Positions 1 to 55,381 of a stretch of DNA of 55,381 nucleotides are shown here, piece after piece; positions within the stretch are counted from its first letter, which is position 1, and the number at the start of each line of letters is the position of its first letter. Source of the stretch: Folioceros fuciformis (taxonomy: Eukaryota); contig JBNGIO010006379.1 of assembly GCA_049999805.1 (NCBI GenBank), positions 610,165 through 665,545 on the forward strand, read 5' to 3'. Under the pieces are notes generated by a model, which was not told the origin of the DNA, did not search any database, and worked only from the letters and a program-made list of their open reading frames with translations. The position numbers and the translations under genes are program-made.

Positions 1-68
1 CCACCAATCCATCCCAAACATAAACATTACCAGTGGATGCTGAGTTCTAAACCAAAACAGCAGCAATA

Positions 69-151
69 AACCTGAACACCAACAATTCATCCTACCACCA
101 ACTTGAATACTCCAAATTCATCATCACCAACATGAACACCACCAATTCAGG
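69..151. repeat. Degenerate ~30-bp tandem repeat, ~3 copies
   Basis: The motif aac(c/t/a)tgaa(c/t)ac...aattca recurs three times. Confidence 0.4.
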
Positions 152-764
152 GGAACGACTTGAAAATGAGTAACTTACTTAGTGTTACAATGCCTTGTAA
201 CAACTCAGAATTTAGAAATCAATGCATCATATGTGCTTTCCTTACAAGTATGGGTCCACCTCAATAGGCAAAAAGAAGAAGTTAAGACGTCTATCCAACA
301 AGGAAAGATGCTGCAATTGCAATTAACTTGAACGGTCTTCCACAAATAATCAAGGTGCTACTTCCTAGGGCAAGTTACCAGTAATTGTCCCCTTACAACA
401 TCGTTCTGGACTACCGGATAGATACGGATGGCGAGGCCTGTCGAGCACCTAACTTCTGCTCTGACAAGTCCATCAAGAAGTTGGACAGACACGAAAGCAC
501 CAGGAACTCTTGGCCTCCTAGCGAAACCTAAGGAGTAATCACGGCTGGGAACAGATGAAATTAAGGCTCAGAGCTTTCTGAAGCTATCCATGGAACCTAA
601 AGACGGAGAAGATGCTGCAAAGAATAACGAGATATATCACAGCTCAGTGTATGCCTGGTATGCCAACGGGCCTTCAATAACCGGAATGAGTTCGACAGCG
701 AAGGCTACATAGTAGAGCTTATGTACACATCTTGAGCAATAAAATCTGGCAGACAAGAGCGTCC

Positions 765-1889
765 TTAAAGAGAAAGAACTTGGCAGGCACCCCTTGGCAG
801 GGGATCAGCAAACTGAATTTTCTTGGTGATGTCATCGTAGAAGGTAAGAGAAGCAGTGGGCTTGGGGGAATCATCAATCTCAACAACTGCAACTGCTGCT
901 CGGCTTGAGCCAAGCAAGGGTTGAAAACCGGCAGTGCCGACAATACACAAACGCCCACCCAAACTGACGAGCTCTGGACCCCATGAAAGCACGGGGGCAT
1001 TCTCATCCAGAACTCCCCTGATGGATTCCCAATAGTCCTTGCTGGCGTTGTACACCGAGATCTCATTTTTTCCATCAATGGAGTGAGAGTCACCCACGGC
1101 ATACAGCTTGCCGTTGAGAGCAGCTGTTTTGGACTGCCAACCTGTGTTGAGACCATTGGCCATGTCGACCCACTCGTCCACCTGCGGGTCATATACAAGG
1201 CCCACGAGGTTTTCACTGGATGAGTTCACGACATAAAACTTGCCACCCAGAACGGCACTGTCATAAAGCTCCATAGGCTCCTTCATGCTTGCAATCAATC
1301 TCCACTTGTTACTGACGGGGTCGTAGACCTCAGCCGTAGCTCCGGGGCAGTCCTTCTCGGTGGAACCGCCTACCACGTAGAGCTGATTATTCACAACGCC
1401 AGCCATACACTTGGCCCGAGGAATGTTGAGTGAAGCTGCCAAGTTCCAGCGGTAATGTTGAACGTCAAAGTAGGACACGTAATTGCAGGCTTGGCCACTG
1501 TCAAGCTGCCCCCCAATCACAAACAATTTGCCCTCCACAACCGCTGAAGCAGAGCTGAGAGCAGTCCTGTGTTCATCCGGCAGAGGAGGCAGCTCAAACC
1601 ACTTGTTCGCCTTGGGGTCGAATCCATGCCACACATTGCACGAGTCCTGCGTCCAAAGGTAGAGCCACTCCTCGGATAGCAGCAGATTTTTCCTGGCCTG
1701 ATAAAAATATTTACTTTGCAGCAGTTCTCTCCAACTCCGGCACACAGCACTGAGAGCGTAGTGGTGAGATCGAGGCACGCGAGCCAGACACAGCAGGCCC
1801 AGGTCATTCGGAAGGTCAGGAATAAGTTCCCTCCCCTCCTCCTCCTTGGCAAGCCTGGCTCTCTTCACCTTTGGCCGAACCTTGGCCAT
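765..1889 (-). CDS. F-box/kelch-repeat protein (intronless CDS)
   Basis: N-terminal F-box LIPDLPNDLGLLCLARVPR is followed by kelch repeats (LFVIGG...W, LYVVGG...AEVYDP...W). First in-frame ATG is at 1889. Confidence 0.93.
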   Translation of the reverse strand: MAKVRPKVKRARLAKEEEGRELIPDLPNDLGLLCLARVPRSHHYALSAVCRSWRELLQSKYFYQARKNLLLSEEWLYLWTQDSCNVWHGFDPKANKWFELPPLPDEHRTALSSASAVVEGKLFVIGGQLDSGQACNYVSYFDVQHYRWNLAASLNIPRAKCMAGVVNNQLYVVGGSTEKDCPGATAEVYDPVSNKWRLIASMKEPMELYDSAVLGGKFYVVNSSSENLVGLVYDPQVDEWVDMANGLNTGWQSKTAALNGKLYAVGDSHSIDGKNEISVYNASKDYWESIRGVLDENAPVLSWGPELVSLGGRLCIVGTAGFQPLLGSSRAAVAVVEIDDSPKPTASLTFYDDITKKIQFADPLPRGACQVLSL

Positions 1890-2715
1890 CCTGTGCAACG
1901 CCAGGCTCCCCCCCAGGTCCAAAGGCTGTGGTCACCGGCAAACACGGCTCCACGCGAGGGCGAAGACGAGGGCAAGGGCACGCACCTGCCAATTCGGCTT
2001 CTTATCAAGAGCAAAGGGCAACAACAAGAAGGGCGAACGCACCATTGCTCGCCGGGCGCTGCAGGAGCCACAAATTCAGCATCGGACGGCCGTGAATTGG
2101 CGACGCATGCGAGGGTCGAGGCAGGGATGAGCCCCCATGCTCAGGAGGAGGGGATGCACAATTCTGGAGGCCCACATGGCATCCACCATGCTGCAGCACG
2201 CACAAGGGACCCAGGGCGGTGCACAGCCGTGAAAAGGAGCAAGGAAGAGGCGCTGCTCTAAGCTTGCGCTCCGATGACAGAGCGCAAGGGAAAGGGAACA
2301 CGAGGCGAGGGAAAGCGAACACAAGGCAAGGGAAAGGGAAAAGAGAGGCTCACAACCGAGCACAGAAAGAAGAGGAGAGAAGAGGAGGAACAGAGAGAGA
2401 ACTACATGGGTACTGGAGACTTGGGAGTAATAACATAAAACCCCATCCGAGGACGCCCGCCCCGGGTCGGGACCATCTTCGGCTGCTTGTATAATCAAAA
2501 GTACATACTTCTGTCCATACGACAAATATAGCTACGTGAAAGCTCGCTTGAGAGCCATACATAAGAATGATGCCAAAAGGAACTGAGTTGGGAGCGGCAG
2601 ACAAGGGATAGCTTTCAACCAGGGCTACGGTATGCATGCATTCACATGCTTCTCTCGACGAGAAAGCGCTTTCAGAGTCTGTTGGGTCTGCACTACCTAC
2701 TAGCCACCAGCTCAC

Positions 2716-4568
2716 TCATAACTTCAGTGCATCGGCCTTCTTCTCCAAGCTCACCAGCAGGTCGTCAAAGCTTTTGTTGAACGAGTCCACACCCTCCAAC
2801 TCCAGCTGCGAGCTCACGTCGGACCACGGGATGCCCAATTCCTCAATTTTCTTATACACCGCTTCAGCTTCCTGTAAATTGCTGTCGATGGTTCTCGCTA
2901 CTGTACCGTGATCCAAGAAAGCTTGAACTGCATTATCCGGCATTGTGTTCACCTAAAATCCGCACAAGCAGGCATCCCTCGTTATCTTCAAATTGCTAAG
3001 ACAAGCATCCAGGAGTGAGTTAGCACGCTACATGTATAACTTACAGTGTCAGGACCGATCAGAGGGGAAGTGTACAGAGTGTCGGGATATGCCGGGTTTT
3101 TGACCCCTGTGGACGCCCATAACAATCTCTGCTTCCTTGCCCCTCTCTTTTCCAGAGCCTCCCACCGAGGCCCTGAGAATTTAGTCTCATACAATTTGTA
3201 AGCCAATGCAGCTTGTGCAAGGGCAGCCTGCAATCAGCAACCAGACAGATGGGTCGTTTCAGACGATGTTAATGAGCAGTACACTTAGAAAAGAAGAAGG
3301 CCACAGCGTTGCATCTTACTTTTCCTTGAAGAGCAAGAGCTTCTTCTGTCCCAATCTGCTGCAGCTTCTTATCAACCAATGTGTCAACACGGCTCACAAA
3401 GAATGAAGCCACGCCCGAGATGCCAGACAAGTTGTGCAGGGGACAGGTTTCCAGTCCTTCCAGATAAGCATCTATCACTGCCTCGTACCGTGGAATTGAG
3501 AAAATGAGCTGGTGGAAAACTTGCAATAGTCAGCGAAGGCCATGGTCAAGGACCCACGGTCCAGGCAACACCTGATGGCAAGAGCAACTTACAGTGACAT
3601 TCACACTAATGCCCAGTGAGGTAACGGTTTTGATGGCGGGAACACACTCGGCAGTGGCTGGGATCTTGATGTATACATTCGGTCGATTCACTAACTCGTG
3701 CAGAGACTTAGCTGCCTCTGTTGTTTCCCCTACATCATTGGCAAGTCTCGGTGAGACTTCCACAGATATGAAACCATCTTCACCGTTACTCTGGTCGTAG
3801 ATCGGACGAAACAGTTCAGAAGCATCTTGGATGTCTTTCACAACCAAACCCCAGTAGGCTTCTTCAATGCTCCGACCCTCACTTATGAGCCGTCTGCAGG
3901 TGTAAACCAGTTAGTGAGCTAGCAGTACCTGCCACGTTCAGCCCAAGAAAATAACTTCGAAATCATGGAAGCAGACTCAGCCACCTGAACTGGTCGTCAT
4001 AGGCACTGGAAGATGATATAGCCTTCTGAAATATCTGCAATAGTCACAAGAGCATTGATTCAGCTTAAACCAGAACATCTATCCCCTCTTGAATGTTTAC
4101 CCGGTAACAAGAAAAGTAGGGATACCGTTGGATTACTCGTCACGCCCCGAATACCATTGTCGATGAATGGCTGGAGACTGGTTACTGGTCTGCGAAGATT
4201 ATCATACCAGGGACTCTGCTTCTGCTGCTCGTAAAGTTCATGCAAACGTGTTTTCTTTGCTGACTGCTTTTGAGTTTCAAGCACCATACACCTCACACTG
4301 CAGAGAATCACCACAGCAAGGCAATCACTCCACTCTTTCTCCTCTACCGTTCCTAAATCACGTCAATTCCAAATCATAGGCCTATTACCTTTCCTAATGT
4401 ACGGGACAAATTTCACTACCTTAGAAAAGCAGGAGTAACAGCGAAGTGGATCTTTCTAGATAACTTGGCGCTGGCAATCCGCCTCAAACCTTCGAAACTA
4501 TCCGCGACAGCATTGACCTGACCTACGTGGCCACGGGCGGCATCAAGGCTCCGGAGAAAGACTGCCAT
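2716..4568 (-). CDS. TAL: Plastid transaldolase, multi-exon
   Basis: Exons carry [34 protein letters not shown] (Schiff-base Lys), [22 protein letters not shown] and VNTMP. A transit-peptide-like first exon [13 protein letters not shown]... starts at ATG 4568. Confidence 0.93.
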
Positions 4569-5590
4569 GCTCGGTCTAGGCACAGACTGTCACCACAATG
4601 TCAATCCTGCAGCCAAAAGGACAATCAAAAGACCTCATTAGAATTTTCACCTTGGACCAGTCCGCAACTCAGGTGACGAGAGTGCTCGAACTTTATGCGG
4701 AAGATCTCTGTACTGTCCGCAAGAATCGACCACAACCTAGCCTCGTCAAGCAAAACGCCGAACGAGTGCCACGAACGAAGCACAGGACTGTACAATTGGA
4801 CACCATGAGGCACGCTACACCGGTGGTCCGAAACAAAAATTCTCCGCTGAGACATCATGAGCACCGGAGCTTGGGGTGACGATATAATGCAATGCAAGAG
4901 CTGGCGCTGAATGCAAACAAACTCACACAAGCAATTCCCTCGAAATTCACACACAATGCATGCAAGAGAAGACCACTTCCCAACGAACACGGCTGGAGAG
5001 CGACAAGCAAAACGGTTCCTTGCTGCAGAAGAGCACCAGACCTTGCAAGCACGTCTGAGGCCTCCCAACACCTTCAGGCCCACCGGCGTAGGAGAGACAC
5101 CACTAAAAAATCGGACAATTGGACGGAACAGGAAGTAGGAGCTGTGACTCGTCGTGCCTTCGAGCGCGATACTTAAACTTCTCAGTAGTCCAGCCCTCGG
5201 AGCCCCGAGAAGACGAAGGAGCATGCTGAGCCTACAAATAGTCTTCCAGGAGCACCTCGCCGGGCAGCTTCGCCTTGTCCTTCGTCTTGCCAACTCGGAC
5301 AAGGCAGGAAGGCCGGCCCACGTATCATCCGCTGCATACGTGGGATGCTACCTGCACTCCTTCACATTGTCGGGTACGGTACTGATCATTAAATACAATA
5401 AATTAAACAGATAATTTCTAGTGGAAAATCATACACAGTTTGGTAGGTACCATCGGTCATTAGTTTACAGCCGAAAATTGAACAAGTGTCCTCATTCGGA
5501 TGTTTACACTAGATTACTGCCTGCACCATGGCGACCATTGGGATCCATTTCTCAAAGGCGTAACTGCCGGTGATATTAACTGCTACAGTC

Positions 5591-7768
5591 CTACTTACTC
5601 CTCTTCTTGCGACCCTTATTGGGCTTCTCGTCCCTTTTGCGTTTCTTCCCTAGAGGCGGCTGGACACCTCCAGCCTTGCCCAATGCTGCCGCCTTTCGGG
5701 CCAGGACGGCTGGTCGCTTCTTCTTAGGGGGCTCGGCAGAATCATCTCTTCGCCTTTTCACGCCCCTTGATGCCGCTGGCCTGGCAGTCGCCGAGCTCCA
5801 CTCTCCTGGCCTGCCCCCCTTCTGTTTGCCTGCTCGCACACCTTCATAAGGAAGAGGTCCCCTGGCTTTCTTTGACGCAGGCCCCTCCTCACTAGCACGA
5901 CTCGATTCCCAGGACCTCTTCAAGGCACTCTTCCTATGTTGGTAATGTTGCTTCTGTTTATCTATCTGTTGGGAATTGCCCAACCTGTAAATACGCAACT
6001 TGCGAGCTCTCAAGGTTACTGATCGCTTGGAAAGGGCTCGACTGGCAGCCTCCTGCACGAGGAGCACGCATCCCTACGGTTAGCAAGGAAAGTGGGACAG
6101 GACCACTACCAGTACCAGGACCAGGGTCAATATCGGATTTTCCTCACCTTTGTTTTGAAGAGGACGAAGGCAAACCCTTTGCCAATGCTGGTTTGGGGAT
6201 CTCGCACTATTCTGACGCCCTCTAACTCACTCCCAGGTACAGCAAATACGGCTATCAATTCCTCGTCCTGACACAGAGACGATATCACTTGTTTGTCGGG
6301 AACGACGGACCAAACTTGCTAGCAAATTCAAAGCAGAAGATGGGCGCATCGTAAACACGGGAAGTGACAAGAGGGGGAATCAGGCATGCATACCTCTACA
6401 TCAAATGGGAGATTTCCAACAAAGAGGCTTCGAGTCTTGTCATACTGCACAGAGTTGCCTCCTGCTTTGCTTGGAGCTGAAGCCATATCCACACGAATGT
6501 GTTTACCCTGAAACTGTAGACACATTTCAAATTGCGGACAGAAACTCCTGAGATGAAGGACACGGAGAGCATGCAGCAATGCAAAACCGCACCAAGTCTA
6601 GACCGTACATACCTCTTGCATGTTGTGAACCAGTGCACCCGTTGCACTTTCTTGCGAGGTGAATACGATATATCCGTTGAGGCTGCAAGCAATTAGGGAA
6701 CATGAAGATCAGTCACACCATCCCACTGCCAAAACTCGGCCACGAAGCTCAGCTATGTAACATACCTGCTTCGCTGCTCATTCAATTGTCCGGTGATGAC
6801 AGCAGCCCTTCTTGGGAGTTTCGTCTGGTCAAGGACGGAGGCGGACAAACCCTCAGTAAACCAATGCGACATACCCTGCAAATCAATCACACAGTGCTCA
6901 CAGAACACAGACTTACATCAACCAACGGAACACTCCGTAACCGCGCCGACTCAACTGCTCCAAACTGGGAGAACTCCGCAATCAGATCCCTTTTCTTCAC
7001 GGTGGTCGGCAAATTCCCGACAAAAATCGTCCGGAGCAATCGCTGCTGTTCCTCTTCAGCGCTTGCTCTCGCCTTCTTCTTCACGACGAGTTCATCACTC
7101 TCACCTCTCTTTCGCTTTCCTGGACTAGGAGCCTCCATATTCCCGCCAGCGACTGCAGCCTCCTCACCGAAATCCTCTTTCGTCTCCACCTGCACCGCCC
7201 CTTCGGAACGAGCATGGCGTGTCTTCCCACCTGCTTTGTTCTCCTTACCGATGGCTTCTGCACTCTCCACATTTTGGCCATTCGATAACCGTTCTGACCC
7301 TGTTGCCCCACCCTCGCTTAACTGCTCGGTCCCATCTTCCTGCTTCCGTTTCTTCTTCTTCCTCTTCTTCTCGAAGACTCCTTCACCAGCCACAACATTA
7401 CCATCCGTCTGTGCCCCTACCCCACGCTCCTCTGCCACCTTCCTCTTCCGTCTCCTAACCTCACCCGTTCTTGCCAGTCCATCCCCGGCTATAGGAGGGG
7501 TTAAAGCATCCTTGTGGTCCAACGGAAGAATTTCTTCAAGCTTCCTGTACTTCCTAGCACTATCCCCAAATGTCTCCCTGCCTTCTGCACCACTCTCGCT
7601 GCTCAGCCTCTTCGTCCTGACCCTCCTCTTCTCCTCACCCGGAGGAGCCTCCATCGGTTCCACATTCTCAGGCCGCCTCCGATACGGATTGTTCACAAAT
7701 ATAGACAGGACTCCAGGAGAGGAAACCCCGGGCGATTCCTTCTCACCCTCCACTCCTCCGGCCATCAT
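5591..7768 (-). CDS. Two-RRM nucleolar RNA-binding protein, RBM34/NOP12-like, multi-exon
   Basis: RRM1 RTIFVGNLP...FSQFGAVESARLRSVP and RRM2 RSLFVGNLPFDV...GKGFAFVLF. K/R-rich N- and C-termini, with a YEGVRA motif near the end. Confidence 0.85.
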
Positions 7769-8033
7769 TGCCACATGGTCCGCCGCAGCGCAATGGTGAG
7801 AATTCGATTCCCTCAAGATCCGAACGGGCAGAACCGCAAAAGGTATACGCAGGAACAACCCTAATTTTCAACCAGCAACAAACGGGAGAGATGAAGTCCA
7901 ACGGGTCCCGTTCCACCTTAACGGGGGCTGGGGAGGCGAAGCGGCGCGAAGGCAGGATTTGCTCAGAGTCATGCATACATGCTTTCGCGCTGATCGCTTT
8001 GTCTCCTATTAACACGAAAAACAGAAGACTACG

Positions 8034-8453
8034 ATGGACTCTGTAGCCAGTGGCTCCGACGAGGGGCAGGACGAGGACGTAGAACTAAGTCAGGTTTACG
8101 ATGCTTTCAGGGACGAATTTGCACACGTTCACGACGCATTAATAGACGCCGGCAAAGATCTCCGGTCCAGGTTGGACCATATCTCTGGGAAACTGGACGA
8201 GACTATGTCCGAGATAACAACCATTCGAACACAAGGAACCCAGGAAAGGGCAGAGATGGAAAAACTTGTGCTCTTGGTCCGGGACCTGGAACAAAGAATC
8301 GAGGCGTTTAAGATCCAGCAGGAAACCACTAATCACGGCCTCCAAATGCTATCCCAATTACTGACTCAAAGGTCGTCACCTCGTGCAGGATTGAAGGAGG
8401 TGCAGACCCTGTTCGAAAATCTCTCCGCTGGGTCATCTGTCAAAAGGGATTGA
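8034..8453 (+). CDS. Hypothetical 139-aa acidic coiled-coil protein (intronless)
   Basis: Clean ATG-to-TGA ORF (ACGATGG context) filling the gap between two genes. Heptad-like L/I/M spacing over residues ~40-110. No family recognised. Confidence 0.6.
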   Translation: MDSVASGSDEGQDEDVELSQVYDAFRDEFAHVHDALIDAGKDLRSRLDHISGKLDETMSEITTIRTQGTQERAEMEKLVLLVRDLEQRIEAFKIQQETTNHGLQMLSQLLTQRSSPRAGLKEVQTLFENLSAGSSVKRD

Positions 8454-8467
8454 GGCTTCCTGCCCAG

Positions 8468-11400
8468 TCAGTGCCTTTGCTGAGTGTAGAATTTTTTGGT
8501 TCGAGAGGTGAACCAGAGTGTAGCCAGAGCGCCCGTGAAACTCACTGCTGCCAGAAATACCAACGCCCCGCTGAAGCACTGGGATCCCATGCAGTTGTTT
8601 TCTCCAAGTTCGAACCCAGGTTTGCCAATCATGGATGCCTGATACATGATAGCTTCCTTGTCGTAAAAGGTACCTACAACTTTAGCAGATAAAAGGTAGG
8701 CTCCGACAGGAGAGCTAAACCTGCAATCACCTTCTCATGGTCAGCATGCTCTATACACATGGCACATAACAAGACACAGGGGCTGGTCACTTACGTCATG
8801 ATCTTGTAAAGGGACGTGAAATGCCGCAATCCGAATATTTCTGAGGTTATGGGGGGAGTAAGACTCCAATAGGAACCGTAAGACAATCCTACCAAGGCTG
8901 ATCCCAGGTATAAACTTTCCGCTCCTGGCACGACAGTACGGGACACGCTTACGTTCGACAGGGCCCTTCACAGAGACAATTATTGGACACACAGGGGAGG
9001 TAGTCCTCAGGTACCTCCAGTTGCTAGTAATAGGCAGTTCACTGTCATGATCGTTTGGGAGATGAAGAGACAGAGAGGCCTTGGATAACCCCTTCCGAGT
9101 AGGTAGTCCGATCCAAAACTGTGAACACGACGCAGTATGGACAGGATCAGAACTGGTTCACGTGTCCCTAGGATTCCCAGTGGAAGGCATGCAGAGAGTA
9201 AGGTGTACCCGGCTAGAAGACGTCCGAAACAGCTCCAAATACTGATCATTCCCACGTACAGGTCCACGCCATCAGTCCCCAATGACTTCCCAATCTGAAC
9301 ATCCCATCAATGTCATCAGCAAGCTTCACTCGAAGCACCAAAGAAACAGCGCAACCACCATGCTTGCAGGCACTGACTGCACTTGTTCGTGCAGTTATGA
9401 CAAAATCCGAAATAGACTCTTAGCATGAGGTCAGTCAGGCATGTAGAGTAAACTCGAGCTGGAGTTTGACTTCACACCTGAGCGAAGTTATTGATAATGG
9501 CGAGTCCAGTCCCTCCTCCAACCATCACCACAAATGTTACAAGCCTAGATGCAAAGGTCACAGAACCGAGGAGAGGCAGTGTTGGTAATAGCCAGTCCAT
9601 GAGACAGCTGGCAGAATCACAAACAACACCCACATACCAAAAGTCCAGGCCCGTGAGAGATTGCCACAGCGTTGGCTCAACCATCTGGTCAAAGTGCGGT
9701 GATAGCTCAGATAAAGACATGGTTGCCAGCAGAGCTTCATCATCGCCTACGGACTCCAGGTCCTCGTCAAAAGAACGAGCTTTTTCAGAGAGGACCAAAG
9801 GCTGAATTTCAACAATCTTGCTATGAGCCGCCCTGGTTTCTGGATCGATGTCAGGCTCCAAACTCTCAGCTTTTCTCGTGCGCTTCCTAAAAAACAAGCC
9901 CTCCAGAAGGCTCACAGGTCTGCAAATGACCTGAATTTGAAGCCGGATGGCTAAGGGTCTCAACTTAATTCACAGTAGTTTTCAGGCAGGAGAACAAGAA
10001 AATTGCAAAAGTTTCTGAACAATGATACTGTCCAGCAACAGCTACACCATACAATGCACACCCAAAGCCAACAATACAGAAAATAAAGTATAATCTGAGT
10101 AGTTGCGTGAAGGAAGCATACCGGCACTGTGTATAAGACGATGACAGTAAAGACCATCACGAGTGCAACAGGGTGCATCATATGCTGTGCGACGTTCGAG
10201 GTTGCCTGAGAGTTTCAGAGTTACCGGCCACCAGTCTCACACGTAAGTCTGTGAGAGAAAGGACAAGAGCCATCTTGCTGTATGTATACTTACTTGCATG
10301 ATACTTTGGCTGAGTCAAAAAGCTCAGCTTACCTTGACAGTGTACGTGACCATTAAAAATAAACCAAGGAAGACTGTCAAGCCCTGCAAGACAAGTATAC
10401 ACCCTTACTGGTTGAGAACAAGAAGACGGTCATGGAATGTAGAATTCTTTTTTTGGAGATGGCAGAGCGTACATAAGAAACTAAAAATCGTTGTAGATCA
10501 TCGGACTTGTCATGGTGAAGACTTTCACCAAGAAATGGCCTGGTAGGAAATGCCCCAAGAAAATATGCCATGGATGGAACAAGGGTCACCAACAGCAGAT
10601 ACCTCTCCACATCTGGCTCAAGAAATGCGGCATAGATCTGGTCGAGCAACAAATCTGAAAGTGTCAGCATAACATAGGAAGAAGCTCCACACTACTTCAT
10701 GTCACTCAGAACAGTTGAGTTGAGAGGTGCTGGTAGGGAGAGATCAAGATACCACGACAAACATTCCACCACTTATTCCCACTTGGGCCTTGATGATGCC
10801 CATGGCCGTGCCAGGATGATCATCGAAATTCTGAACACTGGCAGAACGGATGCAAATATTCAGGCATCCTCTATCAAACAGTGTCAAAGGCGGAAATTGA
10901 TGAAAACACCAAAGTACCTGGTCATGATCGCCGCCGTGTCAACAAAGCCATCACCACCCACGCCCAAGGCAGAATATAAACACAGCTACCTTTCCCAAGC
11001 AACCACACAGACAAATTAATAACATCGACATCCAATCCTGCAACTTGGAGTAGCATTCCGGGATAAAATCTCCGAGACAAGGCAGACACACCATCCACAA
11101 CGATGATGAGACTTTGCCCATGAGCGTCAAGTAGACCTGAATCGACCATCCCACAACCATCTTGATCAGCACAGGCGTCACGCACACGCACCCCGAGAGC
11201 TGCTCATCCGTTCATAAGCTGGGAGACGACCTACCATGCCATAGCCAATTAAGTGGAGTAGTCCGCCAATTGCAACCGTTACCCAAGGTGGATAAAAGCT
11301 GTACAAAATCCCCGACAGAACTCCCAGAATTGCCCCAAAATCCTTAGCCGCCCCTATATCGTCAATCTGCTCCTGATCATAGTGCAGCTTGTGCTTCAAA

Positions 11401-11633
11401 TGCTCACTGTAGATTGCATATGTGTAGGTCAAGCCATTGCATCCCTGGAAACAGACGTATCGCAGCATGAGGTCAGATTTGGCCCATCAGGACCATGCCA
11501 GCGGCCACGAATGAGCTACATGATAGGCACCATCGGGCCTTACCATGAGAACCATAGACGCCGACAAGCATATCCATCGATCCCAATTTGGCCAAAACCT
11601 CCACTTCTTGACCTCCATGTTCTGAGAGACCAT
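8468..11633 (-). CDS. Nodulin-like / NFD4-like MFS transporter, copy A, multi-exon
   Basis: RWICLSASMVLM|GCNGLTYTYAIYSEHLK...Q.QIDDIGAAKDFG, GGGTGLAIINNFAQ, ISIWSCFGRLLAG. The last exon ends CMGSQCF...RTKKFYTQQRH* with the stop at 8468-8470. Confidence 0.88.
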
Positions 11634-12310
11634 CACAACCCCCCCGCTCTTGCAAGCTGGCGCCTTGGGCAGGTCAGTAGCGGAATTCCTGCGAGCACCA
11701 TACCCGACAGCCGCTATCTGACCCCGCAATGCATTGCCAGACGAAGAGCCTTCGGAATGGTATCGCATCACAGGGTCGACCCGCAGATCCGTGCAGCGCT
11801 GGCTTTCCCACTTGTCACGACTCGCCCACGAGTTTCCTCTCCTGTAACTTTGCTATCCTCGACTTTGCTATCTTAGCAAAGCCCCGATTAGACTCGCGTC
11901 TTATCGACACAAACTTTTCACACATTATTGAATAAAATGCTTACTATGCTTATAGGGCATTCGGAGTTCAGCACGCCTACATCAGCAACGTTCTGTAAAG
12001 CAAACCTAAAAATCTTACTCTTAACTCTGCAAAACTAAAATGTGTGTTAAGATCACTAATAGAACTAAGATTGTGTTTCAACTCTAAGCTAAGATTCCTC
12101 TAGAATTCGCCTCTGGCAAGATGCAACTGGTCGTCCTCGACATCGGCGATTCGGAGTGCCGCATCCGGCCGGAGGATGCCATGGCTCGGGCTCGTGTCTT
12201 CCTGCAGCTGGCAGGGCTCTTGAACCCGATCAAGTGAGACAGGATTGAAATGCCATTCGCCGGCAGCGGCAGCGGGGAGGGAGGTTCAGTGGGAGGAGCC
12301 TCGAGCTGAG

Positions 12311-14535
12311 ATGGAGTCTTCAAGGACGGGCTGGATGTCACTCGCGCTTCTCGCTCTCACGCTGGCTGCAGTGTCTGGGGATGAACATCTTTTCCAGCCT
12401 GTAACTTACCCTGTCGGAAACTTGACCTCCATGCCGAACTGGTTTCCGAATGAGATCGACACGAGCTTCTATCAGAATTGGATCGACCAACTGACCGTCT
12501 ACGTGAACGACTCCTTGAGTAAGCTGGTGTCGCTGCTGTTTGCAGGCCTTGCGCTTGCGTGCCATGTTGCTCGACTCGAGGGTTTCGTCGTTTCTCACCA
12601 CGCGTAGCTGCCTGTTAATGTTGCCATGGCACCAGTGTTCCTGGTGAGCGACTCCAGCCATGACGTAACCCTGGTCGGGTCAGAGGGTGAGCTGTCGGAC
12701 TGCTGGATGGCGGACGGGCGCACTCTTGCCCGGGGGCCCGTCAATTACACAGTTCCCTTCCCCGACGTTGGCGCCGTCTACTTCTTCCTCAGCTCCGGGC
12801 CAAACAGTGTAAACTCTAGCGCAGATTGCCGGAAGGGAATGCAATTTTCCTTCACCGTCTCGTCTCGGCTCGCTCCGGACGGGAACTCTGGGGGCTCCGA
12901 TTCTAATTCTCTTCCGCCGATTGCGATTGCGCATCCGGCTACGCCCGCGACGGCCCCTGCCCCTGCGCCTGGGCCTGTGCTTGTGCCTGCACCTTCGTTT
13001 CCGGCGGAGAACGCTCCCGCTCCTGGTCCTGCTCCCTCTCTTTGCCCTCTACTGTTGCTTGGTCTTTAGAAGGAGCTTCTCTCTCTGAATGAGGCGGATG
13101 GGCCTTTGGCAGGGAATGGCAACTCGAGTATGAAAACCGATCAGGGGGTGACGGGGAAGACGATTCCAGTGGCAGGTAGACCGACAGTGCTTGCCGTCCA
13201 GATTTCTTCTGCTGTTGAGTACTGAAATCTCTTGATCTGGCAACTGAACGATAGGGATTGGTTCTGATGGGTGCAGCGGTAGCATTGGCCACCACCGTCA
13301 TCTCAGTTCTTGCTCTATCTGTTCTAGGGGTGAAGCTCTGTCGGGAGCAATATGGATCTAAGCCCAGGGCCAGGTATGAAGAACGACATGTCGTACATGC
13401 TCGTTCATTCGACAATGCTGGTGAAGCCCCAGTGGTTGCCATCAATGGCATTTTGGAGGGTGGTGACGCTCGACGCTCCACAGGCATCACCTTCACCTAT
13501 GATGAGCTGAATCGAGCAACAAGCAGCTTCTCTGAAAAGAACGAGGTTGGGAAAGGAGGGTCTGGCACAGTGTTCAAAGGGACTTTGGATGATGGCAAAA
13601 CCGTGGCCATTAAAAAGCTAAAGCTGCCCTGTGGTGGGGAGCAGTTCGTACACGCGGTGGGCGTCCTCTCGCAAGTGAAACACAGGAATCTTGTCAGGCT
13701 TCTGGGCTGCTGCATCGAAGTGTCAAGTCCGTGTTTGGTGTACGAGTTCGTATCAAATGGCACTTTGCAGTATCACCTATCTCTGGCACGGTTTGGCTTC
13801 GGCACCGGGCTTGATTGGAACGCAAGGTTTAGGATTGCTCTTCAAACAGCTGAGGCACTCAAGTACTTGCATGTCCAAGCAACACCATCAATTGTCCATC
13901 GGGACGTGAAGTCGGCCAATATCCTACTAGACCACAACTTCAACGGCAAAGTGGCGGACTTTGGAATTTTCAAGCTGGTGGACTTGGAAGCCACACATGT
14001 GTCCACAACCGCGAAGGGAACTCTTGGCTATCTGGATCCGGATTATATCTACAACTGGCAGCTCACCGACAAAACAGACGTGTACAGCTATGGGGTTGTG
14101 CTACTGGAGCTGATCACGTCCAAGAAGCCCGTAGACTATTCCCAATCTGACGAGGTGGAATATCTTGCTTTGACCTCAATTCCCTTGATCAAGAGTGGGA
14201 GGGTCCGCGAAATTATTGACTCGCGTATGTTGTTCACGCTTTCACCAGAGGACTTGCATGCAGTTGAGGCAGTCGCACAGGTGAGCTGTCAGTTTTGAGC
14301 TGTGTGAGGAGCCCCTTAAGATCAGCAGAGAGCAGAAGGTGCTCAAACTAACAGTCTGTGGTGGCAGGTTGCGGTGGCATGCCTGGGGTCGTCAAGAGCC
14401 TCAAGACCGTCCATGAGTGAAGTCGTGGAAATGCTGCGAAGGATCAGGGGATCCAAGTTGAAGGCTGATGAGTTATACAGCAAGTCTGATGGTGGAAATG
14501 CTGCAGAGGCTCAGGGGATCCAAGCTGAAGGCTGA
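12311..14535 (+). CDS. Putative chimeric receptor-like kinase: signal peptide, phytocyanin (plastocyanin-like) domain, Pro/Ala AGP-like linker, TM, WAKL-type Ser/Thr kinase
   Basis: Signal peptide MESSRTGWMSLALLALTLAAVSG. Phytocyanin pattern YPVG..W..Y.NW..VNDSL|MF..HDV..C..G.VYF..C.KGMQF..V, with intron 12519-12635. TM LVLMGAAVALATTVISVLALSVLGV. Kinase motifs GKGGSG, VAIKK, HRDVKSANILLD, DFG, GTLGYLDP. The joining introns are inferred at 13026-13112 and 13148-13254. Final intron 14281-14368. Confidence 0.72.
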
Positions 14536-14693
14536 GGAGTTTTACAGCAAGTCTGATGGTGGAATGCTGCAGAGGCTCAGGGGATCCAAGCTGAAGGCTG
14601 AGGAGTTTTACAGCAAGGCTGATGGTGGAAATGCTACAAAGGATCAGGGGATCCAAGCTGGAGGATGAGGAGTTTTATAGCTAGGCTGATGAT
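14425..14693 (+). repeat. Tandem repeat, ~67-bp unit x4, overlapping the kinase 3' end
   Basis: gtggaaatgct...aggggatccaag.tg.agg.tga.gagtt.ta.agc.ag.ctgatg occurs four times. Confidence 0.92.
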
Positions 14694-15767
14694 TTCTACT
14701 GTTACACCGTATAATTGCGATACGAGGTAACGGCATCCTAGCAAGAGATTCAGGCTCAACGACCTAGGTCTTACGGTTCTCACCAGGGAAAGCGTCAAGA
14801 TCGAGCTGTGCAGGAGTCCAAGGCCCGCTTTCTCATCAAAGGTCAAGACAGCCCTCTCAGCGAGACACTCGTGCATGCAGTTCATTTGATGTGGAGCCAA
14901 AGCAGGTCGTACAGCTTCGCCTGTGGCAAGGTATGAGTCACGTTCCGCACAGGGGAAAGGGTGCAGTTCCTATGGACTTAGCACCGGCTTTTACTTCTAC
15001 GTCATTATATGGCAGTGAAATCATGGCAATAATCCTTCTTGGTTCTTTCAGCGGCGAATGAATTGAGTACTCACTCAGTTTGGCAACGTCTCTGCAACCA
15101 AGAGAGTGTACTTCTCCATGGATCCAGGGCCGACAATCAATTTTGGAAGATTACTACTGGGTCATCATACTTATAATGCGGACTACTCCGCACAAACGGA
15201 CAACGAGTTCATGATCAGTTATTTTTTATGCGTTATAACTCTTTCCGGGTGAAGAGTGAGAGTCCGGTTCACTGAACCTGGGAATGAGCACGACCACTAC
15301 AATGACGTTTCATACGTAGTGATTGGAGCTGAATAAAGTTGGTTGTTTATTGACCCACGGGGACCATGCCGAGGCGCAGGTGACGCAGTTTGCTGGATCT
15401 GGCTGGCGGCACTGTACATACATAGCTCCAGCTTAAATCACATCCAAATGTGGACGTGTACGTCTTTTCCGTCCAACTCTCCACCTACTGTACCTGCGTT
15501 CCCCGAAAGCTGACGCTTTGCATCCCCCGTGATTCCGCATACGGGCCACGTCAGGACGAATCCCGACGGAAATGCCGTTCTTCCGATTCTCCGTCTACCC
15601 CGGAGTTCCAACGGAACGGAGTTGAACTGGTGATGACGGGGCATTCCCGATCGTACCCTCCAACATTGATTGATGGCTATGGTGGATCGAGGTGCGCTCG
15701 ACTGAATCGGGATTGAACTCGATCGACGCACGCGACCTCGGGGGAGCACGCCCCTGGCCTTGCGGAA

Positions 15768-18700
15768 ATGCGAAACCGATGGACTGGCTTGGCCGCAGCC
15801 ATGCTGATCCAGGTACCGGGGCATTTTGGTGATTGATGCGTTTGCTGATGATGTGCAGATGTAGAGGTGTTATTGTTTACCGCAGTCGTTGCGCGATTCC
15901 GAGACCGCAACTCGACTGCAGCTCCTGGGGCTGGTTTGATGCAGGGCTGCGGAGGCCTGACTTACACGTACGCAGTTTACAGTGAGCATCTGAAGGACGC
16001 TCTGGACTACACGCAAGAGGATACGGATGATGTTGGAGCTGCTAAGGACTTCGGGTACTGCATTGGCATAATTGGTGGCCTACTGTACAACCATTTTGCA
16101 CCCTGGGTGACCATTTCTGTGGGAGCTTCGCTGCATTTCCTGGGCTATTTTATGGTCAGTGGATCTCTGATCGGGAGAGTTGCTTGTGTTGTTGTGCGTT
16201 TGGCTCCTAAGTTGGTCATCTCAGATTTTTCTTTCTGTGGTTGCTTGGACGTGTAGCTGTGGTTGGCAATCACGGAGAGAGTTGAAGTGCCCTTCTGGCT
16301 GGTATTGTGAAAAACACTCTGATTCGAGTCCTTGTCACGTTTTGGGTACTGTAGTTTCGTTTGTGAACGCTGTTTGTCCTGATCACTGTGATTGGAAGGT
16401 AGGTGTGTACATCTATAGCAGTGGGTGTCGGTGGTGACAGTTGGATGGACACCGCCTGCATGATGACCAGGTTTGTGATAACAGCTATCTGCCGGTGGCT
16501 GGACTTTGTGAAACACAGACCTGGTCCTTTTTTGGTTGCCCACCACCAAAGATTCTCGACCAGGTGATCGTGAGACTGAAGCGGTTGTGATATTCCGACT
16601 GGTCAGTTTGCAGAATTTCAAGGAAAGCCGCGGTACTGTAGTAGGTCTCGAAAAAGCACAGATCGGTATCAGTGGCGCAATGTTTGTGACGGTGAAGCTT
16701 TGACCTTTGCCCAAGTCTCATCGCAGCTTTGGTTGGTTCCATGATATGGGCTGGGTGAGGTCTTTTGTCTTGCTTACAGCAAACAATGTTCGCTACTGTC
16801 GCTCGGTTGGGCAGATTTACAAGGCATTTCTCCAACCAGATGTGGACAAGTTTGTTCTCTTGGTTGCTTTCACGCCTTCCATTGTGGGCTTGCTTATGGC
16901 ATTCTTCATTGTGCCTTCAACACATTCTGAGGATGACAATGCTAACCTGCGACTTCAATCTGCATATGTACGTTCTGGAACCATGCGTGGAATTATGCTG
17001 TTGGTTGAGTTCTCATGCGAAGGGCCCAGATCCTTTCATACAGAGTCGTAAGTTCTCCGTCATTGGGACTGGTGCAGGGTGGCATAATCGTACTTGCGGT
17101 GTTCCTTCTGATGACGATTGTCACTCAGGTGATATGACGGGTTGATTGATGAATTTGATTGAAATTTTATCTGACCGTCAGGCAATATATTAGGTGGAGC
17201 TTCATGGTAGGAGAAATGTTGAGTTGACAGATTCATTCTTCTCAAGGAATTTAACTGTGGTCAACCTTTGACATGGACGCGCAGGCCTTGCTACAAGTGG
17301 ATAAACCTGTGCTTATGTTCTTCGCTTTCTCCATGATCATCATTCTGGTGGTCACCTACACCTTGATGGTGAGTTGCCTTTCTTGTATGTCTGTGCTGAC
17401 AATTTGCCCTTCATGGAATGCGTCCCACCGATAACGTTTCTTTCCTTCACTACAAGCCAGAGTTACAGTGTGAGCATGTCTGTCAACTTACAAGGTCGGC
17501 ATCAACGTTTCCAGAGTACAGGAGTGAAGGAAGCTGTTCTAACTGACAAATTCGTGTGCAATCCACAGGTCTCAAGCCGATTGCTCCCTTTTCTTGCTGC
17601 TAGTTTGAAAGGATGCGGACTGGCACCTCATACGGGTCATCTTCCTTATGTAAAATCTGAAGCAGTACCAACAGAGGAATCATGTGACGGCACCACACCA
17701 CAATCAAGGGAATATAATGTGCCAAAGAATCACTCCCGTGGTGATCAGTCAGGTCAGGTCACCGACGTCCTTGAAGTAGAAGGCTTCCAAGTACACGGCC
17801 ACCGAAGATGAGCTGTAGGCTGAGAAAAGTTGATTGTCTACACATTGAAGGGCTTGAAGACGACACCATACCACTGAAAGCACAGAACGCCGTGAGTGAA
17901 AGCTTCAGTATAGAGGACAACACCTCTTTGCAGGAAAAAGGAATGCCCGGCGACTTGACACTCTGGCAAAGTATGCAGCAACTCGACTACTGGTGAGAGC
18001 TGCTAAACTACCCACGTGTCACCAGACTACGCGACATCATTCACAGCACCAGAGCTCTCTCAACTGATGGCTTGCCCGTGTATGCCTGCACCTGTGACGC
18101 AGGTTGCTGGCTTTGATTATGATGACTGGTCCAGGCAGTGGCCTAGCTGTTATAAACAACTTGGCTCAGGTGGGCAAACTTGAAACCTCTCCTGACCTTT
18201 GCTGGACGCAGAGGGGCAGGCTGCATACCCTTCTGGAAGCCTTGTCCAATGTGGTATTGTGCCATTTTCCAGATGGGAAAGGCTCTCCTTTCCAAAAATG
18301 TGGAACTATACGTAGGTCTGATCAGCATCTGGAGCTGCTTTGGGCGCCTGGCTGCTGGGTAAGTCTGCCTCGCCTTCATCACCTTCTGGTTTTTCTCAGT
18401 AAGAGCAGTTTCAAACCCACGGGTTTCCTTGTTGGCCTGATAGATATGGCTCTGATGCGATGGTGCGAGCGGGTTATCCACGTCCCTTATGCATCTTCCT
18501 ATCACAAGGAGCCTTGGCTGGGGGCTGCCTGTTACTGTCGCTCGGCCGTAAGTGCAACACACGCGGCTGCATTTGCATGGTTGAATAACACACGGAACTA
18601 ACTTACATGTCTGCTGCACAGGTGTCTCTCTCCTGTACGTAGGGTCAGCCGTGGTGGGGTTTTGCTATGGATCGTTCTGGGCGTTGACACCTGCGATCCT

Positions 18701-19081
18701 GTCGGAAGTTTTCGGGTTGCGCCACTTCGCAGCGATCTACAAGACCATTGTGTATGTGCCTTCCCCCAAGAGTTACCAGCTGGCAAGAACCACTTGTCTC
18801 GGTATCCCACGATTTGCATGCTGTGTGCCCATGACAGATCCTGCTCGCCTGTGGGGGCCTTCCTACTGTCCGCGAAGGTGATTGGTTTCCTGTATGACGA
18901 GGAGGTGGAACGGCTCCACGAGCAAAGTCTGGACCCTGATTTCGATGACCAGCACACTTGCTATGGGCACCAGTGTTTCCAGTTTTCGTTGCAGTTTATC
19001 GCTTTGATCTGTGTTGCTGGAGCTGCAGCCAGCGTGCTCTTGACATTCAGGACACAACGGTTCTACTCCCAATCGTCATAA
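15768..19081 (+). CDS. Nodulin-like / NFD4-like MFS transporter, copy B, multi-exon
   Basis: MRNRWTGLAAAMLIQ|GCGGLTYTYAVYSEHLK...DDVGAAKDFG, GPGSGLAVINNLAQ, ISIWSCFGRLAAG, SEVFGLRHF, LYDEE...CYGHQCF...RTQRFY. Confidence 0.88.
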
Positions 19082-19324
19082 GCCGTGGGGTGTCCGCTCA
19101 CTGACAACATTCTCATTTTGGTACCTTCATGCTCTCCTTCCCTGCAACCGTGTAAGATGCTTCATACGTACGTATGTCCCTACATACGTAGTTGTGATGT
19201 GCGATCATTGCTGGTCCCATGCCTGCTCGAAGATGAGTACGAAGGTTGGTTGTTCTCTTGTCCACATCGAAAGCAGAAACGGCATCGGTCCAAGAACAAG
19301 CCTGAATAGCAATGAGAGATGGTA

Positions 19325-19506
19325 GTGAAGATGTGGCATGTGTGGTATGCAAAAGCCAGACTGCAAGGCTTGAGGACAAGATTCGAGTGTGGAAGATGCC
19401 ATTCATAGCCTGCAAAAGCCAGATTGCAAGGTTTGAGGACAAGATTCACGTGTGGAAGATGCCATTCGTAGCCTGCAAAGCCAGATTGCAAGGCGTCAGG
19501 ACAAGG
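19325..19506. repeat. Tandem repeat, 63-bp unit, ~3 copies
   Basis: tgcaaa(a)gccaga.tgcaagg...aggacaag starts at 19348, 19411 and 19474. Confidence 0.85.
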
Positions 19507-20046
19507 TTTATGGTTCACTCACATGCAAGAGTACCCGGTCCCGTAGCAGCCTACTGGATTCTGCCGACATAGCTTCTACGGCTCTGTCCTGTTGCCTTTG
19601 CAGCTATCAACGTAAGAGGAGTTCTAACGTTCTATTGAACGATGGTGATGCGAAGAACCGTCCAGTAATCGAGAAGCTGGTGCTCACAAAGTCCACAGGG
19701 AAAACAATGTTTCTCCAGCAACAAACCGCTCTGATGAAGGAAACACTTTTCAAGGAGCTGGTATTTGAGAAATGCAGAGTCACCAAACTCTGAATAACAA
19801 TGCATAGCTTCCAAAAACATACAATATCCCGCTTCCCCCAAACGCGAAGGGAGGGGGAAGCAAAAACATTTACCGTTTAGAAGGTCCGACGACTTCACAC
19901 AAGGATATCCAACTCAAGATGCTATGCTAGGTAAGGAAGTGCAGAGTGCAGCATCCGCAGATTCGGATTTCCAGCGGTCTCTTCACGCATCCGATACTGG
20001 GTGCTGGGCATATGCTTCGTCGATGGATAACACTCACGCCAATACC

Positions 20047-21525
20047 TTACTTGTTTTTGCTCGCAAGGAAGAGACCCCATTTCTGCTCTCCCCGCGCACA
20101 CCTCTTCAGTTTAGACTGCCATCCACTCACGATAGCGTTGTAGTCTTCCTCCGAGAAGTCCCGCACGAAGTCATCCTTGGTCTTGAGCGTCGCGTTCAGC
20201 TCCTTAGTGAGGACGTCCACAAATTGCTCGGTGCGGTCCTCCGCGACCACGATCTCGAAGCCTGCGTCCTGCAGCATGTGGGCATACTGCTGCACACTGT
20301 GCAGGTAATAGCCGCGCTGCTTGATGTACTGGCTGAAGCTCGCAGACGGAGTCTGTGGAGCTCGGCAATAGTCGCTGATGAGCAGCTTACCTCCGGGCTT
20401 CAACCACTTGTAAAAGTTTCGGAACAATGTGGGCTTGTCGTGGATGTGCAGGAGAGTGTCCCGGCTGTATATCACATCGAATGAGCTGTCAGGATACACC
20501 TTCTTCGTGCAATCGCAGATTTCGAACTCGACGCTGCACTGGAGACCGATGGCTCGTCCCAGCGCGATGGCGATCATGTTAACGGAGAGGTCGATGCCAA
20601 CCACCTCAACCTCGTAGGTGTTAGCCATGTAGAAGTCACCTCCGCCGATTCCGCATCCGACATCCAGAACTTTCTGCCCCTTTTGCAGGTGCAGTTTGGA
20701 CACGAACTCCTTGGTGGTTTCCAAGCCTCCAGTGCTCACGAAACCATCCCCAAAGATGCGCTCGTACCGCAGAATGCCTGTCTGCGTGTACTGCACAGTG
20801 TCCAGGAACCGCTGCGCGCTCTTCTCCTCTGGACCCGACGAGGGCACCTTGGTCCAGAGCCAACAAATCTGATTCTGATTCCGCTTGTTGCGTACGTAAG
20901 CCCCGACGCATTTGCACTGAATAAGTTGCAGCTCTGAGTAGCTGCCGTCTTCCTCCTGGATGTGGCACTCCCCGAAAAGCTTGTTGTAGAAGCTGGGATC
21001 TCGGTAATGGGTCGGGTTGCTCTTTCTCTTGTAATCTCCTGACTGGTGGTAGCAGGATTCCCGAAAAAACAAAAATCCTCCCACCTTCAGCCACGCTATC
21101 ATCTTGGAAGCCAGCTCCTCCACCTCCTCATCGGCCAGGTACATGAGCAGCCAGTTGGAGAAGACCAGATCCGCCGACGCGTTTGGGATTCCCAGATCTG
21201 AGGAGGTCACATCCTTGCACTTGAACTCCACGTTCTTGTAATGTCCATTCACTTCCTCGTTCTTCTTGATGGCGTCCTCCATGAAATCCATAGCCACAAC
21301 ATGGCCAGCAGTCTTCACAAGTTCCCCAGTGAATCTCCCAATGCCAGCTCCCAGCTCGATCACAGACTTGCCACTGAGGGGAGGCAGGAGGCCCAGAATT
21401 TCCGGCCTCTCCTCCTTGTCCAGCTGCACCGCTTGGCTGTCCAACATCATAGCCTCCACGCTCAACACTAGCGTGTGCTCCTTCCAGTAATCTTTCTGCA
21501 AGCTGCGCTCACAAGCGGGAGCCAT
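20047..21525 (-). CDS. PEAMT: Phosphoethanolamine N-methyltransferase with two methyltransferase domains; intronless CDS
   Basis: QKDYWKEH...[12 protein letters not shown]1 [38 protein letters not shown]2 [35 protein letters not shown]. The ORF is uninterrupted. Confidence 0.96.
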
Positions 21526-21914
21526 GGTGCAGGAGGCTGGACTGCGTTGCACTGCGCGGCTCGAGGCGGGGATGAAAACAAGGATTATCAGCAGGCTTGA
21601 AGTCGTGGCATTGAGGTCAGGCTCCTACAATAGCTAGCCGGGTGCGGGAGAAGCTCCTGGAGCGCTTGTTGCGAGAGCGCCCCTTCTGCTGCATCTGACG
21701 CACGAGCTCTGTGCGCCACAAATTCAGGGAAATCGCCTCTTCACTGTCTCACTTGGCCTTGTCCTGCTTGCTTGGACACTTGCATGCGCGATCGGTTCAT
21801 ATAGAATAGGTTTAGGTTTTGGCTTCTCCACTAGCTTAGCTTCCTATTGGGCTGTGGCTATGGGGTCATGACACGCACTGTTGCACCAGTTTCGAACGTA
21901 GATAGTAGGACGTT

Positions 21915-21923
21915 TTAGGGTTT
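21915..21923 (-). promoter_or_regulatory. Telo-box (AAACCCTAA) in the shared PEAMT / helicase-like divergent promoter
   Basis: TTAGGGTTT lies ~30 nt upstream of ATG 21954. Telo-boxes are typical of plant ribosome-biogenesis genes. Confidence 0.5.
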
Positions 21924-21953
21924 GGGGCGAGTCGCTGGAATGCGCAGGAGGAG

Positions 21954-23750
21954 ATGGCAAAAGGGGACGATGCCCTGCTGAAGAAGCGAAACAAAGCAGT
22001 CCGGAAGAGGGCAAGGAGGGCTGGGGCAGGCACTGCCGAATCTGTGCAAGGAACACAGGAGCATCGGCGGAGGCGGAAGCTCGGTACGCGGCGAAAATGT
22101 GAGGGGATGTGCTACACTCTGCCAACTCCCCAGGATCCCTTCAACGACACAGGGTCCAGCAAGAAGAAGAAGAGGAGAGGGAATGGCGAGGATGCCCAGC
22201 GTGCCGAAGGGATCAAGGCAACGAAGAGGAAGAGAGATGAAGAGGTGGAGGGCAAGGGGCAGGAGAAAGTTGACGAGGATGCCACGTCCAGTAAGCGGCG
22301 GAAAGTGGAACAGATGATTGAGGGGCTTCACAATTTTGTAGAAACACAGGCTGGAGGAGGGGGAAGAGGTAAGCCACAGCGAACAGATCTTGATTTGGTT
22401 GAGGATGGAGTGAAGAAAAGTCTTCTGCCTCCCGGCAATGGACACGTACCTTCGAGATTTGCGTGGCGAGCCAACGCATCTAAGCCCCCGGCTGATGCCG
22501 ACATTGGGAACTTGAAGGGGGACAAGGCTGCAGAGCTTGCATTTCAGATATCTCTGCATGGCATTTTGCCGTCAGTGAATTCGGGGGGCATTGGTGGGAA
22601 ATTAGAGAAGCAGTGTTGGAGCGCGTGCGGTAGAGGTGTTGACGTCTTGGGAGCGTTTGAGCTCGAACCGGAGAAGAGGATGTTGTGTTACGTTCCTGCC
22701 GCCGCTGCCCACATCGTGGGCCGTGGTGTGACGGCCTCCGACAAGATCCCCGTTGCAGTAATTCTGGTTGCCTCGCAGGACCGTGTGCAGCAGGTGAGGC
22801 TTGCTGCGAAGGCATTGAAGAAGTTACTGCAGATATCTTGTGTAGGATTGCACACAGGCACGGGCATTGATCGACAATTGGAAGGCCTACAAGCACAGAC
22901 ACCGCAAATGATTGTCGCAACTCCGGAAAGACTCTGTGAGCTCGTGGCTCTGGATGCTCTCAAGCTTACGGGGGTATCCTTCCTGGTCTTGGATGGTTTA
23001 GATGACTTACTGGCTCGAGGCTTCGAGTCAGAGCTCATCAGAATCGAAGCCACTGTACACTCCAGCAGGCAGATGTTTGTTCTCTGTAAGGCCTTCCCTG
23101 CCAATGTCGTCAGAACAGCTCGGCTTTTCATGAAAGACCCTGTTGTCAGAGTCACATCCTACAGCTCAACGGCTTTGCGCAGTGCTTGCATAACACAATG
23201 TGTCTCCGTGGTGATCCATGACGACAAGAAACTTGTCAAGTTTGACAAAATTCTGGAGGAAGTGAGAACTCGGCATTTGCAGTCCAGGTCCAGTCCTAGG
23301 ATGTTGGCCGTTCTGAAGCGCAGAGAGAGCGTGCCAAACCTCTTTGCTTCCATGCTGAAGGCAGGATTGAACGTCGAGGACTTAACAGCCTGTAAAGAAG
23401 GACAGGAGCTGGCAGATCTTCCGGTGGTGCAGAAGTTCCAGGAAGGCGAGGTTCATGCCCTCGTGTTGATAGAGAGCATGTTGAGCCGGTTTCCCTTGAA
23501 ATCCATCAATGTCTCCAATGTCGTCTTCTACGATTTTCCTTCCAGCTTCTCGGCGTACTGCATTGTGGTCACAGGCATGTCCAGTGAGACCATCCATGGG
23601 AGGGTATACAGCATCTGCTCTGGTGGCATGGCCCCTCTTGCGGAACAGCTAGTGGACTTGTTGCACCAATGCGCGCAGGCTGTCCCACCCGCTCTTGAAA
23701 TGCTGGTTAAAGCTGCCTCGACTGTCTTAATGGAGAAGAGCTTACAGTAG
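21954..23750 (+). CDS. DEAD-box helicase-like protein with degenerate motifs, Arabidopsis At2g28600-like; intronless
   Basis: Plant-conserved N-terminus MAKGDD.L.K.NK..RK...G.R..C.GMC.TLPT..DPFN. Motif Ib IVATPERL is present. Motif II reads VLDGLD and no GKT Walker A is visible. Confidence 0.82.
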   Translation: MAKGDDALLKKRNKAVRKRARRAGAGTAESVQGTQEHRRRRKLGTRRKCEGMCYTLPTPQDPFNDTGSSKKKKRRGNGEDAQRAEGIKATKRKRDEEVEGKGQEKVDEDATSSKRRKVEQMIEGLHNFVETQAGGGGRGKPQRTDLDLVEDGVKKSLLPPGNGHVPSRFAWRANASKPPADADIGNLKGDKAAELAFQISLHGILPSVNSGGIGGKLEKQCWSACGRGVDVLGAFELEPEKRMLCYVPAAAAHIVGRGVTASDKIPVAVILVASQDRVQQVRLAAKALKKLLQISCVGLHTGTGIDRQLEGLQAQTPQMIVATPERLCELVALDALKLTGVSFLVLDGLDDLLARGFESELIRIEATVHSSRQMFVLCKAFPANVVRTARLFMKDPVVRVTSYSSTALRSACITQCVSVVIHDDKKLVKFDKILEEVRTRHLQSRSSPRMLAVLKRRESVPNLFASMLKAGLNVEDLTACKEGQELADLPVVQKFQEGEVHALVLIESMLSRFPLKSINVSNVVFYDFPSSFSAYCIVVTGMSSETIHGRVYSICSGGMAPLAEQLVDLLHQCAQAVPPALEMLVKAASTVLMEKSLQ

Positions 23751-24692
23751 CGCAAGCTGACACCAGACAGGTACATTGTCACTTAACCCCGAGGGCCTAA
23801 GCCAATATCCAAGCATTTTCCCCTTTGAGTGGTTCTTTTTGTGTAATTAAATAAATAAAAGTCTGATGAGCTCTTTCCCTTCGCCATGATCATAATCTAC
23901 TCAAGAGACTCGAGCGACCAACACCGTTTCTGTGGATTGTGAATTGAAGAAGCTACTATGACGAGGCCAGGAGAAGGAAAGTATCACCGTTCCTTGCAAA
24001 CGGTATGACAAACCCAAGAAAACTCCTACTTTCGAGCAAACGTCGTAAACTGCCCGGCTCCTACTTCTGATAACAGTGAAGGCAACAGGTTCAGGGTCAA
24101 TCAATTTTGTTCCGATTCCAAGATTCAAACAAGAACCTCGTAGATTCAAAAGGGTTCCGCAAGCCCAGTCCGTCACTGAGTTGTGACCGTACGCATGCGG
24201 TGTAAAACAATCTCAAAAAATGTCCAACACTGTTCCACAACGTCACCAATCAAATATCGGCCTGAGGTCAAATGGGCTACCTTATCGACAACATTTCGAT
24301 GGCCTGCAATGGGTGGACGGTGATACAGGCCCATGCCATGTTTGGTAGACGTCGAGTGTGAATCTTGCAAAACAACGTCTCTAAATTTCGGTGCCCGATT
24401 CCCGACGCAGTCCATGCAGCACAGTTTGCTAGACTCTGCAAATCAAGCAACATGTCATATACGTTCACTCGAGACAACACAGAGATACCAAGTGGACGAA
24501 GCGCATGACCTGTCTGTCTTAACATACCCGTCAGCCAGCCTTTCCGCCCTCGAGTGTTGCTGAAAGGGTACGTCTATCATAGCTGCAGATAGCAGTGCTC
24601 CCAGGTGGCCCGCTGGCTTCACAATAAGTCTCTGCTTTCCTAGGATGTAGGGTTTGCAGGGCGGACGTTACGGCCGGCTAGTTCTTCCACCA

Positions 24693-27600
24693 TCAAATAT
24701 GTGTCGTGATAAGAGCCCAGTCGTGGATGCGGCCTGCGAATCTGCCTGCGGAAGATTCTGTGTCCCCAACACAGAAGCTGTGAACCAGCCCCTCCACGTC
24801 TGTCCACCAGCTCTGGCCTGGCTGCTTCCAGGCACCAATTCCTCTCCTCCTCGCTTGTAGGTCGTGTGCTTGCCCCCACTTATCGGCGTTGGTGTATATG
24901 TTGGACATCAACACATACGCTGAGGCATCCTTGCTGTCTAGCTTCATTGCTTCTTGGAAAGCGTGGCGTCCCACCTCTACATTGCTCCACTTTCGGCAAG
25001 CATTCAAAAGGGTGTGCCAAACTGCAGCATTAGGCAGGACGGGCATTGCCCCTATCCAGGCTAGTGCCTCGTCCAGTTTTCCTGCACGGCTCATGAGGTC
25101 CACCATGCATGTGTAATGGTCAGCCGTGGGCATGATGCCATAGCGTCTGCTCATAGTGTCGAAGAAATCTCGCCCCTTGTTCACTTCGCCTGTATGACTG
25201 CATGCTGTTAGTACACTGAGGAATGTGACGCTGTCTGGCTGTATGCCATCTTTGCTCATTCTGGAAATCAAGTCAAAGACCGCTTGACTGTCTCCTTGGC
25301 GAGCGTATCCGGCGATCAGTGCATTCCAAATGACCACACCCTTTTCGGGAATTTCCTCGAACTCCTGCTGCGCGGCTGCCATGCTACCGCACTTCCCGTA
25401 CATGTGTATCAAGCTGCCCGCTATAAGCACATCGGATTGAAGCCCGTGTTCTTTGATCTGTGCATGAAGCTGCATGCCCAGATCCAAAGCGGCCACAGTT
25501 GCACATGCCTGGAGGAGGCACACGAACGTCACACAATCGGGTGTAGCCACGCCTTCCTCTTGCATGGCCCTGTACAGACTGATGGCTTCCCGCCCCATGC
25601 CTGTCTGAGAATATCCTGCGATCATGGCAGTCCATGTCACCACATTTTTCTTAGTGAGAGTGTCAAATACACCCCGAGCATCCTCTACACTGCCACACTT
25701 TGCATACATGTTTACGAGACTCCCCCCTATAACAAGATCAGACTGAAATCCTCGTTCTCGAATCTGAGTATGAATCTGCTTTCCCTTCTCCAAAGCCGAG
25801 CTGCCCACACTGGCACATGCCTGCAGCAGGCCCACAAACGTCACGGAATTGGCGGCTATGCCTTCGTCTTCCATAGCAGCATAAAGACCAAGGGCTTCCT
25901 GACCCATGCCCTGCTGAGCATATCCTGCTATCATGGAGCTCCAGGTCACCACAGTTCTTTGCCCAAGCCCGTCAAACACGGCCCGAGCATCCGTTAGATT
26001 CCCGCACTTTGCATACATGTAGACCAAACTGGTACCCACAAACACATCAGCTTGCAGTCCTTGTTCTCTGATTTGAGCGTGAAGCTGCTGTCCCTTCTCC
26101 AAAGCCAGAGAGCCCACACTTGCGCATGCCTGCAGGAGGGATGAAAATGTAATCGAGTTAGGTGCAGCCATACCCTCTTCTTGCATAGCGTCGTAAAGAC
26201 CAAGGGCTTCATGCCCCATGTTCTGCTGGGAATATCCTGCTATCATGGCATTCCACATTACGACATTCTTTTGATGAAATCCGTCAAACACGCCTCGGGC
26301 ATCCTCCAGACTGCCACACTTGGCATACATGGTTATCAGGCTCCCACTTACAATTACATCACCCTGAAGCCCGTGTTCTCTGATGCGTACATGCAGGTAC
26401 TTCCCCTTTTCCAAACCCTGAGTCCCCATGCTTGCACATGCTTGCAGGAGGGACACAAAGGTTGCAGCATCGGGTGAAGTCATACCTTCTTCCATGGCCC
26501 TGTAAAGTTTAAGGGCCTCCTGCCCCAGGCCCTTCTGGGAATATCCTGCTATCATGGCACTCCATGTCACCACATCTTTGAGAACAAGTCCGTCAAAGAC
26601 AGCCCGAGCATCCTCTAGACTGCCACACTTTGCATACATGTTCACTAGGCTCCCACCTACAATTAGAAGACCTTGCAGCCCTCGCTCTCTGATTTGTGCA
26701 TGAAGGCGTTTCCCATTCTCCAACGCCAGGGAGCCTGCACTTGCACATGCCTGCAGGAGGGACACAAATGTCACAGCGCTGGATGCAATGAGCCCTTCTT
26801 CTTGCATGGCCTTGAGAAGACGAAAAGCTTCCAGCCCCTTGCCCTGCTGGGAATACCCTGTTATCAAGGCACTCCACGTCACAACATCTTTGTGTGCAAG
26901 TCCATCAAACACGCTCCGAGCATCTTCTAGACTGCCACATTTTGCATACATGTTCACCAAGCTGCCGGTTACAAACTTATCACCTTGAAGCCTGCGTTTT
27001 CTAATTTCTACATGAAGTTCCCTCCCTTTTTCCAAAGCTGGAGGCCCCAGACGGGCACATGCTTGCAGGAGGCACATAAATGTGACAAAGTCAGGTCCAA
27101 CTATGCCTTCCTTTTGCATAACCTTGTAGAGATCAAACGCTTCCTTCCCCAGGCCCTGCTGGACATGCCCAGCTATCAAAGCATTCCAACTCACCACATT
27201 CTTGTTGTTAATTTCATTGAACTCTCTCTTAGCGGCTTCTAAGCTGCCACACTTGGCATACATATCCACCAAGGAGCTACGCACATACACATCAGGAACA
27301 ACCCCAGCAGCTAACACATCAGCATGCACCAGCTGCCCAGATTTCAAGTCCAATGCCTTCGCACAGGCCTGGAGGGCTGCGGCAAACACATGGCCATCTG
27401 GCTTCACGTCTGACCTTCGCATCCGATGATACAGTTGTATGGCCTGTTTCTCTTGACCCCGTTTAACATGCGCAGAAATTATGGTAGACCACGCGAATGC
27501 ATCTGGTTCAGCAATCTCAGTGAACACATCCACAGCTTCCTGCAACCTACCATGAGAAGAATACATCCGCAGAATATGGTTGCACAAGAACATATCAGAC

Positions 27601-28163
27601 TCAACCCCTTTCTTCAAACTGAGAGCATGGACACGGCGACACAGAGGCAGATCCTTCCGCGCCATACATTCTTTCAGGACCGTCGCAAACAGAGCCTTGG
27701 AGAAACGACGTCCTGCATGCACCATAACACCCAGAGCCTCAACGGCCTCACTGACCTCCCCCTGCTGACATAATTCTCTCACCGTTGCAGCCGTCACGTT
27801 ACTGACGACATCATCCGGCACGCTCCAGCTGGACGCAAGAGCAGGTGCGGCAGCAGGCAGCTCGGAATCCACCCCCGCCGGCTTACACCGGTCGTCGAAC
27901 CAGAGGACCTGCTTAGACTTACTGCTTCGGGCCTCCTGAGTTTGACTGCGATCTTGGAGCAATGCAGAGTCCGACGCAAACTTCTCCCACAAGAATTGCT
28001 GGTCGATGGAAGGCCCGATACCAGCCAGAACTCCAGTTGCACGGGCTGGCTCTGCAGACAAATTGCTGCACCTGGCAGCTTCGTTGTGTGCCAACATCTG
28101 CTTCCGTGAAGTCAGCTGGGCGAGAGGCCTCCCTAGCAAGCCTGTCACCCTCCACACAGCCAT
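24693..28163 (-). CDS. PLS-class PPR protein (~26 motifs), E1/E2 plus WW-type PG box (E+), no DYW catalytic core (PPR1)
   Basis: Repeating P (VVTW.AMIAGYSQ), L (TFV.LLQACA) and S (SLVNMYAKCGSLEDA) motifs, P2-L2-S2 (ACSHTG, YTCMVDL), and KQPGQSWWTD...HSF.VGD followed by a stop. Confidence 0.95.
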   Translation of the reverse strand: MAVWRVTGLLGRPLAQLTSRKQMLAHNEAARCSNLSAEPARATGVLAGIGPSIDQQFLWEKFASDSALLQDRSQTQEARSSKSKQVLWFDDRCKPAGVDSELPAAAPALASSWSVPDDVVSNVTAATVRELCQQGEVSEAVEALGVMVHAGRRFSKALFATVLKECMARKDLPLCRRVHALSLKKGVESDMFLCNHILRMYSSHGRLQEAVDVFTEIAEPDAFAWSTIISAHVKRGQEKQAIQLYHRMRRSDVKPDGHVFAAALQACAKALDLKSGQLVHADVLAAGVVPDVYVRSSLVDMYAKCGSLEAAKREFNEINNKNVVSWNALIAGHVQQGLGKEAFDLYKVMQKEGIVGPDFVTFMCLLQACARLGPPALEKGRELHVEIRKRRLQGDKFVTGSLVNMYAKCGSLEDARSVFDGLAHKDVVTWSALITGYSQQGKGLEAFRLLKAMQEEGLIASSAVTFVSLLQACASAGSLALENGKRLHAQIRERGLQGLLIVGGSLVNMYAKCGSLEDARAVFDGLVLKDVVTWSAMIAGYSQKGLGQEALKLYRAMEEGMTSPDAATFVSLLQACASMGTQGLEKGKYLHVRIREHGLQGDVIVSGSLITMYAKCGSLEDARGVFDGFHQKNVVMWNAMIAGYSQQNMGHEALGLYDAMQEEGMAAPNSITFSSLLQACASVGSLALEKGQQLHAQIREQGLQADVFVGTSLVYMYAKCGNLTDARAVFDGLGQRTVVTWSSMIAGYAQQGMGQEALGLYAAMEDEGIAANSVTFVGLLQACASVGSSALEKGKQIHTQIRERGFQSDLVIGGSLVNMYAKCGSVEDARGVFDTLTKKNVVTWTAMIAGYSQTGMGREAISLYRAMQEEGVATPDCVTFVCLLQACATVAALDLGMQLHAQIKEHGLQSDVLIAGSLIHMYGKCGSMAAAQQEFEEIPEKGVVIWNALIAGYARQGDSQAVFDLISRMSKDGIQPDSVTFLSVLTACSHTGEVNKGRDFFDTMSRRYGIMPTADHYTCMVDLMSRAGKLDEALAWIGAMPVLPNAAVWHTLLNACRKWSNVEVGRHAFQEAMKLDSKDASAYVLMSNIYTNADKWGQAHDLQARRRGIGAWKQPGQSWWTDVEGLVHSFCVGDTESSAGRFAGRIHDWALITTHI

Positions 28164-31100
28164 GGCTCTCGCATGAACCTACGGATGCTGTGACCCCCCA
28201 CTCGCCCCAGAGCTTGCTCCAGAGCTGCACCTGGCCAGGACCCATCCCCCAAGGCGACGCAGGCGGATTTCGGATGTGCCCACCTCGAAAAGCTGAAGCC
28301 AGACTGGGCTGTTTGCCGACGGTTGCTTCATTGAAGGCAGCTCCTCTTCACTGGACTGCGTTCCTGTTTTATTAGGCCCGCAGAAACTGTCCCCGCAATG
28401 CATTCTGCTTCCCTTGAATTGGGACCCTACACGTAGGCAGGCATGGCAGACAGGGCCACGCGGGAAACCTAGCCACACCACAAAGCCATTTGATGCGAAC
28501 AGAGTCACAGTTCGTCCCTGTCCGAGCATACGTACATCACCAAGCCTCGCTACAGACCAGGAGGCTGAACAAATCAGGCGGCAATTTCTGTACCAAGCTT
28601 CGATGCACTTAGCAAACGTACGTGCTCCTGGTTTTCTCCTCGGAACGTATGACAAGTGGCAAGCAAGAAGCAACATATACATGGACGAAGAGGGCATGAA
28701 TTCCTACCCCCATGAACTGGGTCCATGATGGAATCAGGCGTTTAACGGAGCAATAATGGCCGTCGCACTTTCCGAAAGCTCACATGCAGGAGACTGGGTC
28801 TCGGGCTGGGCATGGTGGCAGTAGAGGGGGTGCTTTGGATCAGAGAAGCAGCTCATGCTGGTGCTGAGTGGAGTTGCGTTCGCGTGCCCAGAGCCTGGGT
28901 TGGTGGCGGGCGGCTGAAGATTAAGCTTCAGGACTGCGTGAGACTAATCTTCGGATGCAGAAGTGGACGTCATCAGCGTGACATGTTTTGATTCCAGCCC
29001 TGATCTGGCCTGATGTGGTGCCCGCGCTAGGGTTTTGGGGTGAGGTGTCTTGCTGTGGAGTCGACAACGATGCAGTTCAGAAGCTTGGATGAGTTCTGGC
29101 CTTTCTACATGAATCAACACACCAAGGCAGCCACCAGGCGGTGGCATTTCTGTGGCACGGTGATGTTTACCCTCTTCTTCCTGGCTGCCTTCGTGGTGAA
29201 GTGGTGGCTCTTCATCTTCGCGCCCTTGTTTGGCTACGGCTTCGCGTGGTACAGCCATCTCTTCATTGAGGGGAACTCACCAGCAACCTTCACTCACCCG
29301 CTGTGGTCCTTCGTGTGTGACTACAAGATGTTTGGCCTTATGTTGACTGGAAGATTGGATCGAGAAATAAAGCGGCTTGGCAAAAGGCCAATTTTTCAGG
29401 TTTAGTTCGGCGTCTGATTGCTTTGCTTGACCCGTCCAGCTGTCCTCACGAAGGTGAAAGCTTGTTGACTCTCTAGTGAGGTGGGCATCCAGGGGGCTCG
29501 GATGAAACCACGGCTCGATCGCTTCTGCAGTCGTGTGGCTCACCCTTCGTTGCCCACCGCAAATCCAGGTTTGGGGTTCGCAAACACTCCACCCAGCACT
29601 AGCACAAGTAGCTTCTGTTGTCAAGACAAGACTCTTGCTCCCCACCATGCCCGGCCTCGGTCGCTGCATGTGAGCTTGTGGAAATTGGGATGAGAATTAT
29701 GTTCTCTTCAACGCATGATCTTGAACGCCTTATTCTATCAAGGATCCAGATGACGGGGGGGAGGAATCCACGGCCCCCTTGTACTTGTGTATTTTGCTTC
29801 TTGGTCGCCACTTGTCATGTATGTAAGTTGCGAGGAGGAGAACAAAGTGCACGAGCATCACATTTTGCTAACTGGATCGACGCTTGGTACACAAGTTGGC
29901 ACCTGATTTGTACAGTCTCCGGGTGCACATGCGTTTGATAATTGCATCGCAGCTTGGCGCAGAAATTGCCAACTGATGTGTTAAGCCTCCTGGTCTGCAG
30001 CGGGCTATGTGATGTATGGATGCTCGGACAAAGACAGTCTGTGACTCCGCTCGCATCCGAAGGCTTCGAGCTGTGGTTAGGTTTCACGCGTGCTGCAGCC
30101 TGCCATGCCTACCTGCAGCGTTCCAATTCAAGGGCAACATGATCCCTTGCGGAGACAGGTTCTACGGGCTGCAATGAAGCAACCGTTGGCAAACAGCCCA
30201 GTCTGGCCTCATCTTCTCGAGGTGGGCATATCCGGAATTCGCATTGGGAGATGGGTCCTGGCCAGGTGCAGCTCCAGAGCAAGCTCTGGGGCGGCTTGGG
30301 GGATCCAGCATCCGTAGATTCATACGACAACTATGGCTGTGTGGAGGATGACAGGTTTGCTGGGAAGGCCTCTCGCCCAGCTGACTGCACGGAAGCAGAT
30401 GTGGGCACACAAGGAAGCTGCCGGGTGCAGCAATTTGGCGGCAGAGCCAGTCCGTGCCACAGGAGTTCTGGCTCGAATCGGGTTTTCCATCGACCAGCAA
30501 CTCTTTCGGGAGCAGTTGGCGTCGGGATCTGCATTGCCCCAGGATGGCAGCCAATCGCAGGGGGCCCAGAACAGGGAGTCTCAGCAGGTCCTCTGTTTGA
30601 ACGACCCGTACAACTCGGTAGGGGTTCATTCCAAGCTGGCTGCTGGTGCGCCTGCTCTTGGGTCCAGCTGGAGAGTGCCGGATGATGTCGTCAGTGAAGT
30701 GACGGCTGCAACCGTGAGAGAATTATGTCAGCAGGGGCAAGTCAGTAAGGCCGTTGAGGCTCTGGGTTTTCTGGTGCATACAGGGTGTCATTTCTCAAAG
30801 GCTCTGTTTTACACGGTCCTTAAAGAATGTATGACGCGGAAGGATTTACCTCTGAGTCGCCGTGTCCATGCTCTCAGTTTGAAGAAAGGGGTTGAGTCCG
30901 ATATGTTCTTGTGCAACCACATTCTGCGGATGTATTCTTCTCATGGCAGGTTGCAGGAAGCTCTGGATGTGTTCACTGAGCTTGCTGAACCAGATGCCTT
31001 CGTGTGGTCTACCATCATTTCTGCGCATGTTAAACAGCGACAAGAGAAACAGGCTATACAACTGTATGATCGGATGCGAAGGACAGACGTGAAGCCAGAT

Positions 31101-33735
31101 AGCCACGTGTTCATAGCAGCTCTGCAGGCTTGTGCAATGGGAGGAGATTTGAAGTCAGGGCAGCGAGTGCATGCTCACCTCTTGGCTAGTGACGTTGAGC
31201 TCAATCTGTATGTGTCTAGTTGCTTGGTGGACATGTATGCGAAGTGTGGCAGCTTGCAAGATGCCCAGCGAGTCTTCGACGGGCTTCCTAAGAAGGATGT
31301 AGTGACGTGGAGTGCCATGATAGCTGGATATTCCCAGAAAGGCATGGGCCTGGAAGCCCTTCATCTCTTCAGGGCTATGCAAGAAGAGGGCATTGTTGCA
31401 CCTGATTCTGTGATGTTTGTGTCTGTCCTGCAGGCATGTGCAAACGTGGGGATCTCGGCTTTGGAACAAGGGAGGCAGCTACATGCGCAAATTAGAAAAC
31501 GAGGGCTTCAGTCTGATGTATTTATAGCCAACAGCTTGGTAAATATGTATGCAAAGTGCGGCAGCATAGAAGATGCTCAGGGTGTGTTTGACACACTACG
31601 GCAAAAAACTGTGGTAACGTGGAGTGTCATGATTGCAGGATATTCCCAACACAGCATGGTGCAGGAAGCTCTTCTTCTTTACAATGCTATGCAAGACGAC
31701 GGAGCGGTTACACCAGATTCTGTGACGTTTGTGTGCCTCCTACAGGCGTGTGCTCGACTAGGTGGTCCAGCTTTGGAGAAGGGGAAGCAGCTTCATGCAC
31801 AAATCAGAGAACAAGGACTCGAAGTTGATGCTTTTCTAGCCAGCAGTCTGGTTAACATGTATGCAAAGTGTGGCACCATAGGGGATGCTCGTGGAGTGTT
31901 TGACAAAATTCCTCAGAAGAACGTGGTGACGTGGAATGCCATGATTTCAGGCTATTCCCAGCAAGGGATGGGGCAGGAAGCTCTTTATCTGTACAGGGAC
32001 ATGCAAGACGAAGGTATTGCTGCACCAAATGCTGGGACATTTGTACCGCTCCTCCAAGCATGTGCAAGTGTGGACACCCAGGCTTTGGAGAAGGGAAGAA
32101 ATCTGCATGCTCACATTGGAGAACGAGGCCTTCAGGATGATGTGTTTGTAGGCAACAGCTTGGTGAACATGTATGCCAAGTGTGGGAGCCTAAAGGATGC
32201 TAAAGCTGTGTTTGATGGACTTCCTCAGAAGGATGTGGTGACGTGGAATGCTATGATAGCAGGATATTCCCAGAGAGGCATGGGGCAAGAAGCCCTTCAT
32301 CTTCTCAGTGCAATGCAGGATGAGGGGACGGACGCACCGAATTCTGTGACATTCGTGTCCCTTCTGCAGGCATGCGCAAGTATCGGTGCCCAAGCTTTAG
32401 ACAAAGGCAAGCAGCTTCATGCGGAGCTCAGAGAACAAGGATTTCAGGATGATGTATTTGTGGCCAACAGCTTGGTGAACATGTATGCAAAGTGTGGCAG
32501 CCTAGAGGATGCACAGAGCATGTTTGAAGGGCTTAGTCAAAAGAACGTGGTGACGTGGAATGCCATGATAGCAGGCTATTCCCAGCAGGGCATGGGCCAG
32601 GAAGCCCTTACTGTCTACAACGTTATGAAGGAGGAAGGAGTAGTTGCACCCGACTCTGTGACATTTGTGTGCCTACTGCAGGCATGTTCATGTTTGGGCA
32701 CCTCCGCTTTGGAAATGGGAAAGCAATTACATGCTGAGATTCGACATCAAGGATTGCAGGCAGATGTGGTTGTGGGTGGAAGCCTGGTAAATATGTATGC
32801 AAAGTGTGGCAGCTTGGAGGATGCTGAGGACTTGTTCGGCAGACTTAGTGAAAAAAATGTGGTATCGTGGAGTGCCATGATAGCAGCTTATTCCCAGCAG
32901 GGCAAGGGGCAGGAAGCTCTTAATCTCTACAGGGCTATGCAACAAGAAGGGACCGTCGCACTCGATTGTGTAACATGTGTGTGCCTTCTTCAGGCATGTG
33001 TTAGTGTGGCAGCTTTGCATGTGGGGAGGGAGCTGCATTCACAGGTTCAAGATCAAGGCCTTCACACTGATATCACCGTTGGCAACAGTTTGATAAACAT
33101 GTATGCAAAGTTGGGGAGCATGGTTGATGCACAGCAGGTGTTTGATGCGTTGCCCGAAAGAGATGTCTTCACTTGGAGTACACTGATAGCAGGATACACC
33201 CGTCAAGGATCCGGTGACGAGGTTTTTGACTTAGTCGTGAGAATGAGAGAGGATGGAATCCAGCCAGACGGCATCACGTTCCTTAGTGTACTAACCGTAT
33301 GCAGTCATGCAGGTCTGGTCAACAGGGGCCGAGAGTACTTCGAAGCAATGAGCAGAGACTACGGCATCATCCCCTCAGTGGAGCACTGCACGTGCATGGT
33401 GGATCTCTTGGGTCGTGCGGGACAATTGGACGAGGCGCTGGCGGTAATAAGGAGATTGCCTGTAGCGCCGGATGCCGCAGTTTGGCACACCCTGTTGAGT
33501 GCGTGTAGTAAGTGGAGCAACATGGAGGTGGGACGCCAGGCTTTCGAGGAAGCGGTAAAGCTCGACAAGAAAGATGCGGCGGCATATGTATTGATGTCGA
33601 ACATTTACACCGGTGCCGAGATGTGGGAGCAGGCGAAGGAGATGCAGGCAAGGAGACGAAGAGAAGGAGCATGGAAGCAGCCTGGACAGAGCTGGTGGAC
33701 AGACATGGACGGATTGGTGCACAGTTTTCTCGTTG
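24770..33735. repeat. Large diverged inverted duplication (arms ~24770-28920 and ~29545-33735, ~620-bp spacer)
   Basis: The two PPR CDSs share the N-terminus (MAVWR.TGLLGRPLAQLT.RKQM) and ~750 bp of alignable upstream sequence in opposite orientation, e.g. ccaccatgccc.gcc, gcatgtgagctt, gccacttgtcat, gcttggtaca. Confidence 0.88.
29070..29405 (+). CDS. DUF962 / Mpo1-like small membrane protein
   Basis: MQFRSLDEFWPFYMNQH...TRRWHFCGT...GYGFAWYSHLFIEGNSPATFTHPLWSFVCDYKM...LTGRLDREIKRLGKRP. Confidence 0.9.
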   Translation: MQFRSLDEFWPFYMNQHTKAATRRWHFCGTVMFTLFFLAAFVVKWWLFIFAPLFGYGFAWYSHLFIEGNSPATFTHPLWSFVCDYKMFGLMLTGRLDREIKRLGKRPIFQV

Positions 33736-33773
33736 TAGATGAGAATCGTCCCAGGAGTGAAGCACGGCTATAA
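30333..33773 (+). CDS. PLS-class PPR protein (~26 motifs), E1/E2 plus WW-type PG box, truncated (PPR2)
   Basis: Same architecture as PPR1; ends KQPGQSWWTDMDGLVHSFLVVDENRPRSEARL*. Confidence 0.95.
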   Translation: MAVWRMTGLLGRPLAQLTARKQMWAHKEAAGCSNLAAEPVRATGVLARIGFSIDQQLFREQLASGSALPQDGSQSQGAQNRESQQVLCLNDPYNSVGVHSKLAAGAPALGSSWRVPDDVVSEVTAATVRELCQQGQVSKAVEALGFLVHTGCHFSKALFYTVLKECMTRKDLPLSRRVHALSLKKGVESDMFLCNHILRMYSSHGRLQEALDVFTELAEPDAFVWSTIISAHVKQRQEKQAIQLYDRMRRTDVKPDSHVFIAALQACAMGGDLKSGQRVHAHLLASDVELNLYVSSCLVDMYAKCGSLQDAQRVFDGLPKKDVVTWSAMIAGYSQKGMGLEALHLFRAMQEEGIVAPDSVMFVSVLQACANVGISALEQGRQLHAQIRKRGLQSDVFIANSLVNMYAKCGSIEDAQGVFDTLRQKTVVTWSVMIAGYSQHSMVQEALLLYNAMQDDGAVTPDSVTFVCLLQACARLGGPALEKGKQLHAQIREQGLEVDAFLASSLVNMYAKCGTIGDARGVFDKIPQKNVVTWNAMISGYSQQGMGQEALYLYRDMQDEGIAAPNAGTFVPLLQACASVDTQALEKGRNLHAHIGERGLQDDVFVGNSLVNMYAKCGSLKDAKAVFDGLPQKDVVTWNAMIAGYSQRGMGQEALHLLSAMQDEGTDAPNSVTFVSLLQACASIGAQALDKGKQLHAELREQGFQDDVFVANSLVNMYAKCGSLEDAQSMFEGLSQKNVVTWNAMIAGYSQQGMGQEALTVYNVMKEEGVVAPDSVTFVCLLQACSCLGTSALEMGKQLHAEIRHQGLQADVVVGGSLVNMYAKCGSLEDAEDLFGRLSEKNVVSWSAMIAAYSQQGKGQEALNLYRAMQQEGTVALDCVTCVCLLQACVSVAALHVGRELHSQVQDQGLHTDITVGNSLINMYAKLGSMVDAQQVFDALPERDVFTWSTLIAGYTRQGSGDEVFDLVVRMREDGIQPDGITFLSVLTVCSHAGLVNRGREYFEAMSRDYGIIPSVEHCTCMVDLLGRAGQLDEALAVIRRLPVAPDAAVWHTLLSACSKWSNMEVGRQAFEEAVKLDKKDAAAYVLMSNIYTGAEMWEQAKEMQARRRREGAWKQPGQSWWTDMDGLVHSFLVVDENRPRSEARL

Positions 33774-33912
33774 CGACCATTTGCAGTGGGAAGCCGCCCC
33801 TTGAAGCAGCACGGCTGTAACAGCCTTCAACTGTCACCAGAGCTCCTTCAAGGGGCGGCTTCCATGCAAATCCTGAAGACCTGATTCCAGCAACTTCAAC
33901 TGGTAAATAACC

Positions 33913-34037
33913 GCGCTCCAGGCGGCCTGTCAAGCATGAGTCCGGGCGTTCTATAGTCGCACTCAAGTGACCAGAGAGGATGCCGGAAGGTGGCGGGTTT
34001 GTTCCCGAAGAAATTGAAGATGGCGAAGTCTGTAGCC
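33913..34037 (-). pseudogene. Fragment of a second DUF962/Mpo1-like gene
   Basis: GNKPATFRHPLWSLECDYRTPGLM, a frameshift, then LTGRLER. This aligns to [31 protein letters not shown] of the gene at 29070. The N-terminal half is missing. Confidence 0.78.
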
Positions 34038-34504
34038 AGGATATGCAATTGCCGATTCTCAGCCTGGAGTGTTGACTCCCAGACCTCGTCGATGCTCTCA
34101 TCTGCACGCTTAAGGTACCGCAACAGAGACATGCCATTCCTACCCCTTCTTTAGATGAGGGTTTCACGCCGGGCTGACTTCCTAGTGGTAGGCCGCTTCA
34201 CCTCTAGACTTCCTAGAAATTGGCTCTCGTGACTTGATAGTGTTCTGACACCTTTTCCTTTTGCTGACTGCTCTGATCCAGATGGTTGGAGCGTTGAGGA
34301 CATTCCATGCAGGTGTCTGCAGGCACACTGTTTGTACCAATAACAAAGGGAATCAGACAGTGCCGCGATCTGCCTTAGAGTACTCTTGTTTTAATGACGT
34401 ACGACCGATGTGCATGCACTCATGCGCATACAAGTGGAGAAACAGGAACCTGGGAAGTAGTACTACCACAGAGACTGGATTTGGTGGAGGTGGATACCGT
34501 ACGG

Positions 34505-36476
34505 CTATTGTGCTGCTCTGTGGTTGACACGCTCTGCCATTTCTTCGTCTTGCTGAATGAAAGTATCCGTAACACGGCCCGCGTCTCTCATGCCTTCAAC
34601 GTTATCGATGTAGAGGTAGAGCAGGAGGATGGAAATGATGATGACTATCAAGGCGTACACGAAGGCTGTCCTGAGGTTCCCAAACACTTGGTACAGCAGT
34701 GCCACAATCAAAGGTCCCAGCCACGAACTTCCTTTGGAGCTGAGTGCAAAGAGCGTAAACATGGCGGCCTCTTGCTGCACCGGAATGAGATCCACATACA
34801 GGGTTCTAGAGTAGGAGCTGAGGGCACCGAAGGAAGTCCCGTACCAAGCTGCGAAGATGAACATCTCCAAGCTGGTCTTAAGTCCCCAGGTGTCCCCACT
34901 GAAGTAGCCCAGAATTGCATACCCCGGCAAAGTGCCCATGAGAAGCAGGCCCAGCATAACCATGGTATTGTTGCTCCATTTCATCCTGTTCTGCACTAAG
35001 GCGTACACCGGGTTGCCCACGAATGCGAAGAAGCCAACCAGCACCACCAGGCCCACGAGCTTGGGTGTGGACATGCAGAGCTCCTGTTGGGCAAACAGGA
35101 CCCCGACTTGGTTCAAGGTGGTGTAGCCGTCGGAATAGACGAAGTAGATGAGAAGGTATCGGAAAGCGTACTTATACTTCCTGGACCCTCGCAGCAGGGT
35201 CCACACCTTCCGCCAGCCGAAGAAGAGTCCAGCGGCCGCAGGAAGGGGAGGGCCAGGCCTGTTCCTGACCCACAAAAAGCTGGGGATGGAGAGCAGAGCC
35301 CACCATACCCCGCCAATCACGCACGTGAGGCGGAGGACGAGATTGTCCCCGATCCCAGGAACAAGAGCCACGGTGAAGGAGAGCAAAATGCAAACAGCTC
35401 CCAGAGGATTTCCCACGTTTATCCCTGCCAGCGATATTCTATTCTCCGCCTGGACCCGAATCTCCACCTGCTTCTCCAAAGGCAGGTGCTTCGATTCCTT
35501 CACCTCCGGCAACGTGTCCGTGAGGGAGGGCAGGTAACTGTTGTAGCAGATGTAGGCTATTCCGTAGCACACATTGGTGAAAATGAGCAGGACCCCGGAC
35601 AGCCACCAAGTGTACGGCGAGAAGAGGCCGAAGCAGGCCACGCAGCCTGCCGCCCCGAAGGCAGTCGCCCACAGCCACACCGCCCGCCGCCAGTTCCCGT
35701 AATCGGTGAAGGGACCGTAGGAGATGAAGACCACGAGCTGGAAGAGGATAGAAACCCCGATGGCGATAGTGGTGAAGGAGACCGGGTTGAGCGGCAGCCC
35801 TCCAACATGGATCCTCAGATGCGGGAGGTCGTGGAGCCTGCACAACCCATTGACTGTTACAGCAGCATTCCCACACCCCTGAGCCCCCAGCACACACAGC
35901 AACAGTCGAGGCGACCCGAACAGGAAGCCTTAGGACCGCGAGACACTGTGACGGTCGTTCGCATTAATATTTCACCCCCGACGCGTACCCGGAAGCGTTG
36001 AAGAGCTGATCACCCTTCCCGGGCACGCACTTGGTGCAGTCGATCTTGATCGTGGAGTCGCAGGCAGGGGGGGTGTGCGACCCCAGCTCCTCCCAGGCCC
36101 TGCTGGTAACCAGAGTGAGCACCAGCAGGGGCAGGAACACAGGCAGCACTGACCCACTGTAGCCCGAGCTGGAGGCCTCGTAGAGATACCACCCCCACAG
36201 CTCCTTCTTGCTGGTCACAAGCGCACGTTGACACACCTCATCAGCAGGGCCTGCACCAGCGCGCGCTCGGGCACTCCCATCGCTTGCACGGGGCAACATG
36301 GGCTCCTCATCCCGAGCCGGAGGGGACCCGGATTCCGATCCCGCCGACGCTGCCCACCCGGGACTCCGCCCATCGTCCTGCTCCCCTTTCCCGTCCGCGG
36401 AGCTCCGAGCTCCAATTCGGCCCGATCCGGGCGCGAGACCTGGTCCGCCCTCCGACTCCATCGCCATCGGAAGCAT
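34505..36476 (-). CDS. ATG22: ATG22/UMF1-family MFS transporter (vacuolar amino-acid effluxer-like), 2 exons
   Basis: KKELWGWYLYEASSSGYS..LPVFLPL, a Cys-rich loop, NPVSFT..IGVSILFQ...TDYGNWRR, CYNSYLPSL, GGVWWALLS, FVYSDGYTT, SYSRTLYVDLIP..QEA.MFTLFALSSKGSSWLGP. One intron at about 35839-35987. Confidence 0.82.
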
Positions 36477-37148
36477 TCCGGAGTCGGGACTAACCGCAAC
36501 CCACCCGCACCGGTGGCCACATTCTGCGACTCCGATGTTGTGACTTTAGATTTAGTCTCCTTGAACATGTCTTCTTGCATTTAAGAAAGAGAATTATCCC
36601 CTCCCATTATAGTACAATCATGTATGTGTTTTGTCCTCACTCCTACCCTAGCCTACCCTACGCTATAAATAGACATGGCATCCCAATTTTGTAGTAAGCG
36701 TATGTGCATACGTACGCTGTACATACATACATTCTTGGATCGTTTTGCGATGTGCGAAGATGAGACGACGCAGGGTGCAAGTTCCCGAACCTTGAACCTT
36801 GGGAAGTGCGTCCGATAACGACTCAAAATACAGTGCACGGTTACCGTCAGCTTCGCGGCGGAGAAGCTCGTGTCTCGATTCGCCCTTCCTTCGGGCGTGC
36901 GATTCGGGCTTCTTCCTCGGAGATTCGAGTGCCGGTAGCATTGGCCTTGGGAAAGCCTGGGACATAGCTCAGAGCTTTGCCGGAGCCACAGACGAGTTTT
37001 AGTTAGATTCCGGGGGACGCACGTTTGCAGTGGGAGGTTTGGGGTTTGGGGTTTTGGGGTTTCTCCCGGCTGGGGCCATGCGGGACAGGCTTCCCCTTCT
37101 AGGTGCGAACGGCTTGGATGGTTGGTGCTAGGCTGAGATTGCGCAGGC

Positions 37149-38851
37149 ATGGCGCTTTCGAACACGCCTCAAGCGGCCGCGGGGCCTGCTGCTGCCGGTG
37201 CGTCTTGCTCGGCTAGGGAATCCCGCTGCCGTTCGTTTCTGGCTGTGCGCCAACGTTGGGAGGGAGTGTCGGGGTGTGGGCCGCGGCCCCAGGCTGAGCT
37301 CCAGGGACGCGGCCCGGCGCAACCTGCCGCGGCCTGGCCGCGGCGTGCGGCGGCGGGATTCGGCGCAGATCTTGCTCCCCTTCTTTGCTCGTCCGTCTTC
37401 CTGGGGGCCGGATGCGGCCGGCTCGGAAGATTCCGGTTTGCCGTGGAGGCCAAGAAGTCGAAGGATGGTGTGTCTGCGCCGGCGAGCAAGGTGCAGGAGG
37501 ATGCCGCTGCCCTTGAGCAGGTGGACCCGGACTTAGGGGTTTCGTGGATACAAGAAAAGGGGGAGGATATTGCGTTCTATGCCACCACTGCAGTGCAGGC
37601 CATTCCCGGGCCGAGAGTAGGTCAGAGCGGGTTGCCTTGGCTGGTGGCGGTGCCGCTGGCGTATGCTGCTATCACGTTTGTGCTGGCCGCGATCAAGACC
37701 GTCGCCAAGCTCTCTTCTCCGAAGGAGAAACGGCGGCGCCAGGTGGGTGTGGTTGGATGTCTCGCCTTGTATGAGTGCTGACAACCAGGGCCTTCACATT
37801 TTTTTTGCGACGCACTAAGGCTGGTCATTCAGTTCAGGGCAACGAATTCGAAGCACTGTCATTGGTGTGTGCCAGATTGGGAAAAATGCGTTTTTGAACG
37901 AAAAACTCAGTGAGTTCTTACCGACGAGGCGGCTCGAGTTAACGTCCGAAACCCTGACTTCGTTGGCGAAGAAGGTGATGTTTTGCTTCTTGCTGCTTAG
38001 AGCCGTCGGAACATGGTCAGGGGTCGGATGTACGCTGCTTGCTCCATGTCTGAGCTGTATATCAATCGATTTTTGCAGTGTGACTTTAGCAGCAGCGAAG
38101 TTTTGCGCAAATATATCCGGTATGCTCTGAATGAACGACCCTTCAATACAGATGCAGTGGCAGATCTCATTCACTTGAGAGCAGTTGCATCAATTGCTTA
38201 TGAGGAGGTTCCAGAGATTCTCAATGAGGTTTCACGGAGAATTGTGAAAGCAAAAGGTGACTTACTGTCGCTGTTTCTATGCTATATTTTTGGTGAACAA
38301 CTGTAACGCCATGGGATACCGTCAGTGCTTACCAACCTACTTATGTTGTTTGTCCATAGGACCTGTCATTATGGATACCAGAGGGTTTACTGCCAAGGGT
38401 TTGGAGAGGAAGATTGCAGTACAGGCTCTCTTCAAGAAGCTTTTGTACCTGTCAGAGGTATTTTTACGAGGCTGGAGACCCCATGTTATACTTCAAGTGG
38501 CTAGCTTACCCGATTTTTCTTGACCTTCTGCTTCCACTTTGCCTTATTTCCAGCTTGAAGATTTCTGTCCCGCAGCGGTTCGTGGTGGTCTTCAAATAAA
38601 GGAGATATTTGGTGTCACTGAGTACTGTCTTCTTCCCTTTGCACAAGTCTAGTATTTGGGTGAGTCAAAGGCGTTCATGGAATGTCGATCACCTGCTGCC
38701 TCACATCAGTGCTTGGAAATCTTGCAGTGAGGATGCCGATTCCATACGATTTGACACGTTATCAGAGCTTTCTGATGTGGATTCTCTCGAGAAGATGGTC
38801 AGTGCTGGAACTGGCACGGACAACGAAATCGTAGCAAACGAAGATACGTGA
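37149..38851 (+). CDS. Conserved chloroplast membrane protein of unknown function (At5g08540-like), multi-exon
   Basis: Ala/Arg-rich transit peptide, then PGPRVGQSGLPWL.AVPLAY (TM), EVLRKYIRYALNERPF, GPV.MD..GFT.KG..RK.AVQALF.KL.YLSE, IKEIFGVTDEDA. Confidence 0.82.
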
Positions 38852-39314
38852 CCGGTTACGCCTTTGACGACGGCTTTGACGACGGCTACGACGTGTCCTC
38901 CTTCTGCCTCTCTTCGACTGTAGGTCTTGATTGCCAAGGGACAGCTAAGTTGAGCACGGCAATTTCCTGCAGATACAGTGTTGTTGTAAAGGACAATTTT
39001 GTCAAAGAGTTCTGTGTATTCTGGTTTGCATGTAAATGTTGTCTAGCTCTTGTGGGGTTGGTGCTAACTTTGCCGCACATGAGGAGACATGGCTAGCTAG
39101 TTAAGTATGACCAGCTTTCACGGTTGTGTGGACTCCGGACTGCAACTCCAAGCTGCGGCCACTTCTCGAGAAAGCTGTGGTTGTCCTGTTGGGTATAGCA
39201 GTGTCTGTCACAAATTCGCAACAAAGAACATGGTTATGTAAGGCTTTTTCACCGCTTCCTCAGTGGAAGTCGATAAGCTCTGTGCCATACGAGTGTGCGT
39301 CTCCACCCTGGAAG

Positions 39315-40454
39315 TTAGGCAAAGGTGTCCAATCTTGGCTCAAACGAAATGCCCCTGAGCTGCCAGTTATCGTTGTCCGGTAGATGAGGGCTGTTCGGTA
39401 TCCACGCCCAGGATCTGTCGGTAAAGTTATAGAGTAAAGACGGTGCAACCTCGGAGACGACGAAGAGCAGCATATGGCCGCTGCCAAAGCAGAAGAAGTG
39501 CCTGGAGGGGAGAAGGAGAGTTATGAATTCGGTGCCCAGCCTTTCGGGCATCTTCTCCACCATAGCCCATGCCCTTTTAACAACATCCAGCTCCCACACT
39601 CTGATGGTAAACGAGTCGCCTGGTTCCTCGAACATACCGACCATGATGAGGCTCCCACGACATTCTGCAAGAGAGGGCGACACAATTTCTGGGGGCATTT
39701 GTACGGGGACTCTGCTCCAGCGCCCATCCTGGAGACTGTACGACACCAGACCCCAGGGTGAGAAAGTGAGGCAGTAGAACACTCCGTGAGCCCATAGAGT
39801 GTAGCCTGCACACAGCCTCCATGCATCTGACATGCTTGGCCACGGTGTACCTCCCACTGTCCACGAATTGGTGGTAGAGTCATAGAGTTCGGTTGCTAGC
39901 CTTCCGTTCTCTGCGTCATCGAAGAACCCAGCCACCACAATTTTGTACGCTCGTTTCCCCCTATCGTACGCCAGGCCTACCGTGTATATCGTTTTGATGA
40001 AGCGCATGGAAGGCAAACACCTCCATGTCCTCCTAAATGGGTTGTACGTGAACAGATTTGGCCAAGCAAAAAACTCGCTGCCATAGCACAGCAGTCCTTG
40101 ATTGGACGCGAGCACGCATTTTTCTGGAGAGATTAGGGGAATGGAGACATCATGCCACATGCGCGTGGTAGGATTGAAAGCCGACGACACGTTGCCGGAA
40201 GTGTACGTGATGAACCACGGCTTCTGACGAGAGCTAGCAGAATGAAGATGTGCAAAGTCTTCCGACATCACCAATTCATTCCATTTGTGGCATATCGTCC
40301 GCATCCTGAACAGAGAGTGCATTGGCAAATACGCAAGGATCCTTTCCATTATATGGTCAGGAAGGGCCCCCCACAGACGTTCTTCCATGGGGTGATCCTG
40401 GCCGATTGCACTAGAGGACGGATTCACCTCCTCGGTGACTTGTAAAAGTTCCAT
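39315..40454 (-). CDS. F-box protein with C-terminal F-box-associated/kelch-like propeller (intronless CDS)
   Basis: LWGALPDHIMERILAYLP..SLFRMRTICHKWN, ASNQGLLC, YNPFRRTWRCLP, TELYDSTTNSW, SFEPRL. Confidence 0.92.
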   Translation of the reverse strand: MELLQVTEEVNPSSSAIGQDHPMEERLWGALPDHIMERILAYLPMHSLFRMRTICHKWNELVMSEDFAHLHSASSRQKPWFITYTSGNVSSAFNPTTRMWHDVSIPLISPEKCVLASNQGLLCYGSEFFAWPNLFTYNPFRRTWRCLPSMRFIKTIYTVGLAYDRGKRAYKIVVAGFFDDAENGRLATELYDSTTNSWTVGGTPWPSMSDAWRLCAGYTLWAHGVFYCLTFSPWGLVSYSLQDGRWSRVPVQMPPEIVSPSLAECRGSLIMVGMFEEPGDSFTIRVWELDVVKRAWAMVEKMPERLGTEFITLLLPSRHFFCFGSGHMLLFVVSEVAPSLLYNFTDRSWAWIPNSPHLPDNDNWQLRGISFEPRLDTFA

Positions 40455-41027
40455 TCTGAATCATTTGGGCCTCTACCTACCTCCTGGATCGAATCGGGCA
40501 GGGCAGAAAGTGTAGAGTACCAGCAATCGCCAATTCTGCGTTGCATCTTGGGTTCTTGGTTGGTGGCAAAAGACTTGCCAGGGTGACCAGCAATCACTGT
40601 CCCCAACAGACTCGACAGGTTAGAAAGGGACGTGCAAAGGTGAGCCCTCAGCAGCAAAAGCTTTATCGCCTGCTATTTCATTGCTTCCTCTTCACAGCAT
40701 TCAATCCTACTTGTGGCCCAGGCGGAGTCGCCAGCGTAGCTGCAGGCCGCAGACTACGATGCGGAACTGAAAAGCCGCTTTCTGGCGAAGGAACAGCCGA
40801 TGGCATATCCTCCCAACTGGAGGAGGAGAAACCCACAGCAGAAACAGAGGAATCCAACAGCCATCCTCGTCGATCAACAGAAACAGATTTCTATAAATTC
40901 AGTTATATTCTTGGAAAGCCTTCCACCCGAAGGAGCACCCCTATAAGAGTCCCTGGGGCAGCAGATGCCTCTTGGTGGTGTGGAACATTTCTTACGTCCG
41001 GAAAGGAAGGGAGACATCGTCAAGCTT

Positions 41028-41035
41028 AAACCCTA
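41028..41035 (+). promoter_or_regulatory. Telo-box AAACCCTA upstream of the histone-fold gene
   Basis: Exact motif ~55 nt before ATG 41087. Confidence 0.4.
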
Positions 41036-41086
41036 GTGGATGGGTCAGTGGATTGCCGGAACTGTGTTTTTGGTGTGGGTTCAGGC

Positions 41087-41821
41087 ATGAGGAGCCAGGC
41101 GGAGGAGCCATCTCTGGAATCCGAGGCTGAACCCGAGTTCCCTTTGAGATCTACGGGAGGAAGGGCAGGCAAGTCCAAGTCTCGCACCAGCAACGGTACT
41201 TCTGTGGAGGACTGTCCCAGCCCGATTTCATCATGGCGCAACACTCCCAAGTCTGCCAAGTCGCCTGCTGCGCTCACTCTCTCCTTTCCAATCTCCAGAG
41301 TTCGCCGGCTCATCAAGAGTGAGGAGGACATCCAATGGGTCGGTGTTGAGGCTGGCTACCTCATCGCTAAGGCTGCGGTGGGTTGGAGTTTGCCTGCTGA
41401 TTGCGCTGGGAAGTTAGCCCCGCCTAGCAGCCGTTTCACTCCTTGCCTGTCATGAATTCTTGGCTTGCAGGATCTATTTCTGGAGAAGTTTGTAGAGGAT
41501 GCGTTTGAGAAGATGATTAAGGACAATCGGCTTTCACTGCAATACAAGGATCTAGGTTAAACTGCTTGTCTGCCGCTGCCCTGCCTTTTTGTGCCCTCGT
41601 ATGGTGTCTGAAGAATTTGTTTTCTTTGCAGTAGCTGTTGTCAACAGCCAGGAGAAGTACGAATTCATCGCAGGTTTTTGTCATTATTCTGTTGTTTTTC
41701 TCTTAGTTAGACAGCAGGTATCCATGCAAGCCTGATCGTGGTCTCGTTTGTGCCAACAGATTTTGTACCAGAGAAAGTTAGTGGGGCAACTGTTCTAGCT
41801 GGAAACCCCCCTTCAGATTGA
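41087..41821 (+). CDS. Histone-fold protein, DPB3/POLE4/NF-YC-like, 4 exons
   Basis: FPISRVRRLIKSEEDI..V..EAGYLIAKAA|DLFLEKFVEDAF...SLQYKDL|..VVNSQEKYEFIA|DFVPEKV. Confidence 0.85.
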
Positions 41822-42425
41822 AGTTCTCGGGTCTCTGTGTGTAAGGCATCCCCACTATCTCGCAATTACTCTCTTCTGTCCAAGGACTTCGCTGTCATTG
41901 AAGAGAAGTCTTCATCTGGCACAATCTTAGGGATTGGTTGCATCCAGTTTTTGGAAGCACAACCGCTTTTCTACTGCCACACCTTGCCAGTAGGTCTGCA
42001 ACTAATCCAGATACGTTGAATCTGGAGAACCAACAGAATTTGTGAATGCATAGCTATGGTTCCTTCAGTAAAGGCAATGAAGTGGATGAACCAATATGCA
42101 CAGGCTCCTAAGTTTGTAGCTTCCTGTTCTCCACTGGTGTCATGCCTTTCGTTACTGGATACAACCCAGCATCTTGTAGTTGATTTATTTGTAGGGGAGA
42201 GGAGTCATTAACTTTCGTACTCTGAAGTTTCACCTTGTCTGAGTGGAAGGAAAACTACTTCGATCACTTGTGCATCTGTAGTAACCATCGTTGCATTGTT
42301 ATGACCTCAAGGAATGAAACCTGGCAAGCAGCGAAGCGGCAGGTCCAGGCGTCTCTGCAGCGATCGCCTGGCTCTCAATCTTAGGAAGTCCGAGGACGAC
42401 GTGTAGCGACACGATTTCTAAAAGC

Positions 42426-45404
42426 ATGAGCGTGCTCGATAAGGTGCTTGCTGTTGTGGACATGGGGCTCGATCGGCGCGCTTCCGAATCCACCTGGAGC
42501 TTCACGGATGGCGCTGATCCTGAAGGGGGTGTAACTGCTAGTACCGTTAGCAAGCTATGTCATGAGGGGTATCACACTGAAGCTGCCGAGGCTCTGGGAG
42601 TTTTGGTGCAGATACGTGGTTGTTTTCCCAAGTCTCTCTTGTATACTGTCCTCAAGAGTTGTGTTGTCAAAAAGGATCTTGTCGTGGGTCGCCGCGTCCA
42701 TGCATTGACGGTGAGAATGGGGTATGAATCGGACACGTTCCTGTGCAACCACATATTGCGAATGTATGCTTCTGACGGGAGGTTGCAAGACGCGATGGAT
42801 GTGTTCACCGCTGTTTCCCAACCAGATGCCTTCATGTGGTCTTCCATTATTTCTGCGTATGTTAAACATGGACAAGACAAGCAGGCCATACAGCTGTATC
42901 AGCAGATGCGCAGGTCAAGTGTGAAGCCAGATGGTCATGTATTTGTAGCAGCTCTTCAGGCGTGTGGCAGAGGAGCAGATTTGAAAACTGGGCAGGAGGT
43001 ACATGCTGATGTGTTGGCTAGTGGGGTTGAGCCTGATTTGTTCGTTTGTAACTCCTTGGTGGACATGTATGCAACGTGTAGGCGCTTGGAACACGCTGAA
43101 AGAGTGTTCAACGGGCTAGGCCGAAAAGATGTGGTGACATGGAATGCCATGATAGGAGGGTACGCCCAACAAGGCATGGGGCAGGAAGCCCTTGGTCTCT
43201 ACAGTGCTATGCAAGAAGATGGCGTGGCTGTACCCGATTCCGTGACATTCGTGTGCGTTTTGCAGGCATGTGCGAGTTTGGGCACCCCGGCTTTGGAGAA
43301 TGGGAAGCTGCTTCACGCACAGATTCGAGACAGGGGATTTCAATCTGATGTGTTTGTGGCCAACAGTTTGGTCAACATGTATGCAAAATGTGGCGATCTC
43401 CAGGTTGCTCAGAGAGTGTTTGACGGACTTGTCAAGAAAGATGTGGTGACTTGGAATGCCATGATAGCTGGATATTCCCAGCAAGGCATGGGTCAGCAAG
43501 CCCTTTGTCTTTACAGTGCGATGCAACAAGAAGGTATCGCTATACCCAATTCAGTGACATTCGTGTGCCTCCTGCAAGCCTGTGCTAGTGTTGGAAGTGT
43601 GGCGTTGGAGAAGGGGAAGCACCTTCATACACAAATCAAGGAACGAGGATTTATGTCTGATTTGTTCGTAGCTGACAGTTTGGTAAATATGTATGCAAAG
43701 TGTGGCAGCTTAGAAGACGCTCAAAGGGTGTTTGACAGTTCTGGTCAAAAAGATGTGGTGATGTGGAATGCAATGATTGCACGGTATTCCCAGCAGGGCA
43801 TGGGGCGGGAAGCCCTTCTTCTTCACAGTGCTATGCAAAAAGATGGCATGACTGTGCCTGATTCTGTGACATTCGTATGCCTCCTGCAGGCTTGTGCAAG
43901 TTTGGGCAGCCTGGCGTTGGAGGAGGGGAAGCAGCTTCACACACAAATTGCAGAACGCGGACTCCAAGCTGATGTGCTTGTCGGCAACAGTTTGGTCAAC
44001 ATGTATGCAAAGTGCGGCAGCGTAGAAGACGCTCAAAAGGTGTTTGATGGACTTAGGCAAAAAGACGTGGTGACGTGGACTGCAATGATTGCAGCATATT
44101 CCCAGCAGGGTATGGGACAGGAAGCCCTGAATCTCTACAGCGTTATGCAGGATGATAACGTTGCTGTACCGAACTCTGTGACATTCGTGTGCCTCTTGCA
44201 GGCATGTGCAAGTGTGGGCATCCCTGCTCTGGAGAAGGGGAAGGAGCTCCACATGCAGATTAGGGGACTAGGAGATGAAACTGACGTCGTCGTAGCAACC
44301 GGTCTGGTGAACATGTATGCAAAGTGCGGCAGCTTGGAGGATGCTCAGGGCGTTTTTGATGAGCTTGGTCAAAAAGATGTGGTGGCATGGAACGCCATGA
44401 TAGCAGGGTACTCGCAGCAGGGCATGGGCCAGGAGGCCCTCGGACTTTACAGGGCTATGCAAGATGAAGGCACTGCTGTACCAAATTCCGCAACGTTTGT
44501 ATGCTTACTGCAAGCATGTGCAAATATGGCAGCTTTGCACCTGGGAAGGCATCTACATGCTCAGATTGAACAACAAGGACTTCATGCTGATGTGTTGGTA
44601 GCCCGCAGTCTGATGAACATGTATGGAAAGTCTGGGAGCATGATCGATGCACAGCTGGTGTTTGATGCCTTGGCTGAAAAAGACGCCATCACCTGGAGTA
44701 TCCTGATTGCAGGCTACACCAGCCAAGGAGATAGTGATGTGGTCTTTGACCTGCTCCAGAGAATGCGAGAGGACGGCATACAGCCAGTGGGCATCACATT
44801 CCTTAGCATACTAACAGCATGCAGTCATGCTGGTCTAGTGAACAAGGGAAGAGCCTACTTTGATGCTATGAGCATACGCTACGCCATCACTCCCACTGTA
44901 GACCACTACGCGTGCATGGTGGATCTCCTGGGCCGTGCAGGCCGATTGGACGAGGCACTCGCTTTGATAGGCACAATGCCTGTACTGCCTGATGTTGCAA
45001 TTTGGCACACTCTTCTCGGTGCTTGTCGAAAGTGGAACAATGTGGAGGTGGGATGGCAGGCTTTCGGTGAAGCAGTGAAGCTAGACAGGGACGATGCTGC
45101 AGCATATATGTTGATGTGGAATATATGTACCGATGCTCAGCTGTGGGAGCAAGCCCAGGAGATGCAGGCAAGGAGAATAAGAATCAGGGCATGGAAGCAG
45201 CCGGGTCAGAGTTGGTGGACGGATATGGACGGACGGGTGCACAGTTTTATGGTTGGGGATCATAAGCATTTCAAGAGTGAAACTAAGTTGAACCCTGTAT
45301 TTTCCAAAATGAAGAAAGAAGCTGGAAGCAGGCACAGAGTGCCGGAGCTAATTCCAATTGCAAGACATTGCACTTTCCCATTAAAATATCTCTCTCACGC
45401 CTAA
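42426..45404 (+). CDS. PLS-class PPR protein (~23 motifs), E1/E2 plus WW-type PG box with a decayed DYW start (PPR3)
   Basis: Same P/L/S motifs as PPR1 and PPR2; ends KQPGQSWWTDMDGRVHSFMVGDHKHFKSETKL...KMKKEAG. No HxE/CxxC. Confidence 0.93.
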   Translation: MSVLDKVLAVVDMGLDRRASESTWSFTDGADPEGGVTASTVSKLCHEGYHTEAAEALGVLVQIRGCFPKSLLYTVLKSCVVKKDLVVGRRVHALTVRMGYESDTFLCNHILRMYASDGRLQDAMDVFTAVSQPDAFMWSSIISAYVKHGQDKQAIQLYQQMRRSSVKPDGHVFVAALQACGRGADLKTGQEVHADVLASGVEPDLFVCNSLVDMYATCRRLEHAERVFNGLGRKDVVTWNAMIGGYAQQGMGQEALGLYSAMQEDGVAVPDSVTFVCVLQACASLGTPALENGKLLHAQIRDRGFQSDVFVANSLVNMYAKCGDLQVAQRVFDGLVKKDVVTWNAMIAGYSQQGMGQQALCLYSAMQQEGIAIPNSVTFVCLLQACASVGSVALEKGKHLHTQIKERGFMSDLFVADSLVNMYAKCGSLEDAQRVFDSSGQKDVVMWNAMIARYSQQGMGREALLLHSAMQKDGMTVPDSVTFVCLLQACASLGSLALEEGKQLHTQIAERGLQADVLVGNSLVNMYAKCGSVEDAQKVFDGLRQKDVVTWTAMIAAYSQQGMGQEALNLYSVMQDDNVAVPNSVTFVCLLQACASVGIPALEKGKELHMQIRGLGDETDVVVATGLVNMYAKCGSLEDAQGVFDELGQKDVVAWNAMIAGYSQQGMGQEALGLYRAMQDEGTAVPNSATFVCLLQACANMAALHLGRHLHAQIEQQGLHADVLVARSLMNMYGKSGSMIDAQLVFDALAEKDAITWSILIAGYTSQGDSDVVFDLLQRMREDGIQPVGITFLSILTACSHAGLVNKGRAYFDAMSIRYAITPTVDHYACMVDLLGRAGRLDEALALIGTMPVLPDVAIWHTLLGACRKWNNVEVGWQAFGEAVKLDRDDAAAYMLMWNICTDAQLWEQAQEMQARRIRIRAWKQPGQSWWTDMDGRVHSFMVGDHKHFKSETKLNPVFSKMKKEAGSRHRVPELIPIARHCTFPLKYLSHA

Positions 45405-46005
45405 ATCCTAAATCCTGCTGAAACAAGCAAGTCTTGTACAGTTGTCCATGAGAACTGCGTTCCTTTTGTCTTTCAGGACGAAACGTACAGAACCCTGGGC
45501 CTTGTCGTAGATATCGACACTTGCCTTTGTCCTTCATCACCTGGCCTTTTCAACAAAATGAAGACGGGTCGGTAGCAGAAAAGAATATCGAGGACAAAAG
45601 ATTTTTCATCAGCATCATTCTTTTTTATGTATTCATGTAGAGAGCCCGAGTTTTACAGAATAGGAACAAGTGGACAAAAGGCTGAGGGCAAAATAAGAAC
45701 AAGAGAGCAAACGGAAGGCTTTGAGGCAAAGCAATGCACATGAAAGGGGCATCTCAACCCCTACTAGCACGAATGAGTTGCATGCCTCACAAAGCAATTA
45801 TTCATCTTACAGACGTTCCATTCCATAAGGTACTGAAATTGTGATGGTTACCAAGCTTGAAGCTTGATGTGTTATGGGCAAGAAGCCTAGATTTTGAGTT
45901 GCTACATATGGTATAGAGAATTTGAAGGTAATTGTCTTGGTCTGCCCAAATGCCCATTTGCAATATCCTCCAAGTGATATACATATGCTTCTAGATATTC
46001 TTCTT

Positions 46006-47375
46006 AGCATGTATAATTAAATCGATAAACTCCACAAGAAGATAGGAATTAAAGTTTAGGGTTGTTAGCATGTATAATAGATTAAATAGATAAACTCAAT
46101 AGAGTAGTAATTTATTTATTTGAGAAGAACAAGATGATGGAGAAACTCATCTACCCCTAGAGAGGGAGACATGGTATACTTGGAGCTAACTCCCCGAGGT
46201 CTAATGACTACCAATAGCACCTCAAACATCATGGTCTAGGAGGAGAAAGGGTCTACTTACCACCATTAGGGTTGCTCACGCTGCTACTCCAAAAACAAGG
46301 TAGGAATTAAAACATCATGGTCTAAGAGGAGAAAGGGTCCACTTACCACAGGGGTTGCTAACGCAGCCACTCCAAAAACAAGGTAGGAATTAAAGTTTAC
46401 ACTGCAATTCTTTTGATGAGAAGTTGGTAGATCAATATAAAGTACTCACTACTCATGCCCTTTCAACATAACCTTCCTCTACTTTGTTTGAGATGATATG
46501 TGAAAATTGCTTGAAGCCTTTTAATACAACCTTCTTATTCTTTCTTGAGATGATGTTGTATAATTTCCACACCATGTTATTCAAGCATGCAAGTATAGTA
46601 AAACCCAACAACTAAACCCACATTTTGCTACAAATTTCATGCAAGACTTGCAGAACAAGCATAAGCTTTTATTTGACCTCATTTTTTTATGGAGGACCAA
46701 CAAAACAAAGTAGCAAAACCCTAAACCTTAAACCTAAACCCTTCTTTCCAAATATGAACAAAGATTTGACTTCATATGAAGGACAATGACCTTGATAGAT
46801 CCATTGAAGATGACATTGAGAGTCTTCATACTTAAATCATAATCAATATTATCCTTTTAACCTCCTCTTGAAGATGATTCATAATCAATGTTGAACATTA
46901 AGATTGTCCTTTTAATCTTCTCCTTAAGATGAGTCATAATCAATGTTGAACATTAAGATTATCATATTAGCCTTCTCTTGAAGATGAGTTCTTTCTCAGA
47001 AGAGTGACTATTGCTATTCTTAGTTACTAGTGCTATTCTTAGCAACTATGGTCACTCATGTTTGGTTGGTACACTGGAGGAGTTAACCATAGCTATTGTG
47101 GCACTATTGCATCTTATACTTACCACTAGCTAAAAGATGGACGATGGATAGACCTCAACTCATAAGTGACCAAGGACGATGAGGTCGAGGACTCAACTCA
47201 TAGGTGACCAAGGGTGGCGAGGTCCGGAGACCTCAACTCATAGGTGACCAAGGGTAGGGCAGCAAGGTCCATAGTAGGTGACCAATATACTAGTTTTTCC
47301 AAAGTGGCGAACTTCCAAGAAGTACAAATGACATAAGAAACATGGGTGGTAGCCTTCTAAGTGGTAGCCTTCTAA
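46006..47375. repeat. AT-rich block of short direct/tandem duplications, probable mobile-element remnant
   Basis: An ~85-bp direct repeat at ~46225 and ~46310; tcataatcaat repeats at 46837-46960; a telomere-like tract aaaccctaaaccttaaacctaaaccc at ~46717-46742; ctcaactcata.gtgaccaagg x3 at 47150-47253; gtggtagccttctaa x2 at 47346-47375. Confidence 0.6.
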
Positions 47376-47383
47376 GATACGCT

Positions 47384-48786
47384 TCATTGCAAGTTGTATG
47401 AGACTTTAGTTACTCCTTTCTTCACTCGAATGCTAGTGACCTGCAAAGACAATTAGACTAGCATAACCTCCGAACCACATCAATACAATCTTAGTGAAGT
47501 TTATGTTCCCTTCAGAACAAATATGTACCTTTATAGGTCCGATTTGGGAGATATCTGCTACATGAGTTCCTCCACAAGGGCAGCCAGCGAGGTCACCCAA
47601 AAAGACAACGCGAGGGGTACTCTCCTAACACACAAAAATTATGTGATAAAATTAACATTTGTTCAGTGCACAGTTTGGAAAACACATGACCAAGATATGT
47701 GATAAAGGGGCACCTTTGGTATGTAATCAGGTAGCTTTCCTCCGCATAGAATGGCTGCTTTGTCATAGGGCACCATGACAACACGTACCTACAACACAAT
47801 TCCGAGGTCTTTGTTAAACTTGACATGAAAACTTCACACTGTCACTAAGGGCAAGTCTGCCAAGGGCTACAGGTTTTTAGAGAACCTACTTTGCCCCCTG
47901 CTGCCACAAGTTTGTTTGCATCCGCCTCTAGCGCGGCACGTTTTCTGTCTACCTCGTTGAGCTGTATACAACCTTTGTACTCCACAAAAGGACTGAATCA
48001 TGAACAAGAACAGTCCGTCCGAGGATTAGTTATATCGGGGACAAAATGTAGAAATGCATCACATCAGAAAATATCCATGATGAGGGAACTACCCGTCAGG
48101 AAAGTGATGGCCCTTTGTTGGCTCCAACTCAAGGAATCCCACGTTTTGCATGCAAGCATCTAACAGATGCCCGGCTGAATGGAGTCTGAAATCAAAGCCA
48201 GAACAAGGAGAAGCTGTGGATAAAAGAACAAACCAAGTTATGCAGCGTGGTGGCGAAGGTCCATCGAGGTGACCTGCAATTTAGCTCTCGTCGAGGTCTG
48301 TCAACAGACACGGTTACTTCCTGACCTTGCTGAAAGGCATTCTCATTCTGGTTCGCTTGAAAGATCCCATAGTGATGGACCTGACGAATGAAAGTTCAGG
48401 CTTTGGAGTGCCCACACTTGCAGCAAAAGGCTGTAGATGTACTCCAATGACCGAGAGCACTTACTATGCCACTCTTCAGCCTCACATCGTTCACCAGAAA
48501 TTGAACTTGTCCATCAAGAGAAGAGATGAACCCCGTGTCAGCCGGTTGACCTCCTCCCTGTGGGTAGAGGATCGTTTGATCTAGCACAACACTAATGCGA
48601 TCTTCATCCTGTAGGTGCATACATTCAAGCCACAACTTTAGCCTCCCACGGTCAGTTACAGGTGCAAGTCAGTTGACACTGTGATGCGTCCATTACTTGA
48701 GATACTTTCAAGACTGTGGCCTTGGCCTGAAGTGCCGACATGTCCTCAAAGTAGGTCAGTTTTGTTGCAGGGAGTGCCAGAACCAT
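47384..48786 (-). CDS. AlaX: Free-standing alanyl-tRNA editing protein (AlaX), 8 coding exons; may have additional 5' exons
   Basis: TKLTYFEDM, VVLDQTILYPQGGGQPADTG, RLHSAGHLLD (HxxxH), KGHHFPDGPFVEY, GCPCGGTHV (CxxxH), IRVKKGVTKVSY. All introns are GT-AG. Confidence 0.9.
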
Positions 48787-49431
48787 GGTGCTTAGCTACA
48801 GAAGCACAATGCACTCGCCTGCAGTCGGATGACCCTAGTTTCAGCAATGACAACTCGCTTCTGAAAGATCCCCTGAAAATGGTGATCTGAAATTTGTCAG
48901 GGCATGCGTGGACCAACTTCCCAGCCAACGCTGTTAATGAGTGACAACAGTACCGCTCGATATGCCATCGACAACCAAGCTGAGGCAATGCCCGCATTTT
49001 TCACCATAAGGACGGATAACCTACCGACGACTGGTTCGCGGAAAGAGACGAGAACTGCTGCGGAAAATGCACGCCTCCTCATCTGCAAGGAGCGCACATC
49101 GTAGATACATGAATTTGAGAGTTCCAGCTACGCGTGCTCAGGACATCGGTAAAGCACGCTTCCACCTAAACCAAGTGTGACGACCGAGAAACCGTTCGAA
49201 ATTCAGAGCGTCACCATCTTGGCAGGGGTGGAGCGCATTTTGCTAGTCGTAGCATCGTCAGTGAGAGCAGGCGTTCATAAGTCTACTTGGCCGAGCTCAG
49301 CGCTTTGTAGTGAAGCAGGAGTGCACATGGATGTTGTTGGACAAGGTTGAATGGCCCCGTTCAAATCCCTCTCCTCCAAGTCGCCGATATCGCTATGCTG
49401 TTTCAAGTGCTTGCCAACAAAGGCTCGGATT

Positions 49432-49608
49432 ATGGGAGCAGGAGGGAAAGACTATTTTCTGGCAACTATGCTTCTGATTTTCGCCAGTATTTTCTTGTTT
49501 CTAGTCAGCAAGGTCCACGATGATCCCCCTCCCGCCACCAACAAGTTCAAAGGTCTGAATCCCAATGTGCCTGGTGCTGCATCCGCAAGGGGAATTTCTG
49601 CAAAATGA
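49432..49608 (+). CDS. Possible 58-aa single-pass membrane microprotein (85 aa if ATG 49351 is used)
   Basis: MGAGGKDYFLATMLLIFASIFLFLVSKVHDDPPPATNKF...; one clean hydrophobic helix; head-to-head with AlaX. Confidence 0.3.
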   Translation: MGAGGKDYFLATMLLIFASIFLFLVSKVHDDPPPATNKFKGLNPNVPGAASARGISAK

Positions 49609-50633
49609 AGTTTGTGAAGCAGGAAGGGGGAGGGACTGTGGCAATGCGATGTGGTCTTAAAATTGCCTTGGAAATTGCACACAGCAGCTTCCTGGACTGC
49701 AAGTGTGAAAACCGGACGCATCTGCATCGTCACCGCTGGGCCTCGCATCTGAAGGTCTCTGATTATCTCGTTTCCAGTCTTCATAGTTATGAGGCTCTCT
49801 ACTAGCTATGCGCCTGCAGAGGAACATCCGCATGGACGGCACTAGGGGCGGCGGCCGGGTGGAAGACATGACGAGCCAGGGCGTGGAAGGATGTCAGATT
49901 CTTCTGCCGCAAATTCGACCGCAGATTCTTCTGCTTCGAAGGTCAGGAGCTCTTGCGATCCATCGCATAGCTCTTCTTAAGGTCCAACAACTACGTCATC
50001 CCAGGGCTTCATTTCCTTCCATCCTGGGGGCCAGAGCTGGAAAGACTCCACCCGCAACGCGAAACTGCTGTCCACCATTTCAGCCACTACCTGTTTCATC
50101 CTTCCGACGAGGTGTGGGGCCTGATTTCCCGATTCAAACAGCAGTACTTGTGGCAGCAGAACTCCAGGTGAGCATCATCGACAGACCGCATCTTTCGCCG
50201 CTCTGGTAGGATGCCAAGCTACGGTACGCTGCACCACAGCTCCTTGCATGCATTTTCAGCAACAGCATGGTTCCCAACATTACGCTCAATGACATGCCAA
50301 CGGACTCCCGGACTGGCCGAGGCCGCGAGTGCGGAGCATCTAGATTGTCCTGGTGACGTCACTTTAGCCAGCCTGCCACGACCAGCTCCGGGACATTTTC
50401 CTCGGCAATCCCACGAGGAAGTAGCCCGATTGTGAGCGTCCCCTACCCAAAAGTATTCCTTCCGTTGGACATTCTGAGGACGTTCCGTGGGGCATCAAAC
50501 CCTTCGACTGAGGGATTGAAAGGGGCCGGCAGTGAAGTAAATTCAAATTCGGTGATTACGGCTCGCCATCTAGGCCGAGTGGCGCCTGTTAGTATCAGAT
50601 CGGATATCGATAATCTCTGTTCTAAAATAAACA

Positions 50634-50699
50634 CTTGTTACAGGGTAGATGGAAATTCCATCTACCCTATAACGAAATTTCCATCTACCCTGTAACAAG
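50634..50699. repeat. Perfect 24-bp inverted repeat with an extra internal copy of the 3' arm
   Basis: cttgttacagggtagatggaaatt (50634-50657) is the reverse complement of aatttccatctaccctgtaacaag (50676-50699). The internal ttccatctaccctataac is a second partner for the 5' arm. Confidence 0.92.
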
Positions 50700-50815
50700 A
50701 TAAACAACCCACAACGGGGAAAAAGCCAAGAATGGGGCCTAACCCCCTTTGCCTAAACCCTAACTCCCTATCGTCCCTGACATGTCGCATTGAGGTGTAA
50801 GATACGGCCTACTTA

Positions 50816-51073
50816 CCACATGGCCGTTGAAGCTGCTGCATATTTCATGCTCCACCATGGCCGTTGAAGCCGCATATTTCATGCTCCACCATGGCCGCTG
50901 AAGCCGCATACTCCGCGCTCCACCATCGCTGCTGAAGCCGCATACTCCATGCTCCATCATGGCCGCTGAAGCCGCATACCTCGCGCTCCACCATCGCTGC
51001 TGAAGCCGCATACTCCATGCTCCATCATGGCTGCTGAAGCCGCATATTCCATGCTCCATCATGGTCGCTGAAA
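50816..51073. repeat. 34-bp minisatellite, ~7.5 copies
   Basis: tgaa(gc) starts at 50828, 50865, 50899, 50933, 50967, 51001, 51035 and 51069. Consensus tgaagccgcatactccatgctccatcatggccgc. Confidence 0.93.
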
Positions 51074-51322
51074 AATCGCGTTTGCCACCACGCCGGATAG
51101 AGAAGCCTCATACCACTTCTACTAACATGATGGGCCTTCATGTATGTCTTCAAATACCTTAAAAAATCCTTACCATGGCCCCATCCATTTCAATAGTAAG
51201 GGGATGAACAAGTGACCTTGCTGCATGGGCCCGTACTTGCAAATCTTCCTTATCACACTTCCTTCTGCCATCCAATCGGCCATCCAATCGGCAGGTCGAT
51301 AACGACGTGCTCGTTGATGGTT

Positions 51323-51395
51323 GAAGAGACTGTCACCACCACACCGCTATGGAAACGTGAAGAGACTGTCACCACCACACCGCTATGGAAACGTG
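51323..51395. repeat. 36-bp perfect tandem duplication
   Basis: tgaagagactgtcaccaccacaccgctatggaaacg occurs twice. Confidence 0.9.
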
Positions 51396-51727
51396 GTCCC
51401 CGGTCCCCTGATCAGGAACCTCGGATTTATGTAGGATGATTGATGAACATAAGATGCATCATGTGCAAACCCAAGGGGTCTCATTTTGATAATGACCATG
51501 ATACTAATAATAATAATAACATCTCATGGGACCTTAGATATTATAATATTTATATTTATACCTTATTTAAAAGTATTTATAAATTTTGAATATTATAATT
51601 ATCAACAAGAAAACCTCACTAGATGTAAGTCTAGTTAATGAGAGCAAAAGTATATTTTCTATGGATCAAATCCTTCTTCCCTTTTCTTGATTTCAACTTA
51701 ATTTTCTAAGTGAACTCTGTCTTGTGT

Positions 51728-53715
51728 AGGAAAGGCCTTGGAACTCCGTTGATCCATTGGAAGACAGGAAAGGCCTTCGAACTCCGTTGATCCATTGGGT
51801 CTTCCACTTTCTATCTCAGCGGGCGATGTCACTTTGCCTGGATGGTCAATATAACACTCTTGCTCCCATCAATTCTGGGTTAACCCCAGGGTTCGCCAAT
51901 CTCGCCTATTGTTTTTCTATTCTTCACTTCTGATCTCATCACTCAACTTCAAACAATGGGTGGTGGCACTAGCTGGATTGATGACTCGGGGGCATATGTC
52001 ACTGCTTCTTCATGCAAAAAGTCTACAAAAAAACTTCAGGCTATGCTTCATGTGGCATCGGAGTGGGCCTCCACGCATCTCGTGAAGTTCGATTCTAACA
52101 AGTTTGAACTTATTCATTTTTCCCTGAAGCGTAAGGAATCAACAAAGGAATGTACTCTTTCGTTACCCGATGGTTCCCTTATCACTCCCTCCGAGTGTAT
52201 TAGGTTTTTGGGCTTCTATTGGATTCCAAGTTAACTTGGAACACGCATGTTCATCAAGTTTCGGCTTCTGCAATGCGTACTTTGTCAGCTACAATCTCTC
52301 TTGGGAATTCAGTTTGGGGCCTCAATGCCCTTCTTCGACAATTATACGTTAGTGTTGTCCTGCCCAAGCTTGATTACGGTTGCAATGTCTGGTTCAACGG
52401 CGGTCGTACACACATTCAACACCTCCAACGGGTCCAACGTCTAGCCTGTAGGGCCATTACTAGTGCGTTTCAAACTACCTCCACTGATGCCCTGGAATTT
52501 GAAGCTTTTCTTCTGCCCACAGAGTTGCGCCTCCAACGCCATTCTCTCCGTTCTCTCCTCCGCAACGTCTCCTGCCCTCCCTCTCACCCCATCCATCAAG
52601 TCTTTCTTCCTACGACTAACTACAACAAACGGTACCACAATGCTATCCGCAGTCACCTTACACTCCTTTCCCCTAGTACTATGTACTCCGCTTTAGGACT
52701 GCCCACCTCCACTGCCATTGAGATTATTTTTCCTCAACTCGTGCCTCCCTGGGCCTCTCCTCTTTCTTTACCCACAACCATCATAATTTTACAATCTCAC
52801 ACTTCTACTATTGCCTCACATTCCCTACATCTTTTAACTCTTGATGCCCTTGCCATTTACACTGATGTTCTCTTCTAGATGGTCATGCCGGGGGCGCGGC
52901 TGTTTTCTATTTCAAAGGGGATATTGTCCATCAATTATCTTTTGGTTTAGAAACATACTACGAGGTTTATGAGGCAGAACTCCTCTCTGTGGTCAAAGCA
53001 ATTTCATGCCTGCCCACCCTCTTTGCTTCCATCCCCAGGATTTTGTCAGTTACAATTTTCATTGATAATCAAGATGCTATCATGTCTTTAACGAACACTT
53101 CAGCTCGCCCAGCCCAAGCCATATCTCTCCAAGCTAGGACATCTCTCCATGCCTTCTCAGTAGCTTATCCGGAGGTTTCCCTTAATCTCCATTGGATTCC
53201 GGGCCATCATGAATGATAATGTTGGTAATGAGCAAGCAGATGTAACTGCCAAGCTGCCACTCTTCTTCCCATTTCCAGCAAAGACCACATCCTATCTATG
53301 TCCAGAGCTCGCTAGCAAATTCATGCTGCAAGTCTACAAGAGCGGCATTTATGGTGGGTTTCCTCAACTAAGGCTTTTGCGCTTAAGAGGGTGGTGCTTG
53401 GTGGCCCTTTGGCCTCGGTGCTACAACGCCTTGGTCTCCATAACCGTAAGCTCTCATCATTTCTCACTCAGCTTCAAACTAGGCATATGGCTATTGGGGC
53501 TTACTTTAGGAGATTCAACATTATAGATGATCCATTTTGTCGGAAATGCAGGTCTTCAGAAAAAACTCGTCACCACATCCCTGGCCAGTGTATGGCCACT
53601 CACTTGGATCCAGATGTTTCAAGGTTCTTAATACGATATCTGCCAACTTCTTAGTGTTCCCAAACTTAGGGAAAAACTTTTCTCTTACTTCAAGACGATT
53701 GACAATTACTTAACT
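51728..53715 (+). mobile_element. 5'-truncated, frameshifted non-LTR retrotransposon (Tad1/I-group-like LINE): RT C-terminal half, RNase H, CCHC finger
   Basis: WVFHFLSQR...INSGL/QGSPISPIVFLFF, WIDD, KFDSNKFELIHF, RFLGFY/LDSKLTW, LGNSVWGL...LRQLYVSVVLPKLDYGCNVW, LQRVQRLACRAITSAFQTTSTDALEFEAFLLP. RNase H: IYTD...VYEAEL...IFIDNQ...WIPGH..N.GNEQAD. Finger: TQLQTRH...C..C....T.HH...C. Confidence 0.88.
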
Positions 53716-54025
53716 TAGGCTTATTGACATAGCTATCTAGATTTGCTATTTTGTTTGCTCTAATCCTCTTTCTTTTGAGCTTTCCCAAAGTGTTCACTCA
53801 CTCATGTTTTTTGTTCACGTTTAGGCGTCATAGCCTCACGGCTGCATACACCTAATGATAAATAAATAAGGGATCTAGTTTGGTTTGATTTGCTATGCTC
53901 GTTAGCATGCAAGATTATACAAAGCCCATTAATTTTACAGCATATGTCTTGATGTAACGCTCTTTTAAAGGGTTGGAGTAAGAAAAATGAATGTGTTCTT
54001 AAAATGAAAAACACATCTATAATTA

Positions 54026-54027
<2 letters not shown>

Positions 54028-54063
<36 letters not shown>

Positions 54064-54072
54064 CTCTCTCTC
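54028..54072. repeat. (TA)n(TC)n compound microsatellite
   Basis: A long TA run followed directly by a TC run. Confidence 0.95.
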
Positions 54073-54144
54073 TAATGAATAATATATACCAGTAATCAAC
54101 AACTCCTCTACCATGGTGTACTTAGCTATTTCGGAATAATATAT

Positions 54145-54440
54145 AAGTAGAGATTGAAGCATTTAACCAAAGATCCATGTATATACATAGAGATCTTAAC
54201 ATATGATGGTCAATTCTCATATCGTATGCTTAATTCTTATAGGTATGTGCCAATGTGTTTAATCCTTATCGAGATATAGTTATGTTTTAAGACTATATAT
54301 GTATGTAAAGATTGAATTCTACAAGTAGAGATTGAAGCATTTAAGCATATATTAAGCATGTACGTAGAGACCTTAGCATATGATTCTCAATTCTCATATC
54401 ATATGTTTAATTCTAATAGGTATGTATTGATATGTTCTAA
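54145..54440. repeat. Diverged ~178-bp tandem duplication
   Basis: aagtagagattgaagcatttaa...atatgat..tcaattctcatatc.tatg.ttaattct.ataggtatgt starts at 54145 and 54323. Confidence 0.8.
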
Positions 54441-54668
54441 GCCATTAATTATGTCTTAATTCTTCTATCCCATGTTTAATTCTTAAACATTGGTATCCTT
54501 TTATTGTAAGCCACTAGCATTCATTCGTTTGGCCTCAATTTTTGTTTGACTACAAGGTACTAGGTTGAAGATCATAACAAAAGGTTTGACAAGGGCAAGG
54601 CCCGCCATAGTACAAAATTTGTTTGACATCCAAGCTTCTTGGGCGTGGGTTTCATCCAATCTTGAAGG

Positions 54669-55151
54669 ATGGACATATGCATGCTTTATGATACATCTCT
54701 CTATGTTGTTCTTCAAAGTAAAGAGACTTGTGCTATATGTTTTGATCCTCTTGAGCACGGCCAAGACATGATAATGCTCAACGTTTGTGCTCATACGTAT
54801 CATACAGAATGTTTAAGGCCATGGTTGGAGTACTATGACCTACCAACATGTCCACTATGCAGGCGAGAAATAGCTCACAATATACAAGATGGATTTCCAT
54901 CTCAAGAACAAAGTGATGTACAAATTGGTTTGTTGTCCCGAGATGACAATCAAATCATACAAGATATTCTTACAGAAAGACGAAGGATGGACTCTAGGAG
55001 TTACGAAAGGATACAACGACATGGAATGCACGTTATTCAACAAAACCTTGAAGAAACTCTGAGGGAATTTTGTTATATTGCGATGTGGTGGCACATTTAT
55101 GAATTCGAAGAGAAACATGCACATCATATTAGAAACAGTCGTGGGTATTAG
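54669..55151 (+). CDS. RING-H2 zinc-finger ORF (E3 ligase-like); may be partial or a pseudogene
   Basis: CAICFDPL...C.H.YH..CL.PWL......CPLCR is an intact C3H2C3 RING-H2. The ORF is AT-rich and its N-terminus is uncertain. Confidence 0.65.
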   Translation: MDICMLYDTSLYVVLQSKETCAICFDPLEHGQDMIMLNVCAHTYHTECLRPWLEYYDLPTCPLCRREIAHNIQDGFPSQEQSDVQIGLLSRDDNQIIQDILTERRRMDSRSYERIQRHGMHVIQQNLEETLREFCYIAMWWHIYEFEEKHAHHIRNSRGY

Positions 55152-55381
55152 TGACATTGTAGTGTTTGTCAAATCACATAGATATTGCAGTGTTTGCCAA
55201 ATCCCACAATTGTGGTCTCTCTACTTAAGGCATACGTATGTGTTCAATGTAATGTACTTCCTTTTTATCTTCTTTTCCACAATGGTTTTTTCTCCTCAAT
55301 GCACATAAATAAAAATGGTCAGCATTGGCTTTATGCATTTAGAATTTATACGTTTTGAATACCAAGTGCATAATGTGGAAG

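What the first reader, a model, noticed from the sequence alone, without database searches (positions are those of the whole stretch)
12311..14535. Receptor-like kinase with a phytocyanin/ENODL plus arabinogalactan-like ectodomain
Seen: a signal peptide, then a plastocyanin-like phytocyanin domain with the family's usual phase-1 intron after D-S-L, then a PAPAPAPGP linker. Only ~190 bp further on is a TM helix and a WAKL-type kinase that has no ectodomain of its own. GT-AG introns 13026-13112 (87 nt) and 13148-13254 (107 nt) join everything in frame through a 35-nt exon (GNGNSSMKTDQG). The domain keeps the two disulfide Cys, the first His and the Met, but has lost the copper-ligand Cys (YFFL) and second His (ADC), so it is ENODL-like. 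Known: phytocyanins are normally stand-alone GPI-anchored proteins, some ENODLs act as partners of receptor kinases, and WAK/WAKL kinases normally carry GUB_WAK/EGF ectodomains. Inference: this is a domain-shuffled receptor architecture that I do not recognise from the standard RLK classes.
Basis: partly seen in the sequence, partly recalled or inferred. Interest (0 to 1): 0.82.

Follow-up and report, generated by a model that had tools for sequence, protein, structure and literature searches.

The report
Receptor kinase with phytocyanin-like ectodomain
This land-plant gene makes one spliced mRNA for a membrane receptor kinase whose outer part is a copper-less phytocyanin (early-nodulin-like) domain, and it belongs to a small, essentially unstudied receptor family also found in a liverwort and in ferns.

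Summary
Spliced contigs of a public run join all parts with GT..AG introns at 12519-12635, 13026-13112, 13176-13276 and 14281-14367. The frame stays open, giving a 610-aa protein.

Its order is signal peptide, one phytocyanin-like domain, Pro/Ala-rich stalk, TM helix, then a WAK-clade kinase.

The ectodomain gets no Pfam hit exon by exon. It aligns with the first Cu_bind_like domain of three proteins found only through their kinase: Adiantum 60 and 57 bits, Calypogeia 35 bits, against at most 25.4 bits in 200 shuffles. A profile of these hits only the five solved plant phytocyanins in the PDB. The ligand Cys is Leu and the second His is Asp, so it is ENODL-like.

The kinases of the window gene and these relatives form a clade (99/96) inside WAK/WAKL (100/99).

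So this is a conserved non-seed-plant family, not a one-off shuffle. In print I found only a one-line listing in the metaRLK preprint. The window copy has one domain instead of two, Ala at the alphaC-helix Glu position, and a tail cut short by a 67-nt repeat. Function is inferred.

The parts
12311..12518 (+). Coding exon 1: start codon, signal-peptide-like leader (residues 1 to about 22, 12311-12376), and the first strands of the phytocyanin-like domain up to D-S-L. It ends in phase 1.
   Evidence: Joint 12518->12636 in an X1 contig. Aligns with the N-terminal part of domain 1 of P0042, P0050 and P0052.
12519..12635 (+). Intron 1 (117 nt, GT..AG, phase 1) inside the phytocyanin-like domain.
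   Evidence: table 5. One X1 contig (record 3, 12489-12665) also runs unspliced across it. A conserved phase-1 intron in the plastocyanin-like domain of most phytocyanin genes is reported in PMC4499708 (passages read).
12636..13025 (+). Coding exon 2: the rest of the phytocyanin-like domain (to about 12865), then a Pro/Ala/Ser/Thr-rich AGP-like stalk (about 12866-13025).
   Evidence: BLASTP to domain 1 of relatives. Profile A1 hits phytocyanins only. X1 contig record 4 covers 12636-13024.
13026..13112 (+). If read through, the frame stops at 13067-13069.
   Evidence: table 5 (skips 87, cut +1). for the read-through stop.
13113..13175 (+). Coding exon 3 (63 nt): a short polar segment with an N-x-S site, and the start of the TM helix.
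   Evidence: 60 letters of contig record 4 lie between the two joints. for the translation.
13176..13276 (+). Intron 3 (101 nt, GT..AG).
   Evidence: table 5 (13171->13273, skips 101, cut +4).
13277..14280 (+). Coding exon 4: the rest of the TM helix (to about 13332), the juxtamembrane segment, and most of the kinase domain. It holds the G-loop, VAIK Lys, HRD and DFG. Ala at 13654-13656 stands where the alphaC-helix Glu normally is.
   Evidence: Pkinase E 5.8e-40. Motifs. Column analysis: E in 114 of 117 relatives, A in the window. X1 contigs records 4 and 5.
14281..14367 (+). Intron 4 (87 nt, GT..AG, phase 0).
   Evidence: table 5 (14277->14365, cut +3)..
14368..14535 (+). Coding exon 5: the last kinase subdomain (R-P-S-M), the conserved C-terminal E-M-L-x-R-I motif, and the stop at 14533-14535.
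   Evidence: collinear with P0042, P0050 and P0052.
14425..14691 (+). Tandem repeat, 67 nt x 4, 92% matches. The first copy encodes the conserved C-terminal motif. Later copies are out of frame, so the tail is short and the repeat runs on past the stop.
   Evidence: Alignment of tails. ORFs.

Best explanation
Window 12311-14535 (+) is one five-exon gene for a 610-aa type-I membrane receptor kinase. From the N-terminus it has a cleavable signal peptide, then a single phytocyanin (plastocyanin-like, cupredoxin) domain. That domain keeps the family's disulfide pair, first His and axial Met, but has Leu for the copper-ligand Cys and Asp for the second His. This makes it ENODL-type and it should not form a blue-copper site. 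Next come a Pro/Ala/Ser/Thr-rich stalk with AG-type glycomodules, one TM helix, and an RD kinase of the WAK/WAKL clade.

The gene belongs to a conserved clade of phytocyanin-ectodomain RLKs shared with a liverwort and ferns. Those relatives carry two such domains, so the window gene has most likely lost the second.

Inferred mechanism: the copper-less phytocyanin domain, held out from the membrane on a glycosylated stalk, acts as a binding module for a cell-wall or cell-surface ligand rather than as a redox centre. Occupancy would be relayed through the TM helix to the WAK-type kinase. This would be a covalent version of the ENODL-plus-receptor-kinase pairing known from ENODL14/15 and FERONIA.

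Because the alphaC-helix Glu is Ala here, the kinase may be weak. It may signal partly as a scaffold or through a partner kinase.

Shown: gene structure, splicing, domain homology, clade membership. Inferred: glycosylation, ligand binding, absence of copper binding, signalling.
For: Splicing:
- Four GT..AG joints were seen in contigs of run X1.
- One 1047-nt contig carries exon 2 (12636-13024), 60 nt of exon 3 and 13273-13870 of exon 4, so ectodomain and kinase exons are joined in processed RNA.
- All 10 of 10 laid X1 contigs are at least 99% alike, with no other letters.
- The spliced frame is open for 610 aa.

Kinase:
- Pkinase E 5.8e-40.
- G-loop, VAIK, HRD and DFG are present.

Relatives:
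- Of the 120 hits listed for the kinase exon (1245 at E<=1e-30 among 8000 scored), 3 carry PF02298 together with kinase domains.
- A rescan gives Cu_bind_like E 8.7e-19, 3.5e-21 and 2.3e-19, with two stretches each.

Ectodomain homology:
- The window domain (residues 24-148) against these proteins scores 59.7 bits (4e-15), 57.0 bits (3e-14) and 35.4 bits (1e-6). In 200 shuffles the maximum is 25.4 bits.
- The full-length alignment is collinear except for the missing second domain.
- Profile A1 against the PDB gives 5 hits at E<=10, and all 5 are plant phytocyanins: umecyanin 5.2e-10, stellacyanin 4.4e-9, mavicyanin 7.7e-9, cucumber basic protein 1.1e-4, plantacyanin 0.15.
- ESM-Atlas feature search of exon 2 alone: ranks 2 and 3 are streptophyte Cu_bind_like clusters at 0.85 and 0.84. 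These are leads only.

Kinase tree (39 rows, careful):
- Window + Calypogeia + Adiantum form a clade at 99/96, inside WAK/WAKL at 100/99.

Gene structure and literature:
- The phase-1 intron inside the domain matches the phase reported for phytocyanin genes (PMC4499708, passages).
- ENODL14/15 bind FERONIA, as stated in the review PMC6726743 (passages).
Against: - The window's own ectodomain gets no Pfam hit when exons 1 and 2 are scanned separately at E<=10.
- Exon 2 alone finds no phytocyanin in the PDB.
- Exon 2 alone finds no true relative among 1.84 billion representatives. All 8 hits are chance matches to repeat proteins.
- The spliced protein could not be sent to Pfam or to the folding tool.
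- The AlphaFold model of the exon-2 part is poor (pLDDT 64.5). Foldseek gives no match at E<=0.001. Phytocyanins lead, but only at E 0.1-0.2.
- Contigs cannot prove that exon 1 and exon 5 sit on the same molecule, nor exclude a minor kinase-only or ectodomain-only transcript. One contig runs unspliced over intron 1.
- The run is only guessed to be RNA by the tool.
- The alphaC Glu is Ala (E in 114 of 117 relatives), the tail is cut by an out-of-frame repeat, and the second domain is missing. These could be signs of relaxed constraint.
- No ligand, glycosylation, localisation or activity was tested.
- The family's range rests on 3 proteins from 2 genera. A search with the Adiantum ectodomain found only the two Adiantum proteins.
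Confidence: 0.7

Rival explanations
1. There are two genes: a stand-alone, possibly GPI-anchored ENODL-like arabinogalactan protein ending at the stop at 13067-13069, and a separate membrane-anchored kinase starting at the ATG near 13267. On this reading the fused mRNA is a minor read-through product.
For: Read-through of intron 2 gives a stop at 13067-13069 after a short hydrophobic tail, and an in-frame ATG lies just before the TM segment. Phytocyanins are normally stand-alone and GPI-anchored (PMC6726743, passages). Contigs cannot exclude rare isoforms.
Against: The X1 contig joins exon 2 to exon 3 to exon 4 through two exact GT..AG joints, and the ATG near 13267 lies inside intron 3, which is spliced out. 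The depth figures of the bins over introns 2 and 3 equal what the spliced contig alone would give (my arithmetic, table 2). The same collinear fusion is annotated in Calypogeia and Adiantum. The hydrophobic tail is only 9 residues, short for a GPI signal (recalled criterion, not tested).
Confidence: 0.04
2. The ectodomain is still a metal site. The retained His and axial Met, plus the Asp that replaced the second His (and a Met at the Cys position in the relatives), could bind copper or another metal in a non-blue site. The protein would then be a metal- or redox-sensing receptor kinase.
For: His and Met are conserved in the window and in all three relatives. The position of the second His is Asp in all four. 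The Cys position is Met in the three relatives. The metaRLK preprint speculates that Cu_bind_like ectodomains might sense metal (section 7).
Against: The thiolate Cys that defines type-1 copper sites is absent. In the window it is Leu, which cannot ligate. The ligand loop carries a 9-11-residue insertion relative to stellacyanin (alignment). ENODLs lacking these ligands are held not to bind copper (PMC4499708, passages).
Confidence: 0.1
3. This is a decaying or pseudokinase copy. In this lineage the gene lost its second phytocyanin domain, its alphaC Glu and part of its tail. It is transcribed but no longer works as an active receptor kinase; at most it would be a decoy or scaffold.
For: Ala stands where 114 of 117 related kinases, and all 3 close relatives, have Glu. 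The 67-nt x 4 repeat shifts the frame after the conserved tail motif. There is one domain instead of two. Its end branch is long (0.48) compared with 0.07-0.16 for P0042, P0050 and P0052. Two upstream ORFs lie in the leader.
Against: The 610-codon frame is intact across five exons and is correctly spliced. Lys of VAIK, Asp of HRD, Asp of DFG and 20 of the 22 columns listed (those at 98% or more, plus those at 90% or more where the window differs) are kept. Both disulfide Cys, the His and the Met of the ectodomain are kept.
Confidence: 0.15

Closest known systems
Unnamed Cu_bind_like + TM + kinase proteins of Calypogeia fissa (CAM6096037.1 = P0042), Adiantum nelumboides (MCO5591003.1 = P0052) and Adiantum capillus-veneris (KAI5062963.1 = P0050)
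   Same: Same order of parts: leader, phytocyanin-like domain with H/M/D/M-type degenerate ligand positions and both Cys, Pro-rich linker, TM, WAK-clade kinase, E-M-L-x-R-I tail. Kinase 56-62% identical. Same clade at 99/96. Domain 1 scores 35-60 bits.
   Different: They carry a second phytocyanin-like domain between the linker and the TM, which the window gene lacks. They keep the alphaC Glu and have longer tails. P0050 is a gene model with an unrelated N-terminal extension. None has a name or a described function.
Early nodulin-like proteins (ENODLs), the copper-less subfamily of phytocyanins and phytocyanin-like AGPs, e.g. Arabidopsis ENODL14/15
   Same: Plastocyanin-like domain with incomplete copper ligands, a disulfide pair, a signal peptide, a following AGP-like Pro-rich region, and a phase-1 intron in the domain. 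ENODL14/15 work with a receptor kinase, FERONIA (PMC6726743).
   Different: ENODLs are stand-alone and mostly GPI-anchored. Here the domain is fused in cis to a TM helix and a kinase. Sequence similarity to canonical phytocyanins is too low for a Pfam hit on the separate exons. There is a long insertion in the former ligand loop.
Wall-associated kinases and WAK-like kinases (RLK/Pelle WAK, WAK_LRK10L, WAKL20-type)
   Same: The kinase domain nests in the clade that holds Marchantia WAK_LRK10L-8, moss and Selaginella WAKs, WAKL20-type and angiosperm WAKs (100/99). Identity is about 50-54%. It is a single-pass type-I RLK.
   Different: No GUB_WAK_bind, WAK_assoc or EGF domain was found. The ectodomain is phytocyanin-like instead. 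It forms its own subclade.
PK-like chimeric arabinogalactan proteins and PERK-type RLKs (Ma et al. 2017, PMC5266747)
   Same: Receptor kinases with a Pro-rich, AG/extensin-like extracellular region. 449 such 'PK' chimeric AGPs in 46 of 47 species are listed in that paper (passages and Table 6 read).
   Different: Those are described as a Pro-rich ectodomain plus kinase, and phytocyanin-like AGPs are a separate class there. A protein combining both classes is not mentioned in the passages I read. The supplementary tables could not be seen.
Ephrins (animal membrane-tethered ligands of Eph receptor kinases)
   Same: Foldseek places ephrin ectodomains among the top matches of the partial model, interleaved with the phytocyanins (ranks 2, 4, 6; TM 0.48-0.59). 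From recall, ephrins have a copper-less cupredoxin-like fold used purely for protein binding at the cell surface.
   Different: No sequence relationship was shown. The model is of low confidence and E is 0.1-0.3. Ephrins are ligands without a kinase. This is an analogy only.

Membership tests
Phytocyanin / plastocyanin-like domain (Pfam PF02298 Cu_bind_like) | Match to the Pfam model above its gathering score | tested here: inconclusive
   Exon 1 (69 aa) and exon 2 (143 aa) scanned separately: 0 families at E<=10. The domain is split by intron 1, and the spliced protein could not be handed to the tool.
Phytocyanin / plastocyanin-like domain (Pfam PF02298 Cu_bind_like) | Significant homology to domains that do match PF02298 | tested here: met
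   59.7, 57.0 and 35.4 bits to domain 1 of P0050, P0052 and P0042, against a maximum of 25.4 bits in 200 shuffles. Those proteins match Cu_bind_like at E 2.3e-19, 3.5e-21 and 8.7e-19. In P0042 the best stretch is domain 1 itself (43-124).
Phytocyanin / plastocyanin-like domain (Pfam PF02298 Cu_bind_like) | Profile similarity to solved phytocyanins | tested here: met
   Profile A1 (2 window rows + 3 relatives): 5 of 5 PDB hits at E<=10 are plant phytocyanins, the best at 5.2e-10. The profile is dominated by the relatives.
Phytocyanin / plastocyanin-like domain (Pfam PF02298 Cu_bind_like) | Eight-stranded cupredoxin beta-sandwich | tested here: inconclusive
   Only the exon-2 part (78 aa) could be folded: pLDDT 64.5. 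Foldseek gave no hit at E<=0.001. All five phytocyanin structures are in the top 10 (prob 0.92-0.97, TMq 0.54-0.58).
Phytocyanin / plastocyanin-like domain (Pfam PF02298 Cu_bind_like) | Two conserved disulfide-forming Cys | tested here: met
   Cys after E-L-S-D and Cys in A-D-C align with the Cys of the relatives and of stellacyanin.
Blue-copper phytocyanins (uclacyanin, stellacyanin, plantacyanin) | Four copper ligands: His, Cys, His, Met/Gln | tested here: not met
   His kept, Cys replaced by Leu, second His replaced by Asp, Met kept. It is therefore not filed as a blue copper protein. It falls in the ENODL-type (ligand-deficient) class as that class is defined in PMC4499708.
ENODL / phytocyanin-like AGP | Stand-alone secreted or GPI-anchored protein | tested here: not met
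   Exon 2 is spliced on to the TM and kinase exons. The domain is ENODL-like, but the protein is not an ENODL.
ENODL / phytocyanin-like AGP | Conserved phase-1 intron within the plastocyanin-like domain | tested here: met
   Intron 1 is phase 1 and lies inside the domain. The phase is reported in PMC4499708. The exact conserved position is in its Figure S1, which I could not see.
ENODL / phytocyanin-like AGP | AG glycomodules that are hydroxylated and O-glycosylated | not testable with these tools
   Sequence criteria only: 61% PAST and 8 [AST]P in the 54-aa stalk.
RLK/Pelle receptor kinase, WAK/WAKL clade | Protein kinase domain grouping with WAK/WAKL kinases | tested here: met
   Pkinase 5.8e-40. 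WAK/WAKL clade at 100/99 in a 39-row tree.
RLK/Pelle receptor kinase, WAK/WAKL clade | GUB_WAK_bind and/or EGF-like ectodomain | tested here: not met
   No such Pfam family in exons 1-2 at E<=10. By kinase it belongs to the clade; by ectodomain it is not a WAK.
RLK/Pelle receptor kinase, WAK/WAKL clade | Catalytic residues of an active kinase | tested here: inconclusive
   G-loop, VAIK Lys, HRD and DFG are present. The alphaC Glu is Ala, where 114 of 117 relatives have Glu. Activity was not assayed.
Phytocyanin-ectodomain RLK clade (Calypogeia and Adiantum proteins) | Collinear architecture and monophyletic kinase | tested here: met
   Full-length alignment. Clade at 99/96. Difference: one phytocyanin-like domain instead of two.

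The most novel reading that the evidence does not exclude
Phytocyanin-ectodomain receptor kinases are an old, functional receptor class of non-seed land plants in which an ENODL-type module is fused to a WAK-type kinase. The fusion would have arisen at or before the split of liverworts and ferns, and the family would be missing from seed plants. On this reading the family is a natural 'hard-wired' form of the ENODL-receptor-kinase partnership. It would offer a direct route to what copper-less phytocyanin domains bind, which is still unknown for ENODLs. A bolder sub-case is that the remodelled His/Asp/Met site makes it a metal or redox sensor.
Probability: 0.4. Interest if true: 0.72.

Novelty: new variant of a known kind. 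Interest (0 to 1): 0.55.

Why it matters
ENODLs are numerous in land plants, and some are needed for pollen-tube reception together with FERONIA. What the copper-less phytocyanin fold actually binds is not known.

A conserved lineage in which this fold is the ectodomain of a receptor kinase argues that it is a genuine perception module. It also gives a system in which ligand binding has a direct read-out, namely kinase signalling.

The finding adds an ectodomain type to the WAK clade that standard RLK classifications do not list. It suggests a non-seed-plant receptor family that seed plants may have lost.

In addition, the finding shows that the fused reading is supported by spliced RNA-derived contigs and not only by gene prediction.

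Tried and rejected
**Searches and scans that gave nothing useful**
- Pfam on the single exons 1, 2 and 5 found nothing.
- Exon 2 against 5.8 billion proteins with lengths 'longer': none at E<=0.01 among 3371 candidates.
- Exon 2 by phmmer against 1.84 billion representatives: 8 hits at E<=0.001, none a phytocyanin.
  - P0121, P0123, P0124, P0126 and P0127 are WD40 proteins by Pfam.
  - P0125 is a META-domain protein.
  - P0122 is a repeat protein with only a weak DUF6680 match.
  - P0128 was not scanned, but by eye it is a WD40-type repeat.
  - The matches come from a chance D-G-R-T-L-A motif summed over repeats. The same artefact appears in the PDB search.
- Ectodomain of P0052 (residues 25-300) against the 5.8 billion: only itself and P0050. 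The family's range could therefore not be widened.

**Sequencing runs and genome**
- No RNA holder is listed for the stretch.
- Runs X2 and X3 laid nothing.
- The parts without cover at 11902-12035 and 15386-15500 say nothing about transcript ends. I do not place a TSS or a poly(A) site.
- No whole genome is held for this window. There is no paralogue inside the window (tblastn).
- Earlier-findings look-ups by place and by words found nothing.

**Structure**
- Only the exon-2 part could be folded. The model is poor and Foldseek is not significant.

**Readings considered and rejected**
- I considered single-intron joins from exon 2 to the kinase frame. There are 6 possible GT..AG pairs, and none was seen.
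- The stand-alone GPI-anchored reading was rejected as the main product (see the rival explanations).

**Literature searches with no relevant paper**
- 'plastocyanin-like domain' + 'receptor-like kinase' + 'ectodomain': 0 papers.
- 'plastocyanin-like' + RLK + Pkinase + extracellular: 0 papers.
- cupredoxin + 'receptor kinase' + 'land plants': 5 papers, none on this by title or abstract.
- phytocyanin + 'kinase domain' + fern + liverwort (at least 3 of 4 terms): 131 papers, 15 listed, none on this.
- RLK, charophyte and bryophyte domain-architecture terms: 10 papers, 9 listed, none on this by title or abstract.

Full report
**What is in the sequence**

Window 12311-14535 (+) holds an ATG-initiated reading frame broken by short introns. 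The region is about 54% G+C in a gene-dense window.

The neighbours are land-plant genes:
- three long intronless PLS-type PPR reading frames with E motifs
- two F-box proteins (one with Kelch repeats, one with a KIB1-4-type beta-propeller)
- an ATG22-like transporter
- a double methyltransferase
- a DEAD-box helicase

No genome is held for the window. I did not determine the species.

**Transcript evidence**

One public run, X1, holds 82% of the sampled words of 12250-14750. Laid on 11500-15500, 10 of 10 of its contigs are at least 99% alike, with no differing letters. They show four joints, all GT..AG:
- 12518->12636, skipping 117 nt
- 13024->13112, skipping 87 nt, cut +1
- 13171->13273, skipping 101 nt, cut +4
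- 14277->14365, skipping 87 nt, cut +3

One 1047-nt contig carries exon 2 (12636-13024), then 60 letters of exon 3, then 13273-13870. This physically links the ectodomain exon to the TM and kinase exon through two spliced junctions.

The tool only guesses that the run is RNA. Exact intron removal shows that it contains processed transcripts.

The introns are therefore 12519-12635, 13026-13112, 13176-13276 and 14281-14367. Its third (13148-13254) was wrong: exon 3 is 13113-13175 (63 nt) and exon 4 begins at 13277, inside the TM helix. The frame is kept and the spliced product is 610 aa.

One contig also runs unspliced across intron 1. Contigs cannot show that exon 1 and exon 5 are on one molecule, nor where transcripts begin and end.

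**The kinase**

- Exon 4 matches Pkinase at E 5.8e-40.
- It has the G-loop, VAIK, HRD and DFG.
- In an alignment of the window kinase with 119 of the 120 listed hits, nearly all invariant columns are kept. One hit, P0036, was dropped because its best alignment was shorter than 220 residues.
- The exception is the alphaC-helix Glu, which is Ala here (codon 13654-13656). It is Glu in 114 of 117 rows and in all three close relatives.
- By the Lys/Asp/Asp triad the kinase counts as active. Loss of the Lys-Glu bridge partner makes weak or atypical activity plausible.

**Is the ectodomain a phytocyanin?**

The window alone does not settle it:
- Exons 1 and 2 scanned separately give no Pfam family at E<=10.
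- Exon 2 alone gives no phytocyanin in the PDB.
- Against 1.84 billion representatives, exon 2 returns only 8 chance hits to WD40, META and repeat proteins, through a D-G-R-T-L-A motif.
- I could not submit the spliced protein to these tools.

The answer came through the kinase. Among the 120 hits listed for the kinase exon (1245 at E<=1e-30 among 8000 scored candidates), three carry PF02298 together with kinase domains:
- P0042, Calypogeia fissa
- P0052, Adiantum nelumboides
- P0050, Adiantum capillus-veneris

Rescanned, they match Cu_bind_like at 8.7e-19, 3.5e-21 and 2.3e-19, with two stretches each. They therefore have two phytocyanin-like domains before the TM helix.

These proteins were picked without reference to the ectodomain. 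Even so, the window's spliced ectodomain aligns with their first domain. For residues 24-148 only, the scores are 59.7 bits (4e-15), 57.0 bits (3e-14) and 35.4 bits (1e-6). The maximum in 200 composition-preserving shuffles is 25.4 bits (with the linker included).

A profile of the two window exon rows plus the three first domains (A1) finds exactly five PDB sequences at E<=10. All five are plant phytocyanins:
- umecyanin, 5.2e-10
- stellacyanin, 4.4e-9
- mavicyanin, 7.7e-9
- cucumber basic protein, 1.1e-4
- plantacyanin, 0.15

Weaker, consistent leads:
- The ESM-Atlas feature search of exon 2 alone puts streptophyte Cu_bind_like clusters at ranks 2-3, with scores 0.85 and 0.84.
- A low-confidence model of the exon-2 part (pLDDT 64.5) has all five phytocyanin structures in its Foldseek top 10. 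These sit at prob 0.92-0.97 but only E 0.1-0.2, interleaved with ephrins.

**Ligands**

In the alignments to umecyanin and stellacyanin and to the relatives:
- The first His is kept.
- The Cys ligand is Leu in the window and Met in the three relatives.
- The second His is Asp in all four.
- The axial Met is kept.
- Both disulfide Cys are kept.
- The former ligand loop carries a 9-11-residue insertion.

This fits the ENODL-type, ligand-deficient class as defined in PMC4499708 (passages read). The same paper reports a conserved phase-1 intron in the plastocyanin-like domain of most phytocyanin genes. Intron 1 here is phase 1 and lies inside the domain. Whether the position is identical is in a supplementary figure that I could not see.

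The stalk is 61% P/A/S/T, with eight [AST]P dipeptides in 54 residues. The ectodomain has five N-x-S/T sites. Glycosylation is inferred.

**Family**

The full-length alignment of the window protein with P0042, P0052 and the C-terminal part of P0050 is collinear. The shared order is leader, domain 1, Pro-rich linker, pre-TM motif, TM, juxtamembrane segment, kinase and the E-M-L-x-R-I tail. The window simply lacks the second domain. Introns 2 and 3 are too short to hide it.

By bit score, the three Cu_bind_like proteins are the window kinase's best matches: 335, 331 and 327 bits, at 56-62% identity.

I built a tree from 39 rows. These were the window plus 38 hits that I chose by hand:
- the Cu_bind_like proteins and a Calypogeia double-kinase model
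- bryophyte, lycophyte and angiosperm WAK and WAKL20-type kinases
- ten other RLK classes
- the S-domain kinases P0040 and P0041 as outgroup

The remaining 81 hits were left out. They are mostly near-duplicate angiosperm WAKL20-like rows.

The tree puts the window, Calypogeia and Adiantum in one clade, at SH-aLRT 96 in the quick run and at UFBoot 99 / SH-aLRT 96 in the careful run. That clade lies inside a WAK/WAKL clade supported at 100/99. The window branch is sister to liverwort plus fern, with weak support (93/62).

A single old fusion is the simplest reading, followed by loss of the second domain in the window's lineage. The sample is three proteins from two genera, however. A word-index search with the Adiantum ectodomain found no more.

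In Calypogeia, several related kinase models carry neighbouring accession numbers on one 2.2-Mb contig, which suggests a tandem array.

**What is in print**

- Full-text search for Cu_bind_like with RLK gave 3 papers.
- Only the metaRLK preprint (10.1101/2023.12.21.572927) is relevant. [quoted passage not shown] It gives no counts, taxa or analysis in the text.
- Ma et al. 2017 (PMC5266747, passages) treat phytocyanin-like AGPs and kinase-bearing AGPs as separate classes.
- The ten-species phytocyanin survey PMC4499708 does not contain the word kinase.
- Other searches returned nothing on this architecture.
- ENODL14/15 interacting with FERONIA is taken from the review PMC6726743 (passages).

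**Interpretation**

The best-supported reading is a type-I receptor kinase of the WAK clade whose sensing part is a copper-less phytocyanin domain on an AGP-like stalk. I infer that the domain is a binding module for a wall or surface ligand, and that the fusion is a cis version of the ENODL-receptor-kinase partnership.

The rivals are:
- two separate genes, about 0.04, contradicted by the spliced contig and the conserved architecture
- a remodelled metal site, about 0.1
- a decaying or pseudokinase copy, about 0.15, suggested by the alphaC Ala, the lost domain and the tail truncated by a 67-nt x 4 out-of-frame repeat

**Verdict**

The architecture lies outside the standard RLK classes. It is a member of a conserved but practically undescribed family, not a unique shuffle. 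I rate it a new variant of a known kind, with moderate interest.

Noticed in passing
window 14425-14691: Tandem repeat of 67 nt x 4 (92% matches) over the end of the coding region and the start of the 3' UTR. The period is not a multiple of 3. Only the first copy encodes the conserved C-terminal motif; the next copies shift the frame to an early stop at 14533-14535. Another frame (14462-14668) still reads two more copies of the motif.
   Followed up: partly
window 13654-13656: The GCG (Ala) codon stands where the kinase alphaC-helix Glu is found in 114 of 117 related RLKs and in all three phytocyanin-RLK relatives. A single base separates it from GAG.
   Followed up: partly
window 12121-12237 and 12250-12309: Two short upstream ORFs (38 and 19 codons) lie just ahead of the main ATG at 12311. 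The second ends two bases before it. An X1 contig (12077-12518) covers both.
   Followed up: no
window 24696-28178 (-), 30318-33770 (+), 42318-45401 (+): Three long uninterrupted reading frames (1028-1161 aa) of PLS-type pentatricopeptide-repeat proteins. Two have E motifs, typical of organelle RNA-editing factors of land plants.
   Followed up: no
window 768-1931 (-), 39318-40460 (-), 34508-35929 (-), 20050-21624 (-), 21909-23747 (+): Other neighbours by Pfam: an F-box/Kelch protein, an F-box protein with a KIB1-4 beta-propeller, an ATG22-like vacuolar effluxer, a protein with two methyltransferase domains, and a DEAD-box helicase fragment. The long frames 6681-7796 (+) and 35000-35998 (+) gave no family.
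   Followed up: no
window 12690-12720 (exon 2): A short motif of the D-G-R-T-L-A-x-G type mimics the WD40 repeat signature. Summed over many repeats, it produces 'significant' false hits to bacterial WD40 proteins and to THOC3 in HMMER searches.
   Followed up: yes
window 11543-11809: An 891-nt X1 contig covers this stretch upstream of the gene and carries a loose end before 11543. This suggests another spliced transcript whose further exons lie upstream of 11500.
   Followed up: no
P0001, P0129, P0130, P0131 (Calypogeia fissa, one 2.2-Mb contig): Several closely related kinase models with neighbouring accession numbers. P0001 contains two kinase domains and no ectodomain, so it is probably a merged or partial model within a tandem array of this family.
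   Followed up: no
model m287d8f49a2b2 (window 12638-12871): Ephrin ectodomains appear between the phytocyanins in the Foldseek list (E 0.1-0.3). The model is of low confidence, but the shared copper-less cupredoxin-like surface-signalling fold is a notable analogy.
   Followed up: no
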